Notes under the pieces: generated by a model
Databases searched by the model: none
What the model was told of the DNA's origin: nothing
What the model saw: only the letters and a program-made list of their open reading frames with translations
Shown: positions 1 to 64,000 of the stretch, one piece after another
Layout: the number at the start of each line of letters is the position of its first letter
Position numbering within the stretch: position 1 is the stretch's first letter
Source: an uncultured Muribaculaceae bacterium
Lineage (GTDB): Bacteria > Bacillota_I > Bacilli_A > RF39 > UBA660
NCBI GenBank assembly: GCA_964549115.1
Contig: CAZJTX010000001.1
Coordinates: forward strand, 56,494 to 120,493
Reading direction: 5' to 3'
Length of the DNA: 64,000 nt
Position numbers and translations under genes: made by a program

Positions 1-486
1 TGTTTTAAAAGTAAACTTGCCTTCAGATAAATCTATTAAATCAATATTAAATATTTCTACTTCTCTTGTAGGTAACTTAACTTCTTTTCCTTCTCTAGCA
101 TATTCATATAAGCGTTTTCCTTTAATAGATACTGCCGAATATATAGGAACAGTTTGGCTATATTTACCTAAAAAAGAGTTTAAAACAGTTACTAATTCAT
201 CTTTATTTATATTATAGTCAGCTTCTTCAACTATGTGTCCAGTTATATCTAATGTATCAGTTTTAATACCTAATTGTACTTCAACTATATATTCTTTATC
301 CAAACTAGTAATTTCATTCACCAGTTTTGTATATCTTCCTAAACACACCACTAACACACCGGTTGCAAGAGGATCAAGAGTTCCACTATGTCCTATTTTA
401 GACATATTAAATATGTTATTCAATTTATTGATAACATCTCTACTTGTATAATTCTTATCCTTATTAATAACTATTATGCCCTTCAT
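1..486 (-). CDS. truB: tRNA pseudouridine(55) synthase TruB, partial (5' part; continues beyond window start)
   Basis: Reverse-strand translation from the ATG at 486-484 gives MKGIIVINKDKNYTSRDVINKLNNIFNMSKIGHSGTLDPLATGVLVVCLGRYTK..., which contains the TruB catalytic motif GHSGTLDP. It sits directly downstream of rbfA as in the nusA-infB-rbfA-truB operon. There is no stop codon before the window edge, so it is absent from the ORF track. Confidence 0.8.
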   Translation of the reverse strand, partial: MKGIIVINKDKNYTSRDVINKLNNIFNMSKIGHSGTLDPLATGVLVVCLGRYTKLVNEITSLDKEYIVEVQLGIKTDTLDITGHIVEEADYNINKDELVTVLNSFLGKYSQTVPIYSAVSIKGKRLYEYAREGKEVKLPTREVEIFNIDLIDLSEGKFTFKT

Positions 487-487
487 A

Positions 488-826
488 TTACTTATTAATT
501 TCTTTTATAAGCTTTTCTATTTTATCTCCATACTCAACTGATTTATCATAAACAAACAATATCTCAGGAGTATGTCTTAAATTTATTAATTTTGATAACT
601 TTCCTCTTATAAAAGAAGAAGATTCATTAACATGGTTTTCTAACTCTTCATGAGTTAAGTCACTAATAGCTGTAAAAAACACTCTAGCTATACTCAAATC
701 ATTATTTAACTCAGTATCAATTATAGTAATACTCTTAATTAATTCATCTTTTATATCTTTTAAAATAATGCTATTAACATATCTAGTTATTTCTGTAGAT
801 ATTCTTTTGTTTTTATAATTGGTCAT
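488..826 (-). CDS. rbfA: ribosome-binding factor A
   Basis: 112 aa. Typical RbfA size and sequence (…IARVFFT…). Conserved position after infB. Confidence 0.85.
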   Translation of the reverse strand: MTNYKNKRISTEITRYVNSIILKDIKDELIKSITIIDTELNNDLSIARVFFTAISDLTHEELENHVNESSSFIRGKLSKLINLRHTPEILFVYDKSVEYGDKIEKLIKEINK

Positions 827-2934
827 TTTATTTTTACCTCGACCATTTCATAACACACAATTAAATCTTTTTCTTTAATATCATTATAACTTTCTAATGT
901 TATACCACATTCAAAACCTTTTTTAACTTCTTTTACAGTATCTTTTCCTCTTTGAATACTAGATATTTTAGATTCTCCAACTATTTTGCCATCTCTAATA
1001 ATTCTAGCCATAGTATTATTTTTAATTATACCTTCAGTAACATAAGACCCAGCTATATTACCAACTTTAGAGAACTTAAATATTTTTCTAACTTCAGCTG
1101 TACCTAATTCTTTTTCTTCAAATTCGGGATCTAACATACCTTTCATAGCGTGTTCTATTTCTTCAATTAATTTATAAATTACTGTATAAACTCTAACATC
1201 GATACTATGATCTTTAGCTTTTGATGAAGCTATAGTTTCAGTAGTTACGTTAAATCCTAAAACAATTGCACCACACGCTATAGCTAAATCAATATCACTT
1301 TCTGAAATAGCTCCGATTCCGCTTCTTACGACTTTTACTTTAACCCCGTCTATATCAATTCTTTCTAAAGAACTTTTAATAGCTTCTTCACATCCATGCA
1401 TATCAGCTTTTAATATTATATTAATTTCTTTATTACCTTGTTCAATAGAAGCAAATAAATCTTCCAAAGAGATATGCATTGCACAACTTGCTGCATCTTC
1501 TTCACATCTTGCTCTTTCAGCTGCTATTTTCTTGGCTTCACTTTCAGTTTCAAAAGCCATAAATTTATCCCCGGCATCTGGTGTTGATGTTAATCCTGTT
1601 ATTTCAACTGGGGTACTAGGACCAGCTTCTAAAATAGATTCTCCTTTATCGTTTTTCATAGATCTAACTTTTGCAAACGCTGTTCCTACAACTATAGGAT
1701 CTCCAACTCTTAATGTTCCATTTTGAATTAGTAGGGAACCTATTCCTCCAACTTTTTTATCCATCTTGGATTCTATAACCGCTCCAATAGCATATCTTTT
1801 AGGATTGGCTTTATATTCACTAACTTCAGCTATTGTAGCTAAAGTATCTAAAACTAAAGGTATACCCTCACCAGTTATTGCAGATATTTTAATAAATGGA
1901 TATTCTCCACCCCATTCTTCAGGCGTTAACCCTGCTTCTGCAAGTTCTTGCATTACCTTATCTGGATTAGCTGTTGGCTTATCCATTTTATTAATAGCTA
2001 CGATTATTGGAACATTTGCACTCTTTGCATGTTCTATAGCTTCTTTTGTTTGTGGCATAACTCCATCATCTGCTGCTACTATAATAATAACTATATCAGT
2101 AACACTAGCACCTCTTGCTCTCATTTGAGTAAATGCAGCATGACCAGGTGTATCAATAAATGTAATATAATCATCATTATGTTTAATTTGATAAGCTCCA
2201 ACTCTTTGAGTAATTCCCCCATCTTCACCATCAACAACATTTGATTTTCTAATATAATCTAAAAGTGATGTCTTACCATGATCAACATGCCCCATAATTG
2301 TTACAATAGGGGCTCTTTTTACTAAATCTTCATCTTTGTCATAAATTTCATAATCTTCAAATTTTGAAATATCAGATGCCTCGTCTTCTAATTTTAAGTT
2401 TCTTTTATATTCAGATGCAATTAGCTCAGCAATTTCTTTAGATACTTCATCTTTAATACCAATTTCCAATTCTAAAGTTAATAATTTTTTAATAATCTCA
2501 GCTGGATTAGTTCTCATTTGTTCGGCTATTTCATATAAAGTTATTCCGTCTTTATATATAATATTTTTTTCATCTGCAACATTTCTTTTTAATCTTTCTT
2601 TTTTCTTATACAATTCTTTCTTCTGAGCTCTAAATTCCTTAGAGTTTACTTCATCAGTAGTATCCTTTACCTTTTCTTTAGTAATAGTATATTCTACATC
2701 TTCGTATTCACTACCTACCACATAATCTTCAACTAACTCATCCATCTTTTCATCTTCTTCATGAGTTATCTCATCATCCGTACTAATTAAATGTAGTGTA
2801 TTATCCAGCATAATAATGTCATCTTCCGATAACATATCATCTTTATCTTTTACATCGATATTTAAGTTTTTACACTCTTGTAGTACTTCTGCAATAGATA
2901 TGCCAATATCTTCAGCGTAATCTTTAACTGTCAT
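823..2934 (-). CDS. infB: translation initiation factor IF-2
   Basis: 703 aa. G-domain motifs GHVDHGKTSLLD, DTPGH and NKMD. C-terminal IF-2 beta-barrel domains. nusA-infB synteny. Confidence 0.95.
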   Translation of the reverse strand: MTVKDYAEDIGISIAEVLQECKNLNIDVKDKDDMLSEDDIIMLDNTLHLISTDDEITHEEDEKMDELVEDYVVGSEYEDVEYTITKEKVKDTTDEVNSKEFRAQKKELYKKKERLKRNVADEKNIIYKDGITLYEIAEQMRTNPAEIIKKLLTLELEIGIKDEVSKEIAELIASEYKRNLKLEDEASDISKFEDYEIYDKDEDLVKRAPIVTIMGHVDHGKTSLLDYIRKSNVVDGEDGGITQRVGAYQIKHNDDYITFIDTPGHAAFTQMRARGASVTDIVIIIVAADDGVMPQTKEAIEHAKSANVPIIVAINKMDKPTANPDKVMQELAEAGLTPEEWGGEYPFIKISAITGEGIPLVLDTLATIAEVSEYKANPKRYAIGAVIESKMDKKVGGIGSLLIQNGTLRVGDPIVVGTAFAKVRSMKNDKGESILEAGPSTPVEITGLTSTPDAGDKFMAFETESEAKKIAAERARCEEDAASCAMHISLEDLFASIEQGNKEINIILKADMHGCEEAIKSSLERIDIDGVKVKVVRSGIGAISESDIDLAIACGAIVLGFNVTTETIASSKAKDHSIDVRVYTVIYKLIEEIEHAMKGMLDPEFEEKELGTAEVRKIFKFSKVGNIAGSYVTEGIIKNNTMARIIRDGKIVGESKISSIQRGKDTVKEVKKGFECGITLESYNDIKEKDLIVCYEMVEVKIK

Positions 2935-2950
2935 TTTACTACCACCTTTC

Positions 2951-3205
2951 TTATTTATTAATTAATTCTTCATATATTTTTTCATCAATTATTTCTTCAA
3001 AAACATCGTTTAATATATCTTGTCTTTTGGCTTCTTTAAAAACTTCTATATCGTTTTTAAAGTAAACACCTCTTCCGTTCTTTTTACCTGTTAAATCAAT
3101 TTCTATATTCCCTTCCGGGGTTCTTACAACTCTAATTAATTCCTTTTTAGGTAATTTTTCCTTTGTAATAATACATGTTCTAAGAGGTATCTTTTTTGTT
3201 TTCAT
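2951..3205 (-). CDS. ylxR: YlxR/RnpM-like RNA-binding protein (DUF448)
   Basis: 84 aa. IPLRTCI…GRGVY motif typical of YlxR. Located between nusA and infB. Confidence 0.75.
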   Translation of the reverse strand: MKTKKIPLRTCIITKEKLPKKELIRVVRTPEGNIEIDLTGKKNGRGVYFKNDIEVFKEAKRQDILNDVFEEIIDEKIYEELINK

Positions 3206-3208
3206 GAT

Positions 3209-4321
3209 TTACTCATTAGCCTCCGCATTTATTTCTTCTAATGTTTTTAAATCTATTCTATGTCTTGTTAATCTACTTGCTAATTTAACATTACTTCCTT
3301 TTTTACCAATAGCTAAACTTAAATTATCTTCATTAACTATAACTAATGCTTCCCTTTTTTCTGGATCAACAATATTAACTATTACATCTTTAGCTGGCGA
3401 TAAAGCATTTTTAATATATTCTGCATCATCTTCACTATATAATATAATATCTACTCTTTCTCCTTTTAACTCATTTAATATATTAGAAATTCTAATACCA
3501 CGTTCACCTATACATGCTCCAATTGGATCTATTTTAGGATCTGTTGAGTATACTGAGACTTTACTTCTAATGCCCGGTTCTCTAACTACAGCGTTTAATA
3601 CAATTTCTCCACTAGCTAATTCTGGTATTTCATGTTCAAATAATCTTTTAACAAATCCATAATGTCTTCTTGATAAAAGTATAATTGGACCTTTATTATT
3701 ACTATCTATTTTAGTAATATAAACTCTTATATTACTTCCCATTTCAATTTCTTCTCCTGGTATAGTTTCTGCTTTAGGTAAAACTCCTCTTCCTCTTCCA
3801 AGGTCAATATAGAAATTTCTTTCATCTTCCATCGCAACCATACCAAGCATTAATTCATATTCTTTTCCTTCAAAATCTTTAATAATAGAATCTTTTTCAG
3901 CTTCTCTTATTTTTTGAACTATTACTTGTTTAGCGGTACCTGCTGCAACTCTGCCGAAATCTTCCGGAGTTACTTCAACTTCGATTTCATCACCTAGTTT
4001 TGCATCCTTTTTCATTTTCTTAGCATCTTCTAAAAGTATTTGAGCATCAAAATTAATTTCAGGAGGTATTTTAACAATATTTCCTTCTTCGTCTGTTTCC
4101 TCACTACCTTCGTCAATTTTATCCACTACTACTAAATAAGACACAACTTTAATATCTCCTGTATCTTTATTTATATCTACTTTAACATTGGTTTTAGAAT
4201 CGAAGTTTTTTCTATATGCAGTAAGTAACGCAAGTTCTAATGCTTCAAAAACCACATCTATATCAATGCCTTTTTCTTTTACTACATCATCAATTATTTT
4301 AATTATTTCTTTTCCGTTCAT
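3209..4321 (-). CDS. nusA: transcription termination/antitermination factor NusA
   Basis: 370 aa. N-terminal domain, S1 and tandem KH regions (…GPIILLSRRHYGFVKRLFEHEIPE…GACIGERG…). Operon context. Confidence 0.95.
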   Translation of the reverse strand: MNGKEIIKIIDDVVKEKGIDIDVVFEALELALLTAYRKNFDSKTNVKVDINKDTGDIKVVSYLVVVDKIDEGSEETDEEGNIVKIPPEINFDAQILLEDAKKMKKDAKLGDEIEVEVTPEDFGRVAAGTAKQVIVQKIREAEKDSIIKDFEGKEYELMLGMVAMEDERNFYIDLGRGRGVLPKAETIPGEEIEMGSNIRVYITKIDSNNKGPIILLSRRHYGFVKRLFEHEIPELASGEIVLNAVVREPGIRSKVSVYSTDPKIDPIGACIGERGIRISNILNELKGERVDIILYSEDDAEYIKNALSPAKDVIVNIVDPEKREALVIVNEDNLSLAIGKKGSNVKLASRLTRHRIDLKTLEEINAEANE

Positions 4322-4566
4322 TTTGCACCTCTTTCTTTACTTGATATATCTAACACATAATTTTCATACGGTAAGTCTTCTTTATCAATTAATTTGTTTA
4401 TTATTCTACTGGCTTTAACAACTAAATCTAAATCTAATCCACCATCTTTATCTAATATTATATTTAAAAACTCGTTTTTGCCTTTTTTCTCATATTTTAT
4501 ATTATCTACGAAAATATCAAACGATTTTAATTCTTCATTAATTTCAACTTTTAATTTGTCTAACAT
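4318..4566 (-). CDS. rimP: ribosome maturation factor RimP (short form)
   Basis: N-terminal RimP-like sequence immediately upstream of nusA. I placed the start at the ATG at 4566 (MLDKLKVEINEEL…), which lies 9 nt after AAGGAG. The ORF-track start at 4605 lacks an SD. Only about 83 aa, versus roughly 150 aa for canonical RimP. Confidence 0.6.
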   Translation of the reverse strand: MLDKLKVEINEELKSFDIFVDNIKYEKKGKNEFLNIILDKDGGLDLDLVVKASRIINKLIDKEDLPYENYVLDISSKERGAK

Positions 4567-4681
4567 TTTGAATCTCCTTAATAATAAAAGTGGGATTTGG
4601 CCCACTTAAATTTGCTATAAACATTATAACATACATTTAAAATAAATAAAGATATATTAAAAAACAGAGTATTTACTCCAT

Positions 4682-5191
4682 TTATTTAATAATTCCGTTT
4701 TGAACATATTTTGTTTCGTTTATGGTTAAGAAATAATTTTCTCCGGTTTTTTCAACTAATTCAGTTAATTCTTTTAAGCTCTTCTTTTTTATCTCTAATA
4801 TTATCATTTCTTTTTTTATTCCATCCGCAGTTTGTTGTAAATCCATTATGGTCATCGCATAACCTGCTTCTTTTAACACATTTATTAATGGGTCTTTAGC
4901 TTCTTTAGTTATTATTTGAACTCTTATAAAAGCGCTAAATAATGTATCAGTTATATAAGTACCAAATAAAGTTCCTACAGAAAAACCGCCTGCATAAAAG
5001 AGTGGAAGAGTCAAAGCTCCTGCTCCTTCAAACGATAAAGCTGTCCTTACTACTAAAAACCAAATTAATGCTTCTACAAAAGCAAGCATAGCTGCAAATG
5101 TTTTTTTACCCTTAACTGATAAATAAACTCTCATTGTTCCTAAAGATACATCAATAAATCTAGCAAAGAATACTGTTAAACCTATCGTCAT
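4682..5191 (-). CDS. UPF0316/DUF2179 family membrane protein
   Basis: 169 aa. Three N-terminal TM helices followed by a DUF2179-like C-terminal domain. Confidence 0.5.
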   Translation of the reverse strand: MTIGLTVFFARFIDVSLGTMRVYLSVKGKKTFAAMLAFVEALIWFLVVRTALSFEGAGALTLPLFYAGGFSVGTLFGTYITDTLFSAFIRVQIITKEAKDPLINVLKEAGYAMTIMDLQQTADGIKKEMIILEIKKKSLKELTELVEKTGENYFLTINETKYVQNGIIK

Positions 5192-5455
5192 TTATTCTCC
5201 TAACTTGATAACTAGAAATATTATTAAAAATACAACTAATATTATTGATAATAATATGTAACCTTTAATATTTTTGTTATCTTCTCTAAATTCTATTTTG
5301 TTATCCACCCCAAATTGGCTAGACAACCTTTTAAATTCTTGTCTTTCTTCTATTTCTTTTTTTATATCACTTTGTTTTTTGCTAATTACTTTTCCACAAA
5401 ATTCACAAACCACTTTTCCTTTTGGTATAGCACTTCCGCAATTTTCACAATACAT
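5192..5455 (-). CDS. zinc-ribbon domain membrane protein
   Basis: 87 aa. CENCG…CEFCG zinc-ribbon pattern at the N-terminus and a single C-terminal TM helix. Confidence 0.45.
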   Translation of the reverse strand: MYCENCGSAIPKGKVVCEFCGKVISKKQSDIKKEIEERQEFKRLSSQFGVDNKIEFREDNKNIKGYILLSIILVVFLIIFLVIKLGE

Positions 5456-5457
5456 AG

Positions 5458-7110
5458 TTACACCCTTATCAAGGTGATTCTAGCATAACCACTGCCCGAA
5501 TGACCTGTTTCTGTTGTCCCCGTTGTTGAAGGAAATAAAGAATCTCCTGAAATTAATTGACAATTTTTCACAAAATGTTTGGTCGATATTTCTATATTAA
5601 TATTTGGATGATTAAAACAAAATCCTGAGCCGCCGCCTCCTCCTGATGAATAAGATCCACTGGCTCCAGATCCGCCACCATACCAGCCTCCGCCGCCGCC
5701 TCCGCCGTCGTATGCTCCATCAACACCATTTCCGCCTTTTCCATGACTCCCCGGTAAACCTGGTGTATAACTATTTTGTCCTGCTACACCACCCGCATTT
5801 TGTGAGCCGCCGCCACCTTGAGTTCCACATGAACCGTTATTGTAATGGCCTCCGCCAGAAATACCTCCACCGACTCCACCTGGTGCACAAGTGTCGCCAC
5901 CTTTTCCGCCGCCGCCGCCTGCCATTAATAATGTTTTATTTAAATCATTACCATTTAATCTAATAGATGTGGCTCCACCACCACCGCCACCAGTTGTAAA
6001 TGCACAGCCTCCACCGTTATATCCGGCACCGTCACAACCAGATGTTGAAACCGATCCGGCGCCTCCTATAGCTACAGATAAATGATTTCCCTTGTCTAAA
6101 TATACTTCACCTTCAGCATAACCACCTTTTCCACCAGCATTACCACCTTGGGCTCCCCATGTTTGGATTTTATAATATCCCGAATTCATTATTGGTAATG
6201 TTTGTAATGCTCCAGATGTAGGAAATTCATTAGGAATTCCTATAACGCACACTCCTGAATTCATCACTTTTGTTAATGAAATGTCATTTCCACTAATAAA
6301 TCCATCTATACCATCATCACACGTCATACTAGCATAAGTATTAACAAACCCATTATTAGGAGTAAATGAAGTATTTAAACTCCCGTTAAAACTTACAGTA
6401 TGAGTGTAATTAGACATAGTACCGTTTGATACTAAAAATTTTACAGTAGCAGCTGTTTCAACATCAAAATAAGCGGTACATGATACATTAGCTGCACCAG
6501 CACTAGATTTTATTTTTTTAGTTACTAAGTCAAATTCTAAAGGTGAACTATCAGAACAACCTGATTTTGACGAATTAAACATATAACCGGTTTTAATAAG
6601 TCCACTAATTGATAAGTCAGTTACATTAGTATATATTCCAGAACCTGAACCATCTAATTTTTTTCTTTCTTTTTTCAATACTAAATTAATATCGTCTGAT
6701 GTATTTATATTTACTGCATTAAAATAAAAATAACACTTGGTTGGACCAGTAGACGTAATATTAAATGTATCATCTTCATTTTTGGTAAATGTCGCACCAT
6801 TAGTACAACTAGATTGTCCCGCTTGATATGTATAATCCTTTTCTGGTGCTTTATAACTTGCATAATAAGTTCCATTACCTGCACCAGAAGAAGTTCTATT
6901 TTCAATCATATAAGTAATATTATAGTCTGGCTGAGTAACGTCCCCTATTTTTCCAGTAATTAAACTTCTGCTTGAGGTTGTTTTAAAATAAGCATACGAA
7001 ATATACCAAGAAACAGACAACATTAAAACAATTATCACAAACGAAACATGAAAAAATTTATTTTTTTTAATTATAGTTTTTAATTCATTAAGTAAATTCT
7101 TTATCTTCAT
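5458..7110 (-). CDS. glycine-repeat surface protein with SipW-cognate-type signal peptide
   Basis: 550 aa. N-terminal TM helix ending in SWYISYAYFKTTSS, which resembles the TIGR04088 GTyAyFsD cleavage motif. Long C-terminal Gly-rich repeats (GGGGGKGG, GGGGSQNAGG, GGGGGGGWYGGGSGASG). Confidence 0.6.
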   Translation of the reverse strand: MKIKNLLNELKTIIKKNKFFHVSFVIIVLMLSVSWYISYAYFKTTSSRSLITGKIGDVTQPDYNITYMIENRTSSGAGNGTYYASYKAPEKDYTYQAGQSSCTNGATFTKNEDDTFNITSTGPTKCYFYFNAVNINTSDDINLVLKKERKKLDGSGSGIYTNVTDLSISGLIKTGYMFNSSKSGCSDSSPLEFDLVTKKIKSSAGAANVSCTAYFDVETAATVKFLVSNGTMSNYTHTVSFNGSLNTSFTPNNGFVNTYASMTCDDGIDGFISGNDISLTKVMNSGVCVIGIPNEFPTSGALQTLPIMNSGYYKIQTWGAQGGNAGGKGGYAEGEVYLDKGNHLSVAIGGAGSVSTSGCDGAGYNGGGCAFTTGGGGGGATSIRLNGNDLNKTLLMAGGGGGKGGDTCAPGGVGGGISGGGHYNNGSCGTQGGGGSQNAGGVAGQNSYTPGLPGSHGKGGNGVDGAYDGGGGGGGWYGGGSGASGSYSSGGGGGSGFCFNHPNINIEISTKHFVKNCQLISGDSLFPSTTGTTETGHSGSGYARITLIRV

Positions 7111-7257
7111 ATTATTTTATCCTACAATTATCTAATTTAATTTTAAAACATATAATACGCTATGTCAAATAAAGTAACACCTATTTCGTAAAGATTTTTT
7201 TCCCTATTTAATAGAAAAATAGCTTAATTTAAGTTATAATATTATTAGGTGAATATG

Positions 7258-9453
7258 ATGGCAAAACGAAAGAGAAGAAAAAGTACTAAAAAACCAATTA
7301 GTTATGGAGTGGAATTAACTGGACTTATATTACTTTTATTAGGAGTAATCGGGCTAGGTTTAGGAGTTGTCGGAGTTTATTTAAAAAAGATAACGATTTT
7401 CTTTGCTGGAGATTTATGGTTTTTAATTATTGCCGTTACTATAATGACCGGTGTTTTAATGTTATTTAAAAGAACATTGCCAGATTTTTCAACAAATAAA
7501 GCTGTTGGAACAGCTGTTTTAATAATATCAGTCATTGCATTATTTCACTTTAAAGTAATTAACAACAATTTTAAAGATACTATAAACATTACTTATAATA
7601 ATTTTTTCAATAAAGTAAGCGATTTAAATCAAAATAGTAGTATTGGTTTTGTTGGCGATCCTACTGTTTTATTAGGCGGTGGTATGATTGGAGCTACCTT
7701 AGCTTTTTTATTGTCCAGTTTATTTGGATTAACCGGGGCTAAAGTTATTACTATAATCTTTGTTGTGTTTGGGTTAATCTTAAGTTTAGACCTTCATTTA
7801 TTTGAAATGCTAAAAACATTTATTAACTTTATAAGAAAAAACAAAAAACCAAAAAAAGTAAAATTAGACGAAGAAGGTAATGTAATAGTTAAACCAAAAA
7901 AAGAAGAAATGAAAAAAGAAAAATTAGTTATTACTAGTTTAGATGAAGTTAAAAGTAAAAAAACTGTTACATCGTTAGAGACATCAAATCTTGATTTGGG
8001 AAGTAAGTCTACACATGATAAATTACCTACTTTTGATATATTAAATAAAATTGAAATTAAACAAGACGATGATAAAAAGTTCGTAAAAGAAAACAAGGAT
8101 ATATTAGAAAAGGTTTTAAAAGATTTTGGAATTACAGGAAAAGTCGTAAAAATTCATGTGGGTCCTGCTGTTACTCAATATGAAATTACAGTACCTCAAG
8201 GCACTAAAGTAAATAGAATTAGTAGTATACACAAGGAAATTGCCTTAGCTTTAGCGGCTAAAGATGTAAGAATAGAAGCCCCTATTCCTGGTAAAAGCAC
8301 TATAGGTATTGAAATACCAAATAAAGAAGTTGCTCTTGTTCATATAAGAGAAGTTTTAGAAGATACTGCTCATATTAATGATAAAAACAAAATATTTGTA
8401 GCTCTTGGTAAAGACATTATGGGAACTTCAATATTAGAAGATATAACAAAAATGCCTCACTTATTAGTAGCTGGTTCTACCGGATCTGGTAAATCTGTAG
8501 CAATTAACTCTATAATAGCGTCTATCCTAATGCGTTATAAACCTAACGAAGTTAAATTAGTATTAATTGACCCTAAAAAAGTTGAGTTAACAAATTATAC
8601 CGGTATACCCCATTTACTAACACCTGTAGTAACCGATCCTAAACATGCATCGGGAGTGTTACAAAATATAGTTAGAGAGATGGAAGAAAGATACCAAACT
8701 TTCAGTGATAAACAATATAAAAATATCGCAGCGTATAATGATTATATAGATAGACATAATCAGAAAAAACCAGAAGATCCACAACAAAGAATGCCACATA
8801 TAATAGTTATAATTGATGAATTAGCTGACTTGATGTTGGTTGCATCTAAAGAAGTTGAGGAATCTATTATGAGAATAACTCAAATAGCTAGAGCAGCAGG
8901 AATACATTTAATAGTTGCTACCCAAAGACCTTCAACAGATGTTATTACAGGATTGATTAAAAACAATATTCCATCTAGAATGGCTTTCTCGGTAGCAAGT
9001 CAAATTGACTCTAGAACAATATTAGATATGGGCGGAGCAGAAAGATTAATTGGGCGTGGAGATATGCTTTACTTACCAATGGATCAAAATACCCCAAAAA
9101 GAATTCAAGGTTGTTTTATAAGTGATGGAGAAATAAACAAATTAATTAAACATTGGAAAGACGATAATACAAAATACGATGACAGATTTAGTAAAAGCAC
9201 TATAGAGAAAAAAGCAATAACTACTCAAGAAGAAGATTATGAAGATCCGATGTACAATGAAGTAGTAGAATTTGCTATAGAAAATAAAAGTTTAAGTACT
9301 TCTTTAATTCAAAGAAGATTTAGATTTGGATACAATAGAGCAGCTAGAATCATTGATTTATTAGAAGAAAGAGGAATTGTTGGACCACAACAAGGATCAA
9401 AACCAAGAGATGTATTAGTAGAATTAGAAAGTAATGAGGAGGAAGAAGAATGA
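7258..9453 (+). CDS. ftsK: DNA translocase FtsK/SpoIIIE
   Basis: N-terminal TM helices, a linker and a motor domain (GSTGSGKS Walker A, IDELADL Walker B, C-terminal gamma domain). I placed the start at the ATG at 7258, 5 nt after AGGTGA. The ORF-track start at 7249 is GTG. Confidence 0.9.
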   Translation: MAKRKRRKSTKKPISYGVELTGLILLLLGVIGLGLGVVGVYLKKITIFFAGDLWFLIIAVTIMTGVLMLFKRTLPDFSTNKAVGTAVLIISVIALFHFKVINNNFKDTINITYNNFFNKVSDLNQNSSIGFVGDPTVLLGGGMIGATLAFLLSSLFGLTGAKVITIIFVVFGLILSLDLHLFEMLKTFINFIRKNKKPKKVKLDEEGNVIVKPKKEEMKKEKLVITSLDEVKSKKTVTSLETSNLDLGSKSTHDKLPTFDILNKIEIKQDDDKKFVKENKDILEKVLKDFGITGKVVKIHVGPAVTQYEITVPQGTKVNRISSIHKEIALALAAKDVRIEAPIPGKSTIGIEIPNKEVALVHIREVLEDTAHINDKNKIFVALGKDIMGTSILEDITKMPHLLVAGSTGSGKSVAINSIIASILMRYKPNEVKLVLIDPKKVELTNYTGIPHLLTPVVTDPKHASGVLQNIVREMEERYQTFSDKQYKNIAAYNDYIDRHNQKKPEDPQQRMPHIIVIIDELADLMLVASKEVEESIMRITQIARAAGIHLIVATQRPSTDVITGLIKNNIPSRMAFSVASQIDSRTILDMGGAERLIGRGDMLYLPMDQNTPKRIQGCFISDGEINKLIKHWKDDNTKYDDRFSKSTIEKKAITTQEEDYEDPMYNEVVEFAIENKSLSTSLIQRRFRFGYNRAARIIDLLEERGIVGPQQGSKPRDVLVELESNEEEEE

Positions 9454-9977
9454 AAAAGAAAAGATTAGTTCCATTTAAAAATTATGTATTGGCAGCGTTA
9501 ATGTTTTTTGGGGTTATATTTTTAGTCGTGTATTCATTTATGTGGTATAACGTTAAAAATGAAACGAGATTATTAGAAAGTTATTTAATTAAATCAAACA
9601 CTACTAGTTTAGTGCTAAACGAACTTGAAGAAATGGACATTATATTTGAAGAAGCCCCAACAGATTTTTTCTTATTTATTAGTTATAGAAAAAATCAGGA
9701 AACTTTTAATCTTGAAAAAGGATTAAAACCATTAATTGATAAATATAATTTAAATCACAATTTTTATTATTTTGACGTTACTGATTTAAAAGAAGAGACT
9801 AATTTTTTAAAAAACTTAAATGAAAAATTAGAGATTAACATCAAAAACATCCCTGCCCTAATATATTTTAAAAATAATGAAGTTGTAGAAATATTGGAAA
9901 GTAAAGATAATTCCACTTTTAATAAAAGTGATTTTAATAATTTATTAAAATTATACAATTTCGAATTACTTAAATAA
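9450..9977 (+). CDS. hypothetical membrane-anchored protein (possible thioredoxin-like fold)
   Basis: 175 aa. N-terminal TM helix. ATGA start overlap with the ftsK stop. No recognisable catalytic motif. Confidence 0.4.
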   Translation: MKKKRLVPFKNYVLAALMFFGVIFLVVYSFMWYNVKNETRLLESYLIKSNTTSLVLNELEEMDIIFEEAPTDFFLFISYRKNQETFNLEKGLKPLIDKYNLNHNFYYFDVTDLKEETNFLKNLNEKLEINIKNIPALIYFKNNEVVEILESKDNSTFNKSDFNNLLKLYNFELLK

Positions 9978-10486
9978 TGATTAATATAGTTTTACTTGAA
10001 CCAGAAATACCACAAAATACTGGCAATATAATGCGTACATGTATTGCTACAAATACAAGACTTCATTTAATTAAACCATTAGGTTTTAAATTAGATAGTA
10101 AATACATAAAAAGAAGCGGTGTTAATTATATAGATAAATGTGATCTTCATGTATATGAAGATTTTTCTGATTTTGAAAGTAAAAACAAAGGCGAATATTA
10201 CTTTTTAACAAGATATGGACATAACCCCCACTCTAGTATGAAATACAATAAAAGAGATACAAATTATTATTTTATATTTGGAAAAGAAAGCACTGGTATA
10301 CCTAAGAAACTTTTAAAAAACAATTTAAATAATTGTCTAAGAATACCAATGAGTAATAATGTACGAGCATTAAACTTGTCCAACTCAGTGGCTATTGTAT
10401 TATACGAAGCACTAAGACAACAAGATTATCCTGATTTATGTTTTGATGAACCACACAAAACTAAATACGAAATAGAAAACTCATAA
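9977..10486 (+). CDS. trmL: tRNA (cytidine/uridine-2'-O-)-methyltransferase TrmL (SpoU family)
   Basis: 169 aa. SPOUT N-terminus (LLEPEIPQNTGNIMRTC) and C-terminal trefoil-knot motifs. Confidence 0.8.
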   Translation: MINIVLLEPEIPQNTGNIMRTCIATNTRLHLIKPLGFKLDSKYIKRSGVNYIDKCDLHVYEDFSDFESKNKGEYYFLTRYGHNPHSSMKYNKRDTNYYFIFGKESTGIPKKLLKNNLNNCLRIPMSNNVRALNLSNSVAIVLYEALRQQDYPDLCFDEPHKTKYEIENS

Positions 10487-10490
10487 AAAA

Positions 10491-10515
10491 AACTCAGTTA
10501 CCTGAGTTTGTTTTT
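10491..10515 (+). terminator. rho-independent terminator after trmL
   Basis: Hairpin AACTCAG-TTAC-CTGAGTT followed by TGTTTTT. Confidence 0.6.
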
Positions 10516-10518
10516 AAA

Positions 10519-10594
10519 TGGTGTTCCGTATGCGACTCGAACGCATGACCCTTTGATTAAAAGTCAAATGCTCTACCTACTGAGCTAACGGAAC
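10519..10594 (-). tRNA. tRNA-Lys (anticodon UUU)
   Basis: 76 nt cloverleaf on the minus strand. Anticodon loop CTTTTAA. Encoded CCA. Confidence 0.85.
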
Positions 10595-10602
10595 AAAGTA
10601 AA

Positions 10603-10678
10603 TGGCTGCCTCGGATGGATTCGAACCATCGGAATGTCAGAGTCAAAGTCTGATGCCTTACCACTTGGCTACGAGGCA
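10603..10678 (-). tRNA. tRNA-Gln (anticodon UUG)
   Basis: Anticodon stem TCAGA/TCTGA with loop CTTTGAC. U1-A72 pair. Encoded CCA. Confidence 0.8.
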
Positions 10679-10682
10679 ATAA

Positions 10683-10766
10683 TGGTGGAGAGACATGGAT
10701 TTGAACCATGGAACCCTAAGGAACAGATTTACAGTCTGCCGCGTTTGACCACTTCGCTATCCCTCC
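10683..10766 (-). tRNA. tRNA-Tyr (anticodon GUA)
   Basis: 84 nt with a long variable arm. Anticodon loop CTGTAAA. Encoded CCA. Confidence 0.8.
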
Positions 10767-10773
10767 ACAAAAA

Positions 10774-10849
10774 TGGTGCCGACAGAGGGAGTCGAACCCC
10801 CAACCTACTGATTACAAGTCAGTTGCGCTGCCAGTTACGCTATGTCGGC
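10774..10849 (-). tRNA. tRNA-Thr (anticodon UGU)
   Basis: 76 nt. Anticodon loop CTTGTAA. Encoded CCA. Confidence 0.8.
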
Positions 10850-10854
10850 TAAAA

Positions 10855-10931
10855 TGGTGGGCGCTATAGGACTCGAACCTATGGCCCCTTGCTTGTAAGG
10901 CAAGTGCTCTGACCAACTGAGCTAAGCACCC
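10855..10931 (-). tRNA. tRNA-Val (anticodon UAC)
   Basis: 77 nt. Anticodon loop CTTACAA. GCTCAGTTGG D-loop. Encoded CCA. Confidence 0.8.
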
Positions 10932-11006
10932 CATTTCTTTAAGACAATTAAAATTATACTATAATATAGTGTCTATTGCAATAACTAATTACTATAAATC
11001 AATATT

Positions 11007-12404
11007 TTGTCAATTATTGTTTTATATCGAAAATACATATGTTTTTCTGATTATAATAGTTTTATGATTTTAGATAAATACCAAGAAAAAATAATAAAAG
11101 AAAAAAATAATTTGTTGATATTAGCTAGTGCTGGATCAGGTAAAACTTTTACTTTAATTCATAAAGTTAAACATTTATTAAAAACATATTCTAGTGAGGA
11201 AATATTAATAGTATCTTTTACTAATGAAACAGTTAATAACTTAAAAGGAAAATTAAATGAAGATATTCATATTTTTACCTTCCATAAACTAGCAATATAT
11301 TTATTAAACAAATATAACTACAACTATAAACTAGTCGGAGATAATATTCTTATATATAGTATAAATGAATACTTTATAAATTATATAAATGATATAGAAA
11401 AGAAGTTGCTTTGCAAACATTTTTTCGAATTAAATTATAAAAGTTTAATTAAATCAAATAAATTTAAATATTATAAGAAAAATATACACACCTTTATCAA
11501 ATTATATAAAACCAACAATTATAGTTATGATTATATATTAACTTTACTTAAGAGCAAGAAAGATTCGCTATTCATACTAATTGTTATTAATATTATGACT
11601 TTATATAACAATGAACTAAGAAGTACTAATAGCTTGGATTTAGACGATCTTATTACTGAGGCTAGTAAAGTAGTTAAAAATTTAAATTTAAAATATAAAT
11701 ATATATTTGTCGATGAATTTCAAGATACATCTCAAATTAGATTTGATTTAATATACAATATTTTTATTAATACAAATTCTATAATAAATATATTTGGTGA
11801 CGATTTTCAATCTATATATGCTTTTTCAGGTTGTAAGTTATCTATTATGTTAAATATAAATAAATATATACCCAACATTAAAACATTAACTCTTAATAAG
11901 AATTATAGATTAAGTAACGATTTAATTACTATTAGTAATAGTTTTATAACTAAGAACGATAAACAAATTAAAAAAGACATTTATAGCGAAATATACAACA
12001 ATAACACAATTAACATAATATATTACTCTAACAAGGAAAAAGCTTTAAATAAAGCCTTAAAAGAAGGTTTAAGAGTAAGTAAAGACATTATGATTCTTAG
12101 TAGATATAAACATGATTTAAAAGGTATAAATAATTATAAAACATTAACTGTTCACGAAGCTAAAGGTTTAGAAGCAGATATTGTTATTATACTTAATATG
12201 AATAATGGATATTATGGATTTCCTTCAAATATTAAAAATCATATATTTATAGATAAAATAGAAAAAGAAAGCGAATCTTTCTTATATGCTGAGGAAAGAA
12301 GGTTATTTTTTGTAGCTATGACTAGGGCTAGAAAAAAATTATACATATTAGTACCAAGAGACAATCCTTCTCCCTTTATTAAAGAAATTAAAAAAATGTT
12401 ATAA
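11007..12404 (+). CDS. UvrD/Rep-family SF1 helicase, short form
   Basis: Helicase motifs I (ASAGSGKTFTL), II (VDEFQD), III (GDDFQSIYAFSG), V (TVHEAKGLEADIV) and VI (FFVAMTRARKKLYIL). Extremely Asn/Tyr/Ile-rich. The start may instead be the internal Met at 11067. Confidence 0.6.
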   Translation: MSIIVLYRKYICFSDYNSFMILDKYQEKIIKEKNNLLILASAGSGKTFTLIHKVKHLLKTYSSEEILIVSFTNETVNNLKGKLNEDIHIFTFHKLAIYLLNKYNYNYKLVGDNILIYSINEYFINYINDIEKKLLCKHFFELNYKSLIKSNKFKYYKKNIHTFIKLYKTNNYSYDYILTLLKSKKDSLFILIVINIMTLYNNELRSTNSLDLDDLITEASKVVKNLNLKYKYIFVDEFQDTSQIRFDLIYNIFINTNSIINIFGDDFQSIYAFSGCKLSIMLNINKYIPNIKTLTLNKNYRLSNDLITISNSFITKNDKQIKKDIYSEIYNNNTINIIYYSNKEKALNKALKEGLRVSKDIMILSRYKHDLKGINNYKTLTVHEAKGLEADIVIILNMNNGYYGFPSNIKNHIFIDKIEKESESFLYAEERRLFFVAMTRARKKLYILVPRDNPSPFIKEIKKML

Positions 12405-12432
12405 AAACATTTCATTAAAATTATTATTTAAG

Positions 12433-12509
12433 TGGCGTCCTCAGTGAGATTCGAACTCACGACCTACTCCTTAGGAGGGAGTTGCGCTATCCTGCTACGC
12501 TATGAGGAC
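12433..12509 (-). tRNA. tRNA-Arg (anticodon CCU)
   Basis: 77 nt cloverleaf. Anticodon stem ACTCC/GGAGT with loop CTCCTAA. Encoded CCA. Confidence 0.75.
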
Positions 12510-13014
12510 TTATTTATAAATTGGTTGAAGTAATAAATTAATTAAAAATAAAGATGCAATTCCTGCTTTTAAAGGAACTTTATATCTAACACACTCATAT
12601 ACAGCAGAAAATTTATCTGATAAATTTACAATCCAACTTTCTTTATATAATGGCAATACTCTATTAAATGGAAACATATGAGATTCTATAACATTATATT
12701 GTTTATAATCAATATCAAAATACTTAACCGCATTATATGCAGATAACTTAGCATGGGAAAATATACTTGTTTTACCATCAATGTCTTTATCCAAGTAAAA
12801 ATCATGTAATAACGCTGCTCTAGTTATTTCATCGTAATTTTTCAAATTAAACTTTTTTGCTAAATAATAAGAAATTTTAGCCACATTAATAGAATGATCT
12901 AATCTAGATATACCGTGATGTAGTTCATCCTTTAGTTTTATAAATTCTTTATGTTTAATTATATCTTCTACTATTTGATAAAATTCAATGTCGTTTTTTA
13001 ACATATTACCTCTT
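12510..13014 (-). CDS. HD-domain phosphohydrolase
   Basis: H…HD motif (SRLDHSINVA…LLHDFYLDKD). I chose the second ATG at 13014 because it is preceded by AAGAGGT. Confidence 0.6.
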
Positions 13015-13173
13015 TTACAAAAAATAAATGTCCCTAAAGACAATGTAATATTAACATATTATAAAATCTAAGTCAATTTAATCAAAGGCGCTTAACACCA
13101 ATTACATATTGAATTATTCCCCCCTTTATGTTAGGATATCACTTGTATTTAATTTTGAAAGGAGGGGTTTGGT

Positions 13174-13539
13174 GTGTTAGACGAAAATATACAACAAATT
13201 TGTCTAAGGGTTAATGGCATTTTACCTTTTAACATGAATACTGAAACTTTTGCAGAAGAACGTATTTATCCAAAACGTAATTCCGAAAAAAAATATCGTG
13301 TGAGTTGTGGTGTTATTGCATTTGTTACTGAGGATAGAGACTATTATGTATCACCTTTTGCAGATACAGTTAAGTCTTATTTAATAAGAAACAAATATGA
13401 ACAAGGTAAAATTGACGTTCCATTTATTAATGGTGATACACCTTCGGATAAACATTCATTAAAAACATGGGCAGATTTATGTGACTTTGCGTTAATACTT
13501 TATAGAGAAAAAACTTCAAGCAAAACAAAATCTAGATAA
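13174..13539 (+). CDS. hypothetical protein
   Basis: 121 aa. GTG start 6 nt after a strong SD (GAAAGGAGGGG). No recognisable motif. Confidence 0.35.
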   Translation: MLDENIQQICLRVNGILPFNMNTETFAEERIYPKRNSEKKYRVSCGVIAFVTEDRDYYVSPFADTVKSYLIRNKYEQGKIDVPFINGDTPSDKHSLKTWADLCDFALILYREKTSSKTKSR

Positions 13540-13540
13540 T

Positions 13541-13568
13541 AAAAATCGGTTATACCGATTTTTTTTAA
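13541..13568. terminator. bidirectional rho-independent terminator between convergent genes
   Basis: Palindrome AAAATCGGT-TAT-ACCGATTTT flanked by A and T runs. Confidence 0.6.
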
Positions 13569-14551
13569 TTAAAGTCTAATTCATAACTATGGGTTTGTAC
13601 ATTATTTCTAGCAATATGTCGTATTATTGTTAAAAATCGATGTTGTAGATCTTCTGATGAAAGTAAGCATAAGAAATCCCCATAATTATGCAATATATAC
13701 TCTACATTGTTATTAAATATATAAGCAAGCATTAATTCTTTTTGTACTTTATCCATTAAATCATGAAATATTTCATAATTACCATAAAATTTTTGTTCAG
13801 TGTTAGGTAAACTTATTGGATATGGAACGATATTTTGCATTTCTTTTTCATATCCCGAAGCGGTTGCAGCATCTATTAAGTACAATTTTTCTAAATCATA
13901 CATTAAATTTTCAAATGTACCTTCCATCTCAGGAATTGAATCATATATATGTTTAATCTTATCTCTACCACTTTTGCCATAACTAAGAGCTAGCATTTCA
14001 TAAATAGGTATATTTAAAACCTTCGATAACATCAACAATATATTACCATTTAAAGAGTAATCATTTAATATACTTACTACTTTGTGGTTATTTAAATAAT
14101 TTTCATTAGTTTTATAAGTTAATTCTTCTTTTTTATATACAGCATATAAAATTTCTGCCAAGTATTGAGTTACACCTTCAGTTAAAAACATACCTGTAAC
14201 GCCATCATAAAAACCACATCGCTCTATACCGTCTTGATTATAAGATTGAAGCACATGAGTTAATTCATGAAAAAAATGTATTGTATTTTCTTTTTCGTTA
14301 TTATCTTCAGCTAGCACAATTGTAGTCTCATGCGAATAACCATATACATTATCTAAAGGTTCCTCTGAAACCTCTGTTAATACATTAGGAAATGTTTTTA
14401 TTAATTCAAAGTAATTAACATATAAATTATCTATCTTAATAATACTACTTATATACTCTTGCATTAAATAAAAATATTTATCACTTATATTGTGATTAGT
14501 ATTTTTATATTCATTTTTTATATATTTTAATAAATCATTATTAATCATCAT
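13565..14551 (-). CDS. putative zinc metallopeptidase (HExxH motif)
   Basis: 328 aa. HFFHELTHVLQ is the only recognisable motif. 4-nt overlap with the upstream amidotransferase gene. Confidence 0.4.
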   Translation of the reverse strand: MMINNDLLKYIKNEYKNTNHNISDKYFYLMQEYISSIIKIDNLYVNYFELIKTFPNVLTEVSEEPLDNVYGYSHETTIVLAEDNNEKENTIHFFHELTHVLQSYNQDGIERCGFYDGVTGMFLTEGVTQYLAEILYAVYKKEELTYKTNENYLNNHKVVSILNDYSLNGNILLMLSKVLNIPIYEMLALSYGKSGRDKIKHIYDSIPEMEGTFENLMYDLEKLYLIDAATASGYEKEMQNIVPYPISLPNTEQKFYGNYEIFHDLMDKVQKELMLAYIFNNNVEYILHNYGDFLCLLSSEDLQHRFLTIIRHIARNNVQTHSYELDFN

Positions 14552-15249
14552 TTACCCCCACATTTATTTATAAAATTAACAAATATTTTTAAAAAAGTTT
14601 TGTTTTTAATCATCTCTTCTGGGTGAAATTGAAAAGCATATATGTTGTTACCCTCTACTGCTTCAATAATTCCATCTCTAGATGTTGCACTTATAGTCAA
14701 TCCCTTACCTAATTTATCAATGGCTTGATGATGAAATGAATTAACTATTATTTCTTCTTTCTTAAACACATCATATAAAAAGGTGTCTTTCTTTATATTT
14801 ATCGTGTGATGCCCTTTTTCTAGTGTTGATTTAGATACATGGCCTAATGCATCGGATTTAGATATATATATATCTTGAAATAAAGTTCCTTTTAAAAACA
14901 CATTTATTAACTGCATTCCTCTACATATTCCTAATATTGGAATGTTTTTCTCAGTGGATGCTTTTAATAATAAAAGTTCAGTCTCATCTCTTTTTTGGCA
15001 TATATCTTCTATCTCTTTAATAGGATTTTCATTGTATAAAAGTGGTGAAACATCTCCCCCACCCGTTAATATAAGTCCATCTAAAATATCAATATACATT
15101 TTAGTATCTTCTTTATTTAAATCATTTGGAATTATTATTGGAATTCCACCGGATTCTTTAATGGCATTAATATAAGTATATTTTAAACTTACATATGAGC
15201 CTAGTTCGTTTTTCTTTATTTTGGATGTTACTCCTATTATTGGTTTCAT
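14548..15249 (-). CDS. class I glutamine amidotransferase-like / gamma-glutamyl hydrolase (peptidase C26, PuuD-like)
   Basis: 233 aa. Catalytic GICRGMQ and FHHQ…FHPE triad motifs. Confidence 0.7.
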   Translation of the reverse strand: MKPIIGVTSKIKKNELGSYVSLKYTYINAIKESGGIPIIIPNDLNKEDTKMYIDILDGLILTGGGDVSPLLYNENPIKEIEDICQKRDETELLLLKASTEKNIPILGICRGMQLINVFLKGTLFQDIYISKSDALGHVSKSTLEKGHHTINIKKDTFLYDVFKKEEIIVNSFHHQAIDKLGKGLTISATSRDGIIEAVEGNNIYAFQFHPEEMIKNKTFLKIFVNFINKCGGK

Positions 15250-15269
15250 ATATTCTCTTTTCTACTTAA

Positions 15270-15728
15270 TTATTCTTCTATTATAGGAAATTCTTCCATG
15301 GATATTCTTTCATAAGTTATGGTTTTTTTATGATTATCTTGACGATCATCTTTTAAAATTAAAGTATCATCTTTTAAATCAACAATATAACTACTTCCAA
15401 AGGGTGATTCTTTTACTTGGTTTTCCCAATTATTATCTTCAAATTCTTCATTATCTATATATAACTTATTATTTTTTAATTTGTAAAAATAATGATCAAC
15501 TGCAAAAGTTCCAGCATCGTCATAGTAAGAATAAAAACTTATATTATTGTTTGTTATTTCTAAATAACCATTTTTATTATCTCTATAATCTATAATTTGT
15601 CCATTATTATTTTCTTCTATTTCAACCCACATGCCAGTAATATCAAATTCAACACTACTTTCTAAACTGGATTTAGAACACCCTACAATTAAAAATAACA
15701 TACTAAATATAATTAAAAGTCTTTTCAT
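15270..15728 (-). CDS. lipoprotein
   Basis: I placed the start at MKRLLIIFSMLFLIVGCSKSS because AGGTGA lies 5 nt upstream. The lipobox LIVGC is present. Confidence 0.6.
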   Translation of the reverse strand: MKRLLIIFSMLFLIVGCSKSSLESSVEFDITGMWVEIEENNNGQIIDYRDNKNGYLEITNNNISFYSYYDDAGTFAVDHYFYKLKNNKLYIDNEEFEDNNWENQVKESPFGSSYIVDLKDDTLILKDDRQDNHKKTITYERISMEEFPIIEE

Positions 15729-15807
15729 TTCATCACCTGTTTTACTACATTTATTATACACTATTTATTCCAAACAAAAAACTCTCATATTGAGAGTTAA
15801 TTAACAA

Positions 15808-15884
15808 TGGTCGAGAAGACAGGATTTGAACCTGCAACCCCTTGGTCCCAAACCAAGTGCACTACCAAGTTGTGCTACTTCTCG
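15808..15884 (-). tRNA. tRNA-Pro (anticodon UGG)
   Basis: 77 nt. Anticodon loop TTTGGGA. Encoded CCA. Confidence 0.8.
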
Positions 15885-15889
15885 TTTTA

Positions 15890-15966
15890 TGGTGCACCCA
15901 AAGGGAGTCGAACCCCTAGCCTTTAGATCCGTAGTCTAACGCTCTATCCAATTGAGCTATGGGTGC
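15890..15966 (-). tRNA. tRNA-Arg (anticodon ACG)
   Basis: 77 nt. Anticodon loop CTACGGA. Encoded CCA. Confidence 0.8.
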
Positions 15967-16035
15967 ATCCCATGCACATACTAATTATAGTATAACCACT
16001 GTTAAATTGCAATAAAAAAAGCACTATGTGCTTTT

Positions 16036-17631
16036 TTAAACTAAATATGTAATTAATACTAAGAAAGCTTGTAAAACTACAAATAAAGCAATTAAGAATA
16101 TAAATATATATTTTATCCAATCTTTATATGAAGTTTCAGTTAATTCTAAACCTAGTATTAACAATGCACTTGTTGGAACAAATATTTGCATAAATCCATA
16201 TGCTGATATAAATATTGTATGAACAATACCTATGTTTTCACTAAATGCACTTGTTATATATCCGCCCACTAAGTATCCTGTATAACCTAGATCTGGATGG
16301 AATGCAGACGTAATCATCGCTGATAATGATGATATAGCTGGATTTAATCCTTCTGTTAAACCATAAGCCCAATCTAAGAATGTATTTAAAAATGGTGTTG
16401 AATACAATACTACAAATACAAATGATACCGCAGTAAAGTATAAAACTGGTTTAATCATTATTTTAAATCCTTCTTCGTAACTTTTCAGCATTTCTTTAAT
16501 TTTAACTTTGTTAGCCAATGCTACAACGAAACTAAAGATAAACATTACTACTATTCCTGTTATAATATCCCATGATCCAAATTCAGTGGCAGATGTTCCT
16601 AAAATATATGCGAAAATTGGATGTTCAGCAATTGATAATTCTGTTAACCATGTATGGAAATCTTTAAATACAGTTATGTTAAAGTTACTATACCAATCAA
16701 TATAACCAAGTAATATTAATACAGCGAATAATGAAAAGATTACGATTAAAGGAACTGTACTAACTTTTGCTCTATTATCTTTTACTTCATAAGGATCAAC
16801 CATTGCAACTGCTTTAATTTTCTTTTTAGTTGCTAAGTGTTGTCTTACGAATAAGAATACTAAGTATCCAACTAATACAATTGCTTGTAAAATTAATCTA
16901 TACTTTAGACCTTCTGCTCCATCAATTGATGAATAATAACCAAACCAACGCAGTCCTTCCGAACCAAATGGTACACCAACTAATCCAACTAAAATAGCTC
17001 CAAACGTTACAGCAAATGTTGTTAATTTATCTATTTTTAGTTTAGATAAAATTGATAATGCAAATGGTACGAATAAAAACACTATTAGTGTATGTGATAC
17101 AAAAGATGTTAACAATATAAATAATGTAGCAAATAAAATAGTAATATATGTTTCAATACCTTTTAATCCTTTAGCAATATTAGCAATTAATTTTTGATAT
17201 GCCTTTGTTTGTGACAACATATAATATAATGCTGACACTTGTAATAAAAATATAATTTTATCTAAATTAAAATATAAAGCATAATACAATACAATTGCAA
17301 CATCACTCAAACCAAATCTTTGATAAGACTGATCCATAAATTGTTGTTGAGCAAATTGACCATGTGGTATTAACCAAGTTAATACAATAGCTGTTAAAGT
17401 CAAAATACCAATACTTTTTAAAGCTGGTTTTTCATCTGATTTAATAGCTGAGACTAACCAAGTTACAGACATAATCAAAACACCAAACAATTTAAATGGA
17501 ATTGCTAATGGTTCTAATACATCAAATAATTCCTTTCCAAAAATACCAACTAATGTTAAAACAAATCCTATTATTACAGGAATTAAATAAGCTATGTTTA
17601 AATTTAGTTTGCAAGTTTTTTTGTTCTTCAT
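16036..17631 (-). CDS. polytopic membrane transporter (YfcC/DcuC-like anion or amino-acid permease)
   Basis: About 530 aa with 12 or more predicted TM helices. I placed the start at the ATG at 17631, preceded by GGGAGGT. Assignment is by family resemblance only. Confidence 0.45.
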   Translation of the reverse strand: MKNKKTCKLNLNIAYLIPVIIGFVLTLVGIFGKELFDVLEPLAIPFKLFGVLIMSVTWLVSAIKSDEKPALKSIGILTLTAIVLTWLIPHGQFAQQQFMDQSYQRFGLSDVAIVLYYALYFNLDKIIFLLQVSALYYMLSQTKAYQKLIANIAKGLKGIETYITILFATLFILLTSFVSHTLIVFLFVPFALSILSKLKIDKLTTFAVTFGAILVGLVGVPFGSEGLRWFGYYSSIDGAEGLKYRLILQAIVLVGYLVFLFVRQHLATKKKIKAVAMVDPYEVKDNRAKVSTVPLIVIFSLFAVLILLGYIDWYSNFNITVFKDFHTWLTELSIAEHPIFAYILGTSATEFGSWDIITGIVVMFIFSFVVALANKVKIKEMLKSYEEGFKIMIKPVLYFTAVSFVFVVLYSTPFLNTFLDWAYGLTEGLNPAISSLSAMITSAFHPDLGYTGYLVGGYITSAFSENIGIVHTIFISAYGFMQIFVPTSALLILGLELTETSYKDWIKYIFIFLIALFVVLQAFLVLITYLV

Positions 17632-17671
17632 TTTATTACCTCCCAAACAAATTATAACATTTATTAGACAT

Positions 17672-17696
17672 AAAAAAAAGACTCTTTGATGAGTCT
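17672..17696 (-). terminator. rho-independent terminator after lysS
   Basis: On the minus strand: AGACTC-ATCAAA-GAGTCT followed by T8. Confidence 0.65.
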
Positions 17697-17697
17697 A

Positions 17698-19170
17698 TTA
17701 TTCTTTTGGTTTCATTAAAGGAAAGATTACACATTCTCTTACGGGTCTGTCTACCAAGAATGAAAAAAACCTTTCTGATACCCCAAATCCAAATGCTGGG
17801 GGCATACCATATTCTAAAGCTTCGGTAAATTCTTTATCGTGTTCATGAGCTTCCAAATCTCCCGCCTCAGCCATTTCTCGTTGTTCTTTAAACCTTTTAT
17901 CTAAATCAATTGGATCGTTTAATTCAGTGTATCCATTTCCCATTTCTGAACCCGCTAATATAATTTGAAATTGAGCTACTTTTCTTGGGTCTTCTTTTAA
18001 TCTTTTTGGTAATGGATTTAACTCAACAGGTTGTCCTACTAAAAATCCAGGGCCTGCTAAATTTTTCCTTACTGTTTTCCAAAGTAAATCTACTAATCTC
18101 CAATAAGGAACATTTGGATCAAATTCAACATTCGATTCATTCAATTTTTTGATAATTTCTTCTTCACTTGAATTATATATTTCTATTCCTGTATTTTCTT
18201 TTATAATTGTTTCAAAATCATATATAGCCCACTCACTATTCATGTCTATATCAAATTCTTTAATTTTAATTTTTGAAGTACCCATTACTTTTTCAGTTAC
18301 TAACTGATACATTTTTTTCACAAAATCCATACCCATTTTATAATCCGCATAAGCCCAATAAAATTCCATTTGAGTATAATCTTGTAAATGTTCAGGACTC
18401 ATTCCTTCATTTCTAAATTGTCTACCTATTTCAAAAGTTTTATCATAACCTGCAACTAACAATTTCTTTTGCCACAATTCACCCATAGATATTCTTAGAA
18501 ACACATCTATATCTAGTGCATTATGATGAGTTTTAAAAGGTTCTGCAGCAGCTCCTCCTGTTGTATTTTCTAATACTGGGGTTTCCACTTCTAAAAAATC
18601 GTTCTCTAATAAATAATTTCTAATAGTTGCCCAAAATATTTGTTTTTTTCTAAATAAATCTTTAATCTCGGGATCAGTTATAATATCTAAATATCTTTTT
18701 CTTAATTTTATTTCCGAATCTGCTAATCCATGATATTTCTCTGGTAATGGCCTTAATGCTTTTGTTAAATGAATATACTTAGTAGCTTTAATAGATAGCT
18801 CACCAGTATTGGTTTTCATTAATATTCCTTCAATACCTACAATGTCACCTAAATCTGCTATATCAAATAAATAATAATTATCTTCACCTAACATATCTTC
18901 TCTAATGTATATTTGAATTTGCCCAACATTATCTTGAATATGCATAAAACCGGCTTTTCCTTTACCACGTTTAGTCATGATCCTTCCAGCTACTTTTACA
19001 CTTAAATTTAAGTCAACCAATTCTTCCTTGGTTAACTCACCATATTCTTTTAATAAATCTTTACTATAATGTGTTAAATCAAAACTATGACCAAAGGGAT
19101 CAATTTGTTTTTCTTCTAATTTAACTAATTTATCTCTTCTAACTTGTTCTTGTTCTGTTAACTCTTTCAC
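17698..19170 (-). CDS. lysS: lysine--tRNA ligase (class II)
   Basis: 490 aa. N-terminal OB anticodon-binding domain and class II motifs (…FRNEGMSPEH…, GGAAAEPF, GMGIDR-like). Confidence 0.95.
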   Translation of the reverse strand: MKELTEQEQVRRDKLVKLEEKQIDPFGHSFDLTHYSKDLLKEYGELTKEELVDLNLSVKVAGRIMTKRGKGKAGFMHIQDNVGQIQIYIREDMLGEDNYYLFDIADLGDIVGIEGILMKTNTGELSIKATKYIHLTKALRPLPEKYHGLADSEIKLRKRYLDIITDPEIKDLFRKKQIFWATIRNYLLENDFLEVETPVLENTTGGAAAEPFKTHHNALDIDVFLRISMGELWQKKLLVAGYDKTFEIGRQFRNEGMSPEHLQDYTQMEFYWAYADYKMGMDFVKKMYQLVTEKVMGTSKIKIKEFDIDMNSEWAIYDFETIIKENTGIEIYNSSEEEIIKKLNESNVEFDPNVPYWRLVDLLWKTVRKNLAGPGFLVGQPVELNPLPKRLKEDPRKVAQFQIILAGSEMGNGYTELNDPIDLDKRFKEQREMAEAGDLEAHEHDKEFTEALEYGMPPAFGFGVSERFFSFLVDRPVRECVIFPLMKPKE

Positions 19171-19202
19171 ACAATCACCTAGTAATATACTAACATTTAA
19201 TC

Positions 19203-19230
19203 AAAAAAAAAACTAGTAGACTAGTTTTTT
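19203..19230. terminator. palindromic (bidirectional) terminator
   Basis: A9-ACTAGT-AG-ACTAGT-T8, directly 3' of the gene at 19234-19764. Confidence 0.6.
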
Positions 19231-19233
19231 TAT

Positions 19234-19764
19234 TTATACTTTATAAAATTTAGTGTTTCGTTTAGATACTAAGTACGCTCCAATACCTAAAACTGAGATG
19301 ACGCTAATAATTGCCAATGGCATCGATACACCAGTTTGTGTTGGTTTACCAGTACTAATTGTTACTTCTGGATTTTGAGCATATGCTTTAAATGAAAACT
19401 TAACACTACAGTCTTCGATATTACTTGCGTATGAAAACACAACTTTACCTAAAAGAACTTTATCTGTATTTTCAAATAATTCTTTAGGCGTAAATATTAT
19501 TTTGTCACCATCATGTTCTACAGTAAAGAATTCACTGTTTTCCGTTCTAGCAACACTTACTCCTTCGGCCATCTCCAATGTAGCTACAATATCAGAATCC
19601 GCAGGTATCAATTGATCTGTTTCAATCCATATACTTACTTCTGTTTCACAAATATCTTCTCCTGCTAAACAAGAGTCTTTTGGAGTAACAGTAATCGATG
19701 TAGCAGCAAATACTGCAGGAACAAACATGACCATTAAAAGTAATCCTAATAAATATTTCTTCAT
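19234..19764 (-). CDS. secreted surface protein with sortase-type C-terminal sorting signal (KPTQTG + hydrophobic segment + KRNTKFYKV)
   Basis: 176 aa. Classical signal peptide (AVFA|ATS). The C-terminus carries the PTQTG motif, a TM stretch and a basic tail. Adjacent to a SrtB-like gene. Confidence 0.5.
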   Translation of the reverse strand: MKKYLLGLLLMVMFVPAVFAATSITVTPKDSCLAGEDICETEVSIWIETDQLIPADSDIVATLEMAEGVSVARTENSEFFTVEHDGDKIIFTPKELFENTDKVLLGKVVFSYASNIEDCSVKFSFKAYAQNPEVTISTGKPTQTGVSMPLAIISVISVLGIGAYLVSKRNTKFYKV

Positions 19765-19903
19765 AACACTCTCCTATCTTTATAATCCAATTATATCACA
19801 TCTTAATTAAAATCAACATAAAAATGCATTTTTTGAAATTATATACACCCTTTTTACATTTTAAATAATATAGTTTTATGTTATTATTATTCTAGGAGAT
19901 AGA

Positions 19904-21460
19904 ATGAAAAGGATTTTAATTCAAATTGAAAACAATAATATATATTTTAGATCCAAAAGAAAATTAACTAAAAATCAAGAAAATATAATGAATACTAACA
20001 TTATTTCTGGTAATGAGTTAACTTTTTCTGATGAGTATATTATCGAAAACAAAAAAATAGTTATTACCTTTATAAAAGAATTAGTTAAGGACAATAATAT
20101 AGATACCGCGATTATTTATAACAACTCTTTAGAAAGAGACTTAATAACTATTTTAAAACATATCCCTAACATTAAAAACTTAATATTAAAAGATAATGTT
20201 CCTCTTTCATTTAATATGTGTTCTGAAATTATAAAATCAAACATTAAAATGGTTAGTTGTTTTACTCTTCAAGATTTTTTGCTTGAATATTTGGATAGAA
20301 ATAACATAATAGTAGAAATCAGATGTGAACATCTTTTTGTAAGTGAATTCATGGAATTAAATATGTTAAATAAATACTCAAGTATTTATTATAAGAAAAT
20401 TCTTAATTTTAACTTTCCCCTAACTAAATCTGATATAGAAGACTTTGGGGCTTTCTTACACATTAATAAGTATCTTAAAGTTATTCACATCAACAACCCC
20501 ACTAAAGACGATTTGATTGTTTTATTAGATATTATTTTAAAACACAAAAAAACAAGTATAAAAATAGTTTTACATGATAATGTAACAGACATAGAATTAT
20601 TAGAACTTATTAAAAAACAAAATAATTTATTAAAAAAGAAAAGGATTAAAATAACAGTATCTTATAGTGACAACTATATAAAAAAGAACTTATTAAAACA
20701 AACTAATGTAACGATATTAAATATAAGTATATTGTTAATCATTACTTTAATATCTGTGAGTTTTATATATATATTTACAGATAATTATTTATCACATAAA
20801 AAAGTCGAAGGAATACAAGAAGATATTAAAGAAGTTATTAAAACAGTAGATGCAGAAACAATAATTCAAGAAATTGAAGAAAAAGAAAATTCTGTTGTAA
20901 TTAATGATTATATAGCTAGTTTAATAACTATAAATAGCGATACCGTTGGTTGGTTAAAAGTTCCTAATACAAGAATAGATTATTCGGTTGTTAAAGCTAA
21001 AAATAATGAGTTTTATCTAAGAAGAGATTTTAAAAAGAAAAAAGGAAGCATCGGATGGATCTTTATGGACGCTAGAAACAAAAGAGATATGAGTGATGAT
21101 AATACAATTATATACGGGCATAATTATTATGAAAGCACAATTATGTTTGGAACTTTAAAATATGCTTTAAATGAAAAATGGATATCAAACAAAAAGAATC
21201 TTATTATTTCATTTGATTCTTTATACGGTAATCTACAATATGAAATATTTTCAGTTTATATTGTTCCACCTGTTAACGATTATTTAAGAATTAATTATGA
21301 CAATATTTTAGATAGATTAGAATTTTTCAATATGTTAAAAGATAGAAGTATTCATAAATTTGATACAACTATAACTGGGGAAGATAAGATATTAACCTTA
21401 TCTACTTGTGAAGAAAAAGGAACTAAGAGACTTGTTGTTCATGCCAAATTAATAAAATAG
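19904..21460 (+). CDS. class B sortase fused to an N-terminal ~265 aa cytoplasmic LRR-like domain
   Basis: C-terminal domain has IIYGHN (His box), the TLSTC catalytic Cys motif and a conserved Arg (TKRLVVHAK). A TM helix spans about residues 268-290. The N-terminal domain has repeats of the LxxLxLxxN type. Confidence 0.6.
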   Translation: MKRILIQIENNNIYFRSKRKLTKNQENIMNTNIISGNELTFSDEYIIENKKIVITFIKELVKDNNIDTAIIYNNSLERDLITILKHIPNIKNLILKDNVPLSFNMCSEIIKSNIKMVSCFTLQDFLLEYLDRNNIIVEIRCEHLFVSEFMELNMLNKYSSIYYKKILNFNFPLTKSDIEDFGAFLHINKYLKVIHINNPTKDDLIVLLDIILKHKKTSIKIVLHDNVTDIELLELIKKQNNLLKKKRIKITVSYSDNYIKKNLLKQTNVTILNISILLIITLISVSFIYIFTDNYLSHKKVEGIQEDIKEVIKTVDAETIIQEIEEKENSVVINDYIASLITINSDTVGWLKVPNTRIDYSVVKAKNNEFYLRRDFKKKKGSIGWIFMDARNKRDMSDDNTIIYGHNYYESTIMFGTLKYALNEKWISNKKNLIISFDSLYGNLQYEIFSVYIVPPVNDYLRINYDNILDRLEFFNMLKDRSIHKFDTTITGEDKILTLSTCEEKGTKRLVVHAKLIK

Positions 21461-21466
21461 TTTGAA

Positions 21467-22300
21467 TTATTCATTCAAACTATTTACTATTTTTGTACCA
21501 GCCCACTCTAATTCGTTAGAGTTTTTTCTTTTAAAAGTATGTTTATATAAATATAATTTATCTTTAAATTTATTTATTACTATGTTTTTATAATCTTCAT
21601 CTAATGAAGATGTTTCAGTGTTTTCAACTATTACATTTTCATCGGTATTAAAAATAGAAGTTTTTCTTATTTGTTTTATTTTTTGAATATACATGTCATT
21701 TTCTTTTGTAATTTCTAATCCCGATAAGAATGCGGGTCTTTCATAAATATATAAACTATCCTCAGCTTCTTTATATCCTTCTATTAAACTTATCTTAGTA
21801 ACGTCTGATTCCTTTAAAAAGGCACAATATACATCGCTCTCAGTATATATACAATTACTACCTTCTTCTTGAATGTATTCAAGTTCGCTGATACCAAATG
21901 TGATATTAGAATTATAATTTACATATTCTTTAGATATAAAAACGCATTCTTTAGATTCAGTACAATGTTCTTCTTTAAATAAAAGAAATCCTTCCGGTGG
22001 AGTATCTTGGTTAACACTGTCTTTAAATATATACATTAGGTACTTGATTAAAATATTATGATTTATATTTTCTAAATTTAATTCCTCTTCTTTATATACT
22101 CCATCATCACCAGGAATATAAACTATATTTTTTATTATTTCTCGCGCCACATCAAATTCATTTGCTACGTCTACTTGCTCTGTTTTTTCTGGCACATTAC
22201 TTTCAACTAGAAATATTAAGTAAAATGTTTTAACGCCAAAAAAAGTTATAATAACTCCAAGTATTAATGTAATTATTTTTTTATGAGTTTCTTTTATCAC
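21467..22300 (-). CDS. hypothetical membrane-anchored extracellular protein
   Basis: 277 aa. Single N-terminal TM helix. Acidic Cys-containing ectodomain. Confidence 0.35.
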   Translation of the reverse strand: MIKETHKKIITLILGVIITFFGVKTFYLIFLVESNVPEKTEQVDVANEFDVAREIIKNIVYIPGDDGVYKEEELNLENINHNILIKYLMYIFKDSVNQDTPPEGFLLFKEEHCTESKECVFISKEYVNYNSNITFGISELEYIQEEGSNCIYTESDVYCAFLKESDVTKISLIEGYKEAEDSLYIYERPAFLSGLEITKENDMYIQKIKQIRKTSIFNTDENVIVENTETSSLDEDYKNIVINKFKDKLYLYKHTFKRKNSNELEWAGTKIVNSLNE

Positions 22301-22446
22301 ACTACCACAACTCCTACTATAATAATTTTAACACAAAACTAATTTATTTTCTTTAAAATTACATCTTTACTAAATATTTGTAAATCTTAGCAGTAATGAT
22401 GAATTTTACTTAAATATAATATATAATGATGATAGGTGATTTTAAG

Positions 22447-23169
22447 ATGAGATTAAAGAATAAAGTGGCGGTTATTACAGGCGGTACAAGTGGAATAGGA
22501 TTTGCTTGTGCTAAAGATTTTATAAAAGAAGGTGCAAAAGTAGTTATATCCGGATCAAGAGATCGCGGACCTGAGTTATTAAAAGAACTTGGACCTAATG
22601 CTAGGTTTGTAAAGTGTGACGTTAGTAACGAAGAAGATGTTAAAAACTTAATGAACAAAACAGTTGAAATGTTTGGCAAGTTAGATATATTAGTAGCTAA
22701 TGCTGGTATTGGAGATGCAGACCCACTTGCAGATGAACCAACTGAGACTTGGCATAAAATATTAGACATTAACTTGACCGGTGTATTTTTATCAAACAAA
22801 TATGCTATTAAAAAAATGATGGTTAACAAAAGTGGTTCCATTATTAATATGTCTTCCATATTAGGAATAGTTGGAAATCCAGTCGCTCCTGCATATTGCG
22901 CATGTAAAGCTGGAGTTATAAACCTAACCAGATCAGCTGCTCTAGCATATTCAAAAGATGGAATTAGAGTTAATGCAATATCTCCGGCGTATATTAAAAC
23001 TCCATTAATAGAGTCGATACCAGAAGAAGATTTAATTCCATTACATCCAATTGGAAGATTAGGATTTGATTACGAGGTAGCCAAGGCTGTAACCTTCCTA
23101 GCTAGCGAAGATGCATCTTTTATAACAGGTGTAACACTACCAGTTGATGGCGGATATACAGCTCAATAA
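22447..23169 (+). CDS. short-chain dehydrogenase/reductase (FabG-like)
   Basis: TGGTSGIG cofactor motif, NAG, and the YCACK catalytic Tyr-Lys. The start was taken at MRLKNKVAVITGG. GC content is visibly higher than the flanking DNA. Confidence 0.8.
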   Translation: MRLKNKVAVITGGTSGIGFACAKDFIKEGAKVVISGSRDRGPELLKELGPNARFVKCDVSNEEDVKNLMNKTVEMFGKLDILVANAGIGDADPLADEPTETWHKILDINLTGVFLSNKYAIKKMMVNKSGSIINMSSILGIVGNPVAPAYCACKAGVINLTRSAALAYSKDGIRVNAISPAYIKTPLIESIPEEDLIPLHPIGRLGFDYEVAKAVTFLASEDASFITGVTLPVDGGYTAQ

Positions 23170-23189
23170 CAAACACACGCCTTTACAAG

Positions 23190-23219
23190 CGGTTTACCAA
23201 TTCGTGTAAACCGTTTTTT
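23190..23219 (+). terminator. rho-independent terminator after SDR gene
   Basis: CGGTTTAC-CAATTCGT-GTAAACCG followed by TTTTTT. Confidence 0.65.
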
Positions 23220-23224
23220 AAATG

Positions 23225-23260
23225 CTTGTCAACTATAAGCGTTTCCTTTATAATATATTT
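23225..23260 (+). promoter_or_regulatory. sigma-A-type promoter
   Basis: TTGTCA, a 17 nt spacer, then TATAAT, upstream of the TasA-like gene at 23289. Confidence 0.4.
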
Positions 23261-23288
23261 ACAGGGTAAGTTATGTAAAGGAGTGGCT

Positions 23289-23900
23289 ATGAAAGGTAAA
23301 GGTAAGATTATTCTATTACTATTATCATTAACAATTACTATCGGCTTTATGAATAGTACCTATTCAAGATATGTTGCTGGTACTACTGGTAATGTTGAAG
23401 CTGACTTTGCTAAGTGGCAATTATTAGTAAACAATAATGATATTACTGATAATAATACTAACAGTATTAGTTTTACTCCTGTCATAGAACAAAGTGAACA
23501 TGTAAGAGATAATGTTATCGCCCCTTCTTCAAAAGGATACTTCGATATTGAAATAGACCCTACTAATGTAGATGTATCATTTAAATATAAATTAAGTTTA
23601 CAAATTGAAAATGAAGAAGTGCCAGATCTACTAATGAGTAAATACGCGGTGTTACCACTTGATTACGAAGAAGAAGACCCACTAACATTTATAAATATAA
23701 TGGATAACGAAATAGAGAACTCATTATATATGAACAACACAATAGAAAATTTCAAGTACGAAAAATTCACTATTAGAATATACTTTGAATGGTTTGACAA
23801 TGAAGAAACAGACCATACAGAAATAGGTTATTTAGCAGCTACTGAAGGTTATGAATTAGATATTAGTGCAGATATAACATTTGAACAAATATTCAATTAA
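23289..23900 (+). CDS. TasA/camelysin-like (peptidase M73 family-like) secreted protein with SipW-cognate signal
   Basis: The start at MKGKGKII is preceded by AAAGGAG. The TM helix ends NSTYSRYVAG. A beta-rich region (GYFDIEIDPTNVDVSFKYKLSL) parallels the TasA FxFxNxG segment. Confidence 0.5.
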   Translation: MKGKGKIILLLLSLTITIGFMNSTYSRYVAGTTGNVEADFAKWQLLVNNNDITDNNTNSISFTPVIEQSEHVRDNVIAPSSKGYFDIEIDPTNVDVSFKYKLSLQIENEEVPDLLMSKYAVLPLDYEEEDPLTFINIMDNEIENSLYMNNTIENFKYEKFTIRIYFEWFDNEETDHTEIGYLAATEGYELDISADITFEQIFN

Positions 23901-23902
23901 AA

Positions 23903-23920
23903 ACAACTTTTAAAAGTTGT
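23903..23920. terminator. bidirectional terminator between convergent genes
   Basis: Perfect palindrome ACAACTTTTAAAAGTTGT followed by T7. Confidence 0.55.
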
Positions 23921-23928
23921 TTTTTTAT

Positions 23929-25152
23929 TTATAAGTTTATTTTTTCTACTGTAATAACTGGTACTATATTACATGATTCTAAATTATTCTTTTTATATAT
24001 AGCAGAGGTGTTCTCATCTTCTTTTTTTATGGCAAATGTTGAGGTAGTATCATATACTGTATTAGTCCAATAACAATTATTAGAAACTAAATACTCCGGT
24101 TTGTTATTAAAAGTAAATATAGAATTGTTTAATTTAGCTTTATTTATAATAGTATTTAATCTATCTCCATAATATATGTGACCTAAGATTTCGGGGGCTA
24201 TACCCGTAGTTATTATTTGAGTATTTACAACGTCTTTAGAAACAATAGTTAATAAATCACCCACTTCTAAGCCTTTATAAGGAACAGTCCAACTTGAAGC
24301 TAATAACTGCATATTAGAAGCATAATCTGTTTGATTTGATGTAACATACTGAGTTGAAGGGTCTAACATTAAATTAACCTCTAAATCCCCTTTTTTATTA
24401 TCTCCATCTATAACTCTAGTTTTATAACAATCATTACCCACACTTGAGCAAGCTTGATTTAATACTGGGTTAAATAACACCTTTTTCCCCATCGGATAAT
24501 CAAGATCTGATGATGTTGCATCTTTTATATGTTGTTCCGCTATTACGCTAATAACTATCTTTATAGATGGTTGAATTAGGTAATTAGGATCTTGTAGTTT
24601 TTTATTGGCTTCGCTTTTTTGAAAAGCATATGCTCCATTACCCCATAAACTGTCAGCTTCATCATCATTTGAATCTAATGGCCATGAAATTGATACTGTA
24701 AATGTACCTTCATCTCCGTGTGCTAATAAGTGGTTTTTACTAAAACTCATGTTAATATGAAAAGGATAATTATGAGATATAGAGTCCTCTATATAAAGAG
24801 TATTCGGATTAATTTCATCATATTCATAATAATCTTCTTCGTTTCCTAGAATTCTAGCTGATGTTACAATATATTTTAAACTAGCATCAGAATCCCCCAT
24901 GTTTTTTATTTCCATCTTTTCACTTACTAAATCCATACCTGGGTGAATGTCCGATAAGCTAATTTCTATTTGATTAGAGATTGCCTCCCCGTCTTTAGTT
25001 AATTCTATATACCATGCCTTAACATCTATCTCTGTAGTCATTGAAGATAATCCGCTGTAAGCAAACCACGCCAAAGTAACAGCCATAAAAGATGTGACTG
25101 CTAGTGCAACTGTTACTAAATTAGCTCTTATTATTTTTAGTTTCTTATTCAT
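23929..25152 (-). CDS. TasA/camelysin-like domain protein with long C-terminal extension and SipW-cognate signal
   Basis: 407 aa. Signal/anchor ending VTLAWFAYSG. MEIKNMGDSDASLKYIV aligns with TasA FQFENNGSLAIKEV. Immediately downstream of sipW, as in tapA-sipW-tasA. Confidence 0.55.
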   Translation of the reverse strand: MNKKLKIIRANLVTVALAVTSFMAVTLAWFAYSGLSSMTTEIDVKAWYIELTKDGEAISNQIEISLSDIHPGMDLVSEKMEIKNMGDSDASLKYIVTSARILGNEEDYYEYDEINPNTLYIEDSISHNYPFHINMSFSKNHLLAHGDEGTFTVSISWPLDSNDDEADSLWGNGAYAFQKSEANKKLQDPNYLIQPSIKIVISVIAEQHIKDATSSDLDYPMGKKVLFNPVLNQACSSVGNDCYKTRVIDGDNKKGDLEVNLMLDPSTQYVTSNQTDYASNMQLLASSWTVPYKGLEVGDLLTIVSKDVVNTQIITTGIAPEILGHIYYGDRLNTIINKAKLNNSIFTFNNKPEYLVSNNCYWTNTVYDTTSTFAIKKEDENTSAIYKKNNLESCNIVPVITVEKINL

Positions 25153-25169
25153 CGGATACCTTCTTTAAA

Positions 25170-25721
25170 TTATACTGCGTTTCTCCTTTTTTCCTCTTTT
25201 GCTAACAATGACGTTAGTATTTGAGCTCCAACTATATAAAATGTCGGAATTATACAAAATAATAAAAATCCTATTTTATTACTTATTACTTTATATATAA
25301 ACGACAACACTACTGAACGATAAATTATCTTACCGTATAATTGATCTTCTGATATAATTGGGTCTTCAATTATATTGGCTAAACCTTTAGCTGAAAAATA
25401 ATATTTTCCATCTGAGGATTGCATTACGTTTGTAACTTCGTGAGTTACTACTTTTCCTTTAAAGCTACCCTCTTTACCTTGGTAACTAATCGGATCCCCA
25501 ATTTTTATTGATGAGGGCGGTACCTCTTTTGAGATTAACACATCTCCTACGTCATACTTAGGCATCATACTACCAGATATGACGGAAAACATTCGATATT
25601 TAAATATTGAAACCTGATTATTACTTATTCTTTGCAATAAAACTACTACTATAAACGCTAGTAGTAAAATAGTAACCACAACATTTAATATCTTTTTTGT
25701 TATTTTAAATGCTTTTTTCAT
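25170..25721 (-). CDS. sipW: signal peptidase I, archaeal/ER type (S26B), SipW-like
   Basis: 183 aa. N-terminal TM helix, the SGSMMP serine box, a VTHEV histidine box and a C-terminal TM helix. Good alignment to B. subtilis SipW. Confidence 0.8.
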   Translation of the reverse strand: MKKAFKITKKILNVVVTILLLAFIVVVLLQRISNNQVSIFKYRMFSVISGSMMPKYDVGDVLISKEVPPSSIKIGDPISYQGKEGSFKGKVVTHEVTNVMQSSDGKYYFSAKGLANIIEDPIISEDQLYGKIIYRSVVLSFIYKVISNKIGFLLFCIIPTFYIVGAQILTSLLAKEEKRRNAV

Positions 25722-26860
25722 TAAACGACTCCTTTTTTATTTTCTTTTAAGAACCTTTTCATTTCATCTTGGAATTGTTTTTTAATTTCTGTTTCTCCAG
25801 CAGTTCTCTTTATTTTCTCATTTTTAATTTCATCTGCAATCATTTTTATAATTTCGTCTTCACTTATATCATAACCACTATTTAGAAGAATCTCAATAAC
25901 TCTTCGTATTTGTTCCGTAATCATAACGATTCCATAATGATATAATTTTTCGTTTTGATCTCGTTTTCTACTTGAAATTGAATCTAAAACATAATAACTC
26001 ATTAAAAACGCATCGTCTAATATTCCACGCACCATTTCATTACCTGTTGTCTCTAACGATTGTTTACCTTGGGCATTTTCTTTAATCATGTCTTGATTTA
26101 ATAAAAATTGCCATAACTTACTTGCAATTTGGAAGTTGGGGTTTTTTAATATCATATTAGTTTTTCTAATTGGAGGAATAACAAATGGTACTCTTGCTTT
26201 TTCTAATGATGTAACAAATTCACTTCTTCTCCAGTTAGTTAAATAATCTTGAACAAATTTTATTCTAGATCTTATATCTTCAATTTCTTTTGCAAACTCC
26301 TCAGGGTTTTTATCTTTTGGTAATTCTCCAGAAGTAATTCTAAATTCTATATCTATTTTTTCAACATCTGTTTTAGCAGTAGATGAATATTCAAGATGTT
26401 TATGGTTTTTCATCTCAAAGTTATCTAACATTCTCTCTTTATCCAAGACAAATCTTAACATATGATCTATTAAAGTATATATAAATCTGTTTTCATATGT
26501 ATTATAAGTTTCTTCTCTTCTTTCAATTAATATCTTAGATGGTTGAACCTCCATAGTTTCTAAATCTATTTTATCGATAAAGTGAGTATTTTTAGCCAAG
26601 TTTTTAACACTTGCCACCCCTATTTTTTTGGCTTTTTCTATTGTTACTATGTCTTCTTCATTTATAAGCGCCATTCTAGGATTCTTTATAATGTTATCGA
26701 TATAAGGACAAGCAAACTCTAGTTCATCCAACCAATTTAAAGACATTGTATCACTGTCTACTTCCGACTTGTAATACATTGAAGAATCTACACTATCCAT
26801 GAATAGTGTAGCTTTTTCTTTTGCTAATTCTGTATTTTCAACATTAATCTTTTTAGCCAA
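25721..26860 (-). CDS. hypothetical cytoplasmic protein, partner of the AAA ATPase
   Basis: 379 aa. No TM helix and no recognisable catalytic motif. TAATG overlap with sipW. Follows the AAA gene by 12 nt. Confidence 0.35.
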   Translation of the reverse strand: MAKKINVENTELAKEKATLFMDSVDSSMYYKSEVDSDTMSLNWLDELEFACPYIDNIIKNPRMALINEEDIVTIEKAKKIGVASVKNLAKNTHFIDKIDLETMEVQPSKILIERREETYNTYENRFIYTLIDHMLRFVLDKERMLDNFEMKNHKHLEYSSTAKTDVEKIDIEFRITSGELPKDKNPEEFAKEIEDIRSRIKFVQDYLTNWRRSEFVTSLEKARVPFVIPPIRKTNMILKNPNFQIASKLWQFLLNQDMIKENAQGKQSLETTGNEMVRGILDDAFLMSYYVLDSISSRKRDQNEKLYHYGIVMITEQIRRVIEILLNSGYDISEDEIIKMIADEIKNEKIKRTAGETEIKKQFQDEMKRFLKENKKGVV

Positions 26861-26872
26861 GACTAATCACTC

Positions 26873-28414
26873 CTAAATTGATTTTTTCAATCTTTCCAAA
26901 TAATCTATACACTCTATCATTGCTCCATTTCCGAATTCCTTATTTAAGTATGCAATAAATGGATCAACTTCATCTCTTATTAATGTAATATTTAATTGGT
27001 CAAATTTTCTTAAAATTTTCTTTGCTATAAAGTAATCTATAGCTTCTACTTCTTCTCCCCCACAAGCAACATACACTGGAACAAATGTATTTAATTGTTT
27101 CATAATTCTGTTACCAAAAGCTATTCTAAAATGTTTAATAACATAATCATCCATTGCTCTAACTTTATCTATATTTGATTCTGAAACTTTTATTTGTTCT
27201 TCTGCTTCTTTAAATAATCCTTCTAAATAACTAGAATTAATATCCATTGCTGCCTGTTCTCTACTCTTAAATGGATCAATTCTACTATTGATATCTATCG
27301 GCATAGCTCTATCATAAACTTTATCCGTAACCATGAAGGTCGAGTCGTCGTTGTTAATTGTTCCGATATACCATAGATTTTCCGGTAGTATTAATTTACC
27401 ATTTTCTATTCTTTTAGGGTCATCTGGCCAAGCACTACTTACTACTTCAATTACCCACTCACTTCTTGATGGCATTTCATATATAGATAACATCTCCGCA
27501 AAGTAATACTCAACTCTCGCAATGTTCATCTCGTCTAATATAATTGTGTGAACATCGTCGTTAAATCCAGCTTCGTATAATTCCGCTAAAACATCTGATT
27601 CGTTAAACTTTTTCGTAAATTCGTTAAAGTATCCTAATAATTCTGTTTTATCTCTCCAAGACGGTTCAACTGATGCTATACATGCATCAACGTTAACAAA
27701 CTTACCCCAAGCATATGCTAGAGAGGTTTTACCAGTACCAGATATACCTTGTAAGATAATTAACTTACCACAAGCTAAACCCGCCATAAATGGTCTTAAA
27801 ATACTATAATCATAATACAATCTTAATTGACTAGCAGCGAATGCTCTAAAGTTGTCGGTTAATTCTTTTAAATTAAAATTATTACCATAATTTTTAACTT
27901 TATATCCTTTGTATTCTTCGTCTAATTTTGTAAGTTTAGTAAATCTAACATTAGCTAAATCTATTTCGCCTTCTTCTAATTCTTCTCCATCTTCAGTCAA
28001 CTGAACTTCTTCGTCATCAGGAGATAATCCTAGTTGCGAAACTTTCATTGCCATGATCTCATCTTTTTCTTTCATAAGTTTTTTAACTTGATGATTTAAA
28101 TCTCCGATTTCATTTAAAAGTTCTTCTTGATTATATTTTCCTCTTCCAAATTGAATGTATCTTTTAATACCCCAAAAGATTAACCAAAAAGTTAATCCTA
28201 CCATAGCAACTAAAACTAAAACAGTTAAACCCACTAATATCCATTCAACAGTTGTAAAACTTGTATTGTATGAGTTAAATACTTTTTGATAGTTCGTAAA
28301 CTTAAACATTTTAGCAAAGCCCGAACCTATTCCTTTAAATATAGTTATAACTCCATCAAAGAATATTGAGATAAACTCATAAAAGAATCTTACAAATGTG
28401 TGCATATTAATCAC
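26873..28414 (-). CDS. membrane-anchored AAA+ ATPase of the McrB/AAA_5 type
   Basis: 513 aa. One or two N-terminal TM helices followed by a coiled coil. Walker A GISGTGKTS, LDEMNIAR (DEiNRa-like) and NLWYIGTINNDDST…DRA (McrB-like). Confidence 0.55.
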   Translation of the reverse strand: MINMHTFVRFFYEFISIFFDGVITIFKGIGSGFAKMFKFTNYQKVFNSYNTSFTTVEWILVGLTVLVLVAMVGLTFWLIFWGIKRYIQFGRGKYNQEELLNEIGDLNHQVKKLMKEKDEIMAMKVSQLGLSPDDEEVQLTEDGEELEEGEIDLANVRFTKLTKLDEEYKGYKVKNYGNNFNLKELTDNFRAFAASQLRLYYDYSILRPFMAGLACGKLIILQGISGTGKTSLAYAWGKFVNVDACIASVEPSWRDKTELLGYFNEFTKKFNESDVLAELYEAGFNDDVHTIILDEMNIARVEYYFAEMLSIYEMPSRSEWVIEVVSSAWPDDPKRIENGKLILPENLWYIGTINNDDSTFMVTDKVYDRAMPIDINSRIDPFKSREQAAMDINSSYLEGLFKEAEEQIKVSESNIDKVRAMDDYVIKHFRIAFGNRIMKQLNTFVPVYVACGGEEVEAIDYFIAKKILRKFDQLNITLIRDEVDPFIAYLNKEFGNGAMIECIDYLERLKKSI

Positions 28415-30434
28415 TTTCTCCTTCTTTTAACTTCTTATATATATTTTCATAAATAATATTACCTTTATAATCATTAATTATACTTACTGGTGTATTATCT
28501 TTTACTTTTCTTGTCATAAACAAGTAATCTGCCAAATATATTCTTGTTTTATCTTTTACAGCTAATTTAGCATTAGTATCTAATATTAAAGCAAACTTGT
28601 AACCTAATTGTTTTAATTCTTTAATAATTTTATGATTAGCATTTAAGTCCTCATATGTAATACATGAAATAACATTATCCTTTGCATATTCATTATCAAA
28701 TAAACCAAACAATCTTTGTGTTTTCTTTACCTTTGGATATAAACTACCTGGAACATCTATATAATATTTTTTATCATGTTTATTATTAACTATATCATTT
28801 ACTAGTTGTTTTAATAATAATGTGATTAATATTTCTAGTTTGTCCTCCGCTACTACTCCTTCATTATATGTTTTATCAATTATGTAATCACTAAACACTT
28901 TGCTAAACGTAATATTGTGAGCTAATTTAACAACTTTCATATACTTTCTTGTTCTTACTTTAAAGAAGTCTAACTCAAATGTTGGAGCTCCCTCTTCCTC
29001 AAAGTAATATACATATAAATCTTTATATTTGTTTTGAACTTTAAGTATTTTCTCCGCCATATGTGGATGTTTTTCTTCTTCCCATTCTTTAAAGTTTTTA
29101 GCTAATGTCTTTTTAATAAATTCTTGCTTAACTTTATCTTCTTTTACAGTTTTATTAGCATGCTCTAAATGAGACACAACATTATAGTACTCAGAATATT
29201 TTTTAATAATGGTTTTTTCTTTATCGTCTTTTGTTTCTTTTAATAAGTCTTTCTCAAGTCTTTTTACTACTTTTAACATTTTATCTGTTATATTTTTCTC
29301 TACCGGTTTAATTGGTACACCTTTATAGAAATTATAATAATAACCTTTAACATAATGTTCACTATAATCTTTTTTAAACTTAGAATTAATTACATACTTT
29401 AGATCATCTTGGTTTAACAAGTCTACTATTTCAATAATTTCTTCTTGTTTTAAAGTTAGTAATAACTCCAGTACATTATCAGCCTTAGTTTCTTTCTTAG
29501 GCATTACTAATGGTTCTCTTGGTTTTTCTTTTTCTACTTCTTCTTTTGGCTCTTCTTTTACCACTGGTACTGGCTTTTGTTCTTTCATTTCTGTATTTGC
29601 AATTTCTAATAAGGTCTCATCTATCTCAGATTCATCAACCGATATCATCCTAAACAATACCGTTTCCGATTCTTCATCACTTATTGTATCCTCTTCAGTC
29701 GATTTCTCCTCGATTACTTCTTCTTTTGGTTCTTCTTTTACCTCTTCCTCTTCCATATCATCAATTAATACAGTCTTAAAAGTAACGGTTTTTTCTAAGT
29801 CTTCATTTATTTTATCTATATCTTCATCTTTAACTGTTATAACTTCAGTTAATTCTTTTTTAAGTTTTGGTTTTTTCTTTTCTTTTATCGGTCTTTCTTC
29901 TTTTGGGACAGGTTTATAAGTTTTTAATATATAATTAAAAATAACCACGGTTAACAATGCCGAAAACAATACCATTTTATTTAATATAACTTTTCTAAAT
30001 ATTCCAACATTAGGTATAATCTTTACTACTTTACCTACTATTTGTTTTGAAGATACAGGTTCATCTTTAACTTTATTAGCATCTCCCTTAGTTATATATT
30101 TATCTTGATATATACCTACTACTCTATGTGTAATAAACTCTTGATTAGATTCAAAAGTTATAACATCATTTAATTTAACATCTTTTGTTAACTTAACAAT
30201 AACCCAGTCTTGAGGCATGATGTGTTTAGCCATACTCCCAGTTTCTACTTCAAACAAAGAATATCCAAAAAATGTCGCATGTTTGGAATCAGTAAACTTT
30301 GTTTTTAAGTTTATAAATATAACAAGTACTAGTGTTAAACTAAATAAAAAAATTAGTATATTTAAAAATATATTCGCTATTTTTTTAAATACTTTATTAT
30401 TGTCAATTACCCCGTTTTTTATCTTCTCTATCAT
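28407..30434 (-). CDS. SipW-like S26B signal peptidase domain fused to a ~500 aa cytoplasmic KE-rich, possible degenerate EAL-like extension
   Basis: N-terminus has a TM helix, ETGSMAK, NDVITFESNQEFITHRVV, TKGDANKVKDEPVS and a second TM helix, aligning closely with SipW. The C-terminal region contains LKQLGYKFALILDTNAK and YLADYLF, which resemble EAL DDFG/KID blocks with the catalytic residues replaced. Confidence 0.55.
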   Translation of the reverse strand: MIEKIKNGVIDNNKVFKKIANIFLNILIFLFSLTLVLVIFINLKTKFTDSKHATFFGYSLFEVETGSMAKHIMPQDWVIVKLTKDVKLNDVITFESNQEFITHRVVGIYQDKYITKGDANKVKDEPVSSKQIVGKVVKIIPNVGIFRKVILNKMVLFSALLTVVIFNYILKTYKPVPKEERPIKEKKKPKLKKELTEVITVKDEDIDKINEDLEKTVTFKTVLIDDMEEEEVKEEPKEEVIEEKSTEEDTISDEESETVLFRMISVDESEIDETLLEIANTEMKEQKPVPVVKEEPKEEVEKEKPREPLVMPKKETKADNVLELLLTLKQEEIIEIVDLLNQDDLKYVINSKFKKDYSEHYVKGYYYNFYKGVPIKPVEKNITDKMLKVVKRLEKDLLKETKDDKEKTIIKKYSEYYNVVSHLEHANKTVKEDKVKQEFIKKTLAKNFKEWEEEKHPHMAEKILKVQNKYKDLYVYYFEEEGAPTFELDFFKVRTRKYMKVVKLAHNITFSKVFSDYIIDKTYNEGVVAEDKLEILITLLLKQLVNDIVNNKHDKKYYIDVPGSLYPKVKKTQRLFGLFDNEYAKDNVISCITYEDLNANHKIIKELKQLGYKFALILDTNAKLAVKDKTRIYLADYLFMTRKVKDNTPVSIINDYKGNIIYENIYKKLKEGESD

Positions 30435-30490
30435 ATATAAATATTATCATATTAAAACTGTTTTTACAACGATTATACTGTTATGAAAAT

Positions 30491-30520
30491 AAAAAGAACA
30501 TCTTTTTTTTGATGTTCTTA
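30491..30520 (-). terminator. rho-independent terminator
   Basis: AAGAACATC-T8-GATGTTCTT. On the minus strand it is followed by a T-rich tract. Separates the 30518 gene from the 28407 gene. Confidence 0.55.
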
Positions 30521-31045
30521 AGCGTAATTTTCTTTTCCGTATCTTATTTCTACAACTAAAGCATATATTTGATATATAAATATTAGGAAACATGGTATGA
30601 GAATGACAAACAAGAATCCCATTGTAGACCCTACCACTGAGAGGAATGTACCCATAAACTCATAAGACTTCGTTGGTTGTCCTATTATAAATTCATCTTT
30701 AAATATACGTCCATTTTCAAACACTATTCGTTTATTGTCGCTATCTACTACCCCTAGTTTACCAAATTCAATATGAACGATCTTTCCCTCTACAACATAA
30801 ACAAACATTTCTTTGCCTATTTTATAATCTTGTAATTTTTTACTCTCCGTTAAAACTAAAGACCCTTTTTTAAACTTTTCTGAAGAATTTTGAGTATTAA
30901 TTAATACTAATGACGTATCCCCAAATTGAGTTACACCATATTTATTTCTATAAATTAATACTAAAGCCATCGCCGTAGCAAATATAAAAAATGCTAAGAC
31001 TAATAAACCTACAAAAAACGTTTTTACTTTCTTTAATATCTTCAT
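30518..31045 (-). CDS. SipW-like paralog with degenerate serine box (probable pseudo-peptidase)
   Basis: 175 aa. Same TM/ectodomain/TM architecture and a conserved His region (KIVHIEFG), but the SGSMxP box is replaced by INTQNSSEK. Confidence 0.4.
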   Translation of the reverse strand: MKILKKVKTFFVGLLVLAFFIFATAMALVLIYRNKYGVTQFGDTSLVLINTQNSSEKFKKGSLVLTESKKLQDYKIGKEMFVYVVEGKIVHIEFGKLGVVDSDNKRIVFENGRIFKDEFIIGQPTKSYEFMGTFLSVVGSTMGFLFVILIPCFLIFIYQIYALVVEIRYGKENYA

Positions 31046-31103
31046 AATTCACCTATCCTTAATATACCACATTATTTATTAACTAACAATTATATTGACA
31101 TCT

Positions 31104-32000
31104 TCATGGACACATTTTTAACTCAATAATTGTAAAGTCTTCTACTTTAATAATATTATTTATGTCTAAATTAATAAATTTGTACAATTTAGACGATTTT
31201 TTATTTATTTTAAAATGTACTTCGTTAATAAAACCAGTTGGATCTTCTTCGTAATCTAAAAAGTTATCTAAATCTTCGTCTATCTTTATAGTGTTTTTAT
31301 CCCAATCCAAGCTGTAGCATTTATCTTCATTAAATGTATTTATTATATACACTTCATCAAAGTCAGTTTTATGATTTATATCAATTATTAAGTCTTCTAG
31401 TTCTTGATCAACCCTCATTAAATAAAACGTTCCTTTTAATACTTTTTTATATGGACTAGTAGACTCCACTTTTATTAAAACTTCAACCTGATCTAATTGA
31501 TAGTTTTCATTTGTTGATTTAACATTAAAATAAATTTCATCTTCCACTTTTTCTTTATGCCATTCATATCCTTCTTGATTACATCTATCAACATTATGAG
31601 ACGACACATCTACCTCATCAATATTATTCACACAGTAATCGTTTTTATCTAAAGATAAAGTTAATTCATCCGCATCTGTGCCATTAATACTACAAGTCGC
31701 ATGACTAGACGCTTCCCCTAATACTTCACAAGTTACATTATAAGAAATATCTAAGTCTGTTATATCGCTACCTTCAAAGTTTTTAATATTAAAGTAAATA
31801 TCCTCACCTTGCCAGTAATTAAAATGATTGTCGATTCCCTTTTTTGTTAAATAATCACTTTCAAAATGAAATTCATTTGATACTACATAATGAGTCCACA
31901 TTTTGTTATATACATATCTACTAAAAGTAAATGATATATACATTGATGATATTGCTAGTAGTATCAATAGAACGAATAATGGTTTTGATTTTAATTTCAT
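31104..32000 (-). CDS. secreted protein with SipW-cognate-like signal (FTFSRYVYN)
   Basis: 298 aa. N-terminal anchor followed by an acidic, Cys-containing beta-rich domain. Confidence 0.4.
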   Translation of the reverse strand: MKLKSKPLFVLLILLAISSMYISFTFSRYVYNKMWTHYVVSNEFHFESDYLTKKGIDNHFNYWQGEDIYFNIKNFEGSDITDLDISYNVTCEVLGEASSHATCSINGTDADELTLSLDKNDYCVNNIDEVDVSSHNVDRCNQEGYEWHKEKVEDEIYFNVKSTNENYQLDQVEVLIKVESTSPYKKVLKGTFYLMRVDQELEDLIIDINHKTDFDEVYIINTFNEDKCYSLDWDKNTIKIDEDLDNFLDYEEDPTGFINEVHFKINKKSSKLYKFINLDINNIIKVEDFTIIELKMCP

Positions 32001-32002
32001 AT

Positions 32003-32557
32003 TTAATCTTCCTTCTTTTGCCAGCTATTTATATTTAATTGAATAAAATCTGCTAAATCTTGATATTGTAAATCATTATACTCTTCTGGAAATATTATTT
32101 TAAGTTTATATACGTCTTCCTTAGCTAATTTATATTGTAGTAACATATTATCTGTTTCGCATACTAACTCATTTTTGTCATTACGATCAAAATCATCTTC
32201 ATTACAATCCATTACTAAAGTCTCAGTTTCATCTTCAACATTATATAACAGGATTTCTAGTGGAATGAAATGATATGTTTTTATAGTAATTTTATACTCA
32301 ACATCAATATCACTCAATTTGCTATCTTCATTATTTTTAACATTAAATATATATTCTTTTTCCATACCTGGTGAAATATTATTAACCGGCAATTCAAAAT
32401 CCTCCACTGTGCTTGCTTCAAATACAAACTTAGCAAAGCTAGGATTATCTGACTCCATTACAATTCCACTTTTAAAATATGAGTATGTTGCTCCGGCTCC
32501 TATACTTAAAAGGTTTAAAAATACTATCATAAATATTATTTTATATTTTCTTTTCAT
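32003..32557 (-). CDS. TasA/camelysin-like small secreted protein
   Basis: 184 aa. Signal ending GAGATYSYFKSG (the GTyAyFsD consensus). YIFNVKNNEDSKLSDIDVEY matches the TasA FQFENNGSL block. Confidence 0.6.
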   Translation of the reverse strand: MKRKYKIIFMIVFLNLLSIGAGATYSYFKSGIVMESDNPSFAKFVFEASTVEDFELPVNNISPGMEKEYIFNVKNNEDSKLSDIDVEYKITIKTYHFIPLEILLYNVEDETETLVMDCNEDDFDRNDKNELVCETDNMLLQYKLAKEDVYKLKIIFPEEYNDLQYQDLADFIQLNINSWQKKED

Positions 32558-32560
32558 ACA

Positions 32561-35500
32561 TCACCTTACTATGAATACCTTTTCTATAGTATTTATTTTT
32601 GTATTATCGTTATAAAACTCAAACCTTAATTTATATGAATTATAATCTAAGTTAGATGTATTAAACTCTAGATCTAATTGGTTAAATAAATGAAATGGCG
32701 ATTCATATAATACTGGGTTTTTAAATGCATAATATACATTATTAGCAATTAATTCTAAATTGTTTGATACATAATTGTTTATATTTATTAAGGTGTACTC
32801 TTGGTTATACGCCGATAACTCTTTTTTCTCATATAACGACACTCTTATATTAGGATTAACAACTGATGTATTTAATGATATTTTATAATTTATAGTATCT
32901 TGTAATAATTCTTTTGTTATCAAGTTTTTATCACCACTTACACTATAAATATAAGTATTAACTATTTCATTATTTAATACTCTTACTGGTATTAATATAT
33001 CTTCTTTTATATATTTGTCTCCGAACAAACCATCATTTGATGCAAATAATGTTAATTTTAAATTATATAAACCTTCACTTAAGTTATTATTATCAGCCAA
33101 TGTTATTATTTCTAAGTCATTAATAGAATTAACAACATTATTATTTAATCTAATTCTAAACATTCCATTTTTATCCGGATAATAAGTTTTCCCATCTACT
33201 TTTATTTGCATATTTTTTAAATATTTAACATCTACAATGTTGTTGTTTTTTACAAACGATACTTCCATTCCTAACTTTTTATTAAATAATCTTGTATCAT
33301 ACACTTCCATTAAATTTAACAATTTATAATCTATCTTAGTATCTAATTCTATATTAGTAATAGAGTTACTATTATAAATTATTTCTTCTTCAAAATCAGT
33401 AGTAATAGTTATTTCTTCTCTATAATCATTAGAGGTTATTATATTGTATAATTTAACGTCTTTATTTAGGGTATATCTCATTATATCGTCATTTGTATCG
33501 TACACTCTTAAACGAGCTCTAAAGTCTTCTATATCGTCGTTTATAGTGGCGTTATTAAAATGTAACGTAATAGTAAAATCTTCATTTACTTCATTATTTT
33601 TATAATAGTTATCTTCTTCATAATAATCTTTAGTTGATCCAACTTCTTTAAAGTCTTCAAATGAGTATACTGCTTCTTTTTCACATTCTAAATCTAAAAT
33701 ATCACAACTATTATTATATCCATATAAATCATCACTAGTTGATACTTTATAGTAATATTTTTTATTATTAATATTGTCCTCTAATTTTATATAAGTTCCT
33801 ACTGGTAATAAATAATTAGTGACTAGCACATGTTTTTCTACCTCGTGATATAAATAATCACTAAAGTATGTAAATTCTAATTTTATTTCTGATTTATTGC
33901 TAATATTAGAAATATTATAAACATTATTTAAATTATATCCTTCATATAAAATATAGTCAGTATTTAAGTATAAGTTTTTACCATCTATATCGGTTATTTT
34001 TACATATACTATGTGTTTACCTTCTTCTTCTATATTTATTCCATCGACATACTCATCCCAGCTGCTTACACTCATTGACGCTAATGCTTTAATTGTCTTT
34101 TTAGATTCAGTAACGTGATAATAAGCGCTTACAATGTCGCTTCCAAGCTCTAAGTCAATTGTTTCATTTTTATGTATATATATAGTTTTAGGACTATTAT
34201 TATAATCTCCCCATACATAATTATTTAATTTTAAGTTTGTTCCTTCATTAGATTGATCTAATACCAAAAAGTCAGTGTTAGAGTAATATTCATTGTCGTT
34301 ATAGTCTATAGTTTTAACATATATTACATATGTACCTTCTTCTTCTATTTTAACAATATCATTATACTCAGTCCATGTATCTATACTTTTTATATCCTCT
34401 AAAAACAACGCTTCTTCAGTATCAGAAATATAATAATATATTTTCTTAGAAGGGTTTAGAGCATCTAAATCCTCTATGTTAAAAGTAATATTAGATGAGA
34501 AGTTATAATAATCTAACTCCATACTATAATTAGTCCAAGTATAAATACTTGAGTTTATACTAACTAAAGAATCTTTTAAATCATCTATAAATAGTATTGG
34601 CAATATACCTTCATCGTATACCCATACATTTTCATCGTTTGTTTCTATGTCATTAAAATTAATAAATTCATCATATAATAAATCATCTTTAATATCTTCA
34701 TCAATTAATATGTCTTCTAACAAAGCATAGTTGAACTCACCGATTAATAATCCGTTATTAACATGATCTTCTTCTTTTGTAGTATAAGAATTTGACACTA
34801 CTACATCTGTGTCTATTATATTGTTAATTAAATGGTCTTCTGAATTACTAATTACATGATATAAATTAATTTCATCTGAGTTATAAACATTACCAATCAA
34901 ACTAGATTTTAGAGATGAATTCAATACTCCATCATTATAAGATTTATATATATTTGATTCTAATGATTCATCTATAGTGTTTATTAATCCTGCTGTATTG
35001 TGATTAGAATGTATAAAACCTTTGTTATAACTTCTTTTTATATCAAAAGAGCCTCTTACAAGAGATATTAATCCACTTGAGTTATAATCTCCGATTATTC
35101 TTCCCTTGTTTATAACGTTTTCTAACACTACATTATTAGCATAACCAACAATACCGCCTGTATGGGTATTTTTATATATTATTTCATATCTTAAATTAGA
35201 TAATTTTAACTCTCCTTCTAATAAAGAAGGCTCTATTTCTAAATTTAGAGATTCATATAAATTTTGGTTAAAGTTTAATTCAAAGTTTTTAGTTAACACA
35301 GATTCATTATTAATTTTCAAATCAACTGATTGACTAGTATTAATTAAATCCATAGTTCCATAAAGGGTTGTTTTTACTATGTCTCCATCTTTTAATAATA
35401 AGTCATTATCTATTAATATTTCATCTGTTATAAATAAATTATTTAAAGAAGTTGTATAGTCTTCCAAATCTATACTTTCAATTATTTCATCTGATTCATT

Positions 35501-36187
35501 TCCTAATACTATTCCATCGAATAATATGTTTTTTAAATTAGATGATGATGAACTAGACGCAATACCTCCGGTTATATAACCACCATTAATAATAGTATTT
35601 TCAACATATAGGTTTTCTATATTTCCTTCTAAGTTTGTAAAAAGACCTACCTCATCTTCTTCACTTGCTATAAAAAGACCATATATTCTAAAATAACTGC
35701 CATCTAAATTACCTTTAAAATTATTTAGTGTATTAAAGTTATTTAAAAGTCCTACAACATCTTCTTTTAATAAATCATCGTAATATTCATTTGTATTATT
35801 TTTAATATAATATTTATTATCGTTTAATATATAAATTAAACCATCTTCTTCATCGTATCCAAATATACCATGATTTAAAACTATATTGTTACTAATTTTA
35901 AAATACTCATCTTCGTAGTTTGTATTATTTAATTCCTCAGCAAAGAAAGCTAATTCACTACCATTAGATATAATGTATGGATCAGTTATTGAACCATCAC
36001 CTTTTTTATACTTAGTCGCCACTGTTCCATCCCAAACTGAAGTAGTTACTATACTAGCTCTATTTTTAAATCTTGCCGCAGTTGGAATAACTATAAATAT
36101 AGTAAGCATTAAAAGAAGTACACTGGATAGTGTAATTATTAAAGTTTTATTGTTTTTTATTAAATCTTTAAACCTCTTTTTATACAT
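32561..36187 (-). CDS. giant surface adhesin-like protein with GLUG repeats and SipW-cognate-type signal
   Basis: 1208 aa. N-terminal TM helix ending IPTAARFKNRAS. HTGGIVGYANNVV…SSGLISLVRG…TAGLINTI are GLUG-type repeats. Extremely N/Y/D-rich. Lowest GC in the window. Confidence 0.55.
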   Translation of the reverse strand: MYKKRFKDLIKNNKTLIITLSSVLLLMLTIFIVIPTAARFKNRASIVTTSVWDGTVATKYKKGDGSITDPYIISNGSELAFFAEELNNTNYEDEYFKISNNIVLNHGIFGYDEEDGLIYILNDNKYYIKNNTNEYYDDLLKEDVVGLLNNFNTLNNFKGNLDGSYFRIYGLFIASEEDEVGLFTNLEGNIENLYVENTIINGGYITGGIASSSSSSNLKNILFDGIVLGNESDEIIESIDLEDYTTSLNNLFITDEILIDNDLLLKDGDIVKTTLYGTMDLINTSQSVDLKINNESVLTKNFELNFNQNLYESLNLEIEPSLLEGELKLSNLRYEIIYKNTHTGGIVGYANNVVLENVINKGRIIGDYNSSGLISLVRGSFDIKRSYNKGFIHSNHNTAGLINTIDESLESNIYKSYNDGVLNSSLKSSLIGNVYNSDEINLYHVISNSEDHLINNIIDTDVVVSNSYTTKEEDHVNNGLLIGEFNYALLEDILIDEDIKDDLLYDEFINFNDIETNDENVWVYDEGILPILFIDDLKDSLVSINSSIYTWTNYSMELDYYNFSSNITFNIEDLDALNPSKKIYYYISDTEEALFLEDIKSIDTWTEYNDIVKIEEEGTYVIYVKTIDYNDNEYYSNTDFLVLDQSNEGTNLKLNNYVWGDYNNSPKTIYIHKNETIDLELGSDIVSAYYHVTESKKTIKALASMSVSSWDEYVDGINIEEEGKHIVYVKITDIDGKNLYLNTDYILYEGYNLNNVYNISNISNKSEIKLEFTYFSDYLYHEVEKHVLVTNYLLPVGTYIKLEDNINNKKYYYKVSTSDDLYGYNNSCDILDLECEKEAVYSFEDFKEVGSTKDYYEEDNYYKNNEVNEDFTITLHFNNATINDDIEDFRARLRVYDTNDDIMRYTLNKDVKLYNIITSNDYREEITITTDFEEEIIYNSNSITNIELDTKIDYKLLNLMEVYDTRLFNKKLGMEVSFVKNNNIVDVKYLKNMQIKVDGKTYYPDKNGMFRIRLNNNVVNSINDLEIITLADNNNLSEGLYNLKLTLFASNDGLFGDKYIKEDILIPVRVLNNEIVNTYIYSVSGDKNLITKELLQDTINYKISLNTSVVNPNIRVSLYEKKELSAYNQEYTLININNYVSNNLELIANNVYYAFKNPVLYESPFHLFNQLDLEFNTSNLDYNSYKLRFEFYNDNTKINTIEKVFIVR

Positions 36188-36264
36188 ATAATTATCCTAC
36201 TCGCTTACTATTATATCTATATATATAATAGCATATAATACATTTTAATAAAACTACTATCGCA

Positions 36265-36288
36265 TAAAAAAAGAGTGAATAATCACTC
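36265..36288 (-). terminator. rho-independent terminator after paralog A
   Basis: On the minus strand: GAGTGA-TTAT-TCACTC followed by T8. Confidence 0.6.
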
Positions 36289-36326
36289 AATTTTTATTAT
36301 TTATTTTATTAAGGATCTAAAAGTTA

Positions 36327-37844
36327 TTAACTAACAATTACTTTTAATAATCTATGACCCCAGTTTTCAGCTGCATCTTCAACAGAATATAGTACGTAGT
36401 ATGTTCCTGCTTTCGCTAAGTTTACTGTTCCTGCTTTTGTTACGTCAGCATCTGTTAGATTTGTATCCACATTATCAGTTACTTCAGCTTCTGGTAACAG
36501 ATCTTCTAAGTCTCCTTCTGTACCTAACGCTATTTCAATTTCATCATTTTCTAAATATGAGCCATCTCCAGCTAAGAATTTAATTTCTGGTGCTGTTGTA
36601 TCTGATGCTCCAGGTCCTGCTCCTTGGTTAAGTGCTGGTCCTTCATAGCCTGAATCTCCAGGATATAGTTGTTGTTTTGAGAATCCAAATTTAACTGAAA
36701 TTTTTCTTCCAATTGCTGCAAAGTCATAGTTATCTATGTCTTGTCCTTCTAGGTATATGTATACTCTTACTTTAGTAATACTTGCTGGTTCAAGTCTCAT
36801 GAATTCTGGTCTTAATCTACCTCTCATTAATTTCATTGTATCTGTGAAATATTCAAATTCTTCTACGAACTCGCTATTAGCTTCGTATGTATTAAATGCT
36901 TTACCATCATAAATGTTAACGTTATCACCTGATCCAATTACTTTTTGCGCTACATATGTTGGATAACCAATACCATCTATCACTTCTTCACATTCGCCAG
37001 AATATGAATCTGTTTTAGTAACATCCGCACCTGTTCTTGCCGCACAGTTGGTTGCATAATAACTTATTGCATGAGTCTCATGATTTCTATCATTTGGTTC
37101 CCAAATTTGTGCATCTCTACAAATTCCAGTTACGTTATCATCACCCGTACAAGTAATTCCCGTTACAACTTCTGCATCTAATTCTTCTAATGCTGAAACT
37201 CTTCCGATTTGAGCAAATGCTACACGTACTGAGTTTTCAATTCCTGAACCTGCTACGCCGCCGTCTCCTGCATCTGGTGCCGATTCTTCAGTTACAGTTA
37301 CCGATGAATCAGGAGCTAGATAAATTGCTTCTTCGCCTAAAATATCTAGAGCTTTTAGATATTGATTACCTGAGCTATTTTTAACAAATAAATCAAATAC
37401 AACATATCCATCTGCTTCTTTATCACCTTTATTTTGAACTTCACTAACCATTAGTCTTAGTCCACCCGGTGTTCCTTCCGGTACAGCGGTTAAACTGGCT
37501 TTTTCATATAGAACTAGTCTAGATGAGGTTTGATCAATTTTACCTGCCGTTGACATTGGTATTAAACCACGTCCAGCCCAATTATTAGTATTACCTTCAT
37601 AGACAGTATCGGTGTCGTTAAAGGTTTCCTTACTAATTGCTACTGTTGTGTCAAAATTCTCGCCGTCAAACGATAATAACAAGCCATCAGCTGCTGCTAT
37701 TTCAATATCGAACGATGTTACGTTGACTGTTTGCATTCCTATAAACCATGCAAATGTTGCTACCAATAATACGATTGCACTAAGTGCACTAATACCTATT
37801 AGGTTTCTAACCCTTTTAGAGTGTTGAGGGTTTTCTTTTTTCAT
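36327..37844 (-). CDS. paralog A of the FAWFIGMQ/WLEGQD surface-protein family with C-terminal DUF5011 Ig-like domain
   Basis: 505 aa. Anchor …LLVATFAWFIGMQ. Shared motifs IPMSTAGKID, GYVVFDLFVKN, SVRVAFAQIGRV, GICRDAQIWEPND, KVRVYIYLEGQDIDNYD and SVKFGFSKQ. C-terminal Ig-like block TAPEIKF…GTYYVLYSVEDAAEN. Confidence 0.6.
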   Translation of the reverse strand: MKKENPQHSKRVRNLIGISALSAIVLLVATFAWFIGMQTVNVTSFDIEIAAADGLLLSFDGENFDTTVAISKETFNDTDTVYEGNTNNWAGRGLIPMSTAGKIDQTSSRLVLYEKASLTAVPEGTPGGLRLMVSEVQNKGDKEADGYVVFDLFVKNSSGNQYLKALDILGEEAIYLAPDSSVTVTEESAPDAGDGGVAGSGIENSVRVAFAQIGRVSALEELDAEVVTGITCTGDDNVTGICRDAQIWEPNDRNHETHAISYYATNCAARTGADVTKTDSYSGECEEVIDGIGYPTYVAQKVIGSGDNVNIYDGKAFNTYEANSEFVEEFEYFTDTMKLMRGRLRPEFMRLEPASITKVRVYIYLEGQDIDNYDFAAIGRKISVKFGFSKQQLYPGDSGYEGPALNQGAGPGASDTTAPEIKFLAGDGSYLENDEIEIALGTEGDLEDLLPEAEVTDNVDTNLTDADVTKAGTVNLAKAGTYYVLYSVEDAAENWGHRLLKVIVS

Positions 37845-37897
37845 ACTTTTTTCTCCTTCTTTCCTTTATTTTGAATAGTCTCTCTACTATTATATTA

Positions 37898-37925
37898 ATT
37901 TTATCATATCATTTGATTTTGTCAA
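37898..37925 (-). promoter_or_regulatory. sigma-A-type promoter of paralog A
   Basis: On the minus strand: TTGACA, a 16 nt spacer, then TAAAAT. The same architecture recurs upstream of paralog B. Confidence 0.35.
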
Positions 37926-37938
37926 TATTATTTGACGT

Positions 37939-39576
37939 TTATTCTGTTTTTTGAGTCTTTAATATTTTATTAGTTTCAGTTACAAACCAAATTTGTTCAA
38001 CATCGATTTTACTTTCTTCTATTATTTTTATTCTAAGCAGTAAATCCAGTTTCTCTAAAAGTAAATCAATGTCGCCTTCTTCAAAGTCCTCTTCTGTAAC
38101 ATTTATGTTTTCTAATCTATATTTATTAACTATAGTACTTTTCAAGTTATTATCTTCAAATACTAAAGCTCCTTTTGTAACAATGTTTGTTGTTTCTTTA
38201 GCGTAAGCATCAAAGTTATCGCTAATTTTCATTAAATCAGAATATGTTTCTAGGTCCATTAATTTTTTAATTACATCTTTTTTATAATAAGAATGGCTAT
38301 GATAAAAGTTCATTAATTCCGAAATAGTTAGAGCCTTGTTTAACATTGATAATACATTTATTGTGAAAAACTCATTATCTTCCTTTATATATAGATCATA
38401 TGTTAAATTAGCTAACTTATTAGACTCAATTTTTAATTGTTTTACTTCATAATTAGTCTTATTATCATTTAAGATTGTATCTTTTTTAAATATAGTATTG
38501 TTAATCTTTGCTAATTTACGTTCGTTCTTTTTAATGTCTTTGTTAATCTCTTTAATCTTTTTTAAATGTAAATTAACTCTTTTTTTGTCTCCAATTTGTT
38601 CTAGTTCTTTTATATATTCTTGTTTAAAATTATTTACAATAGGTAAAAAAGTCATATAATTCTTTAACTCAACTACATTTGTTCTTAGTTTTTCTACTGA
38701 AGAATAAAACTTTTCCAATTTTTGTTTATCATCCATATCCAATGCTTCGATGGATAGTGTTGTATATGCTGAAGTTCGGTTTTTACTTTCTTCAAAGAAA
38801 CTATTAACATCAGCTTCTCCGCTTTTAGCTAAATCAATTATGTCCCAAATAGTTTCGTTTTGAGTTAATAACAGTTCTCTTGAAGCTTCTTTTAGTTTAT
38901 CAATACATTCTTGATAAGTTTTAATCTTTTCAGCTTGCATAGACTTTGTTTGTTTATCTTTGATATAAGCATCAAACTTTTTGGCATTATCTTTTACTAA
39001 TTTTCTAAAAGTTAATTCTATGTGTTTTACTATTTCTGGGTTTAACCAGTATATTTGTTCAAACACTTTATTTAATTTAGTGAAATTCTTTTCTTCTTGG
39101 GATCTTTCTTTTAAGAACGCTTTCATGTAATCATGTACATATGAGGTTAACTTAAAGTCCGATGACACTAATTTAATATCAACTTTTTCAAATATTACTA
39201 ATAAGTCTTCTAATATTCGATTAAGTGATTTAAATTCAAAATCAGTATAATTGCTTAACTCATAGAATAAATTATCAAAATTTAATTTTTCGTAATATGT
39301 ATTACTTGGGTTAAGTAACATTTTTAATTCTTCAAGTTTTTTAACCTTTTCAATTAATTCTTCATTTTTACGAGATTCTTTTTTAGATAGTATTTTTTTA
39401 GTTTTAGCTTCTAAATATCTTTTTACTTGATCTTCATATTCTTCGTATTTAGCATGTATTTCATCTATCTTTTTATTTTTATTCTTTTTATTAGTTTTCG
39501 TTCTAACAGGAAGAGATGTTATTAAGGTGGTTTTAGCAGCTATATCTTCTTCTATAAACTCTAAAAAATTACTCAT
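37939..39576 (-). CDS. cytoplasmic coiled-coil protein
   Basis: 545 aa. No TM helix or signal peptide. K/E-rich heptad-like segments. Embedded between surface-protein paralogs. Confidence 0.4.
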   Translation of the reverse strand: MSNFLEFIEEDIAAKTTLITSLPVRTKTNKKNKNKKIDEIHAKYEEYEDQVKRYLEAKTKKILSKKESRKNEELIEKVKKLEELKMLLNPSNTYYEKLNFDNLFYELSNYTDFEFKSLNRILEDLLVIFEKVDIKLVSSDFKLTSYVHDYMKAFLKERSQEEKNFTKLNKVFEQIYWLNPEIVKHIELTFRKLVKDNAKKFDAYIKDKQTKSMQAEKIKTYQECIDKLKEASRELLLTQNETIWDIIDLAKSGEADVNSFFEESKNRTSAYTTLSIEALDMDDKQKLEKFYSSVEKLRTNVVELKNYMTFLPIVNNFKQEYIKELEQIGDKKRVNLHLKKIKEINKDIKKNERKLAKINNTIFKKDTILNDNKTNYEVKQLKIESNKLANLTYDLYIKEDNEFFTINVLSMLNKALTISELMNFYHSHSYYKKDVIKKLMDLETYSDLMKISDNFDAYAKETTNIVTKGALVFEDNNLKSTIVNKYRLENINVTEEDFEEGDIDLLLEKLDLLLRIKIIEESKIDVEQIWFVTETNKILKTQKTE

Positions 39577-39707
39577 GATTCTTCCTCTTCTATTTTAGAA
39601 TCTTCTAATGTTTTAATAAATTCAACAATGTCATTATATAGTTTAATTAAGTCAGTTAAACTTAATACTGACATGTCATAATCAACTTTTTTTACTTCCT
39701 TTTTCAT
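39573..39707 (-). CDS. small ORF (44 aa) translationally coupled to the coiled-coil gene
   Basis: MKKEVKKVDYDMSVLSLTDLIKLYNDIVEFIKTLEDSKIEEEES. RBS GGTGGA lies 5 nt upstream. Its TGA stop overlaps the ATG of the downstream gene (ATGA). It is below the ORF-track length cutoff. Confidence 0.4.
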   Translation of the reverse strand: MKKEVKKVDYDMSVLSLTDLIKLYNDIVEFIKTLEDSKIEEEES

Positions 39708-39801
39708 CTATCCACCTTTTATCCTTAAATTAATTAAGGGCAACCAACTAGATTACCCTTAATAATTTTATATTTCTAACATAATCAATAGTTAGTATTT
39801 A

Positions 39802-41319
39802 TTAACTTACAATAACTGTTCTATAAACTCTAACAGCTCTGTTTCCTGCCCAGTCACTTACATCATAAGCTACGTAATATGTTCCTGCTTTAGATGTATC
39901 TACCGGATTTATAACTTGGATTCTATATGTTATGTCACCGTCAACATCATCTTCTGCTGTTGCGCCCGCATCAATATAGTCATCATTTAAATCAACGTTT
40001 ACTGTTTCTTCGCCTTCTAGTGTTATAACTGGTTTTGTTGTGTCTTCAACTTCTGGACGAGGTCCCTCATAACCGAAGTCGTCTCCAGTCATTCTTTGTT
40101 TTGTAAATCCAAATTGAACTGATATTCTTTTACCGATAAATGATAAATCATAGTTATCAATATCTTGACCTTCTAAGAAAACATATACTCTTACTTTAGT
40201 AATACTATTTGGAGCAAGTGTCATGAAAGCTGGTCTATTAACACTTTGTAAATCTCTATGTGTGTCTGTGAAATATGGATATGCTTTTAATTTATTATTT
40301 GTTATTGCTTCCATGTGTCCGTTATAAGCTTCACCATCATAAACGTTTACATGATCTGATACTGTTATAACATCTTGTACAGCATATGTTGGATAAGCTG
40401 CATCTTCTTCAATTAATCCACATGCGTTTTCCGAATATGAATCTTCATCATATACATCTATATCTGGAGTTTCGTCTACTCTTTCTCTACAGTTTGTTTC
40501 ATAATAATTGATTGCGCTTACAACGTGCTTTGTATCATTTGGTTCCCAAATTTGTGCATCTCTACAAATTCCGGTTATTCCATTATCAACATCAGGTTGT
40601 CCACCGTCTCCCACATTACATGTGATTCCGGTAATTTTATCTTGATCAGTTTCGGTTCCGATAACTCTTCCGATTTGAGCAAATGCTACTCTAATTGCGT
40701 TTTCAATGCCTGTATCTTCTTCTCCAGCTTCTGCTACTTCAACTTTTGAACCTGCACCTGCTTCAACGCCTTCATCTCTGTCTGTAATTAGATAAATTGC
40801 TTCTTCGTCTAAAAGATCTCTATCTTCAATATAAGCTGTTGATCCAGTATTTTTCACAAATAAATCAAACGCCACATAACCGGCTTGTTCCGTTTGGCTT
40901 TGTTCGTGGTTATTTACTCGACTACTAATTAATCTAAATCCACCTGGTCCTGTTGCTGGTACTGGTGTATGACTTGCTTTTTCAAACAATTTTAGTCTTG
41001 AAGCTTCTAAGTCAATTTCACCTACTGACGACATTGGAATTAAACCATGTGTTCCGCCCCAACTATTAGTGTTACCTTCATATGAATCTATATTAAAATT
41101 ATCTTCATTTATAGTAACTGTTGTGTCCCATTTCCTTCCATCTAATGATAGCATCAGGCCATCTACAACTGCTACTTCAATATCGAATGAAGTTACAGTA
41201 ACTGTTTGCATTCCTATAAACCATGCAAATGTTGCCACTAATAAGACAATTGCACTTAGTGCACTTATACCTACTAGATTTCTTACACGATTATCGTGTC
41301 TTTGATTTTTCTTGTTCAT
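39802..41319 (-). CDS. paralog B of the FAWFIGMQ/WLEGQD family with DUF5011 domain
   Basis: 505 aa. The N-terminal 80 aa are about 80% identical to paralog A. Same motif set. C-terminus PVITLEG…GTYYVAYDVSDWAGN. Confidence 0.6.
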   Translation of the reverse strand: MNKKNQRHDNRVRNLVGISALSAIVLLVATFAWFIGMQTVTVTSFDIEVAVVDGLMLSLDGRKWDTTVTINEDNFNIDSYEGNTNSWGGTHGLIPMSSVGEIDLEASRLKLFEKASHTPVPATGPGGFRLISSRVNNHEQSQTEQAGYVAFDLFVKNTGSTAYIEDRDLLDEEAIYLITDRDEGVEAGAGSKVEVAEAGEEDTGIENAIRVAFAQIGRVIGTETDQDKITGITCNVGDGGQPDVDNGITGICRDAQIWEPNDTKHVVSAINYYETNCRERVDETPDIDVYDEDSYSENACGLIEEDAAYPTYAVQDVITVSDHVNVYDGEAYNGHMEAITNNKLKAYPYFTDTHRDLQSVNRPAFMTLAPNSITKVRVYVFLEGQDIDNYDLSFIGKRISVQFGFTKQRMTGDDFGYEGPRPEVEDTTKPVITLEGEETVNVDLNDDYIDAGATAEDDVDGDITYRIQVINPVDTSKAGTYYVAYDVSDWAGNRAVRVYRTVIVS

Positions 41320-41374
41320 CTTTCTCCCTCTCTTTTGTGAACTTTTGTAAAGTCCTCTTTTCTACTCTAATTAA

Positions 41375-41402
41375 AGTTTATCACATTACCATTTTTTGTC
41401 AA
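41375..41402 (-). promoter_or_regulatory. sigma-A-type promoter of paralog B
   Basis: On the minus strand: TTGACA, a 16 nt spacer, then TAAACT. It is embedded in the same TTTGTCAATAaTAaTTGAC element found upstream of paralog A. Confidence 0.35.
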
Positions 41403-41430
41403 TAATAATTGACACAAATTAAAGTCTTTT

Positions 41431-42450
41431 TTAAAAATCTATATACCCCGCTAAGTCTTTTAATAAATCTATAGCAAGGAATATTGGTGCCCCCTCTGAG
41501 TTTGTTTCCAAACTATCTATATCTTGACCTTCTAACCAAACATAAATTCTCATTTTAGTAATTCCATTTGGTATTTGAAATATTGGATCAATGAATTGAG
41601 ATTCCATTATTGTTTCTTGAAATTGGAAATGTTCAGTATCTAAAGGTATTCCCGATCCTTCATGACCATTGGCATACTCTAGTCTTCTACCTTCTTTTAT
41701 AATAGCGTATGTGGGTGATATTTCTCCATCTACTAATGTAACACCATAATCTGTATAAGCTCTTTCTATTGAAAGCGGTGAATGTTTTATTTTATTTGGT
41801 TCATATATAACTGCCGCACAATCATTATTACATTTCAAGTTTTGAATATTTCTTATTTCATCATTTGATGAAGTGCTTCCTATTTTTAAAAATCCGAACC
41901 TTATAGAGTTAATAATACCATCCATCTCTATTCTTGATTCTTCATCCACGTCATCACCAAAATCTATATATGTTCCCTCATCTATATATAAGTTGTCGCT
42001 TTTAGGTGAACCACTCACATTTTTTAAAAATATATCAAATGCTAAATATGATTTATATAAATTAGATGAGTCCTCTGGCATATGAGCAGTATTTAAGAAA
42101 CGGTAAAGTTTCCTATCTTTATCTCTTGCTTTAACTAATGTTCCTTCATATATTTCAAACTTATCTTGGTTGGGATGCTTTATCCCTATTGTAGATATTG
42201 GCCACAGTCCTTTAGCAGCCCATTGATTAGTGTTCGTTGGGTATCTTGTTTTTAAATTATCTATAATTGATTTTGAAGTAATTTCGACCGAATCTGAAAA
42301 ATCGATTCCGTCTAAAGAAATAAATAAACCACTATTACTAGATACGTTCATTTCAAAGAATTTAATTTTAACATTCAAAGAAACAGAAAACCATGCATAA
42401 GTAACAAAGATTAGAAGCACTGTTGTTAAAAACAGTAGTGCTAAAACCAT
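41431..42450 (-). CDS. paralog C (short, no DUF5011) of the same family
   Basis: 339 aa. Contains FVTYAWFSVS, GLWPISTIGI, SYLAFDIFLKN, INSIRFGFLKIG and KMRIYVWLEGQDIDSLE. The ATG at 42450 has no SD. A non-canonical ATA start at 42504, 5 nt after AGGAG, would add a basic N-terminus as in the other paralogs. Confidence 0.5.
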   Translation of the reverse strand: MVLALLFLTTVLLIFVTYAWFSVSLNVKIKFFEMNVSSNSGLFISLDGIDFSDSVEITSKSIIDNLKTRYPTNTNQWAAKGLWPISTIGIKHPNQDKFEIYEGTLVKARDKDRKLYRFLNTAHMPEDSSNLYKSYLAFDIFLKNVSGSPKSDNLYIDEGTYIDFGDDVDEESRIEMDGIINSIRFGFLKIGSTSSNDEIRNIQNLKCNNDCAAVIYEPNKIKHSPLSIERAYTDYGVTLVDGEISPTYAIIKEGRRLEYANGHEGSGIPLDTEHFQFQETIMESQFIDPIFQIPNGITKMRIYVWLEGQDIDSLETNSEGAPIFLAIDLLKDLAGYIDF

Positions 42451-42512
42451 TGGCTTTTCTTTAAATTTATTTTTAAGATCTTTTAATTTTACTTCTTTTT
42501 TTATGATAACTC

Positions 42513-43955
42513 CTAATCTTCTACTATGACTGTTCTAATAACTTCTTCTGCCCAGTTACCTGCCCAGTCTCTTACGTTGTATCTAACTACATATGTACCC
42601 TCTACATTTGTATTTACATGGTTTTGAACAACAATATGTTCAGTTATATCTCCTTCTAAATTATCATCTGCCGTTGCACCTTCATCTGTATATGTCGAAC
42701 CAGTTGCTATACGTACAATCGGGTCTCCTATTAATGTAATTACAGGAGGAGTAACGTCTCTTGCTGGTGCTATATCTGGACCATCATAATCGAAGTCTTC
42801 CTCGGTTAAACGATCTTTGGTAAATCCAAAATGAACTGATATCCTTTTACCTATTGCAGCATAATCATAATTGTCAATATCTTGACCCTCTATATAAATA
42901 TATACCCTTACTTTAGTAATACTATTTGGTGCAAGTGTCATAAATGTTGGTCTTCTAACACCAGGCATATCTCTGTTTGTATCTGTAAAATATGGATATT
43001 TCATAACTTTAGGACTTGGAGCATAACTGTTATATTCTTGACCATCGTATATATCAACATTATCTGATGACATTAATTCTTGTCTTATAGCATATGTCGG
43101 ATAATATGTTTCATCTTCTAATTGGTGACACTTATCTGATGAATATGCTGTTGGCATATGTATTTGGGTTCCTACCCTTCTTCTACATGTTGCATCATAA
43201 AATTTAATTGCGTTTTCAACATGATATATATCATTTGGTTCCCAAATTTGACCTATTCTACAAATTCCTGTAATGCCGTCCTTAATTGAAGGAACTCCAA
43301 CATCATTCGCGTTACATGTTATTGATGTAATTAACTCTTGATCTGTTACAGCTGCTGATACTCTTCCGATTTGAGCAAAAGCTACTCTTACTGAATTTTC
43401 TATACCAGTATTTGCTATACCAGTCTCGGCAACATTAACTTCTGATTCAATAGATAAGTATATTGCTTCTTCATTTAATACATCGTCTATTTCAAAATAT
43501 TTTGGTCCCGAGAAATTTTTAATAAATAAGTCAAACGCTACATAACCGTCCGCTTCGGCTTCACCAGTATTGTGAACTCTACTTGCCATAATTCTATGTC
43601 CACCCGAAGTAGCTGTAAAACTAGATTTTTCAAAAAATACTAGCCTTGATGAATTAACATCAACTTCACCAATAGTAGACATTGGTATAAGTCCTCTTCC
43701 ACCCCACCTATTCGTATGTCCTGGATAAGACACTTCATCTACTGTTTCTTTAGTTATGCTCACAGTTGTGTTCCATTTTTTACCATCAAGTGACAATAAC
43801 AAACTATCCGTTGCAGCTATTTCAATATCAAATGATGTCACACTAACTATTTGCATTCCTATAAACCAAGCAAATGTTGTTACAAGCAATAATATAGCTG
43901 TTATTGTTGTAACTGTTATTAATTTCTTTAATCTTTTCGTATCTTTTTTAGTCAT
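42513..43955 (-). CDS. paralog D with DUF5011 domain
   Basis: 480 aa. Contains TTFAWFIGMQ, GYVAFDLFIKN, KVRVYIYIEGQDIDNYD and PVITLIG…GTYVVRYNVRDWAGN. Confidence 0.6.
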   Translation of the reverse strand: MTKKDTKRLKKLITVTTITAILLLVTTFAWFIGMQIVSVTSFDIEIAATDSLLLSLDGKKWNTTVSITKETVDEVSYPGHTNRWGGRGLIPMSTIGEVDVNSSRLVFFEKSSFTATSGGHRIMASRVHNTGEAEADGYVAFDLFIKNFSGPKYFEIDDVLNEEAIYLSIESEVNVAETGIANTGIENSVRVAFAQIGRVSAAVTDQELITSITCNANDVGVPSIKDGITGICRIGQIWEPNDIYHVENAIKFYDATCRRRVGTQIHMPTAYSSDKCHQLEDETYYPTYAIRQELMSSDNVDIYDGQEYNSYAPSPKVMKYPYFTDTNRDMPGVRRPTFMTLAPNSITKVRVYIYIEGQDIDNYDYAAIGKRISVHFGFTKDRLTEEDFDYDGPDIAPARDVTPPVITLIGDPIVRIATGSTYTDEGATADDNLEGDITEHIVVQNHVNTNVEGTYVVRYNVRDWAGNWAEEVIRTVIVED

Positions 43956-43965
43956 TTGCTATCTC

Positions 43966-45405
43966 CTATTCAACTATTACAGTTCTAGTAACTTCATCTG
44001 CCCAGTTACCTGCCCAGTCTCTTACGTTATATCTAACTATATATGTTCCTGTTTCCGCAGTGTTGACAGGATTATTTACAACTATATAAGGAGTTATATC
44101 TCCGTCTATATTATCACTTGCTGTTGCACCTAAGTCGTCATATGTTGATCCTTGATTAATAGTTATTTCATCTAAACCATTTAATAATATAATTGGTTTA
44201 ATTGTATCTCTTAGAGGTTCTAAATTCGGTCCTTCGTATCCAATATCGTCTTCAGTAAATCTTTGTTTTGTAAATCCGAATTTAACTGATAATTTTCTTC
44301 CTATTGAAGCATAATCATAATTATCTACATCTTGACCTTCTAAATATACATATACTCTTACTTTAGTAATACTATTTGGAGCCAAATACATAATAGGTAG
44401 TCTTTCAACACCTTCTAATTCTTTATCTGTATCTGTAAAATAAGGAACGCTAAATAACTTAGTACTACCCTCATATGTATTATATGCTGGTCCATCGTAT
44501 ATATTTACATAATCACTTGATGCAATAGGTTCACTAACTACATATGTTGGGTACGCTACTCCATCAACTATAGGATTACAAGTTCCACCATAAGATTCTG
44601 GTAATCTTGAATTTCCTCCAGTTCTTTTTAAACAATGAGTATCATACCAATCTATAGCTCCCGCCACGTGCTTAGTATCATTTGGTTCCCAAATTGATGC
44701 AGCTCTACATATTCCTGTTACTCCATCAACTATACTAGGTTTACCTTCTCCATCTGGATTACATGATATAGAAGCAATTTTTTCTTGATCTAATTCTGTA
44801 CCTATAACTCTTCCGATTTGAGCAAAAGCTACACGTACCGAATTTTCTAGTCCTGTATCTTCAACTCCACCATCTATAGCAACTTCTACAGATGAATCAA
44901 CAGATAAATAAATTCCTTCTTCATCTAATAAATTATATTCTGGAGTATAAGCACTTCCTGTCATATTTCTAACAAACAAGTCAAATACTACATAACCATC
45001 TGCTTCTTTGTCTCCTGTATTTTCTACTCTACTTGCCATTAAACTATGGCCACCAGGTATAGCAGTTATTCCTGCCTTTTCAAAAAGCATTAATCTAGAT
45101 GTATTCACATCAATTTGTCCAATTGTTGACATCGGTTCTAATCCGCCGCCTGACCACCAATTAGTATGATTTGGATATGATACATTTTCTAAATTTTCTC
45201 GGTTAATACTTACCGTAGTATCCCAGCTCACTCCATCTAGTGATAATAATAAGTTTTCAGCTGCTGCAATATCAATATCAAATGATGATACCATTACTGA
45301 TTGCATTCCAATAAACCAACCAAATGCAGTAAAGATTAATACTACCGCACTTAAAGCCATTAGAATCAACTGACGTCTTATTTTAATTGTACTTTCTTTC
45401 TTCAT
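43966..45405 (-). CDS. paralog E with DUF5011 domain
   Basis: 479 aa. Contains TAFGWFIGMQ, GYVVFDLFVRN, KVRVYVYLEGQDVDNYD and PIILLNG…GTYIVRYNVRDWAGN. Confidence 0.6.
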   Translation of the reverse strand: MKKESTIKIRRQLILMALSAVVLIFTAFGWFIGMQSVMVSSFDIDIAAAENLLLSLDGVSWDTTVSINRENLENVSYPNHTNWWSGGGLEPMSTIGQIDVNTSRLMLFEKAGITAIPGGHSLMASRVENTGDKEADGYVVFDLFVRNMTGSAYTPEYNLLDEEGIYLSVDSSVEVAIDGGVEDTGLENSVRVAFAQIGRVIGTELDQEKIASISCNPDGEGKPSIVDGVTGICRAASIWEPNDTKHVAGAIDWYDTHCLKRTGGNSRLPESYGGTCNPIVDGVAYPTYVVSEPIASSDYVNIYDGPAYNTYEGSTKLFSVPYFTDTDKELEGVERLPIMYLAPNSITKVRVYVYLEGQDVDNYDYASIGRKLSVKFGFTKQRFTEDDIGYEGPNLEPLRDTIKPIILLNGLDEITINQGSTYDDLGATASDNIDGDITPYIVVNNPVNTAETGTYIVRYNVRDWAGNWADEVTRTVIVE

Positions 45406-45414
45406 TTGTCCTCC

Positions 45415-46110
45415 TTATTTTTCAATTAACTCTGAGTTAAATTGCATACTTATTTTAATATGTCCCCCAATTAAATTATCTGTGCAATCTGGGTCTCTAC
45501 CTTCTAACCAGATTACAACTGTATATTTATCTATATCTCCTGGTGAAAAATGTTTTACTTGCTCCATCATTACCCAATCATCTTTTTTAAAAGGTTCAGT
45601 TTCAGGCTCTGGCCTTCCGTTTCTTCCCATTTTTGCAAATGTTGTTTCTTCACCATTTCTAAATATTTTTATTCTTATTGCTTCGTCCACATTTTTTATA
45701 ACATTTTCTATATTAACCTCATACCAATAGTCTGAAACGTTTTCTCCGGTATTTTCAACAAAAAATGTATAAGAAACATAATTGTCTCCATTATTAGATC
45801 CACCTTCGTGTTCTTCTAAACCAGGTGGCAACCATTTACCAGACATATTATCAAATGATTCTAATGATTCAGCAAATAATTCAGAGCGGTATACTTTATA
45901 AGTCGGATCATCGTATATGATGATTCCCTTTTCATAATATAGATTTCTATCTAACATAATCGTAAAACCCCAGCTGGTGTATAAAACACTAATAACTAGA
46001 TACAAAATAAAAAGCAAAAACAAAACGCCAACGACTACCCACTTAAGTCGTTTTCGTCTTTTTCGCTTCTTGTTTACAGCAATGGCTTTTTCACGAATGT
46101 CTTTATCCAT
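45415..46110 (-). CDS. paralog F (most divergent and shortest) of the same family
   Basis: 231 aa. Basic N-terminus, a TM helix ending TSWGFTIML, and a C-terminal VVIWLEGRDPDCTDN…KISMQFNSE matching the family end-block. Confidence 0.45.
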   Translation of the reverse strand: MDKDIREKAIAVNKKRKRRKRLKWVVVGVLFLLFILYLVISVLYTSWGFTIMLDRNLYYEKGIIIYDDPTYKVYRSELFAESLESFDNMSGKWLPPGLEEHEGGSNNGDNYVSYTFFVENTGENVSDYWYEVNIENVIKNVDEAIRIKIFRNGEETTFAKMGRNGRPEPETEPFKKDDWVMMEQVKHFSPGDIDKYTVVIWLEGRDPDCTDNLIGGHIKISMQFNSELIEK

Positions 46111-46198
46111 ATCTTTCCCTTTACTATACTCTACTCTTATAATAATTTTATCACAGGATTGCGTATTGTCAATTATTTCAATAAAAAAGACTAGTTTT

Positions 46199-46498
46199 TT
46201 ATTTATAAAATATTTTTTCTAATCTATTTTTAATTTTTTCAGCGTCTTTTAACTTTAATATTTCATCTATTTGTTCTTTTTTATAAAGGTTTTTTAACAC
46301 CCCTTCATAGTACTCTAATTTATCTGATACTTGATTTATAGTTTTACTAATGAAACTTCTAGAAACTTTGTTAATGTCCGCTATTTCTTGAAGAGATAAA
46401 TTCTCTTCATAATATAATCTATATATCTCTTTTTGATTATCAGTAAATAAATCTTTATAAATATCAAATAATTTATTAAAGTATATTAACTTATCCAT
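46199..46498 (-). CDS. ylxM: YlxM/UPF0122 putative DNA-binding protein (normally co-transcribed with ffh)
   Basis: 99 aa. Sigma-70 region-4-like HTH (LSLQEIADINKVSRSFIS). Immediately downstream of ftsY. Confidence 0.75.
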   Translation of the reverse strand: MDKLIYFNKLFDIYKDLFTDNQKEIYRLYYEENLSLQEIADINKVSRSFISKTINQVSDKLEYYEGVLKNLYKKEQIDEILKLKDAEKIKNRLEKIFYK

Positions 46499-46499
46499 C

Positions 46500-47477
46500 T
46501 TATATCACATCCTTAAATAATCCATATATATAATTTTCTAAATCAAATGTTTTTAAGTCCTCCATTTTTTCTCCTAGACCTACAAACTTAACTGGTATAT
46601 TTACTTTTTCTTTTATAGCTAAAACAATTCCACCTTTAGCTGTTCCGTCTAACTTTGTTAGTATTATACCACTTACATTAGTAATTTCTTTAAAGCTCTC
46701 CGCTTGCAATATTCCATTTTGACCAGTAGTAGCATCTATTACTAATAATGTCTCATGAGGAGCATTTTCTATCTTACTATTTATAACTTTATTTATCTTT
46801 TCTAATTCGTTCATTAGATTAACTTTGTTTTCTAATCTACCCGCGGTATCTATTAATACTATATCAACCTTTTCTTCTATTGCATAATCTAGTCCATCAA
46901 ATATAACACTAGCTGGATCATTATCTTCTTTTCCAAAAAATAAACTCTTAGTTCTATCTGCCCATATTTTTAGTTGTTCTGTTGCTCCCGCTCTAAAAGT
47001 ATCTCCTGCTATCATTAAAACTTTTTTATTTTCCAATTTATATTTATGAGCCAGTTTAGCAATTGAAGTAGTTTTGCCTACTCCATTAACTCCCACTACT
47101 AATATAATCGTAGGACCTTCTTCTACTTCATTTATTTTATCGGTTAAAATTCCTTCATCTACATATATAATAAATAACTCATCAACTATAACTTCTTTTA
47201 AATCCTCGGTGGATTTAATATTTTCACTCTTTACTCTTTTTCTTAATCTCTCAATAAAATCCATAACAGTGTTTATTCCAATATCGGCCATTATTAATAT
47301 ATTTTCTAATTCCTCAAAATATTCTTCTGTAATAACTTTATGCTTTTTACTTAAATTTATTAGTTTAGAAGAAAACTCTTCTCTTGTTTTCTCTAATCCA
47401 TCATAATAAATATCCGCCTCGGAATCTTTTGTTTTTAAAATTGATTTAATTTTTTTGAAAAAACCCACATAAATCAC
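46500..47477 (-). CDS. ftsY: signal recognition particle receptor FtsY (short form)
   Basis: 325 aa. NG domain with GVNGVGKTT, DTAGR and TKLDG motifs. Confidence 0.9.
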   Translation of the reverse strand: MIYVGFFKKIKSILKTKDSEADIYYDGLEKTREEFSSKLINLSKKHKVITEEYFEELENILIMADIGINTVMDFIERLRKRVKSENIKSTEDLKEVIVDELFIIYVDEGILTDKINEVEEGPTIILVVGVNGVGKTTSIAKLAHKYKLENKKVLMIAGDTFRAGATEQLKIWADRTKSLFFGKEDNDPASVIFDGLDYAIEEKVDIVLIDTAGRLENKVNLMNELEKINKVINSKIENAPHETLLVIDATTGQNGILQAESFKEITNVSGIILTKLDGTAKGGIVLAIKEKVNIPVKFVGLGEKMEDLKTFDLENYIYGLFKDVI

Positions 47478-47525
47478 CTAATATTATTTTAACAAATTAT
47501 AGAAAAAATAGTAAGTTACTCCAAA

Positions 47526-47555
47526 CAAAAAATCAGTATTAAACTGATTTTTGTT
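47526..47555 (-). terminator. rho-independent terminator
   Basis: ATCAGT-ATTAAA-ACTGAT with A and T runs, 3' of the gene at 47561-48154. Confidence 0.5.
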
Positions 47556-47560
47556 TTGTC

Positions 47561-48154
47561 TTATCTTCTTTTACTTTGAATTTGTTCTAACTCTTCATTT
47601 TCTATTATTTTAGTTTTTACTAAATCTTCTATTTCTGGAGTTACATTCAAAGTCGTCATTAAATAAAATTCGGGTCCTAATTTAGAAAAGTTGAAAATTA
47701 TTTCCCTTACTGTTTCTAAAGAAGCTCTATCCTTGTTTTGATCCAGCAATATCCCAACAGCTTCTTCGTATGACAAATCACTTTCTAATCCTTCCATAAT
47801 GTTTAAAGCTGATTCAATTTGTTTTTCCCAAGTATAGTTTTTAAATACTAAATCTAAAACATACTTATTCCACTCTTTTATTCTCTCAGGATATATTAAA
47901 CTTTCTCCTCTTTTTAATAAAGCGGCAGCATTATCCCCAATCTTTTTAACTTCTCTTAACGATTTATGATATTGATCATATCCTTCTTTCGTCATACCAT
48001 GCACTTCCATGTAGGCAGCATCCATAGTAATAGAACCAGAAAAGAACACTTTCCCCTTATAAGTTAGGGCTGTTAATTTGTCTTCTTTACCAGCTTCTAG
48101 CAATTCATTAATTACATTTTCTAAATCGGGATCTCTAAAATTTATATTATTCAT
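47561..48154 (-). CDS. hypothetical cytoplasmic protein
   Basis: 197 aa. No recognised motif. Confidence 0.35.
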   Translation of the reverse strand: MNNINFRDPDLENVINELLEAGKEDKLTALTYKGKVFFSGSITMDAAYMEVHGMTKEGYDQYHKSLREVKKIGDNAAALLKRGESLIYPERIKEWNKYVLDLVFKNYTWEKQIESALNIMEGLESDLSYEEAVGILLDQNKDRASLETVREIIFNFSKLGPEFYLMTTLNVTPEIEDLVKTKIIENEELEQIQSKRR

Positions 48155-48302
48155 CGTTATCCCCCTTTCTTAAGTGTGTTATTATACCAATTTATATCGT
48201 TTTGTCAATATTTTAATATCTTTAAAAATATGGACATTCATAAAAATTTAGTGTATAATACATTTGTTATTAAAACTTTATAAACGAAAGAAGGAATCTA
48301 TA

Positions 48303-49970
48303 TTGAAAAATACTAGTGCTACGTCAATCGTAGCTTTAGGTGGCTTAGGTGAAGTAGGTAAAAATATGTACGTCATCAACCACCAAGAAGAAATTATTAT
48401 TGTTGATGCAGGAGTAATGTTTCCCGAAGACGAATTGTTGGGAATCGATTTTGTAATTCAAGATATTACTTATTTAAAGAAAAATGAACACAAAATAAAA
48501 GCTTTGTTTATTACCCATGGTCATGAAGACCATATTGGAGGTATACCATTTTTATTAAGAAGTTTAAACATACCTAGAATTTACACTCCCCAAATAGCAT
48601 ACGATCTAATACAAAAAAAGTTAGTTGAAAAATTAATTAAGTATGATAATTTTGAAATTATCAACAAAGATTTAATTGTTAAAACGAAACATTTTGAAGT
48701 TGAATTTGTAGAAACCACTCATTCAATTCCGGATACATTTGCAATGGCTATTAAAACCCCAAATGGGACGATATTTGAAACTGGAGATTTTAAGTTTGAT
48801 TTAACCCCTATTGGACCCCCTACTGATATTCATAAGATTGCAAGAATAGCAGACGAAGGTATTACCCTTTTATTAAGCGATTCAACAAATTCATTTTCAC
48901 CCGGATCTGCCAAAAGTGAAAGTTCGGTAGACGATGCTCTTAATAATATATTCCCCAAACATTTAGGAAGAATTATTATAGCTACATTTGCATCCAATAT
49001 ATATAGAATTAAACACATAATAGAAACTTGTAAGAAAAACAACAGAAAAGTTTTAGTTTTTGGAAGAAGTATGGAAGCAAGTATTGATATATCTATTAAA
49101 AATGGTTTGATCGAAGATAAAGGTATATTTATAACTACTGCTCAAGCTAAAAACTTTAAAAAATCAGAAATATGTATTTTATGTACTGGTTCTCAAGGTG
49201 AACCTTTAGCGGCTCTTTCTAGAATTGCAAATGGTTCTCATAAACAAATTAAATTATTACCAGATGACTTAGTAGTATTTTCATCAAGTCCTATCCCGGG
49301 TAACGCTGATAGTATAAATAAAATTATTAACAAATTATATTTAAAAGGAGTAAAAGTTTATACTAACTCTGAATTTAATGACATACATACATCGGGACAT
49401 GCTAAAATGGATGAATTAAAATGGATGCTTAGAATGACCAAACCAAAATATTTTATGCCAATGCATGGCGAATATAGAATGTTAAAAGGTCATGCTAAGC
49501 TAGCTGAGGAGATTGGAATACCTAGAGAAAATATTTTCATTTGTGAAAATGGAGATGTTTTAAACTTATTAGATGGTAAGGTTATAAGAAATGGCAAAGT
49601 TCAAGCCGGAGATGTTTATGTTGATGGTTCTAGAGTCGGAGAAATTGGAAGCGTTGTATTAAAAGATAGAAAACTGATGTCTCAAGATGGAATACTTATA
49701 GCAATATTAAACATAGATCCCTTTAAAAGAAGATTATTATTAAAACCAAACGTAACTGCTAGAGGATTTGTATTAGTTAATGAAAGTCCGGAACTAATGA
49801 AACAAATAGAAAATAAACTAATTGAAATAGTAAACTCATTTTTCTTAAGATCTACTTATACATATACTGATTTGAAAAACCAAATAATATTAGAGTTGCT
49901 TCCGTTTATAAATAAACTAACCGGAAGACATCCAATAATATTACCAATAATTATGGAAATTAAAAAATAA
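48303..49970 (+). CDS. rnj: ribonuclease J
   Basis: Metallo-beta-lactamase HGHEDHIGG, beta-CASP and a C-terminal domain. Strong identity to RNase J1 (ALGGLGE(V/I)GKN…FPEDELLGID…). The probable TTG start at 48303 lies 8 nt after GAAGGA. The ORF-track start at 48264 is also TTG. Confidence 0.85.
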   Translation: MKNTSATSIVALGGLGEVGKNMYVINHQEEIIIVDAGVMFPEDELLGIDFVIQDITYLKKNEHKIKALFITHGHEDHIGGIPFLLRSLNIPRIYTPQIAYDLIQKKLVEKLIKYDNFEIINKDLIVKTKHFEVEFVETTHSIPDTFAMAIKTPNGTIFETGDFKFDLTPIGPPTDIHKIARIADEGITLLLSDSTNSFSPGSAKSESSVDDALNNIFPKHLGRIIIATFASNIYRIKHIIETCKKNNRKVLVFGRSMEASIDISIKNGLIEDKGIFITTAQAKNFKKSEICILCTGSQGEPLAALSRIANGSHKQIKLLPDDLVVFSSSPIPGNADSINKIINKLYLKGVKVYTNSEFNDIHTSGHAKMDELKWMLRMTKPKYFMPMHGEYRMLKGHAKLAEEIGIPRENIFICENGDVLNLLDGKVIRNGKVQAGDVYVDGSRVGEIGSVVLKDRKLMSQDGILIAILNIDPFKRRLLLKPNVTARGFVLVNESPELMKQIENKLIEIVNSFFLRSTYTYTDLKNQIILELLPFINKLTGRHPIILPIIMEIKK

Positions 49971-49996
49971 AAACGAGAAATCGTTTTTATTTTTTA
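49970..49996 (+). terminator. rho-independent terminator after rnj
   Basis: AAAACGA-GAAA-TCGTTTT followed by TATTTTTT. Confidence 0.6.
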
Positions 49997-50006
49997 TTAC
50001 AAACCA

Positions 50007-50018
50007 GAACAATTGTTT
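50007..50018 (+). promoter_or_regulatory. putative LexA (Cheo-type) SOS box
   Basis: GAACAATTGTTT matches GAAC-N4-GTTC at 11 of 12 positions. Located about 45 nt upstream of the lexA start. Confidence 0.5.
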
Positions 50019-50061
50019 GACATCGGGGAATACATTATGTATTATTTAATTAGGTGATATT

Positions 50062-50679
50062 ATGGAAGAATTAACAAAAAGACAATATGACACTCTTTTG
50101 TTTATTAAAAAGTTTATAGCAAAAAATGGTTTTCCCCCTTCTATTAGAGAAATAGCAGCAGGATTAAATTTAAGTAGCCCTGCTACTGTGTTTACGCATA
50201 TTAAAAAGTTGGAGGAAAAAAACATTTTAAAATCTACTGGAGGAAAATCTAGAACAATCGAATTGTTAGTTGAAAATGAATATATTGAAGGTGGAGATGA
50301 AGTTTCTAAAATACCACTTCTTGGAATGATTAGTGCTGGTGACCCAGTGTTAGCTATTGAACAACCCAACGAGTTTTTTGCTATACCATCTAATCTTCTT
50401 CCAAGCAAAAAAGATGTGTTTGCATTAGATGTATCAGGAGAGTCTATGATTAATAAAGGTATCCATGATAAAGATATAGTTATTGTTAAAAAACAACCTA
50501 GTGCCAATAATGGTGATGTTGTAGTTGCACTAACAAATGAAAATGAAGTAACACTTAAAACTTTTTACAAAGAAAAAAATCATTTTAGGTTACAACCTGA
50601 AAATGACTTTTTAGAACCAATAATATTAAATGAAGTTAATATATTAGGTGTCGCTGTAGGTTTATATAGAAAAATATAA
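50062..50679 (+). CDS. lexA: LexA repressor (S24 peptidase)
   Basis: 205 aa. N-terminal winged HTH. Ala-Gly cleavage region (ISAGDP) and Ser-Lys dyad (VSGESM…VVKKQ). Confidence 0.9.
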   Translation: MEELTKRQYDTLLFIKKFIAKNGFPPSIREIAAGLNLSSPATVFTHIKKLEEKNILKSTGGKSRTIELLVENEYIEGGDEVSKIPLLGMISAGDPVLAIEQPNEFFAIPSNLLPSKKDVFALDVSGESMINKGIHDKDIVIVKKQPSANNGDVVVALTNENEVTLKTFYKEKNHFRLQPENDFLEPIILNEVNILGVAVGLYRKI

Positions 50680-51822
50680 TTACCTAAATATCATATAACT
50701 TAAAAACGCGATTAATATAATTAATGCAATGCTTGCATTAATTTTTTCTTGCTTAGAAGTTTTATCAACTATACCAAATGATGCGGTTGATAAATACCCT
50801 CCTATTAATCCTCCTATATGTGCTGCTACATCTATACCAGGTATTAAAAATCCTAATGCTAAATTAATTATTACAATTGGTAATATTTGATTTTTTAGGG
50901 CATTAGATAAATATAATCTAAAATGAAACCCAAAATATAATAATGCTCCAGCTAAACCAAATATTGCACCGCTTGCCCCAACTGAAATATTGTTAGTAAA
51001 TAACACCGACATTAAAGAACCGATTATACCACTAACTAGGTATATACCCGTAAATTTCAATTTACCTATATAATTTTCTACTTGAGATCCCAACATATAA
51101 AGAGCATACATATTTATTGCAAGATGTAAAAACCCAGCATGTAAGAACATTGATGTTACCAATCTCCAAACTTGACCACTCTTAACTAGTGGTGCATAAT
51201 TTGCCCCAAACATAACTAACGTTATTGGGTCTTCTGATCCTTTTCCTAATATATAAGTAAGAGCAAACACTACTATACACAGGGCCATCATTATTTTTGT
51301 CATAATAATTCTTTTTGGTCTAAATATGTTTTCAAATACTTTATTACTCTTTTCAGTCTTATCGTTTATATCTGTTGTCATACTAAATAAATGATCAACT
51401 TTATCTATTTCTTTATTTATTTTTTTAGAAATTTCAGGAAAGGCAGTTTTTATATTATTTTGTTTTGTAAAATCTTTTATATTTTTAGCATTTATAGTTT
51501 CTATGCCTTTTGTTTTTGAAGGTTTAACATAATCACCTATGTTAACACAAATATTTAACGTATTAAAATTAAAAGATAATGTTTTCTTTTTTATTTGTTT
51601 TATAACATTTTCCACTTTTAAAACATCATATTCATATTGTTCACTATTATGAATATAATTATTATTTATTCTTATTACTTTATAAGGGCCCTCAAGATTT
51701 TCTAACCACACTTCGTTTTTAGAACCATGCACTATAATTGGAGAATAGTTTTCTTTTGTTACAAAATAATGAACTAAACTCATTACCATACCATCTTGGG
51801 GTCTTACTGAAATTGAATCCAT
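50680..51822 (-). CDS. rhomboid-family intramembrane serine protease with N-terminal cytoplasmic domain
   Basis: 380 aa. C-terminal six-TM core with GASGAIFGLAG (GxSG) and a His in AAHIGGLIGG. Confidence 0.7.
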   Translation of the reverse strand: MDSISVRPQDGMVMSLVHYFVTKENYSPIIVHGSKNEVWLENLEGPYKVIRINNNYIHNSEQYEYDVLKVENVIKQIKKKTLSFNFNTLNICVNIGDYVKPSKTKGIETINAKNIKDFTKQNNIKTAFPEISKKINKEIDKVDHLFSMTTDINDKTEKSNKVFENIFRPKRIIMTKIMMALCIVVFALTYILGKGSEDPITLVMFGANYAPLVKSGQVWRLVTSMFLHAGFLHLAINMYALYMLGSQVENYIGKLKFTGIYLVSGIIGSLMSVLFTNNISVGASGAIFGLAGALLYFGFHFRLYLSNALKNQILPIVIINLALGFLIPGIDVAAHIGGLIGGYLSTASFGIVDKTSKQEKINASIALIILIAFLSYMIFR

Positions 51823-51860
51823 AACTCCTCCACTTATATATTTTACTATATATAAATGGG

Positions 51861-52745
51861 TTAGTAAAGTTCGAGACTTTTTAGTTTATCATCAAATTCT
51901 TTCGGTAATTTTATTTCAAAAGTCATTACTTCTTTTGAAATTGGATGAACAAGACTCAATTTATACGCATGCAAATATTGATTAAACGAATCCTCTTTAT
52001 ATTTACCATATACTGGGTCATTATATACAGGATGTCCTATATAAGATAAATGAACCCTTATTTGATGTGTTCTTCCAGTTTTTAAATTAATTTTTAATAA
52101 TGTATGTTCTTTATATCTTTTTAAAACTTCAAAATAAGTAATAGATTCTTTTCCATCTTTAGAAGCTTCCATTAATCTAAAATCTTTATTACTTCTGCTA
52201 ATAGGTACATCTATTTTACCTTTTGATGATGGAACTATTCCTTCAACCAACACTTTATATTCTCTATTTATTTTATGTTTTTTAAAATCTTTTGATAATA
52301 TTTTATGTACTTCATTGTTTTTAGCTACTATTAGCAATCCACTTGTATCTTTATCTAATCTGTGCACTATACCTGGTCTTTCCTCTCCCCCTATATCGGA
52401 TAATTCCTTAGTATAAAATAATAAAGCATTAACTAAAGTGTTTTTAAAAACACCACTTCCAGGATGAGTTACCATTCCACTTGGTTTATTCACAACTAAT
52501 ATATATTCATCTTCATATATAATATCCAACTTAATATTTTCAGGTAATATTTCAATTACTTCTTCTTCATAAAAAACTGTTATTACATCTTTAAGAGAAA
52601 CTTTATAAGATGGTTTAACGTTTTCACCATTAACTAATATTAAATTTTCTTTTATTAAAGTTTCTATTTTAGATCTTGATATATCCGTGTTACTAGCAAC
52701 ATATTTATCTATTCTAATGTTTTCTTTATTAACGACTAGTTTCAT
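51861..52745 (-). CDS. rluD: RluA-family 23S rRNA pseudouridine synthase (RluD-like)
   Basis: 294 aa. S4 domain and catalytic HRLDKDTSGLL. Confidence 0.8.
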   Translation of the reverse strand: MKLVVNKENIRIDKYVASNTDISRSKIETLIKENLILVNGENVKPSYKVSLKDVITVFYEEEVIEILPENIKLDIIYEDEYILVVNKPSGMVTHPGSGVFKNTLVNALLFYTKELSDIGGEERPGIVHRLDKDTSGLLIVAKNNEVHKILSKDFKKHKINREYKVLVEGIVPSSKGKIDVPISRSNKDFRLMEASKDGKESITYFEVLKRYKEHTLLKINLKTGRTHQIRVHLSYIGHPVYNDPVYGKYKEDSFNQYLHAYKLSLVHPISKEVMTFEIKLPKEFDDKLKSLELY

Positions 52746-53184
52746 CTTTTTTCTCCTTTAAAACAATTGATATTCCATATAATATAAAACCTATAGTTAT
52801 TAGTATATCTGCAAAATTAAAAACAGGAAATCCATACCCGAATATATTTACAGATATATAATCTACAACATAACCTCTAAATATACGGTCAATTAAATTT
52901 CCTAGTAATCCGCCGATTACAAAAGAATATATAATTACATTTAATTTCGTTTTATCTTCTTTCATTAATTCATTGTTTATAAAAACCAATATCAAAATAC
53001 TTATTGCAATTATTATATATTTAACATTATCTAAAAGACCAAAAGCCACACCATAATTTTTAACTTTTGTTATATACAAAAAATTATTAATTAATGCAAT
53101 ATCAATTAATAATTTATTAGCAAACATCTTTAAAGTTTGATCTATAATTATCCATAAAAAACTTAACGCATATACTCTTTTCAT
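52729..53184 (-). CDS. lspA: lipoprotein signal peptidase II
   Basis: 151 aa. Four TM helices. Conserved NxGxAFG (NYGVAFGL) and FNFAD motifs. The lspA-rluD pairing is conserved. Confidence 0.85.
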   Translation of the reverse strand: MKRVYALSFLWIIIDQTLKMFANKLLIDIALINNFLYITKVKNYGVAFGLLDNVKYIIIAISILILVFINNELMKEDKTKLNVIIYSFVIGGLLGNLIDRIFRGYVVDYISVNIFGYGFPVFNFADILITIGFILYGISIVLKEKKDETSR

Positions 53185-53189
53185 AATAA

Positions 53190-54578
53190 TTATACTATCT
53201 CAGAACACACTTCTATAGTTCCGTACCAATTAAATTGAGTGAACAATAATTTAATTAAAATTGGCAAGAAAAACAATATTATAGTATAAATAAATCTTTT
53301 TAATGCTGTCGAGGAAGCTTTTTTGATTGCGTCATTATCTTGGGCTATAAGTGCCTTAAAGACATCCATAGAACTTAAAAGAAATAATCCGCCTATTCCG
53401 GCTATTCTAATAATATTTAATGTTAACTGTATCCAGTAAGCTGGATGACTTTTATCATCAGGTTCTCCAAATATAGCACCGCAAGATGCATCTTTTACTT
53501 CTAAATTTCCCAAATCAAAATACTCATCTAAAGTAACCAATAATACTTCATCCATATTTCCTTGGTTATCCAATAAGCCTTGAACTAATTCTGCTCCTGA
53601 TTCATCTCCGGCATCTGCCAATTCTTTAGCCTTCTTTTCAAGAACATCTAGAATCATTTCTTTAACTGATTTATCAGAAAGATAATCTTTACCCCTATAG
53701 ACTTCTCGTATCCAGTTTTTCATAAATTCAGGTAAAATTAACAAGTTTGTAGCGTAATCTTTTTTTATTCTTTCTTCTTGAACATTTATCAGTTCTTTAA
53801 ATATCGCCTCATATATTTCATCCGCAATTTGTTCTGAAGATTTTTTATCTTTTAAATCAGGATATAATTCTATGTATTTATCAAGTATTTTATCCATTGA
53901 TGGAGAAATAGAATTTTCAACAGATCTTTTAAAAGTTGTTTCTTCATTCACTTGCAACGGATGACCATCATGTTCAGGATGTATTCTCATTGATCCTGTT
54001 CCAATCATAGGAACACTCCAATACACAAACGAATCTTTACACACATTTGGAGCATCTGCAAAGCACTTTAAATTAGCATTATAATTGGTTTTTGATCTTG
54101 GTTCGGTATATGCCCAATCATCAAAATACACATTATTTGCACAAGAAAATCTTGTTATTCCATCTACCGTAGTAACAGTTGTAAGTTCTCCCGGTGTAGG
54201 ATCTGGGTCCAAATACATTTTTTTATAATAGTTATATGCTCCTCTAGGAAATGTACATTTACTATTAGTGTCAGAGTGACAACCTTCATCATCAACTCTT
54301 TTTTCAAATATAGCTCTAAAACTTGACGGACCTTGTGTATAATTCGAATTGTTCGGAGAATAAAGAGCAAAATAACCTATTTTTGTGTCATAAGGATCAA
54401 CCATATATAATATTTGCATAATATCTTCCGATGCACCAGAACTTCTATAAGTACATAATGGAATACACAATTTGTTTTGCACACAAGTTTCAAGATTTAT
54501 AGGCGTTACTGCATTTACTGTTTTGGGCAATAAAATTAGTAACAACAATATCGTTAAAACTCCAAATTTATTTTTCAT
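53190..54578 (-). CDS. secreted Cys-rich protein with conserved C-terminal two-helix membrane module (PAYWIQ…)
   Basis: 462 aa. Signal peptide. The C-terminal ~90 aa are homologous to the C-termini of the two NlpC/P60 paralogs. Confidence 0.45.
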   Translation of the reverse strand: MKNKFGVLTILLLLILLPKTVNAVTPINLETCVQNKLCIPLCTYRSSGASEDIMQILYMVDPYDTKIGYFALYSPNNSNYTQGPSSFRAIFEKRVDDEGCHSDTNSKCTFPRGAYNYYKKMYLDPDPTPGELTTVTTVDGITRFSCANNVYFDDWAYTEPRSKTNYNANLKCFADAPNVCKDSFVYWSVPMIGTGSMRIHPEHDGHPLQVNEETTFKRSVENSISPSMDKILDKYIELYPDLKDKKSSEQIADEIYEAIFKELINVQEERIKKDYATNLLILPEFMKNWIREVYRGKDYLSDKSVKEMILDVLEKKAKELADAGDESGAELVQGLLDNQGNMDEVLLVTLDEYFDLGNLEVKDASCGAIFGEPDDKSHPAYWIQLTLNIIRIAGIGGLFLLSSMDVFKALIAQDNDAIKKASSTALKRFIYTIILFFLPILIKLLFTQFNWYGTIEVCSEIV

Positions 54579-54615
54579 AATTACTCCCTTTAATTTATTA
54601 TACTACATATTTATT

Positions 54616-55485
54616 TCATTTTTTATTTACAATTAAACTTTTTATAAGTTTTTTATTATTAAAGATTACAATTTGTTCTTCAGCTAATCTAAAATTAAAT
54701 ATACTATCCTCTAATATTTCACCATCATAATTACATGGCATTATTTCTTTAGACCGTATAGTAACATTAGTGATTTGTTGTTTTTTTACATATTTTAAAG
54801 ATTCGTGTGTTCCCTTTACTAACTTGGTTATAGCATTAATTATCTGCGCCTTATTAATTCCTTCTATTGCATAAAAATCTAATACACTATTATCGACTTT
54901 CGCATTAAGTGCAATTTTAAAACCATTCCCATAATATCTACCATTGCAAACAGTAAGGATTGTATACTTTTTATAATTATCATTGTTTATAGAATATAGT
55001 TTGTTTTTATATTTGAAATAAGTATAAAGTATACTTTTTATATAAATGTTCGATGTATCTCCGGTTGTTTTTTTCATTTTGTTAGCATTTTTAGCTATTT
55101 CAGCATCTATACCCACAGAGGCTACATTAATAAAATATTTATCATTAACAATTCCCAGATCTGATTTAAAAACCTGTGGATGGTTTTTTATTGTTTTATA
55201 GAAATCATTTCCACTACCACCTGGTATTACCCCAAGCATAGCTGTACCTCCAACCATTCCATTTACTATTTCGTTTAATGTTCCGTCGCCACCAACTGAG
55301 TATATAACCTTAGCTCTGTTTTTATATCGTCTTGCAAGTTTTACTGAATCGCCTGCTTTTTTAGTGTAGGTTAATATCCAGTCCTTTTCTTTAATCATTT
55401 CTAGTTTATCTGCAATTAATTGGGCATTACCCCCACCCGCTAAAGGGTTAATAATAAAAACAATCACTTTATTATTTCTCCACAT
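54616..55485 (-). CDS. diacylglycerol/lipid kinase catalytic-domain protein (DAGK_cat, YegS/DgkB-like)
   Basis: 289 aa. Contains IINPLAGGG and GGDGTLNEIVNG motifs. Confidence 0.7.
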   Translation of the reverse strand: MWRNNKVIVFIINPLAGGGNAQLIADKLEMIKEKDWILTYTKKAGDSVKLARRYKNRAKVIYSVGGDGTLNEIVNGMVGGTAMLGVIPGGSGNDFYKTIKNHPQVFKSDLGIVNDKYFINVASVGIDAEIAKNANKMKKTTGDTSNIYIKSILYTYFKYKNKLYSINNDNYKKYTILTVCNGRYYGNGFKIALNAKVDNSVLDFYAIEGINKAQIINAITKLVKGTHESLKYVKKQQITNVTIRSKEIMPCNYDGEILEDSIFNFRLAEEQIVIFNNKKLIKSLIVNKK

Positions 55486-56654
55486 TCATTATTGTAATCA
55501 TTTCCATAAACTTTCATATACCCTAATAATAAATTAAGTAAAAGTGGTAAGAAAAACAATATAATAGTATACATAAATCTTTTTAAAGTTGTTGTAATTG
55601 CTTTCTTAGTTGCTTCATCATCTTGGGCAGATAATGCTTTTACTAAATCTATTGTACTAAGTAATAACAATGCTGCGATAGCTGCAATCCTTACAATATT
55701 TAAAGACATTTGAATCCAATAAGCAGGTTCAGCTTTATTATTTATATTTCCTAACATACCGTTACAAGCAAAATTTTCATCTATTGCAAGTGGAGTTAGG
55801 TGTAAATTTGCTTTATCATCTGTTTTTATTAAACTAATTATTCCATCATCTTCATCAGTAGGAGCACCAGTTATAAAAGAACCAGAATTTATTACTTTAA
55901 AAGAAAGTTTGCCACCCTTTCCTACAATGTCTCCACATTTCCAATCATTCCAACGAATATAATTAGTTTGTCTTTTAAGATTAGAACCATAAAAAGCATA
56001 ATTATATCCATCTATTGCTTGTAATTCCTTAGAAAAGTTTTGATATTTCATTTCATAAGCTAATTCTTGATTATATGTATAAGGTCTTGCACAACCTGGC
56101 ATTCTACCAGGCGACTTATATTTAGTTAGGTCATCTACTTGCACCGCACCTGTTCCTGATGTGGTTTGGTGAATAAAATTATCCCCACCTAAATATAAAC
56201 CAACGTGAGGCGCCATATCCAAACCCCATTTTTTATAATAATCTAAATACAATAAATCCCCTGGTTGTATATAGTTACAATCTATCATTAAGTTAGCATT
56301 TTTCATTGCTCTTACTGAACGTACAACACCCGTTCCTATTGCAGTATTAGTATATTTTGTATCAGCCCAATATAATCCAACTTGAGTTAAAGCATAATGA
56401 GTAAAACCTGTACAATCAAAACCAGTAAGACTGTGTCCTCCTAGTACATATTTTACGCCAATTTTAGAAACCCCAGCACACGCAATATGCTGACCTAATG
56501 TCTTAGTACCGGTGCCACCTCTAAAGCCGGGTTGACCACCTGGTATTGAAAATCGTTCTCCTGTTTCATCTACTACTAATTCAGCATTTACCACATTTAT
56601 AGCAAAGAACATTAATAACACAAATAATAACGATTTAATATATTTTTTATTCAT
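55464..56654 (-). CDS. NlpC/P60-family peptidoglycan hydrolase with C-terminal PAYWIQ two-TM module (copy 1)
   Basis: 396 aa. Signal peptide. Catalytic FDCTGFTHYA (Cys) and PHVGLYLGGDNFIHQT (His). The C-terminal anchor is homologous to the 53190 and 56826 genes. Confidence 0.7.
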   Translation of the reverse strand: MNKKYIKSLLFVLLMFFAINVVNAELVVDETGERFSIPGGQPGFRGGTGTKTLGQHIACAGVSKIGVKYVLGGHSLTGFDCTGFTHYALTQVGLYWADTKYTNTAIGTGVVRSVRAMKNANLMIDCNYIQPGDLLYLDYYKKWGLDMAPHVGLYLGGDNFIHQTTSGTGAVQVDDLTKYKSPGRMPGCARPYTYNQELAYEMKYQNFSKELQAIDGYNYAFYGSNLKRQTNYIRWNDWKCGDIVGKGGKLSFKVINSGSFITGAPTDEDDGIISLIKTDDKANLHLTPLAIDENFACNGMLGNINNKAEPAYWIQMSLNIVRIAAIAALLLLSTIDLVKALSAQDDEATKKAITTTLKRFMYTIILFFLPLLLNLLLGYMKVYGNDYNNECGEIIK

Positions 56655-56688
56655 TTCTTTATCCTTATTTAATTTATTATACCATTTT

Positions 56689-56772
56689 TTATTTTAATTT
56701 AATATCTATACCGTCTAAACTAAAACTTTTAACATCAGTTATGTAAACATCTATAATATTATCAACTTCTTT
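56689..56772 (-). pseudogene. duplicated 3' fragment of miaB (tandem-duplication scar)
   Basis: The reverse translation reads …KEVDNIIDVYITDVKSFSLDGIDIKLK*, which matches the true miaB C-terminus (NIIDVYITDAKSFSLDGIDIKLK*) at 58045-58125 with two differences. It is preceded by an in-frame TAA. Confidence 0.65.
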
Positions 56773-56825
56773 TTATACCGTTTTATCCACCATCTTTTTA
56801 ATATGTCCTAATAATAAAACAATTA

Positions 56826-58016
56826 CTATCTTATTTCTCCACATTCGGGATTAAACTCATTACCATAAACTTTCATATAACCAAATAGCAAATTAAGTAA
56901 TATAGGTAAGAAAAACAATATTATAGTATACATAAATCTTTTTAACGATCTAGTTATTGTTTTTTTGGTTACTGTATCATCTTGAGAAGATAACATTTTA
57001 ATTAAATCTATTGTACTAAGTAATAATAATGCTGAGACAGCCGCAATTCTTATTACATTTAAAGCCATTTGAATCCAATAAGCAGGATCCGATTTATTTC
57101 CTACATTTCCTAAAAGACCATCGCACGGAAAAGTTTTATCCATTTCAAGAGGTTTTAAATGCAAATTTGTTTCATCATCAATTTTGATTAATTTTATTAC
57201 TTCCGAATCAGAAGATGATCCCGTACTGGTTTGAATAGAATTTATTACTTCAAATGGAATTTTACCCCCTCTTCCAACAATTTCTTCACATTTCCAATCA
57301 TTCCAACGAATATAATTAGTTTGCTTTCTTAGACCAGAAACAGAAAACGAAAAATTATAGCCATCTATTGCTTGTGATTCTTTAGAAAAGTTTTGATATT
57401 TCATTTCATAAGCTAACTCTTGATTATAAGTATAAGGTCTAGCACACCCCACAATTTGTCCTGGCAAACTATAATGTTTAGATAATATATCAAATTGAAC
57501 AGCATTAGCATATGTAGATTCGGTCTGATGGATAAAATTATCCCCACCCAAAAATATACCAACGTGAGGAGGATTATCTGTAGCATACATTCTATAATGA
57601 TCTAAATATAATAAATCTCCTGGTTGGACATAATTACAGTCTTCCAACAACAAGTTTGCTTTTTTCATCGCTGCATACGATTGCACAACGCCATTTCCTA
57701 ATGAAGCCCCAGGATTGTTTGGAGATTCCCAGAATAAACCGACCTGAGTTAAAGCGTAATGAGTAAAACCCGTACAATCAAAAGCATCAAGTCTATGACC
57801 TCCCATTTCATAAGGTGTTCCAATTTTAGGAATACCCGCACATGCTATATGTTTGCCTAAAGTTTTGGTTCCTGTTCCACCTTTAAAACCAGATGCTGTA
57901 CCCGGAATAGAAAATCTTTCTCCAGTTTCATCCAACACTAATTCTGCGTTTACCATATTCATGGAAAACAACATTAATAATATAACCAATAATAATTTAA
58001 AATGTTTTATCTTCAT
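56826..58016 (-). CDS. NlpC/P60-family peptidoglycan hydrolase with C-terminal PAYWIQ two-TM module (copy 2)
   Basis: 396 aa. Roughly 65-70% identical to copy 1. Same catalytic residues and the same C-terminal module. Confidence 0.7.
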   Translation of the reverse strand: MKIKHFKLLLVILLMLFSMNMVNAELVLDETGERFSIPGTASGFKGGTGTKTLGKHIACAGIPKIGTPYEMGGHRLDAFDCTGFTHYALTQVGLFWESPNNPGASLGNGVVQSYAAMKKANLLLEDCNYVQPGDLLYLDHYRMYATDNPPHVGIFLGGDNFIHQTESTYANAVQFDILSKHYSLPGQIVGCARPYTYNQELAYEMKYQNFSKESQAIDGYNFSFSVSGLRKQTNYIRWNDWKCEEIVGRGGKIPFEVINSIQTSTGSSSDSEVIKLIKIDDETNLHLKPLEMDKTFPCDGLLGNVGNKSDPAYWIQMALNVIRIAAVSALLLLSTIDLIKMLSSQDDTVTKKTITRSLKRFMYTIILFFLPILLNLLFGYMKVYGNEFNPECGEIR

Positions 58017-58044
58017 ATCTTTATGTATTTTATTATAACATTTT

Positions 58045-59448
58045 TTATTTTAATTTAATATCTATACCATCTAAGCTAAAGCTTTTAGCATCAGTAATAT
58101 AAACATCAATGATATTATTAACATTATTTTTAGTAGTTTTAACATTTACTAATTTCATTGTATCGGTGTATCCATAAAATAAGGTATTATCTTTTTCGCT
58201 TTTACCCAATATTAAAACTGGTACAGTTTTATTTAATAACTTTTTATTATTTTCTAAAGAATATTTATTAACCAAATCATTAAGTTTGTATAATCTTTCT
58301 TTTTTAATTTCTAATGATATATTATCTTCCATTTTAGCCGCTACTGTATATTCTCTTTTTGAATATATAAAAGTATATGCCCCATCAAACTTACAATAAT
58401 TCACTAAATCTAATGTTTGTTTAAAATCCTCATCACTTTCATTAGGAAACCCAACTATAATGTCGGTGGTAATTGAAACATTAGGTATTTTATTTTTTAT
58501 TTTATCAAATAAAACTTTATACGATTCATTAGTATATTTTCTATTCATTTTTTTAAGTATTTCGTTACTACCTGATTGTACTGGTAAATGTATATAAGGC
58601 ATAATGTTTTTATATTTAGATATTACTTCGATTAACTCATCAGTAAAGTTCCAAGGATTTGATGTTACAAATCTAACTCTTTCTATATTAGTTTTAGCAA
58701 CATCTTCCAACAAATCAGAAAATCTATAATCCCCATCTTTGTACGAATTAACATTTTGTCCTAAAAGCGTTACTTCTTTATAGCCGTTTTCTTTTAAACA
58801 TTTTACTTCGTTTATTATTTCTTCTTTTTTTCTACTTCTTTCTTTTCCCCTTGTAAATGGAACTACACAATAAGTACAAAAATTATCACATCCATAAGTT
58901 ATATTAACCCACGCTGTAACATTAGAATCTCTTTTATACTGTATATTTTCAAATACTTCATTACTGTTTGAATATACCTGAATATTTAATTTCTTTTGTT
59001 TATTTATAATTAATTCAGGCAGTTCATGAATATTATGAGTTCCTATAATAATATCTATATATTTATGTTTTTTATTTAACTCATCTATTTCTTTTTCCAG
59101 CTGCATTAAACATCCGGCTAAACAAATTATAATATCAGAATTAATCTTTTCCTTTATATGCTTAGCTATTGATAAAAATCCAATGATTTTTTCTTTAGCA
59201 TTTTCTCTTATTGCACACGAATTAAGAACAACTATGTCCGCATCTTTCATATCTGTTGTGTTTTCATAACCTAGTTGTTCTAAATAATATACAATCTGCT
59301 CAGAATCATGAACATTCATCTGACATCCATAAGTTCTAATATAATACTTTTTATTTTTAACTATATTTTTTATATCATTATTTAACGTTATATAATTAGC
59401 ATCTAAATTATCTCTTTTTAGTGCATCTTTATAGTTTGGTTTACTCAT
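58045..59448 (-). CDS. miaB: radical-SAM tRNA methylthiotransferase (MiaB-like)
   Basis: 467 aa. N-terminal MTTase Cys triad (YIRTYGCQMNVHDSE…NSCAIRE…GCLMQ), radical-SAM CTYC and a C-terminal TRAM domain. MtaB or RimO cannot be fully excluded. Confidence 0.7.
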   Translation of the reverse strand: MSKPNYKDALKRDNLDANYITLNNDIKNIVKNKKYYIRTYGCQMNVHDSEQIVYYLEQLGYENTTDMKDADIVVLNSCAIRENAKEKIIGFLSIAKHIKEKINSDIIICLAGCLMQLEKEIDELNKKHKYIDIIIGTHNIHELPELIINKQKKLNIQVYSNSNEVFENIQYKRDSNVTAWVNITYGCDNFCTYCVVPFTRGKERSRKKEEIINEVKCLKENGYKEVTLLGQNVNSYKDGDYRFSDLLEDVAKTNIERVRFVTSNPWNFTDELIEVISKYKNIMPYIHLPVQSGSNEILKKMNRKYTNESYKVLFDKIKNKIPNVSITTDIIVGFPNESDEDFKQTLDLVNYCKFDGAYTFIYSKREYTVAAKMEDNISLEIKKERLYKLNDLVNKYSLENNKKLLNKTVPVLILGKSEKDNTLFYGYTDTMKLVNVKTTKNNVNNIIDVYITDAKSFSLDGIDIKLK

Positions 59449-59450
59449 AA

Positions 59451-59480
59451 AAATAACCGTCCTTACAACGGTTATTTTAT
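59451..59480. terminator. palindromic terminator-like hairpin
   Basis: AAAATAACCGT-CCTTACA-ACGGTTATTTT. It abuts the miaB start and its loop contains the miaB SD. Confidence 0.5.
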
Positions 59481-59639
59481 CATAGATAACTATTTTGTGA
59501 AAGCGAGTAAGATTGAGTTTGGATTTTGTGTTTAGGGTAAGATATTTGTATGAACTTTGATAGGATAATAATCTTTTGTCGCTTTCAAATACATCATAAT
59601 CTACCCTAAAAACTTATTCAATCTATTCGACAAAACTTA

Positions 59640-60929
59640 TCATTTTTTGATAGGAACTAACTTCTCTTTACCCCTCATATAAGGTCTTAATACTTCTGGA
59701 ATTATAACTGTATTATCTTCTTGTATGTTATTTTCTAAAAACGCTATTAACGCTCTTGATGTTGCTAACACAGTATTATTTAAAGTATGTAAGTATCTCA
59801 TTCCATCTTTTGTTCTATTTCTTATTCCTAATCTTCTAGCTTGAGCTTCGCCTAGATTAGAACATGATCCAACTTCAAAGTATTTTTGTTGTCTAGGACT
59901 CCATGCTTCTACATCACATGATTTAACTTTTAAGTCTGCTAAATCCCCTGAACAACATTCTAATGTTCTTACTGGTACATTTAGATTTCTAAATACTTCA
60001 ACAGTATACATCCACATTTTGTCATACCATTCTTTTGAATCTTTAGGATCACATATTACAATCATTTCTTGTTTTTCAAATTGATGAACTCTAAATATTC
60101 CACGTTCTTCAATACCGTGTGCTCCTACTTCTTTTCTAAAACATGGTGAGTATGAAGTCATAGTTATTGGTAATTCTTCATCTTTAATTATTTGATCTTT
60201 AAATTTACCAATCATTGAGTGTTCACTTGTACCTATTAAGTATAAGTCCTCTCCCTCAACTTTATACATCATTGCATCCATTTCTGTAAATGACATAACT
60301 CCACTTACCACTTCTTCTCTAATTAAGAATGGTGGAATACAATATATAAAACCTTGATCCATCATATAATCTCTAGCATAATTAATCATAGCTGTAGATA
60401 AAAGAGCAATATCTCCCATTAAGTAATAAAAACCATGTCCACTAGTTCTTCCAGCTGCATCCTTATCCCAACCATTGAATAATTCCATTATTTCTGCATG
60501 ATATGGTACTTCATATTCTGGAACTACTGGATCTCCCCATCTTTCTCTTTCAACATTTTCTGTATCATCTTTTCCTAGTGGTACATCATCAGCAATAATG
60601 TTTGGAATCACCATCATAATGTCAGTAATTTCTTTAGATAACTTATTTTCTTTTTCTTCTAAAGAATCTATTTCCTCATTTATTACCCTTACTTCTTCTT
60701 TAATTTTTTCGGCTTCTTCTTTTTTGCCTTCTCTCATCAAAGCACCAATGTTATCACTAATCTCATTTCTTTTACTTCTTAACTCATCGGCCTTCTTTTT
60801 AACATCTCTAAAATCTTCATCAAGTTTATATACCTTATCAACTAAAGGTAATTTTTCATCTTGAAACTTTTTCTTAATGTTTTCTTTTACTAAATCTTTA
60901 TTAGTTCTAATTAAATTAATATCTATCAT
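59640..60929 (-). CDS. serS: serine--tRNA ligase
   Basis: 429 aa. N-terminal coiled-coil arm and class II motifs (…FRKEVGAHG…, GSCSNLGEAQARR…). Confidence 0.95.
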   Translation of the reverse strand: MIDINLIRTNKDLVKENIKKKFQDEKLPLVDKVYKLDEDFRDVKKKADELRSKRNEISDNIGALMREGKKEEAEKIKEEVRVINEEIDSLEEKENKLSKEITDIMMVIPNIIADDVPLGKDDTENVERERWGDPVVPEYEVPYHAEIMELFNGWDKDAAGRTSGHGFYYLMGDIALLSTAMINYARDYMMDQGFIYCIPPFLIREEVVSGVMSFTEMDAMMYKVEGEDLYLIGTSEHSMIGKFKDQIIKDEELPITMTSYSPCFRKEVGAHGIEERGIFRVHQFEKQEMIVICDPKDSKEWYDKMWMYTVEVFRNLNVPVRTLECCSGDLADLKVKSCDVEAWSPRQQKYFEVGSCSNLGEAQARRLGIRNRTKDGMRYLHTLNNTVLATSRALIAFLENNIQEDNTVIIPEVLRPYMRGKEKLVPIKK

Positions 60930-60942
60930 TTTTTCTCCTTCT

Positions 60943-61356
60943 TTAATCTAATATTTGTTTAATCCCCATATATGGGATTAATGCACATGTTTTTCTGGAA
61001 CCTTGTTTATATATTTCATCAAATACAAGTGCATCTTTTAATATATCTTTATTATATTCTTTTTCATTTATCATGTTGTAAAAACTATCGATATATTCTT
61101 TTGCTTCTTTTATGGTTTTTCCAATTAAGTTTTTTATCATTATGGAGGAGGAGGCCACGCTTATAGCACAAGCTTCTCCCTCAAATGTAATATCTTTTAT
61201 TACATCTTTATCTATTAATGCATATAAATCAATATCATCAATACAAGATTCATTATTTGATCTCACTTTAATATAATCCTTGTTGTCCATTCTTTTTCTA
61301 TTAACAGGATTTTCATAATTGTCTAAAATAATTTCTCTTCTTTCGTCCTCGTTCAT
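60943..61356 (-). CDS. sufU: SUF Fe-S cluster scaffold SufU (NifU-like)
   Basis: 137 aa. Conserved Cys ligands (…ESCID…, GEACAIS, …KTCALIP). Confidence 0.8.
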   Translation of the reverse strand: MNEDERREIILDNYENPVNRKRMDNKDYIKVRSNNESCIDDIDLYALIDKDVIKDITFEGEACAISVASSSIMIKNLIGKTIKEAKEYIDSFYNMINEKEYNKDILKDALVFDEIYKQGSRKTCALIPYMGIKQILD

Positions 61357-62546
61357 AAAATCATCTCTTTTTTTATTTTTTCTATATCTTTTAAAAGTGA
61401 TACTAACTTATCTATTTCTTCTTTATTATTATAAAAAGATAAACTCACTCTTATAGTGTTTTTAAAACCTATTATGTCTTTTAAGTTTTTAGCACAATGG
61501 TCACCTGATCTTACACATATATTATATTTATTTAAATAATGTGCTACATCTTGGGAAAACAAATCTCCTACATTAAAAGACACTATTCCGGATTTGCTAT
61601 TTGGATTTAAAATTTTAATATATTTTACCATTTTTAAATTATTAATCAAATATTCACTTAATTCCACGATTCGTTTGTTTATGTTATTTATACCCAACTC
61701 ATTAATATATTTAATACTTTCTTTATAACCAATAATGCCTGATATATTTAAAGTTCCCGCTTCTAATTTATAAGGAAGTGATTTATATATAATTTCATCA
61801 TCAAGTGATAAATTCATACCACCACCAACTATATATGGATTGGTTTTTTCTAATAAGTTTTCTTTACCATATATAAAACCTACACCAGTTGGGCCAAACA
61901 TTTTATGTGCTGATGAAACTAAAAAATCCACATCTAATTCATTAACATCTATATTTATATGAGATAAACTTTGAGCCGCATCTACTAACACTAATATATT
62001 ATTATCATGGGCTATTTTAATAATTTCTTTTAAATCTCTAATATCCCCCACTACATTAGTTATATGTGATAAAGCGATTACTTTTGTTTTATCAGTAATA
62101 CTTTTTTTAAAGTTATCAACACCAAAAGTTAAATCTTCTTTTAAATCAATATATTTAATATTTATATTTAATTCTTCTTTTAATATCAACCATGGTAACA
62201 CTAAAGATGCATGTTCACCTTTATTAAGTAAAACCTCGTCACCTTCATTTAAATATTTTTTAAAAAATCCATTAACTATTAAATTTATACCTAGAGTTGT
62301 ACCACTTGTAAATATAATTTCATTAATACTACTTGCATTTATATAATCTTTTATAAGTAATCTAGTTTCTTCTACTTCTTTTTCAACTTTTAAGGCAAGA
62401 TCATATTCTCCCCTGTGATAACTTACAGGGTATTCATTATAATATTCATTTATTTTTTCAATCACTACATTTGGTTTTAAACTTGTTGCAGCGTTATCAA
62501 AATAAATTACATCTTTTTTTAATATGTTGAAATCTTCTCTATTCAT
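61353..62546 (-). CDS. sufS: cysteine desulfurase SufS (class V aminotransferase)
   Basis: 397 aa. PLP lysine in SSAHKMFGPTG. C-terminal catalytic Cys in RSGDHCAKN. Confidence 0.85.
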   Translation of the reverse strand: MNREDFNILKKDVIYFDNAATSLKPNVVIEKINEYYNEYPVSYHRGEYDLALKVEKEVEETRLLIKDYINASSINEIIFTSGTTLGINLIVNGFFKKYLNEGDEVLLNKGEHASLVLPWLILKEELNINIKYIDLKEDLTFGVDNFKKSITDKTKVIALSHITNVVGDIRDLKEIIKIAHDNNILVLVDAAQSLSHINIDVNELDVDFLVSSAHKMFGPTGVGFIYGKENLLEKTNPYIVGGGMNLSLDDEIIYKSLPYKLEAGTLNISGIIGYKESIKYINELGINNINKRIVELSEYLINNLKMVKYIKILNPNSKSGIVSFNVGDLFSQDVAHYLNKYNICVRSGDHCAKNLKDIIGFKNTIRVSLSFYNNKEEIDKLVSLLKDIEKIKKEMIL

Positions 62547-62547
62547 A

Positions 62548-63159
62548 CTAATCTTCCTTAATGAGAGTCTTTATTTTATCATTAAAAGAGCCATATAACA
62601 AACCATTCTTAATTAATTCTTTGGCTTGTTTCTTATTTAAACCTTTACTTTTTAAATAAAATAACTCTTCATCAGTAGCATCATATATACTAACCATATG
62701 ATTTGCTATTACATCGTCAGTGTAAACCTCTACATTCGGCTCCACCAACACTTTACAATCTTCTTTTATTATCTTTACATCCTGAACAATTTCATTGTTA
62801 ACTGTTTTTTCATTTACTTTAGCAAGTAATGTAATAAGTGTATCCTCTTTTGCATACCCTCTTATCTTTACTTCAAAGTAATTGTTATTTCCAATTACTT
62901 CATTTGTTAAGTTATATTCTAATTTAGATTCCGTTACAAATGATTCAATAATTTTTATTTTAGAATTACTATTTTGCTTAATACTTAAATTGATTTTACC
63001 CAATTTTTTATTTGAATAAAAATTTAAAATAATATCTGCTTCATCTTCAAGTTCTATATTTAAAGTTCCTTTAAAGTCTTTTATTAATATGTTTGATTTT
63101 CCACCTAAGATTAATTTTTTAGAATAATCAGTTAATAAACCGTTATAATTTTTAATCAT
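62548..63159 (-). CDS. sufD: short SufB/SufD-family Fe-S assembly protein
   Basis: 203 aa. The C-terminal block YTDDVIANHMVSIYDATDEELFYLKSKGL matches the SufBD family signature. Only about half the usual length. Confidence 0.65.
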   Translation of the reverse strand: MIKNYNGLLTDYSKKLILGGKSNILIKDFKGTLNIELEDEADIILNFYSNKKLGKINLSIKQNSNSKIKIIESFVTESKLEYNLTNEVIGNNNYFEVKIRGYAKEDTLITLLAKVNEKTVNNEIVQDVKIIKEDCKVLVEPNVEVYTDDVIANHMVSIYDATDEELFYLKSKGLNKKQAKELIKNGLLYGSFNDKIKTLIKED

Positions 63160-63877
63160 TGAATCCTTCTTCTTCTATTTTTTTAACTAATGATATATCC
63201 CCAGTTTCTAATGTGGAATCATTATTTAAAACATGAACTTTATCAGGTTTTAAATAATTTAATATCGCAGGGTTATGAGTAATAAACAAAATAGATGCTT
63301 TATATTTTGTTTGATATTCTTTTACGGACTTCATAACTACTTTAAGTGCATCTACGTCTAAACCGGAATCAACTTCGTCTATAATTACAAAGGATGGTTC
63401 CAACATCCAAAGATGAAGAAGCTCATTTTTCTTACGTTCTCCTCCACTCATTCCCATATTAATCTCTCTATGTATAAAACTTTTTGGTATGTCTAACTTT
63501 TTACACAGTTCTTCTAATTTTTTATTAAACTCATATAAATTAACTCGTTTGTGTTCACTTAAAATTGTTCGAAGCATTTCAGCATTTGTAACACCCTCTA
63601 TAGCTATAGGATTCTGACTCAAATAAAAGACACCTTCTTTTGCAATTTCATTTGTATTTAATTCAAGTAATTCCTTTTCATTATATAAAATACTACCACT
63701 TACGTTATAGTCTTCACTATTCATGATTACTTTACCTATGGTACTTTTTCCTACGCCATTAGGACCAAATAAAATATGAATCTCACCATTATTTATAGTC
63801 AAATTAAATTTATTTAATATTGTTTTATCTTCAACAGATACAGTTAAATCTTTAATTTTCAACATGAAAATCACCAT
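63152..63877 (-). CDS. sufC: Fe-S cluster assembly ATPase SufC
   Basis: 241 aa. ABC ATPase motifs GPNGVGKST, LSGGERKK and IIDEVDSGLD. Confidence 0.9.
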   Translation of the reverse strand: MVIFMLKIKDLTVSVEDKTILNKFNLTINNGEIHILFGPNGVGKSTIGKVIMNSEDYNVSGSILYNEKELLELNTNEIAKEGVFYLSQNPIAIEGVTNAEMLRTILSEHKRVNLYEFNKKLEELCKKLDIPKSFIHREINMGMSGGERKKNELLHLWMLEPSFVIIDEVDSGLDVDALKVVMKSVKEYQTKYKASILFITHNPAILNYLKPDKVHVLNNDSTLETGDISLVKKIEEEGFND

Positions 63878-64000
63878 TTTAATTTTACCATATTTACATT
63901 ATAATTAACAGTTGCATTGATTAAAAAAACCTCTTTACAAAGTCACGTTTTTATTTTATACTTGTAATGTGGGGGCAGATATAAATGCATCTTAAATCAA

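Follow-up and report, generated by a model that had tools for sequence, protein, structure and literature searches.

A 675-aa protein encoded in the window (the whole stretch of DNA analysed here, 64,000 nucleotides) joins a SipW-type signal peptidase, through a disordered tether, to a cytoplasmic module composed of a helical bundle and a degenerate EAL-like domain. The gene represents a fused version of a conserved unit of three genes, which encode the module, a McrB-like GTPase, and a DUF2357 protein. The explanation that best accounts for the data overall, and that we favour by a modest measure, is that the module acts as an adaptor through which the peptidase docks onto the GTPase. The first-pass annotation called the extended SipW unusual; the protein is no isolated case, because it belongs to a conserved CoCoPALM-type locus and the fused form of the three-gene unit recurs at 72 loci.

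Architecture and Distribution of the Fusion

The fusion product is a two-TM membrane protein whose peptidase half is extracytoplasmic and whose remaining part is cytoplasmic (Table 1). The second TM helix and the cytoplasmic extension of ~500 aa that starts with a K/E-rich linker, both described earlier from the sequence, are borne out, the helix by hydropathy, and pLDDT values below 50 mark the linker as disordered. A protein identical to the fusion is encoded on 8 public contigs, the same fused architecture is found in 7 of the 13 homologs found, and the family has 432 cluster representatives in a library of 1.84 billion proteins. The gene occupies 72 syntenic genome loci in 72 species-level MAGs, and these loci, together with the 432 representatives, make the fusion more than a product of chance.

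The carriers are widespread uncultured Bacilli/Mollicutes-like MAGs. The names of some carrier isolates point to ruminant or human-gut samples, so the fibre discussed below may matter for host or community attachment.

Table 1. Features of the fusion gene and its locus (positions within the window; residues of the fusion protein)
Feature	Position	Strand	Detail
Fusion gene (SipW-type peptidase, tether, helical bundle, EAL-like domain)	28407..30434	-	675-aa ORF
S26B (SipW/Sec11-type) signal peptidase domain, residues 19-171	29922..30380	-	includes TM1, residues ~20-42 (hydropathy)
Predicted catalytic Ser67	30234-30236	-	
Predicted catalytic His103	30126-30128	-	
Predicted catalytic Asp124	30063-30065	-	
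TM2, residues ~150-172, returning the chain to the cytoplasm	29919..29987	-	hydropathy; predicted helix 153-172 in full-length model
Disordered K/E/P-rich tether, residues 173-315	29490..29918	-	pLDDT <50
Conserved tether motif, strong copy, residues 253-283	29586..29678	-	..EESETVLFRMISVDESEIDETLLEIANTEM
Degenerate second tether motif copy, residues 211-225	29760..29804	-	EDLEKTVTFKTVLID; weak motif-HMM match, 6.8 bits; direct reading
Six-helix cytoplasmic bundle, residues 321-479	28998..29474	-	AF2 helices, pLDDT mostly 80-90
Degenerate, C-terminally truncated EAL-like beta/alpha barrel, residues 486-675	28410..28979	-	seven predicted strands
Weak terminator-like hairpin, junction of 175-aa SipW paralog and fusion gene	30494..30519	-	consensus scan: 9-bp stem, 3 GC pairs, T-run
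Membrane-anchored McrB-like GTPase (AAA+)	26873..28405	-	McrB NF008457 9.2e-5; PADLOC PDC-M26A 1.9e-37
McrC-like DUF2357 protein	25721..26860	-	PF09823 3.8e-10
Second SipW-type peptidase, 183 aa	25170..25721	-	TIGR02228 78.6 bits; in 65/73 loci
SipW paralog, predicted dead, 175 aa	30518..31045	-	weak TIGR02228 match, 0.0036; in 55/73 loci
Predicted substrates, three secreted proteins (1208, 184, 298 aa)	31104..36187	-	in 53-55 loci
Conserved secreted protein, 407 aa	23929..25152	-	in 66/73 loci
Conserved secreted protein, 224 aa	23226..23900	+	probable start ATG near 23289; in 52/73 loci

The Peptidase Domain

The profile TIGR02228 (archaeal/ER-type signal peptidase I) matches residues 19-171 over model positions 3-153 of 158 with 66.8 bits, above its curated cut-off of 51.85 bits, and the best solved relatives in a profile search against the PDB are human SEC11A (E 7.5e-9) and SEC11C (1.2e-8). 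In the profile alignment, the GSM, THRV, and KGDxNxxxD motifs of the fusion correspond to the Ser, His, and Asp blocks of SEC11A (SGSM, VHRV, and GDNNAVDD), in agreement with the SipW-type assignment made in the first-pass annotation. The domain thus carries a Ser–His(–Asp) set in place of the Ser–Lys dyad of S26A enzymes; Ser67, His103, and Asp124 are invariant among orthologs, and Asp118 is likewise retained. The peptidase half is therefore predicted, from its sequence, to be an active SipW/Sec11-type signal peptidase. As its score against the Bacillus SipW equivalog NF046067 (52.9 bits, 3.2e-14) falls far under the cut-off of 190, it is SipW-type but not a SipW ortholog.

The locus encodes three SipW paralogs, one of which is fused to the module. 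By alignment, the 183-aa paralog retains Ser, His, and the downstream Asp, with GD changed to GL, and the 175-aa paralog has neither the Ser nor a conserved His and is judged catalytically dead.

The Tether and Its Repeated Motif

Lys and Glu account for a fraction of 0.42 of the tether residues, and the tether measures ~145 aa, those of the orthologs ranging from 114 to 304 aa with a median of 153. The tether carries a motif with the family consensus E-[ED]-[DE]-L-[ED]-K-T-x-x-[FY]-R-x-[IV]-[SP]-V-D-x-x-[ED]-[VIL], of which 90 instances occur in 69 fused orthologs; its T is present in 100%, its R in 98%, and its K in 95% of the instances. Between one and four copies are found per protein, and the number rises with protein length (r = 0.65).

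The Helical Bundle and the EAL-Like Domain

The six-helix bundle gave no informative fold match, and its Tyr361, part of a YYN motif, is invariant in 40 sequences. The beta/alpha domain that follows was modelled confidently, its best structural matches are exclusively EAL domains, and the model has the modified TIM-barrel fold of the EAL type. These matches uphold the degenerate EAL-like region proposed in the first-pass annotation, whose two blocks (LKQLGYKFAL.. and ..DYLF..) lie in the correct register on barrel strands beta5 and beta6. An hhalign comparison with canonical EAL returned a sole match at the block noted there (E 0.062, 23 core columns). Pfam EAL (PF00563) matched neither the query at E <= 0.1 nor any of 40 family members at E <= 0.01, and a canonical EAL HMM built for this analysis gave no match at E <= 1.

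Within the catalytic and metal-binding set of EAL domains (E of EAL, N, ExxE, DD, K, E, and Q), the DD, K, E, and Q positions were mapped residue by residue, the positions on beta2–beta4 falling outside this mapping, and the set is not preserved at the mapped positions. The canonical Lys position corresponds to residue 639, which is always hydrophobic (F 76, I 13, and L 11 of 105); the DD pair falls on residue 619, which is D in 53/105 and N in 22/105 sequences, and on residue 620, which is variable; and the Glu of AEGVE (E663) is kept in only 54/105. The modelled barrel appears to lack its last strand, being truncated after beta7, and with it the strand that bears Q. Judged from these positions, the EAL-like domain is catalytically dead. 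Its strongly conserved polar residues are others: Y557, K568, and K571 are invariant (105/105), E530 is nearly so (104/105), and H506 and N507 are conserved at 81-86%. With polar residues such as Y557, K568, K571, and E530 this well conserved, the domain may bind a small anionic ligand.

The GTPase, Its DUF2357 Partner, and Their Coupling to the Fusion

The neighbouring gene was annotated in the first pass as an AAA ATPase; the product is more specifically a membrane-anchored GTPase of the McrB-family NxD type with a McrC-like DUF2357 partner. Two N-terminal hydrophobic segments are followed by a putative coiled coil and the AAA+ GTPase, in which Walker A (GISGTGKT), Walker B (ILDEMN), and the signature INNDD are invariant in 70 orthologs, and the GTPase looks active by these motifs. 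The NxD class is assigned from the INNDD pattern and the architecture, not from phylogeny, and an NxxD reading of N-N-D-D is also possible. Behind the hydrophobic segments lies a heptad-like stretch that is conserved (LL.EI..LN..V.kLMKEKdEiMAMK), and Pfam detected no FtsB/DivIC homology in the GTPase N-terminus. In the McrC-like protein, inspection of a 68-sequence conservation map revealed no conserved D..ExK of a PD-(D/E)xK nuclease motif.

The 8-nt overlap previously described between the fusion and GTPase genes needs a GTG start; the likely start is the ATG at 28405, 1 nt past the stop of the fusion gene, which is backed by the conserved N-terminus of the GTPase (M-x-T-F-x-R-F-F-Y-E-F) and by gene calls on public contigs. 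Tight coupling of the two genes is conserved despite the corrected start: across 57 orthologous loci, the stop-to-start gap runs from -4 to +17 nt. A GTPase ortholog is present in 72/73 loci, and the DUF2357 protein lies directly downstream of it in 69/73. In four independent split loci, the helical and EAL-like module is a free-standing protein of 301-349 aa encoded directly upstream of the GTPase (52-58% identity) and the DUF2357 protein, with the gene for the orthologous SipW another one to two genes upstream of the module. Split and fused loci represent Rosetta-stone fusion and fission, and this adjacency and fusion show a functional link between the module and the GTPase, not its mechanism.

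The Surrounding Locus

The locus is chromosomal and comprises ~12 genes in a near-invariant order (175-aa SipW paralog, fusion, GTPase, DUF2357 protein, 183-aa SipW, and 407-aa protein); it is single-copy and flanked by housekeeping genes, not by mobile elements or defence islands. In each of the three predicted substrates, a TM segment at the N-terminus precedes a T-[YFW]-[AS]-x-[FY]-like motif of TasA type, which we take to resemble TasA/CalY signal-peptide junctions, and the N-terminal motifs VTLAWFAY and STYSRYV are found in the 407-aa and 224-aa secreted proteins. Profile matches provide a weak link to TasA/camelysin: Peptidase_M73 (PF12389) is matched by 3/60 locus proteins, at best with 0.0011, and TasA NF046066 weakly by 1/60 (7.7e-4). 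The presumed substrates have no sequence match in the PDB.

Proposed Mechanism and Alternatives

In the mechanism that we propose, the peptidase half would cut the N-terminal membrane anchors off the fibre or pilus subunits of the locus at the outer face of the membrane, and the module, with no nucleotide turnover of its own, would serve as a protein–protein adaptor and third subunit of the GTPase/DUF2357 machine. With the module in this role, the fusion would physically link the processing of subunits to a cytoplasmic, GTP-hydrolysing complex by which fibre assembly is controlled or powered, and the repeated tether motif would probably supply additional docking sites. The physical docking of the module on the GTPase and a GTP requirement of the fibre are both inferred; the TasA fibres of B. 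subtilis are not known to need an NTPase for their assembly. A more far-reaching version, in which the module belongs, as third subunit, to a GTPase motor derived from McrBC and anchored in the membrane, and GTP hydrolysis is coupled to the processing, polymerisation, or release of a TasA-like fibre, is put forward only tentatively. If true, the locus of these uncultured low-GC Bacilli would encode a machine for pilus or fibre assembly that depends on NTP and has not been characterised before, and would put the EAL fold to a new use in lineages whose DNA, as far as it was sampled here, shows neither a canonical EAL nor a diguanylate cyclase. The prevailing view is that TasA-type fibres form by self-assembly outside the cell with no energy source, and a locus that joins their peptidase to a conserved, apparently active GTPase suggests a controlled or powered route, for which a restriction-enzyme motor (McrBC) would have been recruited to a cell-surface function. 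The fusion also adds a deeply diverged, HMM-invisible branch to the EAL fold, with a proposed role as a structural adaptor.

The EAL-like barrel might instead be a second-messenger receptor that binds c-di-GMP, pGpG, c-di-AMP, or GTP and gates the peptidase across the membrane, much as LapD controls periplasmic proteolysis from inside out, but this is unlikely. The c-di-GMP sensing suggested in the first-pass annotation finds no support in a domain that lacks a Pfam EAL match and in which DD, Lys, and Glu are either missing or variable; no Arg is found among its residues of at least 80% conservation, and no canonical EAL or GGDEF occurs in 1.37 Mb (the window and related loci, a weak and non-independent sampling). 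Moreover, the disordered tether would be ill suited to carry conformational signals to the peptidase, and in split loci the module stands as a separate protein.

Slightly less probable still is regulatory sequestration, in which the module would be an anti-factor for a transcription or translation regulator and act independently of the GTPase, as YdiV does with FlhD. B. subtilis SipW is reported to signal through its C-terminal tail independently of its peptidase, and such a role would extend that function. Against it, no regulator gene is conserved in the locus, the conserved genes have no DNA-binding Pfam match, and the strict GTPase adjacency and near-coupled translation in both fused and split forms would be left unexplained.

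We give similarly little credence to an envelope-linked defence system, in which the McrBC-derived pair would still act against phages, the peptidases and secreted proteins would form a sensor or effector arm, and an envelope event would be relayed to the GTPase by the EAL-like module. The GTPase does match the PADLOC candidate defence family PDC-M26A and belongs to the NxD branch that includes the CoCoNuT defence systems, but the match is limited to the GTPase core (residues 180-315), no named defence family was found among the other five locus proteins scanned, and no nuclease motif is seen in the McrC-like protein. A single-copy locus that is syntenic in 72 species and has housekeeping flanks also speaks against defence, and Bell et al. 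themselves read such systems as linked to pilus assembly (PMC11090510). Finally, an active c-di-GMP phosphodiesterase fused to the peptidase, which has the fold alone in its favour, is effectively refuted by a catalytic Lys position that is hydrophobic in all members, DD and Glu positions that are not conserved, the missing last strand, and the lack of HMM similarity to EAL.

Comparison with Known Systems

[quoted passage not shown] 2024, PMC11090510). CoCoPALM was given one paragraph, its analysis being deferred to a later publication (Bell et al. 2024, PMC11090510), and no follow-up was found in the literature searched. The locus fits this description with its NxD-type GTPase, putative N-terminal TM and coiled coil, adjacent McrC/DUF2357 protein, and signal-peptidase-family proteins; the EAL-like module, peptidase fusion, tether motif, and secreted-protein set are absent from that paragraph, and the fusion locus gives this unexplored class a concrete architecture. 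With E. coli McrBC the locus shares the GTPase core (Walker A and B, Asn/Asp signature) and the DUF2357 partner domain, whereas its GTPase is membrane-anchored, has no DNA-binding N-terminal domain, and carries NxD rather than NxxD, no nuclease is recognisable, and a third, EAL-like partner is present.

EAL-like proteins that lack most catalytic residues can be pure protein-binding adaptors, as exemplified by YdiV, which neither binds nor cleaves c-di-GMP but binds FlhD and promotes its degradation by ClpXP (PMC3510510). The domain described here has no detectable sequence relationship to the enterobacterial EAL-like adaptors YdiV and STM1697. Unlike them, it ends after beta7, follows a helical bundle, is linked to a membrane peptidase by a tether, and has a McrB-like GTPase as its partner. 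LapD, a degenerate GGDEF-EAL protein, binds c-di-GMP via retained EAL residues, signals via a rigid HAMP/S-helix, and controls the periplasmic protease LapG, a separate protein; in the fusion, by contrast, a disordered tether joins the peptidase to a domain that does not keep the binding residues. SipA/LepA of S. pyogenes is an inactive signal-peptidase homolog that is needed for pilus polymerisation and acts with sortase-assembled pili, whereas the fusion keeps its catalytic residues. The peptidase half can be compared with SipW of the B. subtilis tapA-sipW-tasA operon, which shares the S26B Ser and His and the N- and C-terminal TM helices and is likewise encoded alongside secreted proteins whose N-termini are of TasA type; the cytoplasmic tail of SipW is short, and the operon has no GTPase, whereas the fusion extends ~500 residues into the cytoplasm and is encoded next to one.

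The SipW-type peptidase fusion

The 675-aa fusion protein combines a signal peptidase with intact catalytic residues, a motif-bearing tether predicted to be disordered, and a predicted EAL-like fold that is catalytically dead. The identical protein is found on 8 public metagenome contigs and in a 15-billion-protein collection. The contigs, and the recurrence of the fusion across some 70 species, led to rejection of both a chance ORF and an assembly chimera. No Shine–Dalgarno-like sequence is visible 5′ of the fusion ATG, and a promoter scan of the AT-rich DNA was uninformative (67 sites vs 66.7 expected).

Against TIGR02228 (archaeal/ER-type signal peptidase I), residues 19–171 score 66.8 bits (curated cut-off 51.85), whereas for the Bacillus SipW equivalog they reach only 52.9 of the 190 bits required, so that the peptidase is SipW-type and not a SipW ortholog. 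The closest solved relatives found with a profile of the peptidase part are human SEC11A (E 7.5e-9) and SEC11C (1.2e-8), and the GSM (Ser67), THRV (His103), and KGDANKVKDE (Asp118 and Asp124) blocks line up with SGSM, VHRV, and KGDNNAVDD of SEC11A. These residues are invariant across fused and unfused orthologs, and every fused ortholog listed retains the Ser-Met and His motifs. Hydropathy places two transmembrane helices at residues of about 20–42 and 150–172; by the known S26B topology, all residues beyond 172 would be cytoplasmic.

The tether and its linear motif

Residues 173–315 have pLDDT values below 50 in the full-length AlphaFold2 model and consist of 42% Lys and Glu; together with the hydropathy profile, these values confirm the second transmembrane helix and charged cytoplasmic linker originally described. 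A short linear motif (consensus: E-[ED]-[DE]-L-[ED]-K-T-x-x-[FY]-R-x-[IV]-[SP]-V-D-x-x-[ED]-[VIL]) recurs within the tether and was counted 90 times in 69 fused orthologs (Thr 100%, Arg 98%, Lys 95%), in 1–4 tandem copies in 66 of the 69 proteins. Copy number correlates with protein length (r = 0.65) and explains much of the length variation. The motif was not found in the split loci, where the module (the helical bundle and EAL-like domain) is encoded as a separate protein. Judged from this conservation pattern, the tether appears to be more than a spacer.

The degenerate EAL-like domain

The C-terminal region has no match in Pfam, NCBIfam, or PADLOC; searches of the PDB by sequence and profile returned spurious helical matches only (for example, VPS28 at E 0.009), and none of 40 family members matches Pfam EAL. 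Structure prediction of residues 308–675 from a 10-sequence alignment gave a mean pLDDT of 81 and a pTM of 0.80, and resolved a six-helix bundle (residues ~321–479) followed by a beta/alpha domain (residues 486–669, pLDDT 85–95). Comparison by hhalign of a 105-sequence family alignment with a 94-sequence EAL alignment (91 canonical homologs, the bait, YdiV, and STM1697) yielded a marginal score (E 0.062, 23 core columns), and the sole profile–profile similarity to EAL is the alpha4–beta5 block, YEDLNANHKIIKELKQLGYKFAL vs mEDistaaqhLlsLRraGaliAI. This block had been noticed on first reading, where a degenerate EAL-like fold was suggested, and that fold call is a good one.

Owing to the marginal hhalign score, residue mapping of beta1–beta4 to canonical EAL domains was given up. 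The realigned extension sets ISCIT beneath LEvTE, D619-T620 beneath the DD of DDFG, and D-Y-L-F639 beneath D-k-l-K of the KID motif. The canonical catalytic Lys thus corresponds to position 639 (F 76, I 13, L 11), the first and second Asp of DD to positions 619 (D 53, N 22) and 620 (variable), and the Glu of AEGVE to position 663 (E 54; n = 105 in each case). By this alignment, the mappable catalytic positions are lost or poorly retained across the 105 members. Seven strands are modelled, and as the chain stops after beta7, the conserved-Gln strand is absent. What the family does conserve is a different set of residues: F486, L488, L504, H506, N507, the motif F-S-x-x-Y-S-x-Y-I-I-D-K-x-Y-x-E-G-x-x-A-E-D-K, Y557, P562, K568, and K571. 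Within this set, Y557, K568, and K571 are each present in 100% of members and E530 in 99%.

Distribution and organization of the locus

Only 13 relatives of the C-terminal region, 7 of them with the same peptidase fusion, came from an index-based search across 5.8 billion clusters. When 1.84 billion cluster representatives were searched exhaustively with a HMMER profile, 432 were recovered, of which 200 were below 1e-30. The relatives fall into two size classes: fused proteins of 600–870 aa and free-standing modules of about 325–335 aa. With one genome scanned for each species, 72 loci were identified, every one of them in an uncultured low-GC MAG bearing a label such as Bacilli, Mollicutes, or Erysipelotrichia.

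Gene order is near-invariant in these 72 loci and one more: a 339-aa protein, a 545-aa coiled-coil protein, secreted proteins of ~1200, 184, and 298 aa, a dead SipW paralog, the SipW–EAL-like fusion, a ~510-aa NTPase, a ~377-aa DUF2357 protein, a second SipW, a ~407-aa secreted protein, and, on the opposite strand, a ~210-aa secreted protein. The NTPase is, from its domain matches, an McrB-family GTPase; it matches McrB NF008457, and PADLOC PDC-M26A at 1.9e-37 over the core, with Walker A (GISGTGKT), Walker B (ILDEMN), and signature (I-N-N-D-D) motifs invariant in 70 orthologs. N-terminal to this core lie two hydrophobic segments and a conserved stretch that resembles a coiled coil. Its partner carries the McrC N-terminal domain DUF2357 (3.8e-10), and no conserved PD-(D/E)xK motif was seen in it by inspection. 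The locus matches the “CoCoPALM” systems of Bell et al. 2024 (PMC11090510). Among the papers searched, none followed these systems up or mentioned an EAL-like component, and the CoCoNuT paper supplements contain nothing on CoCoPALM, EAL, or SipW.

The dead SipW paralog, whose gene directly precedes the fusion gene, occurs in 55 of the 73 loci and, by analogy with S. pyogenes SipA, may be a pseudo-peptidase chaperone. The 545-aa protein is kept in at least 37 related loci, where it is encoded just before the giant secreted protein. No homolog of the sortase-domain protein, which lies about 1.8 kb past the last conserved gene, was found in the examined flanks of related loci. The four surface-protein paralogs may serve the fibre as alternative or variable subunits; their conservation across loci is lower than that of the core genes.

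Features of the fusion gene and its surroundings
Feature	Position	Strand	Description
ALK/LTK-like protein	5458..7110	-	550 aa; strong match (6.2e-34) to glycine-rich domain PF12810
Sortase-domain protein	19904..21460	+	PF04203 at residues 351–516; ~350-aa N-terminal extension; internal TM segment
Third SipW paralog (second SipW in the gene order)	25170..25721	-	183 aa; TIGR02228 78.6 bits; Ser, His, distal Asp kept; Gly-Leu replaces conserved Gly-Asp, as in ortholog from related locus L001
GTPase, longest ORF	26873..28414	-	Begins at GTG
Fusion gene	28407..30434	-	675 aa
Strong tether-motif copy	29586..29678	-	Residues 253–283
Degenerate tether-motif copy	29760..29804	-	Residues 211–225
Weak terminator-like hairpin	30494..30519	-	9-bp stem, 3 GC pairs, T-run; between dead SipW and fusion genes
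Dead SipW paralog	30518..31045	-	175 aa; no catalytic Ser, His not conserved
Surface protein	36327..37844	-	One of four paralogs of about 480–505 aa; C-terminal Bact_surface_Ig-like domain (PF16403)
Lys/Glu-rich protein	37939..39576	-	545 aa; apparently cytoplasmic coiled-coil; no Pfam match
Surface protein	39802..41319	-	As above
Surface protein	42513..43955	-	As above
Surface protein	43966..45405	-	As above

Fusion and fission of the module

In four independent split loci (L075, L081, L082, and L084), the module is a separate 301–349-aa protein encoded directly upstream of the GTPase and DUF2357 genes, and a SipW orthologous to the fusion peptidase (34–41% identity) lies 1–2 genes further upstream. 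As the module stays next to the GTPase and DUF2357 protein, these three form the constant unit, and the SipW fusion counts as a lineage-specific Rosetta-stone event. The split loci hold the same gene set in permuted order: dead SipW, a ~200–215-aa secreted protein (250 aa in L075), SipW, a 190–206-aa secreted protein, a 220–295-aa secreted protein (absent from L075), the free module, GTPase, and DUF2357 protein. The GTPase is by far their most conserved component (52–58% identity to that of the window, vs 26–32% for the module).

Between the fusion stop and the conserved start of the GTPase gene, 57 fused loci have a spacing of −4 to +17 nt, with 2–3 nt the commonest. An 8-nt overlap with the ATPase gene had been reported for the window, which presupposes the GTG start; the conserved N-terminus and public gene calls give ATG 28405, 1 nt past the stop. 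Genomically, the module is obligatorily partnered with the conserved GTPase, which is apparently functional, and with the McrC-like protein.

Proposed role of the module

The N-termini of the locus secreted proteins (ATYSYF, FTFSRYV, STYSRYV, VTLAWFAY, and ATFAWF) resemble the TasA/CalY signal-peptide junction; HMM support for TasA-likeness is weak, and in the small secreted proteins it was not established by HMM or PDB profile. TasA-type N-termini (..ATFAWF..) also occur in at least the two 505-aa copies of the surface proteins. The peptidase would cleave the anchors of the locus secreted proteins, the module would serve as a protein–protein adaptor joining the peptidase to the GTPase/DUF2357 complex, and this complex would regulate or power fibre assembly.

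The module could alternatively be a LapD-style nucleotide receptor. Two invariant lysines of the EAL-like domain could bind phosphate, so c-di-GMP, the ligand envisaged in the first-pass annotation, may conceivably bind, but nothing speaks positively for it and the c-di-GMP reading is unsupported. A crude scan of the window and 80 related loci (1.37 Mb), with a GGDEF model built from one fragment, detected no canonical EAL or GGDEF domain, a weak result from syntenic sampling. Another rival is that the module acts as an independent anti-factor. A defence function is a further rival. The locus lies among housekeeping genes, outside any defence or mobile island, flanked by IF-2, NusA, FtsK, FtsY, and RNase J in the window and elsewhere by ribosomal protein S2 and EF-Ts, mraZ/rsmH, or RelA/TyrRS; a mobile defence island was rejected because of these flanks. 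On sequence grounds, the EAL-like domain is not a phosphodiesterase, and an active enzyme is effectively excluded by the lost catalytic positions.

The first-pass observation is confirmed, and the significance of the protein lies in its context: a conserved three-gene unit, here in its fused form, within a named, uncharacterised CoCoPALM-type locus. For the adaptor role, YdiV and STM1697 provide a precedent: these EAL-like proteins have lost 8/10 catalytic residues, do not bind c-di-GMP, and act by binding FlhD and promoting its degradation by ClpXP (PMC3510510). A precedent for SipW in fibre polymerisation is C. perfringens BsaA, for which a proposed model includes, as one step in the cycle of polymerisation, the cleavage by SipW of a TasA-like subunit anchored in the membrane (PMC11580942).

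Follow-up and report, generated by a model that had tools for sequence, protein, structure and literature searches.

What do the six related genes at the front of this locus encode, and what does the machinery beside them do with the products? A sequence-only reading of the 64-kb window (the whole stretch of DNA that was analysed) had described them, here A to F, as a tandem array of paralogs. All six open reading frames were confirmed on the minus strand (Table 1) and their sequences align as one family, but B and A are not adjacent: the coiled-coil gene cc545 and a 44-aa ORF lie between them. The conserved blocks listed in that reading are present in A to E, and EG[QR]D.D is common to all six; F lacks the WF anchor motif that had been ascribed to every copy. 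In a six-frame translation of the window the pattern [LIVMFW]EG[QR]D.D occurs six times, once per family gene.

The six genes form the front part of a cluster of about 23 kb (23226-46110). Its other products are two SipW-like signal peptidases of the archaeal type together with a pseudo-peptidase, a TasA-like protein, a giant of 1208 aa, a coiled-coil protein, and an McrB-like GTPase anchored in the membrane with a nuclease-less McrC-like partner. The coiled-coil protein has neither a transmembrane helix nor a signal peptide and is classed as cytoplasmic. Translation of the GTPase probably begins at an ATG three codons further downstream, and that of t224 probably at an internal Met near position 23289. 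Outside the conserved cluster, at a distance of 1.8 kb, is a sortase-domain gene.

Table 1. Features of the cluster and their positions in the 64-kb window (↓, predicted cleavage position)
Feature	Coordinates	Strand	Remarks
Promoter-like site before F, start of F-E-D-C unit	46145..46172	-	TTGACA-16-TAAAAT with TG
F, F-class protein, 231 aa	45415..46110	-	One TM helix; small beta domain ending WLEGRDPDC
E, long paralog, 479 aa	43966..45405	-	Signal end AFG↓WF; core + PF16403 Ig domain
D, long paralog, 480 aa	42513..43955	-	Signal end TFA↓WF; core + PF16403 Ig domain
C, C-class member, 339 aa	41431..42450	-	Signal end TYA↓WF; core without Ig domain
Promoter-like site before B	41375..41413	-	TTGACA-16-TAAACT with TG; overlapping palindrome GTCAATTATTATTGAC (41398-41413)
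B, long paralog, 505 aa	39802..41319	-	Signal end TFA↓WF; own promoter; protein modelled with AlphaFold2
Conserved 44-aa acidic ORF	39573..39707	-	Translationally coupled to cc545
cc545, coiled-coil protein, 545 aa	37939..39576	-	
Promoter-like site before A	37898..37936	-	TTGACA-16-TAAAAT with TG; overlapping palindrome GTCAAATAATATTGAC (37921-37936)
A, long paralog, 505 aa	36327..37844	-	Signal end TFA↓WF; divergent Ig domain; own promoter
Terminator-like hairpin (A)	36273-36288		
Giant secreted protein, 1208 aa	32561..36187	-	N-terminal signal TAA↓RF
t184, small secreted, TasA-like	32003..32557	-	Signal end TYS↓YF; L.PGD..F.V.N motif
t298, secreted, t184 relative	31104..32000	-	Signal end TFS↓RY
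p175, SipW-like pseudo-peptidase	30518..31045	-	Two TM helices
Terminator-like hairpin (p175)	30494-30519		
sip675, SipW-type signal peptidase + ~500-aa cytoplasmic extension	28407..30434	-	
McrB-like GTPase	26873..28414	-	N-terminal TM helix + coiled coil
McrC-like protein	25721..26860	-	DUF2357 domain only
sip183, second SipW-type signal peptidase	25170..25721	-	
g407, secreted	23929..25152	-	Signal end TLA↓WF; TasA-like N-terminal motif; Cys-containing C-terminal domain
t224, small secreted, opposite strand	23226..23900	+	Signal end TYS↓RY

Four long paralogs (A, B, D and E) have an Ig-like tip; the family also includes a C class, conserved but without the Ig domain, and a reduced F class. 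In the alignment, pairwise identity was 52-54% among the long paralogs, about 30% for C and about 28% for F. Profiles of the long and C classes matched each other in hhalign at 100% probability (E 4e-49), and F aligned with the C class across 208 collinear columns (probability 23-68%, E 4.7e-5); the homology of F to the family is moderate. As had been proposed, the long copies end in a DUF5011-type Ig domain: PF16403 (Bact_surface_Ig-like, formerly DUF5011) was found above the gathering score at the C-terminus of B, D and E (E about 1e-17), with a weaker match in A (1e-7). The core has no model in Pfam or NCBIfam, in keeping with its earlier description as unrecognised, and no solved structural relative. 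Conserved cysteines number four in the long paralogs and two in C, an even count being expected of an extracellular protein. Judged from their sequences, the six genes do belong together as a genuine family, as yet without a name, of predicted secreted proteins.

At 50% identity the family falls into 955 clusters, and relatives of the McrB-like GTPase were found in at least 500 metagenome stretches. They come from human gut, rumen, digesters and soil, among other sources, and the hosts are uncultured Bacilli, Mollicutes-like and Erysipelotrichia MAGs, lineages whose surface biology is essentially unknown. In a set drawn from one-genome-per-species contigs, gene order was the same in 73 loci (54 contigs with a different MAG isolate label). 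The family invariably has SipW-type signal peptidases, TasA-like proteins, a giant secreted protein and the membrane-anchored McrB-like GTPase with its nuclease-less partner as neighbours. The subunit classes are fixed and follow a fixed order (F, long, C, giant, t184, t298, g407, t224): F opens the module in nearly all loci and C always stands before the coiled-coil gene, which was kept in 57 of the first 75 loci. One locus (L156) has a compact version of the cluster with a distant family member. C and F had been regarded as truncated versions of the long copies; decay was rejected as their origin, both being conserved orthologous classes that retain 45-62% identity across species in fixed positions.

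The long copies number 1 to 7 per genome, and 28 of 168 have their nearest relative in the same locus. Together with the four similar tandem paralogs, two of which have their own promoters and a shared palindromic operator-like element, this could point to a recently expanding, gene-converting cassette for antigenic variation. The nearest relative of the other 140 long paralogs is in another genome, and every paralog of the window is nearest to its positional counterpart in a single other locus (L004), at 60-64% identity as against 52-58% within the window. The near-identity of A and B claimed for their first ~80 codons was not borne out; amino-acid identity is only 70% over codons 1-80 (82% over codons 1-40), third-position identity at identical codons is 64% over codons 1-80 compared with 60-77% elsewhere, equal to or below the rest, and no long identical tracts were seen. 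With synonymous identity level along the gene and paralogs older than the species splits, recent duplication or conversion of A and B is unsupported, and so is an expanding array. An antigenic-variation cassette, already disfavoured, is extremely unlikely. The element shared upstream of A and B does exist: the palindrome GTCAA-N6-TTGAC occurs twice in the window (chance expectation 0.02), once upstream of each gene, overlapping the -35 of a strong promoter-like site.

Across 92 family members the end of the signal helix shows little or no variation: it reads TFA↓WF or TYA↓WF, and W33 and F34 are invariant; remote members also carry STYAWF. The segment right after the predicted cut is the most conserved stretch of the whole protein, and the pattern T-x-[A/S]↓x-[F/Y] recurs in g407, t184, t298 and t224. 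TasA matures at TWA↓AF (PDB 8aur begins at A28), and one report gives Phe at P2' as the SipW-specific feature (PMC10269814). The resemblance of T-[F/Y]-A↓W-F to the TasA site supports the earlier suggestion that the family proteins are SipW substrates. The signal of such substrates, T-[aromatic]-[A/S]↓x-[F/Y], was assigned to A to E. It is absent from F, which has a very basic N-terminus and lacks the (T/A)F(A/G)WF or T-x-A↓W-F motif; the consensus of its orthologues reads '..giiYN.GnFsItLD'.

The suggestion gained further from two TIGR02228 peptidases and the TasA-like t184 just downstream in the same cluster. The TIGR02228 cutoff of 51.85 bits was passed by sip183 (78.6) and sip675 (66.8), both of which also matched the SipW model at 1e-14 to 1e-17; these archaeal/ER-type (S26B) enzymes share the locus with the family here and adjoin it in other genomes. 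The motifs of sip675 are canonical (TGSM, THRV, KGDAN), sip183 keeps SGSM and THEV with its GD motif changed to GL, and p175 has neither the catalytic Ser motif (SGSM) nor the His motif (THR). In L156 the sip675-type cytoplasmic extension is a separate gene adjoining the McrB-like gene. The t184 protein matched the TasA-family profile at 93.9% probability in hhalign (E 1.6e-7). The long, C and F profiles reached less than 1% probability against a 117-sequence TasA profile, and PF12389 (Peptidase_M73) found no match in the family at E up to 0.1, so that the family itself has no TasA/camelysin sequence match, as had been anticipated for its core.

Whether such proteins polymerise is a separate matter. 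They might be adhesins or coat proteins that remain monomers, either anchored by an uncleaved helix or cut by SipW and then released or retained, with C-terminal domains that bind and paralogs that differ in specificity. AlphaFold2 gave a confident core for B (pLDDT 90.5, pTM 0.92), in which a single long helix (residues 6-36) precedes a complete and self-contained fold; the predicted monomer itself does not indicate a missing strand, which counts against a fibre. The C-terminal passenger domains vary on a constant core (Ig, ALK_LTK_GRD, DUF6273, InlB B-repeat), as in adhesins, and the missing cleavage motif of F points the same way. This explanation has to contend with an invariant T-[F/Y]-A↓W-F site beside dedicated SipW-type peptidases, with the highest conservation falling immediately behind the predicted cut, where a simple anchor would give little reason for it, and with distinct subunit classes in a fixed order like those of pilus operons. 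We regard it as unlikely.

The most conserved genes of the cluster are those for the McrB-like GTPase and the DUF2357 McrC-like protein. In the GTPase a transmembrane helix (residues 58-76) is followed by a heptad-like, coiled-coil stretch, and the motifs comprise Walker A (GISGTGKTS), Walker B (IILDEMN) and the signature INNDDS. It matched McrB in NCBIfam (9e-5) and in PDB structures (E 7e-4); the DivIC/FtsB Pfam match of residues 70-137 reached only E 0.52. The McrC-like protein matched DUF2357 (PF09823) at 3.8e-10, and no PD-(D/E)xK nuclease domain or motif was detectable in it. Among the matches listed, 80 metagenome loci were retrieved with the McrB-like protein alone, and all 80 lie within the cluster; sip675 is directly upstream of the GTPase in 47 of 51 cases, DUF2357 directly downstream in 66 of 67, and sip183 comes after the DUF2357 gene.

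Relatives of McrBC are typically defence systems. The cluster could accordingly be primarily an McrBC-derived conflict or defence system whose secreted paralogs act as surface sensors, decoys or effectors; the GTPase/DUF2357 pair is integral to it, and the GTPase domain matches the PADLOC candidate defence model PDC-M26A at 1.9e-37. The related CoCoNuTs are predicted restriction systems (PMC11090510). Against this, the McrC-like protein is nuclease-less, the GTPase is tethered to the membrane, the other ~15 genes of the cluster encode exported proteins and signal peptidases, and the flanks are housekeeping genes (ftsY/ylxM, RNase J) rather than a defence island. Moreover, the authors who named the CoCoPALM clade, to which the CoCoNuTs are related, themselves proposed pilus assembly (PMC11090510), and a defence role is very unlikely.

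CoCoPALM provides the single mention of this conserved cluster type in the literature: Bell et al. 2024 named the systems without analysing them, in one paragraph that deferred the analysis and gave no account of exported proteins (PMC11090510). Both have an McrB-like GTPase with an N-terminal transmembrane helix and coiled coil, an adjoining nuclease-less McrC (DUF2357) homologue and signal-peptidase-family genes. The CoCoPALM helix was described as FtsB-like and the signature as NxD, not NxxD (PMC11090510); GTINNDDST in the present GTPase fits either N-x-D with a further D behind it or N-x-x-D, and HMMER aligned it without gaps to McrB NTAD. By context, the cluster is the same system as CoCoPALM, and the family identified here is likely its cargo or subunit family. 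Newly worked out are the F/long/C family, the TasA-like partners, the giant, the coiled-coil protein, the pseudo-peptidase and the gene order.

A heteromeric surface fibre, suggested in outline by the sequence-only reading, with SipW-processed major and minor subunits, is the best reading of the six genes. The CoCoPALM-type cluster would build a fibre or pilus, for which these genes probably encode the exported structural proteins. The long and C proteins would be exported by Sec and cut after T-[F/Y]-A by one of the archaeal-type signal peptidases of the locus, freeing a highly conserved hydrophobic N-terminus (WFIGMQTVxVTSFDIEIA). This could then enter the beta-sandwich of the next subunit as a donor strand, as in TasA, BsaA, archaeal threads, bundling pili and cannulae, and the product would be a heteropolymer with its Ig-like or other C-terminal domains pointing outward. 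F, lacking the cleavage motif, is a candidate base subunit that would stay anchored in the membrane, and the giant protein is a candidate tip or adhesin component. On the cytoplasmic side, the GTPase/McrC-like pair and the peptidase-fused domain may couple or gate processing and assembly.

A bolder proposal, conceivable though on the doubtful side, is that F, long and C proteins are pilins of an unvisualised class of Gram-positive filament, with a new fold, SipW-type release and polymerisation by strand donation, in which a membrane-tethered McrBC-derived GTPase complex, coupled to a peptidase through a cytoplasmic domain, drives or gates assembly or retraction. If true, such an NTP-coupled filament machine would have no relation to pili of the type IV, sortase or chaperone-usher kinds, to curli or to passive TasA fibres. 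Two themes never linked experimentally meet in the cluster, SipW/TasA-type donor-strand fibres and a nuclease-less McrBC-type GTPase; should the GTPase act in assembly, a defence motor would have been recruited to another job and a Gram-positive appendage built in a new way. Cleavage site, subunit ladders and GTPase dependence are directly testable predictions.

Among known systems, sortase-assembled pilins carry a sorting signal, and an LPxTG-like C-terminal motif is absent from every protein of the locus. The archaeal donor-strand filaments compared were Sulfolobus threads (7pnb), Pyrobaculum bundling pili (PMC9245690) and Pyrodictium cannulae (PMC12518558); similarity to them was below significance, their subunits, of about 150-200 residues, carry no Ig passenger domain, and a GTPase module is absent from their loci. 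As in B. subtilis tapA-sipW-tasA and B. cereus sipW-tasA-calY, a dedicated archaeal-type peptidase is encoded beside its substrates, here predicted ones, and the signal ends in T-aromatic-A↓x-F; one protein of the locus, t184, has detectable similarity to TasA. Growth of TasA fibres proceeds by donor-strand exchange (PMC9674648). TasA-type fibres need no NTPase; the GTPase module of the cluster has no explanation on that model and was counted against the fibre reading. The C. perfringens sipW-bsaA-bsaB-bsaC operon likewise combines SipW with several TasA-like paralogs (PMC7395162, PMC11580942), but has small subunits and no McrB/McrC module. Heteropolymers have been proposed for such TasA/BsaA multi-paralog operons, with membrane-proximal donor-strand assembly and the SipW cut after strand exchange (PMC11580942). 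With E. coli McrBC the cluster shares a GTPase domain that aligns to McrB structures and a partner with the DUF2357 McrC N-terminal domain; it differs in having neither DNA-binding domain nor nuclease, and in a GTPase that is tethered to the membrane within an export locus.

Alignment of the six array proteins with MAFFT gave 52-54% identity among the long paralogs A, B, D and E, dropping to roughly 30% for C and 28% for F, and reproduced the conserved blocks listed in the sequence-only reading (IPMST.G.ID, GYVAFDLFVKN, GIENSVRVAFAQIGRV, IWEPND, ITKVRVY.YLEGQDIDNYD and ISV.FGFTKQ). In a six-frame translation of the 64-kb window, the pattern [LIVMFW]EG[QR]D.D occurred six times, once in each of genes A to F and nowhere else. 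Profile-profile comparison matched the long and C classes over their full length (100% probability, E 4e-49), making their relationship certain at the profile level. F matched the C class with 23% probability at default settings and with 68% (E 4.7e-5, 208 collinear columns) at a more global setting, and the F-class HMM matched remote proteins carrying the core at 6e-6 to 2e-4; by these profiles F is a distant, reduced family member. Its orthologue consensus reads '..iiYN.GnFsItLD' at the position of 'sTYAWFiGM' in other members, and the anchor motif is not present in it. The proposal of a single six-gene family is thus upheld by the alignment, the unique EG[QR]D motif and the long-C profiles, but the anchor ascribed to all six copies does not extend to F. 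C and F had also been taken for truncated, divergent versions; across species, proteins of the F and C types retain 45-62% identity, and the two are therefore conserved classes rather than products of decay.

The DUF5011-type domain expected at the C-terminal end of the four long copies was recovered as PF16403 (Bact_surface_Ig-like, formerly DUF5011), strongly in B, D and E and weakly in A; the Pfam search found it absent from C and F. No Pfam or NCBIfam model matched the core region, in keeping with an unrecognised family. The AlphaFold2 model of B, built from a 92-sequence alignment, was confident (pLDDT 88), as was a core-only model of residues 38-422 (pLDDT 90.5, pTM 0.92), and the core is a fold without a solved relative. 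Each long paralog contains exactly four cysteines, conserved in the family, and C contains two, which fits extracellular, disulfide-bonded proteins.

At least 1,793 relatives of B were found in a collection of 5.8 billion proteins, all from metagenomes or metagenome-assembled genomes (MAGs), and the only name on any of them was 'DUF5011 domain-containing protein'. A core-only profile matched 955 clusters (50% identity) at E up to 1e-3 and 581 at E up to 1e-10, the core always starting near residue 30-35. Remote members start with '...STYAWF(S/T)...' and finish with '...VWLEGQD.DC'; their C-terminal domains differ (Ig, ALK/LTK glycine-rich, DUF6273, InlB B-repeats, or none). The ALK/LTK glycine-rich domain, unusual in bacteria, is the C-terminal passenger of the remote member P0135 and is also present in the window, in a 550-aa protein at 5458-7110 (-) (PF12810, 6e-34). 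The genome matches, which come from digesters, soil, rumen and the gut of chickens, pigs and humans, are MAGs bearing the labels Bacilli, Mollicutes, Tenericutes, Erysipelotrichia or Bacillota; contigs from farmland and other metagenomes match the window sequence as well. A few labels were implausible (Muribaculaceae, Ignavibacteriales, Actinomycetes), and several contigs with the Bacilli-type cluster (L004-L006, L012, L041 and others) are deposited under them, probably through taxonomic mislabelling or binning errors. One contig (L158) bears a remote family member with the sporulation genes SpoVG, SipL and YunB, followed by a 2299-aa giant protein, so that family members occur in spore-forming Clostridia-like organisms besides Mollicutes-like Bacilli.

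The array had been described as expanding, with A and B nearly identical over their first ~80 codons through recent duplication or gene conversion. Identity between A and B is 82% over codons 1-40 and only 70% over codons 1-80. When this idea was checked at identical codons, third-position identity was 64% over codons 1-80 versus 60-77% elsewhere in the gene; it is not raised in the N-terminus and gives no indication of recent A-B conversion, an event rejected on this synonymous-site measure. Of 168 long paralogs, 140 have their nearest relative in another genome, and in three of four cases the closest relative of A, B, D or E is the same-position gene of one such locus, L004 (60-64% identity, against 55-58% among the four in the same comparison). 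This argues that the array duplications are old; long copies nonetheless range from 1 to 7 per locus, and the copies in some lineages are recent. A gene-converting variation cassette is accordingly disfavoured, both by the flat third-position identity and by the nearest relatives in other genomes. The paralog genes have about 33% G+C (window 36001-46000), whereas the coiled-coil gene, the giant gene and neighbours have 23-27%; the difference probably reflects the amino-acid composition of Gly/Ala/Asp/Glu-rich exported proteins and not foreign origin, which is disfavoured because the cluster is syntenic across species.

The promoter element said to be shared by A and B proved to be a perfect palindrome, GTCAA-N6-TTGAC, with exactly two occurrences in the window against 0.02 expected by chance. 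It overlaps the -35 of two sigma-70-like sites that, together with one upstream of F, are the three best on the minus strand of the region. The pair looks like an operator for a dimeric regulator. Outside this species the palindrome is conserved at one other locus only (L031), where it precedes a long paralog located after the cc545 homologue. Predicted transcription units are F-E-D-C; B-s44-cc545; A; giant-t184-t298-p175; and sip675 through g407, with terminator-like hairpins after the A and giant-t184-t298-p175 units.

Features of the array and its conserved neighbourhood (window coordinates; the arrow marks the predicted signal cleavage point)
Feature	Position	Strand	Description
A	36327-37844	-	ORF
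B	39802-41319	-	ORF
C	41431-42450	-	ORF
D	42513-43955	-	ORF
E	43966-45405	-	ORF
F	45415-46110	-	ORF
Palindrome GTCAA-N6-TTGAC	37921-37936		upstream of A, overlaps promoter -35
Palindrome GTCAA-N6-TTGAC	41398-41413		upstream of B, overlaps promoter -35
s44	39573-39707	-	acidic helical 44-aa ORF MKKEVKKVDYDMSVLSLTDLIKLYNDIVEFIKTLEDSKIEEEES; overlaps cc545-gene start by 4 nt
cc545	between B and A		545-aa coiled-coil protein without signal peptide
giant	downstream of array	-	1208 aa, secreted
t184	downstream	-	signal end TYS↓YF
t298	downstream	-	signal end TFS↓RY
p175	30518-31045	-	two-TM SipW homologue without catalytic Ser and His motifs
sip675	28407-30434	-	canonical SipW-type peptidase; TGSM, THRV, KGDAN; fused ~500-aa cytoplasmic extension
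McrB-like GTPase	26873-28414	-	513 aa; TM helix 58-76; coiled coil; GISGTGKTS, IILDEMN, INNDDS
DUF2357 protein	downstream	-	McrC N-terminal domain
sip183	downstream	-	second SipW-type peptidase
g407	downstream	-	signal end TLA↓WF
t224		+ (opposite strand)	signal end TYS↓RY

The interpretation of the six genes was decided by their genomic context. The family was used to retrieve 73 loci from one-genome-per-species contigs, and BLAST searches of all cluster proteins against the ORFs of these loci revealed a recurrent order: F - long x1-7 - C - cc545 - (long) - giant - t184 - t298 - p175 - sip675 - McrB - DUF2357 - sip183 - g407 - t224(-). In a reverse test, 80 metagenome loci were fetched by the McrB-like protein alone; its upstream neighbour was sip675 in 47 of 51 and its downstream neighbour DUF2357 in 66 of 67, followed by sip183, g407, t224, then F and long or C. 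Because all 80 loci chosen by the GTPase alone share the same neighbours, chance insertion of an unrelated restriction system is ruled out. Across many species, the family is thus co-located with SipW-type peptidases, a TasA-like protein and an McrB/McrC-like pair. A rival reading takes the cluster for a defence system with surface components; no nuclease was found in the DUF2357 protein. Around the remote member P0270 the cluster is compact, with a single F gene and a single core gene. tblastn detected s44 homologues (46-60% identity) in over 20 further loci, directly upstream of the cc545 homologue, and s44 is therefore a conserved small gene.

The cytoplasmic extension of sip675, which has no known domain, is a separate gene in the compact P0270 locus (L156, 3355-4374), immediately upstream of the McrB-like GTPase gene, a Rosetta-stone hint that peptidase and GTPase may interact. 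Orthologues of the McrB-like gene start at a Met three codons downstream of the listed GTG (consensus MNTFLRFFYEF), and that GTG is probably wrong; no identical 513-aa sequence exists in the protein collection. p175 aligns with sip183 (hhalign, 94.8%), keeps both TM helices and is conserved in at least 34 loci; it is a pseudo-peptidase and probably acts as a structural or regulatory partner. A 518-aa protein with a ~270-residue N-terminal region, one TM and a C-terminal sortase domain is encoded 1.8 kb from the cluster, at 19904-21460 (+). No LPxTG signal was found in any cluster protein, ruling out a sortase-dependent pilus.

The mature N-terminus of TasA in 8aur is A28, and the TasA cut is therefore TWA↓AF; according to PMC10269814, Phe at P2' makes TasA a substrate of SipW and not of LepB. 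The family motif T-[F/Y]-A↓W-F fits this pattern, which also ends the signal helix of g407, t184, t298 and t224, and, with SipW-type peptidases encoded in the same cluster, the suggestion of SipW substrates gains support. A TasA-family profile made from 117 sequences matched t184 with 93.9% probability (E 1.6e-7) across the signal, first strands and L.PGD..F.V.N motif, and g407 with 38%. The t184 link came only from this profile-profile comparison; profiles of the t184 and g407 classes, searched against the PDB, did not reach TasA. The long, C and F classes all scored below 1% against the TasA profile, agreeing with the view that the core is not camelysin-like, and direct sequence homology of these classes to TasA was not found. 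The family strands 'F.LF.KN.SG' and final 'ISV.FGF.KQ' resemble TasA 'FQFENNGS' and 'IKLQFSFEATQ', as judged by eye only.

Family membership, an extracellular character, the SipW-type motif and the conserved co-location are what the data show. In the proposed fibre mechanism, subunits would be Sec-exported and then cut after T-[F/Y]-A, and the conserved N-terminal strand would be donated to the subunit next to it, so that a heteromeric fibre bearing Ig-like domains would form. F may be the uncleaved membrane base and the giant protein the fibre tip, while the GTPase/McrC-like complex, the sip675 cytoplasmic domain and coiled-coil proteins would gate or power processing and assembly. The rival to such polymerisation is that the proteins form a non-polymerising adhesin coat.

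For the fibre reading, two known systems offer comparison. Bell et al. (eLife 2024, PMC11090510) described an McrB-like GTPase clade whose members are fused to a TM and coiled-coil segment resembling FtsB, named it CoCoPALM and deferred its analysis to a later paper; no follow-up was found in the literature searched. The present family would be the subunit side of CoCoPALM, unexplored so far. In Clostridium perfringens, a preprint (PMC11580942) reports that BsaA/TasA relatives build donor-strand filaments, notes multi-paralog operons as possible heteropolymers and proposes that SipW cuts the newest subunit only once strands have been exchanged, its signal peptide serving as the anchor until then. 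By analogy, that model would transfer naturally to this cluster. The finding is real, and the system is best classed among SipW/TasA-type fibre systems, as a variant form.

Follow-up and report, generated by a model that had tools for sequence, protein, structure and literature searches.

A predicted VirB2-like pilin hairpin as C-terminal module of secreted wall hydrolases and a cysteine-rich protein in uncultured gut Bacilli

A 64-kb stretch of bacterial DNA (64,000 nucleotides, hereafter the window) carries three genes for secreted proteins that terminate in the same hydrophobic tail, two of them being putative cell wall hydrolases. A signal peptide combined with a C-terminal membrane hairpin is an unusual layout for such enzymes, and the locus raises the question of what this tail is, from which protein family it derives and what it does for the ectodomains that precede it. 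The original prediction described it as an unrecognised two-helix module on three secreted paralogs, possibly a dedicated anchoring or sorting domain.

Three secreted proteins with one C-terminal module

The three genes lie on the minus strand, the first (ORF at 53190-54578) coding for a protein of 462 aa and the other two for NlpC/P60 proteins of 396 aa matched by PF00877, namely a first copy (55464-56654) and its tandem paralog (56826-58016). Alignment of their ends confirmed that all three finish, in frame, with the same module of about 100 aa and two helices, with 46 invariant columns and an identity, over the last ~100 aa, of 73% between the two NlpC/P60 proteins and of 52% between these and the 462-aa protein. 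The module corresponds to the last 105 aa of the 462-aa protein (53193-53507, Cys366 to Cys458), to 55467-55781 in the first NlpC/P60 gene (Cys297 to Cys391) and to 56829-57143 in the second (Cys298 to Cys392), again on the minus strand. When its profile was run against the six-frame translation of the window, exactly these three copies were recovered (E 1e-55 to 1e-60), the next best match having an E of 0.08. The term paralogs stands for the NlpC/P60 pair, whose N-terminal parts are 66% identical, and fails for the 462-aa protein, which has in common with them only the type of signal peptide and the module, with no recognisable N-terminal domain shared. The grafting of the module onto unrelated secreted domains is borne out, and module sequences are more strongly conserved than those of the ectodomains. 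The possibility that the tail is a separate gene joined by a frameshift could be dismissed, since gene calls on independent contigs from ENA and from Logan gave identical proteins and orthologous fusions are present in relatives (loci L013, L018/L019 and L020). The module does occur elsewhere as a separate gene; in the window the fusion is genuine.

Both 396-aa proteins consist of a signal peptide, an NlpC/P60 domain (aa 66-176 in the first, aa 66-167 in the second), a middle region and the C-terminal module. Their PF00877 scores are 58.5 and 47.3 bits against a cut-off of 23 bits, and the catalytic Cys-His-His is kept within the motifs DCTGF (aa 80), PHVG[LI][YF] (aa 149/150) and FIHQ (aa 160/161), the residues being Cys81, His150 and His162 in the first protein. 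The ectodomain of both is predicted to be an intact NlpC/P60 peptidoglycan peptidase. Between the two genes lies a duplication scar of 83 nt (family D5, 56660-56742, minus strand), an 89% identical copy of 58016-58098, where miaB ends (3') and the spacer follows; it shows that the pair originated by tandem duplication of a unit of about 1.36 kb. DNA repeats D1-D4 have a spacing of 1353-1362 nt. The NlpC/P60 fusion is also found in the closest relative, the tandem duplication having happened in the lineage of the window.

The 462-aa protein is laid out as a signal peptide (aa 1-23), a Cys-rich beta head, a long helical stalk and the C-terminal module. The head, at about aa 29-195 (53994-54494, minus strand), shows the pattern C..C...C.Y ... 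CP..Y.D ... CF...C, which was found again in 30 representative clusters (alignments A6/A7), and it is followed by a helical, acidic stalk or linker predicted by AlphaFold2 at aa 212-355 (53514-53945, minus strand; pLDDT 74-92), which varies in length and sequence among homologs. In the AlphaFold2 model obtained with alignment A7 (mean pLDDT 66.9), strands were placed at residues 38-85, helices at 212-355 and the hairpin at 379-412/415-448. No Pfam or NCBIfam family matched this protein, and nothing at E<=0.001 was returned when its model was compared by Foldseek with the PDB and BFVD. Used as query, its N-terminal 365 aa recovered no cluster but their own, a domain that evolves so fast being beyond the sensitivity of the word index. 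The gene of this family keeps its miaB-lspA position in four genomes, with orthologs in L013, L018/L019 and L020.

The topology of the three proteins was examined by hydropathy, which revealed an N-terminal signal-like segment, ending V-N-A, and two C-terminal hydrophobic helices, located in the 396-aa proteins at about aa 313-343 and 359-383 and separated by a KK/KR-containing loop. The hairpin formed by these helices appeared in both AlphaFold2 runs (pLDDT 73-86), the single-sequence run of a 396-aa protein being poor (pLDDT 37.6). After helix 2 comes an acidic tail, which holds a conserved Cys.

Kinship of the module with T4SS pilins

That the module belongs to no recognised family remains true of the window copies, which no Pfam or NCBIfam model matches above threshold, but profile links connect it to T4SS pilins of family PF18895. 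The PF18895 model itself gave no match at E<=1 with the three proteins and none at E<=10 with the isolated module. The only domains recovered from the window proteins in the Pfam, NCBIfam and PHROG scans were those of NlpC/P60 and DagK; the matches of the module, to DUF1980 and Mbov_0396, were all sub-threshold and were not accepted as membership. An exhaustive search found relatives of the module in 2,674 protein clusters at E<=1e-3. Among 5.8 billion sequences the module profile finds stand-alone proteins of 117-152 aa, with E down to 6e-27, and the window profile matches the homologs P0016 and P0013 at E 1.6e-9 and 3.8e-10, respectively. PF18895 (cut-off 26.6 bits) matches P0016 at 29.6 bits and P0018 at 28.7 bits, and it is the top family among the short homologs, 12 of 64 matching it at E<=0.01. 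Moreover, hhalign comparison of the window modules with the PF18895-matching proteins gave a probability of 99.1% and an E of 1.2e-18. Transitively and by profile-profile comparison, the window copies are homologous to proteins that pass the family model; none of them matches it directly above its gathering score. Searches of PDB sequences with profiles A2 and A4 returned chance transmembrane matches only (PsbI, rhodopsin) and no solved pilin, and neither the plasmids of PLSDB nor the phages of INPHARED gave a tblastn match to the module or to P0016.

Judged from these links, the tail of about 100 aa is a divergent VirB2-like T4SS pilin domain of the PF18895 lineage that is used as a C-terminal module. 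The claim of novelty has to be given up in part, because homologs of the module, reached by profile and profile-profile comparison, pass the PF18895 cut-off and head T4SS operons. Fusion to an ectodomain is common: about 115 of the best 150 of the 2,674 clusters (roughly three quarters) are long proteins of 190-545 aa, in which the ectodomain varies and the module comes last, 0-19 residues from the C-terminal end. Both flanking Cys are kept in 175 of 179 module proteins, and G, R, FF.P and Cys are invariant across alignment A4. The hosts are best read as uncultured Bacilli whose nearest named relative is Candidatus Onthocola (Bacilli); SerS is 75% identical to that of the latter, and sporulation sigma genes are present in the syntenic locus L013.

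In related gut Bacilli of low GC content, a conserved T4SS operon on the chromosome begins with the gene of the stand-alone hairpin. It lies 8-13 bp upstream of the series VirB6-VirB3-TrsD-VirB4-wall hydrolase-VirD4 in 56 of 61 human-gut metagenome loci, the remaining five being cut by a contig end (four) or chimeric (one), and in L005, L008-10 and L011-12 it directly precedes genes for VirB6-like, VirB3-like, TraC-like/TrsD and VirB4 proteins, a wall hydrolase and VirD4. Vicinity to VirB3/VirB4/VirB6 is thus found for the family in these 56 loci plus L005, L008, L011, L016 and L022. In two operons that lack a plain pilin, its slot is taken by a fused long form (P0105 with 451 aa and P0048 with 347 aa); L022 and L026 have the same neighbourhood and VirB4 proteins 91% identical, with a 347-aa pilin in one and a 137-aa pilin in the other in this one slot. 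L016 encodes, in addition, a GDSL/SGNH hydrolase fused to a pilin module. A hydrolase gene is already present within the T4SS operons of the lineage (M23 plus lysozyme, or SpoIID plus CHAP), which are adjoined by FemAB/MurJ genes, and no relaxase or integrase domain was present among the Pfam annotations of the operon flanks, where many genes are unannotated.

Docking, anchoring and sorting as possible roles of the hairpin

We favour, as a somewhat probable account, that the three proteins are modular VirB2-like pilins whose hairpin anchors enzymes or adhesin-like domains and docks to a T4SS assembly. In each of them a Sec-type signal peptide and an extracytoplasmic ectodomain precede the pilin hairpin, which after export would insert N-out/C-out, leaving the lysine/arginine loop in the cytoplasm. 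TrbC and VirB2 pilins are known for peptide cyclisation. Here the family-invariant Cys before helix 1 and that after helix 2 may form a disulfide on the outer face, which would clamp the hairpin and so replace, in topological terms, the joining of head and tail in cyclised TrbC/VirB2. The hairpin might then be recognised by the VirB6/VirB3/VirB4 platform, or co-assembled with the major pilin, so that the T4SS stalk or pilus would either retain the ectodomain at its site or carry it outward. The NlpC/P60 fusions would act as locally targeted wall cutters, on the cell's own wall or on that of a partner, and the 462-aa protein could be an adhesin-like minor pilin. The broader proposal that uncultured gut Bacilli build a Gram-positive T4SS stalk or pilus from VirB2-like subunits and use it to display interchangeable enzyme and adhesin ectodomains toward their own wall or a partner cell is put forward tentatively, and we think it doubtful. 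On this view the ectodomains borne by the one hairpin would comprise hydrolases of NlpC/P60 and GDSL type, Cys-rich heads resembling adhesins and, over more than 2,600 clusters, many folds of unknown kind.

Some observations count against the pilin reading. The window proteins, with 396-462 aa in total and 290-360 aa before the hairpin, exceed the small mature size of about 70-110 aa of pilins, and a VirB2-type filament could hardly accommodate an ectodomain of 300 aa on every subunit. The window genes do not lie beside VirB3/VirB4/VirB6, no homologs of VirB4, VirB6, VirB3 or VirD4 being found in the 64-kb window, which was the scope of that search, and no window orthologs were found in the flanks of the T4SS loci. 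The 462-aa family gene occupies a conserved housekeeping location, between miaB and lspA, and the stand-alone homolog P0004 has a Hydrolase_2 gene as neighbour and lacks T4SS genes within 10 kb. The missing T4SS genes, the housekeeping location, the situation of P0004 and the packing of the module genes with miaB, dagK, lspA and rluD, which resembles a constitutive operon, would also suit an exapted anchor, that is, a pilin-derived hairpin serving merely as C-terminal membrane anchor at the outer face, independently of any T4SS. Simple anchors conserve their hydrophobicity and not their sequence, whereas the module retains every one of the Cys, G, R, FF.P and Cys positions of the operon pilins; in addition, module conservation exceeds that of the ectodomains, and relatives have fused forms in the pilin slot of their T4SS operons. 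An exapted anchor is a possibility to be taken seriously, on which we would not bet.

The original suggestion of an anchoring or sorting domain survives in its first half, the module behaving as a dedicated anchoring or targeting module, and is very unlikely to hold in its second. A cleavable sorting signal, by which a membrane protease such as the rhomboid encoded at 50680-51822 would remove the module and free or transfer the ectodomain, would resemble the GlyGly-CTERM/rhombosortase or LPXTG/sortase systems. Such a role would agree with the module always being at the extreme C-terminus and with the rhomboid gene being a conserved near neighbour in the window, L013 and L018. It is made very unlikely by the two helices and conserved extracytoplasmic Cys of the module, in place of a single helix with a basic tail, by the complete stand-alone module proteins of T4SS operons, which have nothing to sort, and by the T4SS-linked copies with no rhomboid nearby. 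No LPXTG, GlyGly or PEP motif was seen when the sequences were read by eye, and the sorting-domain models of Pfam and NCBIfam gave no match in the window proteins. A lysis cassette or prophage remnant, consisting of an endolysin-type NlpC/P60 enzyme with a holin-like two-helix tail, is scarcely credible given the strong homology of the module to T4SS pilins, its lack of PHROG match and of tblastn match in 50,697 phage records, the housekeeping flanks and the presence of the same tail on the non-enzymatic 462-aa protein, even though the NlpC/P60 domain has its best PHROG matches among tail-associated lysins of phages.

Known systems and gene order

The pilin reading can be set against several known systems. 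As in VirB2/TrbC/TraA-type pilins (PF18895; PF04956 TrbC/VirB2), the window proteins have a signal peptide and, after it, a hairpin whose two hydrophobic helices are joined by a short basic loop. The genes of the module homologs adjoin those of VirB3/VirB4/VirB6, and homologs of the window module pass the PF18895 cut-off. Unlike these pilins, the window copies are C-terminal domains of proteins encoded outside any T4SS operon, score below the Pfam threshold and carry a conserved Cys pair where TrbC and VirB2 have peptide cyclisation. The VirB1-type wall hydrolases of Gram-positive T4SSs, such as PrgK, TcpG and CwlT, offer a second comparison. Enzymes of this type include NlpC/P60 or CHAP types (PMC12102498) and are likewise peptidoglycan hydrolases tethered to the membrane, acting locally for their T4SS; they differ in having an N-terminal helix as anchor and a gene inside the operon, the anchor being here a pilin domain. 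An analogy, and only that, exists with PilB and PilC of Streptococcus sanguinis, which are modular type IV pilins (bioRxiv 10.1101/2021.01.27.428410, PMC9934059) in which a polymerising or docking pilin module is joined to a bulky functional module displayed by the filament, whereas they belong to an unrelated superfamily, the type 4 filaments, with a single N-terminal helix and class III signal peptide processing.

According to two recent reviews, Gram-positive T4SSs have no VirB2 pilins, the sole exception being Patescibacteria (PMC12857230, PMC12102498), among which Ca. Southlakia epibionticum and TM7x have arrays of VirB2-like pilins (PMC12102498, PMC12857230). As in the present case, these are monoderm hosts with a chromosomal MPF-FATA T4SS comprising TrsD, VirB4, VirB3, VirB6 and VirB2-like pilins, with multiple divergent pilin genes and no relaxase seen nearby. 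The hosts considered here are, in contrast, Bacillota (Bacilli), and what the Patescibacteria papers report are arrayed small pilins, with no fusion of a pilin domain to a large ectodomain or enzyme ahead of it (PMC12102498, PMC12857230). Weak hairpin matches were also obtained to proteins of Mycoplasma ICEs, namely the pilin-like Mbov_0395 (NF045849), Mbov_0396 (NF045889) and MMCAP2_0566 (NF045848), with E from 5e-4 to 3e-2 and, at 14-20 bits, far below the curated cut-offs of 40-90.

The locus reveals a large pilin family in Bacillota of human and animal guts, which heads a conserved chromosomal T4SS operon and whose pilin domain is reused as C-terminal module on hundreds of differing secreted ectodomains, wall hydrolases included. 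Should the filament reading hold, no pilin-dependent T4SS would have been known before outside diderms and Patescibacteria, and peptidoglycan hydrolases would have a new route of delivery. If the fused proteins dock to the T4SS, pilin-borne enzymes and adhesins could enable Gram-positive T4SSs to get through thick walls and reach partners, the Patescibacteria system would gain a candidate donor or sister lineage, and several thousand "hypothetical" gut proteins could be annotated. Even as an exapted anchor only, the hairpin would constitute a widespread and previously unrecognised anchoring domain.

A YegS/DgkB-type lipid kinase with DAGK_cat and YegS_C domains (54616-55485, minus strand) is encoded, as had been noted, between the 462-aa gene and the first NlpC/P60 gene. 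A tie between the kinase and the module found no support, no DagK homolog being present within 10 kb in the 61 T4SS-linked loci, nor in L005, L006, L008, L011, L016, L018 and L022. The adjacency is instead inherited gene order. The module genes are tightly packed with miaB, dagK, lspA and rluD and flanked by housekeeping genes. A role of DagK via pilus phospholipid, though attractive, was considered and dropped, gene order accounting for the adjacency. The rhomboid gene lies three genes away, and the window shares the order lspA-rluD-rhomboid with L013 and L018. A DagK homolog is restricted to two syntenic relatives, L013 and L020, where it is next to miaB, the syntenic L018 having no dagK; the position of dagK directly after miaB in L013 suggests an older miaB-dagK pair.

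The C-terminal module of three secreted proteins

The original prediction that three secreted proteins share a C-terminal two-helix module was borne out by alignment, profile search, hydropathy and AlphaFold2 modelling. The genes concerned lie on the minus strand and comprise a 462-aa ORF encoding a Cys-rich protein (53190-54578) and two 396-aa ORFs encoding NlpC/P60 proteins (55464-56654 and 56826-58016), with a gene for a YegS/DagK-like kinase of 289 aa (54616-55485, minus strand) among them. On one side of the locus are miaB, serS and suf genes, and on the other lspA, rluD, rhomboid and lexA genes. The last ~100 residues of the three proteins align unambiguously, with 46 invariant columns, the module of the first NlpC/P60 protein being 73% identical to that of the second and 52% identical to that of the 462-aa protein. 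When the six-frame translation of the window was searched with a module profile, three copies were retrieved, all of them in these proteins. Tail hydropathy revealed two hydrophobic helices connected by a loop containing KK and KR, and the AlphaFold2 model of the module is a helical hairpin (pLDDT 73-86). The N-terminus of all three proteins is lysine-rich and is followed by a hydrophobic segment ending in V-N-A. The same proteins, identical in sequence, are encoded on independently assembled ENA and Logan contigs, and orthologous fusions exist in other species, which argues against the module being a frameshifted separate gene and excludes an assembly artefact as the source of the fusions.

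The NlpC/P60 domain scored 58.5 and 47.3 bits in the two 396-aa proteins (Pfam cut-off of 23 bits), and the DCTGF, PHVG and FIHQ catalytic motifs are intact in both, showing at the sequence level a preserved active site. The top PHROG matches of this domain were phage tail-associated lysins, enzymes that open the cell wall locally; these matches are compatible with, but no proof of, a local wall-cutting role.

Homology to type IV secretion system pilins

The original prediction did not recognise the module, and its copies in the window indeed match no Pfam, NCBIfam or PHROG model at threshold. The profile search that it proposed, built from the three C-termini and run against 5.8 billion proteins, did reveal a family, as it matched only small proteins (117-152 aa) that turned out to be pilin homologs of the type IV secretion system (T4SS). 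In these proteins a signal peptide is followed in turn by a Cys, helix 1, the loop D-K-D-A-x-K-K-A, helix 2 and, at the C-terminus, another Cys. Two of them exceed the gathering score of PF18895, the Pfam family "Type IV secretion system pilin" (29.6 and 28.7 bits versus 26.6), which was matched at E<=0.01 by 12 of 64 short homologs, no other family being matched as often. Comparison of the window modules with PF18895-positive proteins by hhalign gave a probability of 99.1% (E 1.2e-18, 44% identity over 81 columns). On the basis of these profile comparisons, the module was identified as a divergent T4SS pilin domain. The flanking Cys pair is kept in 175 of 179 module proteins, and the G, R, FF.P and both Cys positions are invariant in the module alignment (A4). 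Besides their demonstrated homology to T4SS pilins, the proteins exhibit a Sec-type leader, a hairpin of two helices joined by a basic loop, and the conserved pair of Cys residues. They agree with T4SS pilins in homology and topology but are larger, are encoded outside a T4SS operon and do not match the family model directly; for this reason they were filed as modular C-terminal pilin-domain proteins, distinct from ordinary members of the family.

The gene position of the stand-alone homologs independently supports the pilin identity of the module. In L005, L008-L010 and L011-L012 (database loci carrying module genes), the small protein is encoded by the first gene of an operon that continues with VirB6/TrbL-like (704-897 aa), VirB3-like (~104 aa) and TraC-like/TrsD proteins, followed by a P-loop_TraG VirB4, a wall hydrolase, a protein of ~260-290 aa and the coupling protein VirD4. 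JGI/ENA metagenome contigs were also scanned and yielded 61 loci, most of them from human gut. In 56 of these the pilin gene ends 8-13 bp ahead of VirB6-VirB3-TrsD-VirB4, with VirD4 farther downstream where the contig permits; of the other five, four end at a contig edge and one lies on a chimeric contig. In L024, a low-GC pilin gene is followed at once by ORFs that, by eye and from their translations, have a high-GC look and resemble sporulation genes (SpoIIP-like and GPR-like; 600-2509), and this locus is probably a chimeric assembly.

The operon is chromosomal, its neighbours being rlmH, UDG, LemA and two FemAB genes, and its wall hydrolase in loci from low-GC bacteria of the human gut (L025-L083; L022, L026) is of the M23/lysozyme or SpoIID/CHAP type. 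No relaxase or integrase domain was found among the Pfam-annotated flank genes (many genes carry no annotation) in the precomputed gene lists of L005, L008, L011, L016 and L022 and ten ORFs of L026, and tblastn of the module against PLSDB plasmids and phage records gave no match. Gram-positive T4SSs have been described as missing VirB2 and VirB5, with the exception of Patescibacteria, in which small VirB2-like pilins, arranged in arrays, are essential (PMC12857230; PMC12102498). The patescibacterial system presents a similar layout (VirB2-like, VirB6, VirB3, TrsD, VirB4), whereas the operon found here belongs to Bacilli.

Fused forms and their possible role

Proteins combining an ectodomain with the module also occur inside T4SS operons. 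In L016/L017, a 451-aa protein of this type (P0105), whose tail CTEIIE is similar to the CGEIIK and CSEIV tails of the window proteins, is encoded immediately upstream of VirB6, and the operon contains no plain pilin. The gene before it (L016, 8931-10007) has the reverse design, with an N-terminal pilin-like hairpin and a C-terminal GDSL/SGNH hydrolase. In L022/L023 the pilin slot is filled by a 347-aa protein (P0048) with another ectodomain, whereas in L026 the same slot holds a plain pilin of 137 aa, the modules of the two being 70% identical. L022 and L026 are closely related (VirB4 91%, TrsD 86% and UDG 82% identical; same neighbours), indicating that a single orthologous pilin gene gains and loses its ectodomain. 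Judging from this gene arrangement, a fused form can itself serve as the pilin of its operon.

The fused form is also widespread. When 1.84 billion cluster representatives were searched exhaustively with HMMER, 2,674 proteins were returned at E<=1e-3 (444 at E<=1e-10), and among the best 150 of these about 115 measure 190-545 aa and carry the module 0-19 residues from the C-terminus. The N-terminal regions of these long proteins sort into many unrelated groups, almost none with a Pfam domain. The biggest is that of the 462-aa protein (30 clusters), in which a conserved Cys pattern precedes a variable helical stalk. Within the best 150, the NlpC/P60 fusion is confined to the window's own cluster. 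Two pilin modules per polypeptide were seen in 5 of the 115 long representatives, including P0065, P0108 and P0037, the last with one internal and one C-terminal module. The literature search retrieved no paper in which a domain of this pilin family follows an enzyme or a large ectodomain in one polypeptide; the nearest concept is the "modular pilin" of Streptococcus sanguinis type IV pili, which belong to an unrelated filament family.

In the proposed model, the hairpin would insert with both termini outside, leaving the ectodomain outside the membrane, and the two flanking Cys would be joined by a disulfide clamping the hairpin, an arrangement that, unlike peptide cyclisation, would allow an N-terminal ectodomain. 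The hairpin could then be recognised by a VirB6/VirB3/VirB4 platform or co-assemble with the major pilin, which would bring both wall hydrolases and the adhesin-like 462-aa protein to the T4SS structure or onto it. The main alternative is that the hairpin was exapted as a plain membrane anchor. It is supported by the housekeeping location of the genes and by the fact that no T4SS components were detected in the 64-kb window; that all pilin-invariant residues are strictly retained speaks against it.

The locus in related genomes

The gene of the 462-aa family keeps its position across the syntenic relatives of the window. The order is miaB-[406 aa]-lspA-rluD-rhomboid-lexA in L018/L019, miaB-dagK-spoIIGA-sigE-[404 aa]-sigG-lspA in L013, and serS-miaB-[one NlpC/P60-module fusion]-dagK-[469 aa] in L020, the closest relative (SerS 89% identical to that of the window by local blastp, 90% in the database search). 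The module proteins of the locus diverge far more rapidly than their neighbours (25-50% versus 50-90% identity). The single fusion of L020 indicates that fusion predates the split from this relative and that duplication took place later in the window lineage. An 83-nt direct repeat (89% identical) occurs between the hydrolase genes (56660-56742) and at 58016-58098, and because the latter copy consists of the miaB 3' end and spacer sequence, the former is a duplication scar: the two NlpC/P60-pilin genes arose when a ~1.36-kb unit was duplicated in tandem.

A functional tie between dagK and the module, whose co-occurrence the original prediction proposed to check, was rejected, since neither L018 nor any T4SS-linked locus contains dagK; the adjacency of dagK to the module genes reflects inherited gene order. 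Its place directly after miaB in L013 suggests that miaB-dagK is an older pair. Two dagK starts are possible, giving 289 aa or, with a 4-bp overlap, the 283 aa called in other assemblies. The dagK start overlaps the 3' end of the upstream hydrolase gene (55464-55485), as it overlaps miaB in L013, suggesting that translational coupling to whichever gene lies upstream was retained after insertion.

The window SerS is 75% identical to that of Candidatus Onthocola stercoravium (Bacilli incertae sedis), and the sequence data place the window organism among the low-GC Bacillota. The L013 contig (CAYOJY010000030.1, 1-10275) is labelled "uncultured Muribaculaceae"; judging from its sporulation genes (spoIIGA, sigE, sigG) and its synteny with the window, it probably belongs to Bacillota and was mis-binned. 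Elsewhere in the window, an array at 36327-45405, partly conserved in L018, contains four paralogs of 479-505 aa, each with a C-terminal Bact_surface_Ig-like domain, interspersed with proteins of 339 and 545 aa lacking a Pfam match. Pfam annotation is nearly absent from a block of minus-strand ORFs at 23929-36187, among whose products are a 1208-aa protein, a DUF2357 protein and a 675-aa protein whose N-terminus weakly resembles S24/S26 signal peptidases.
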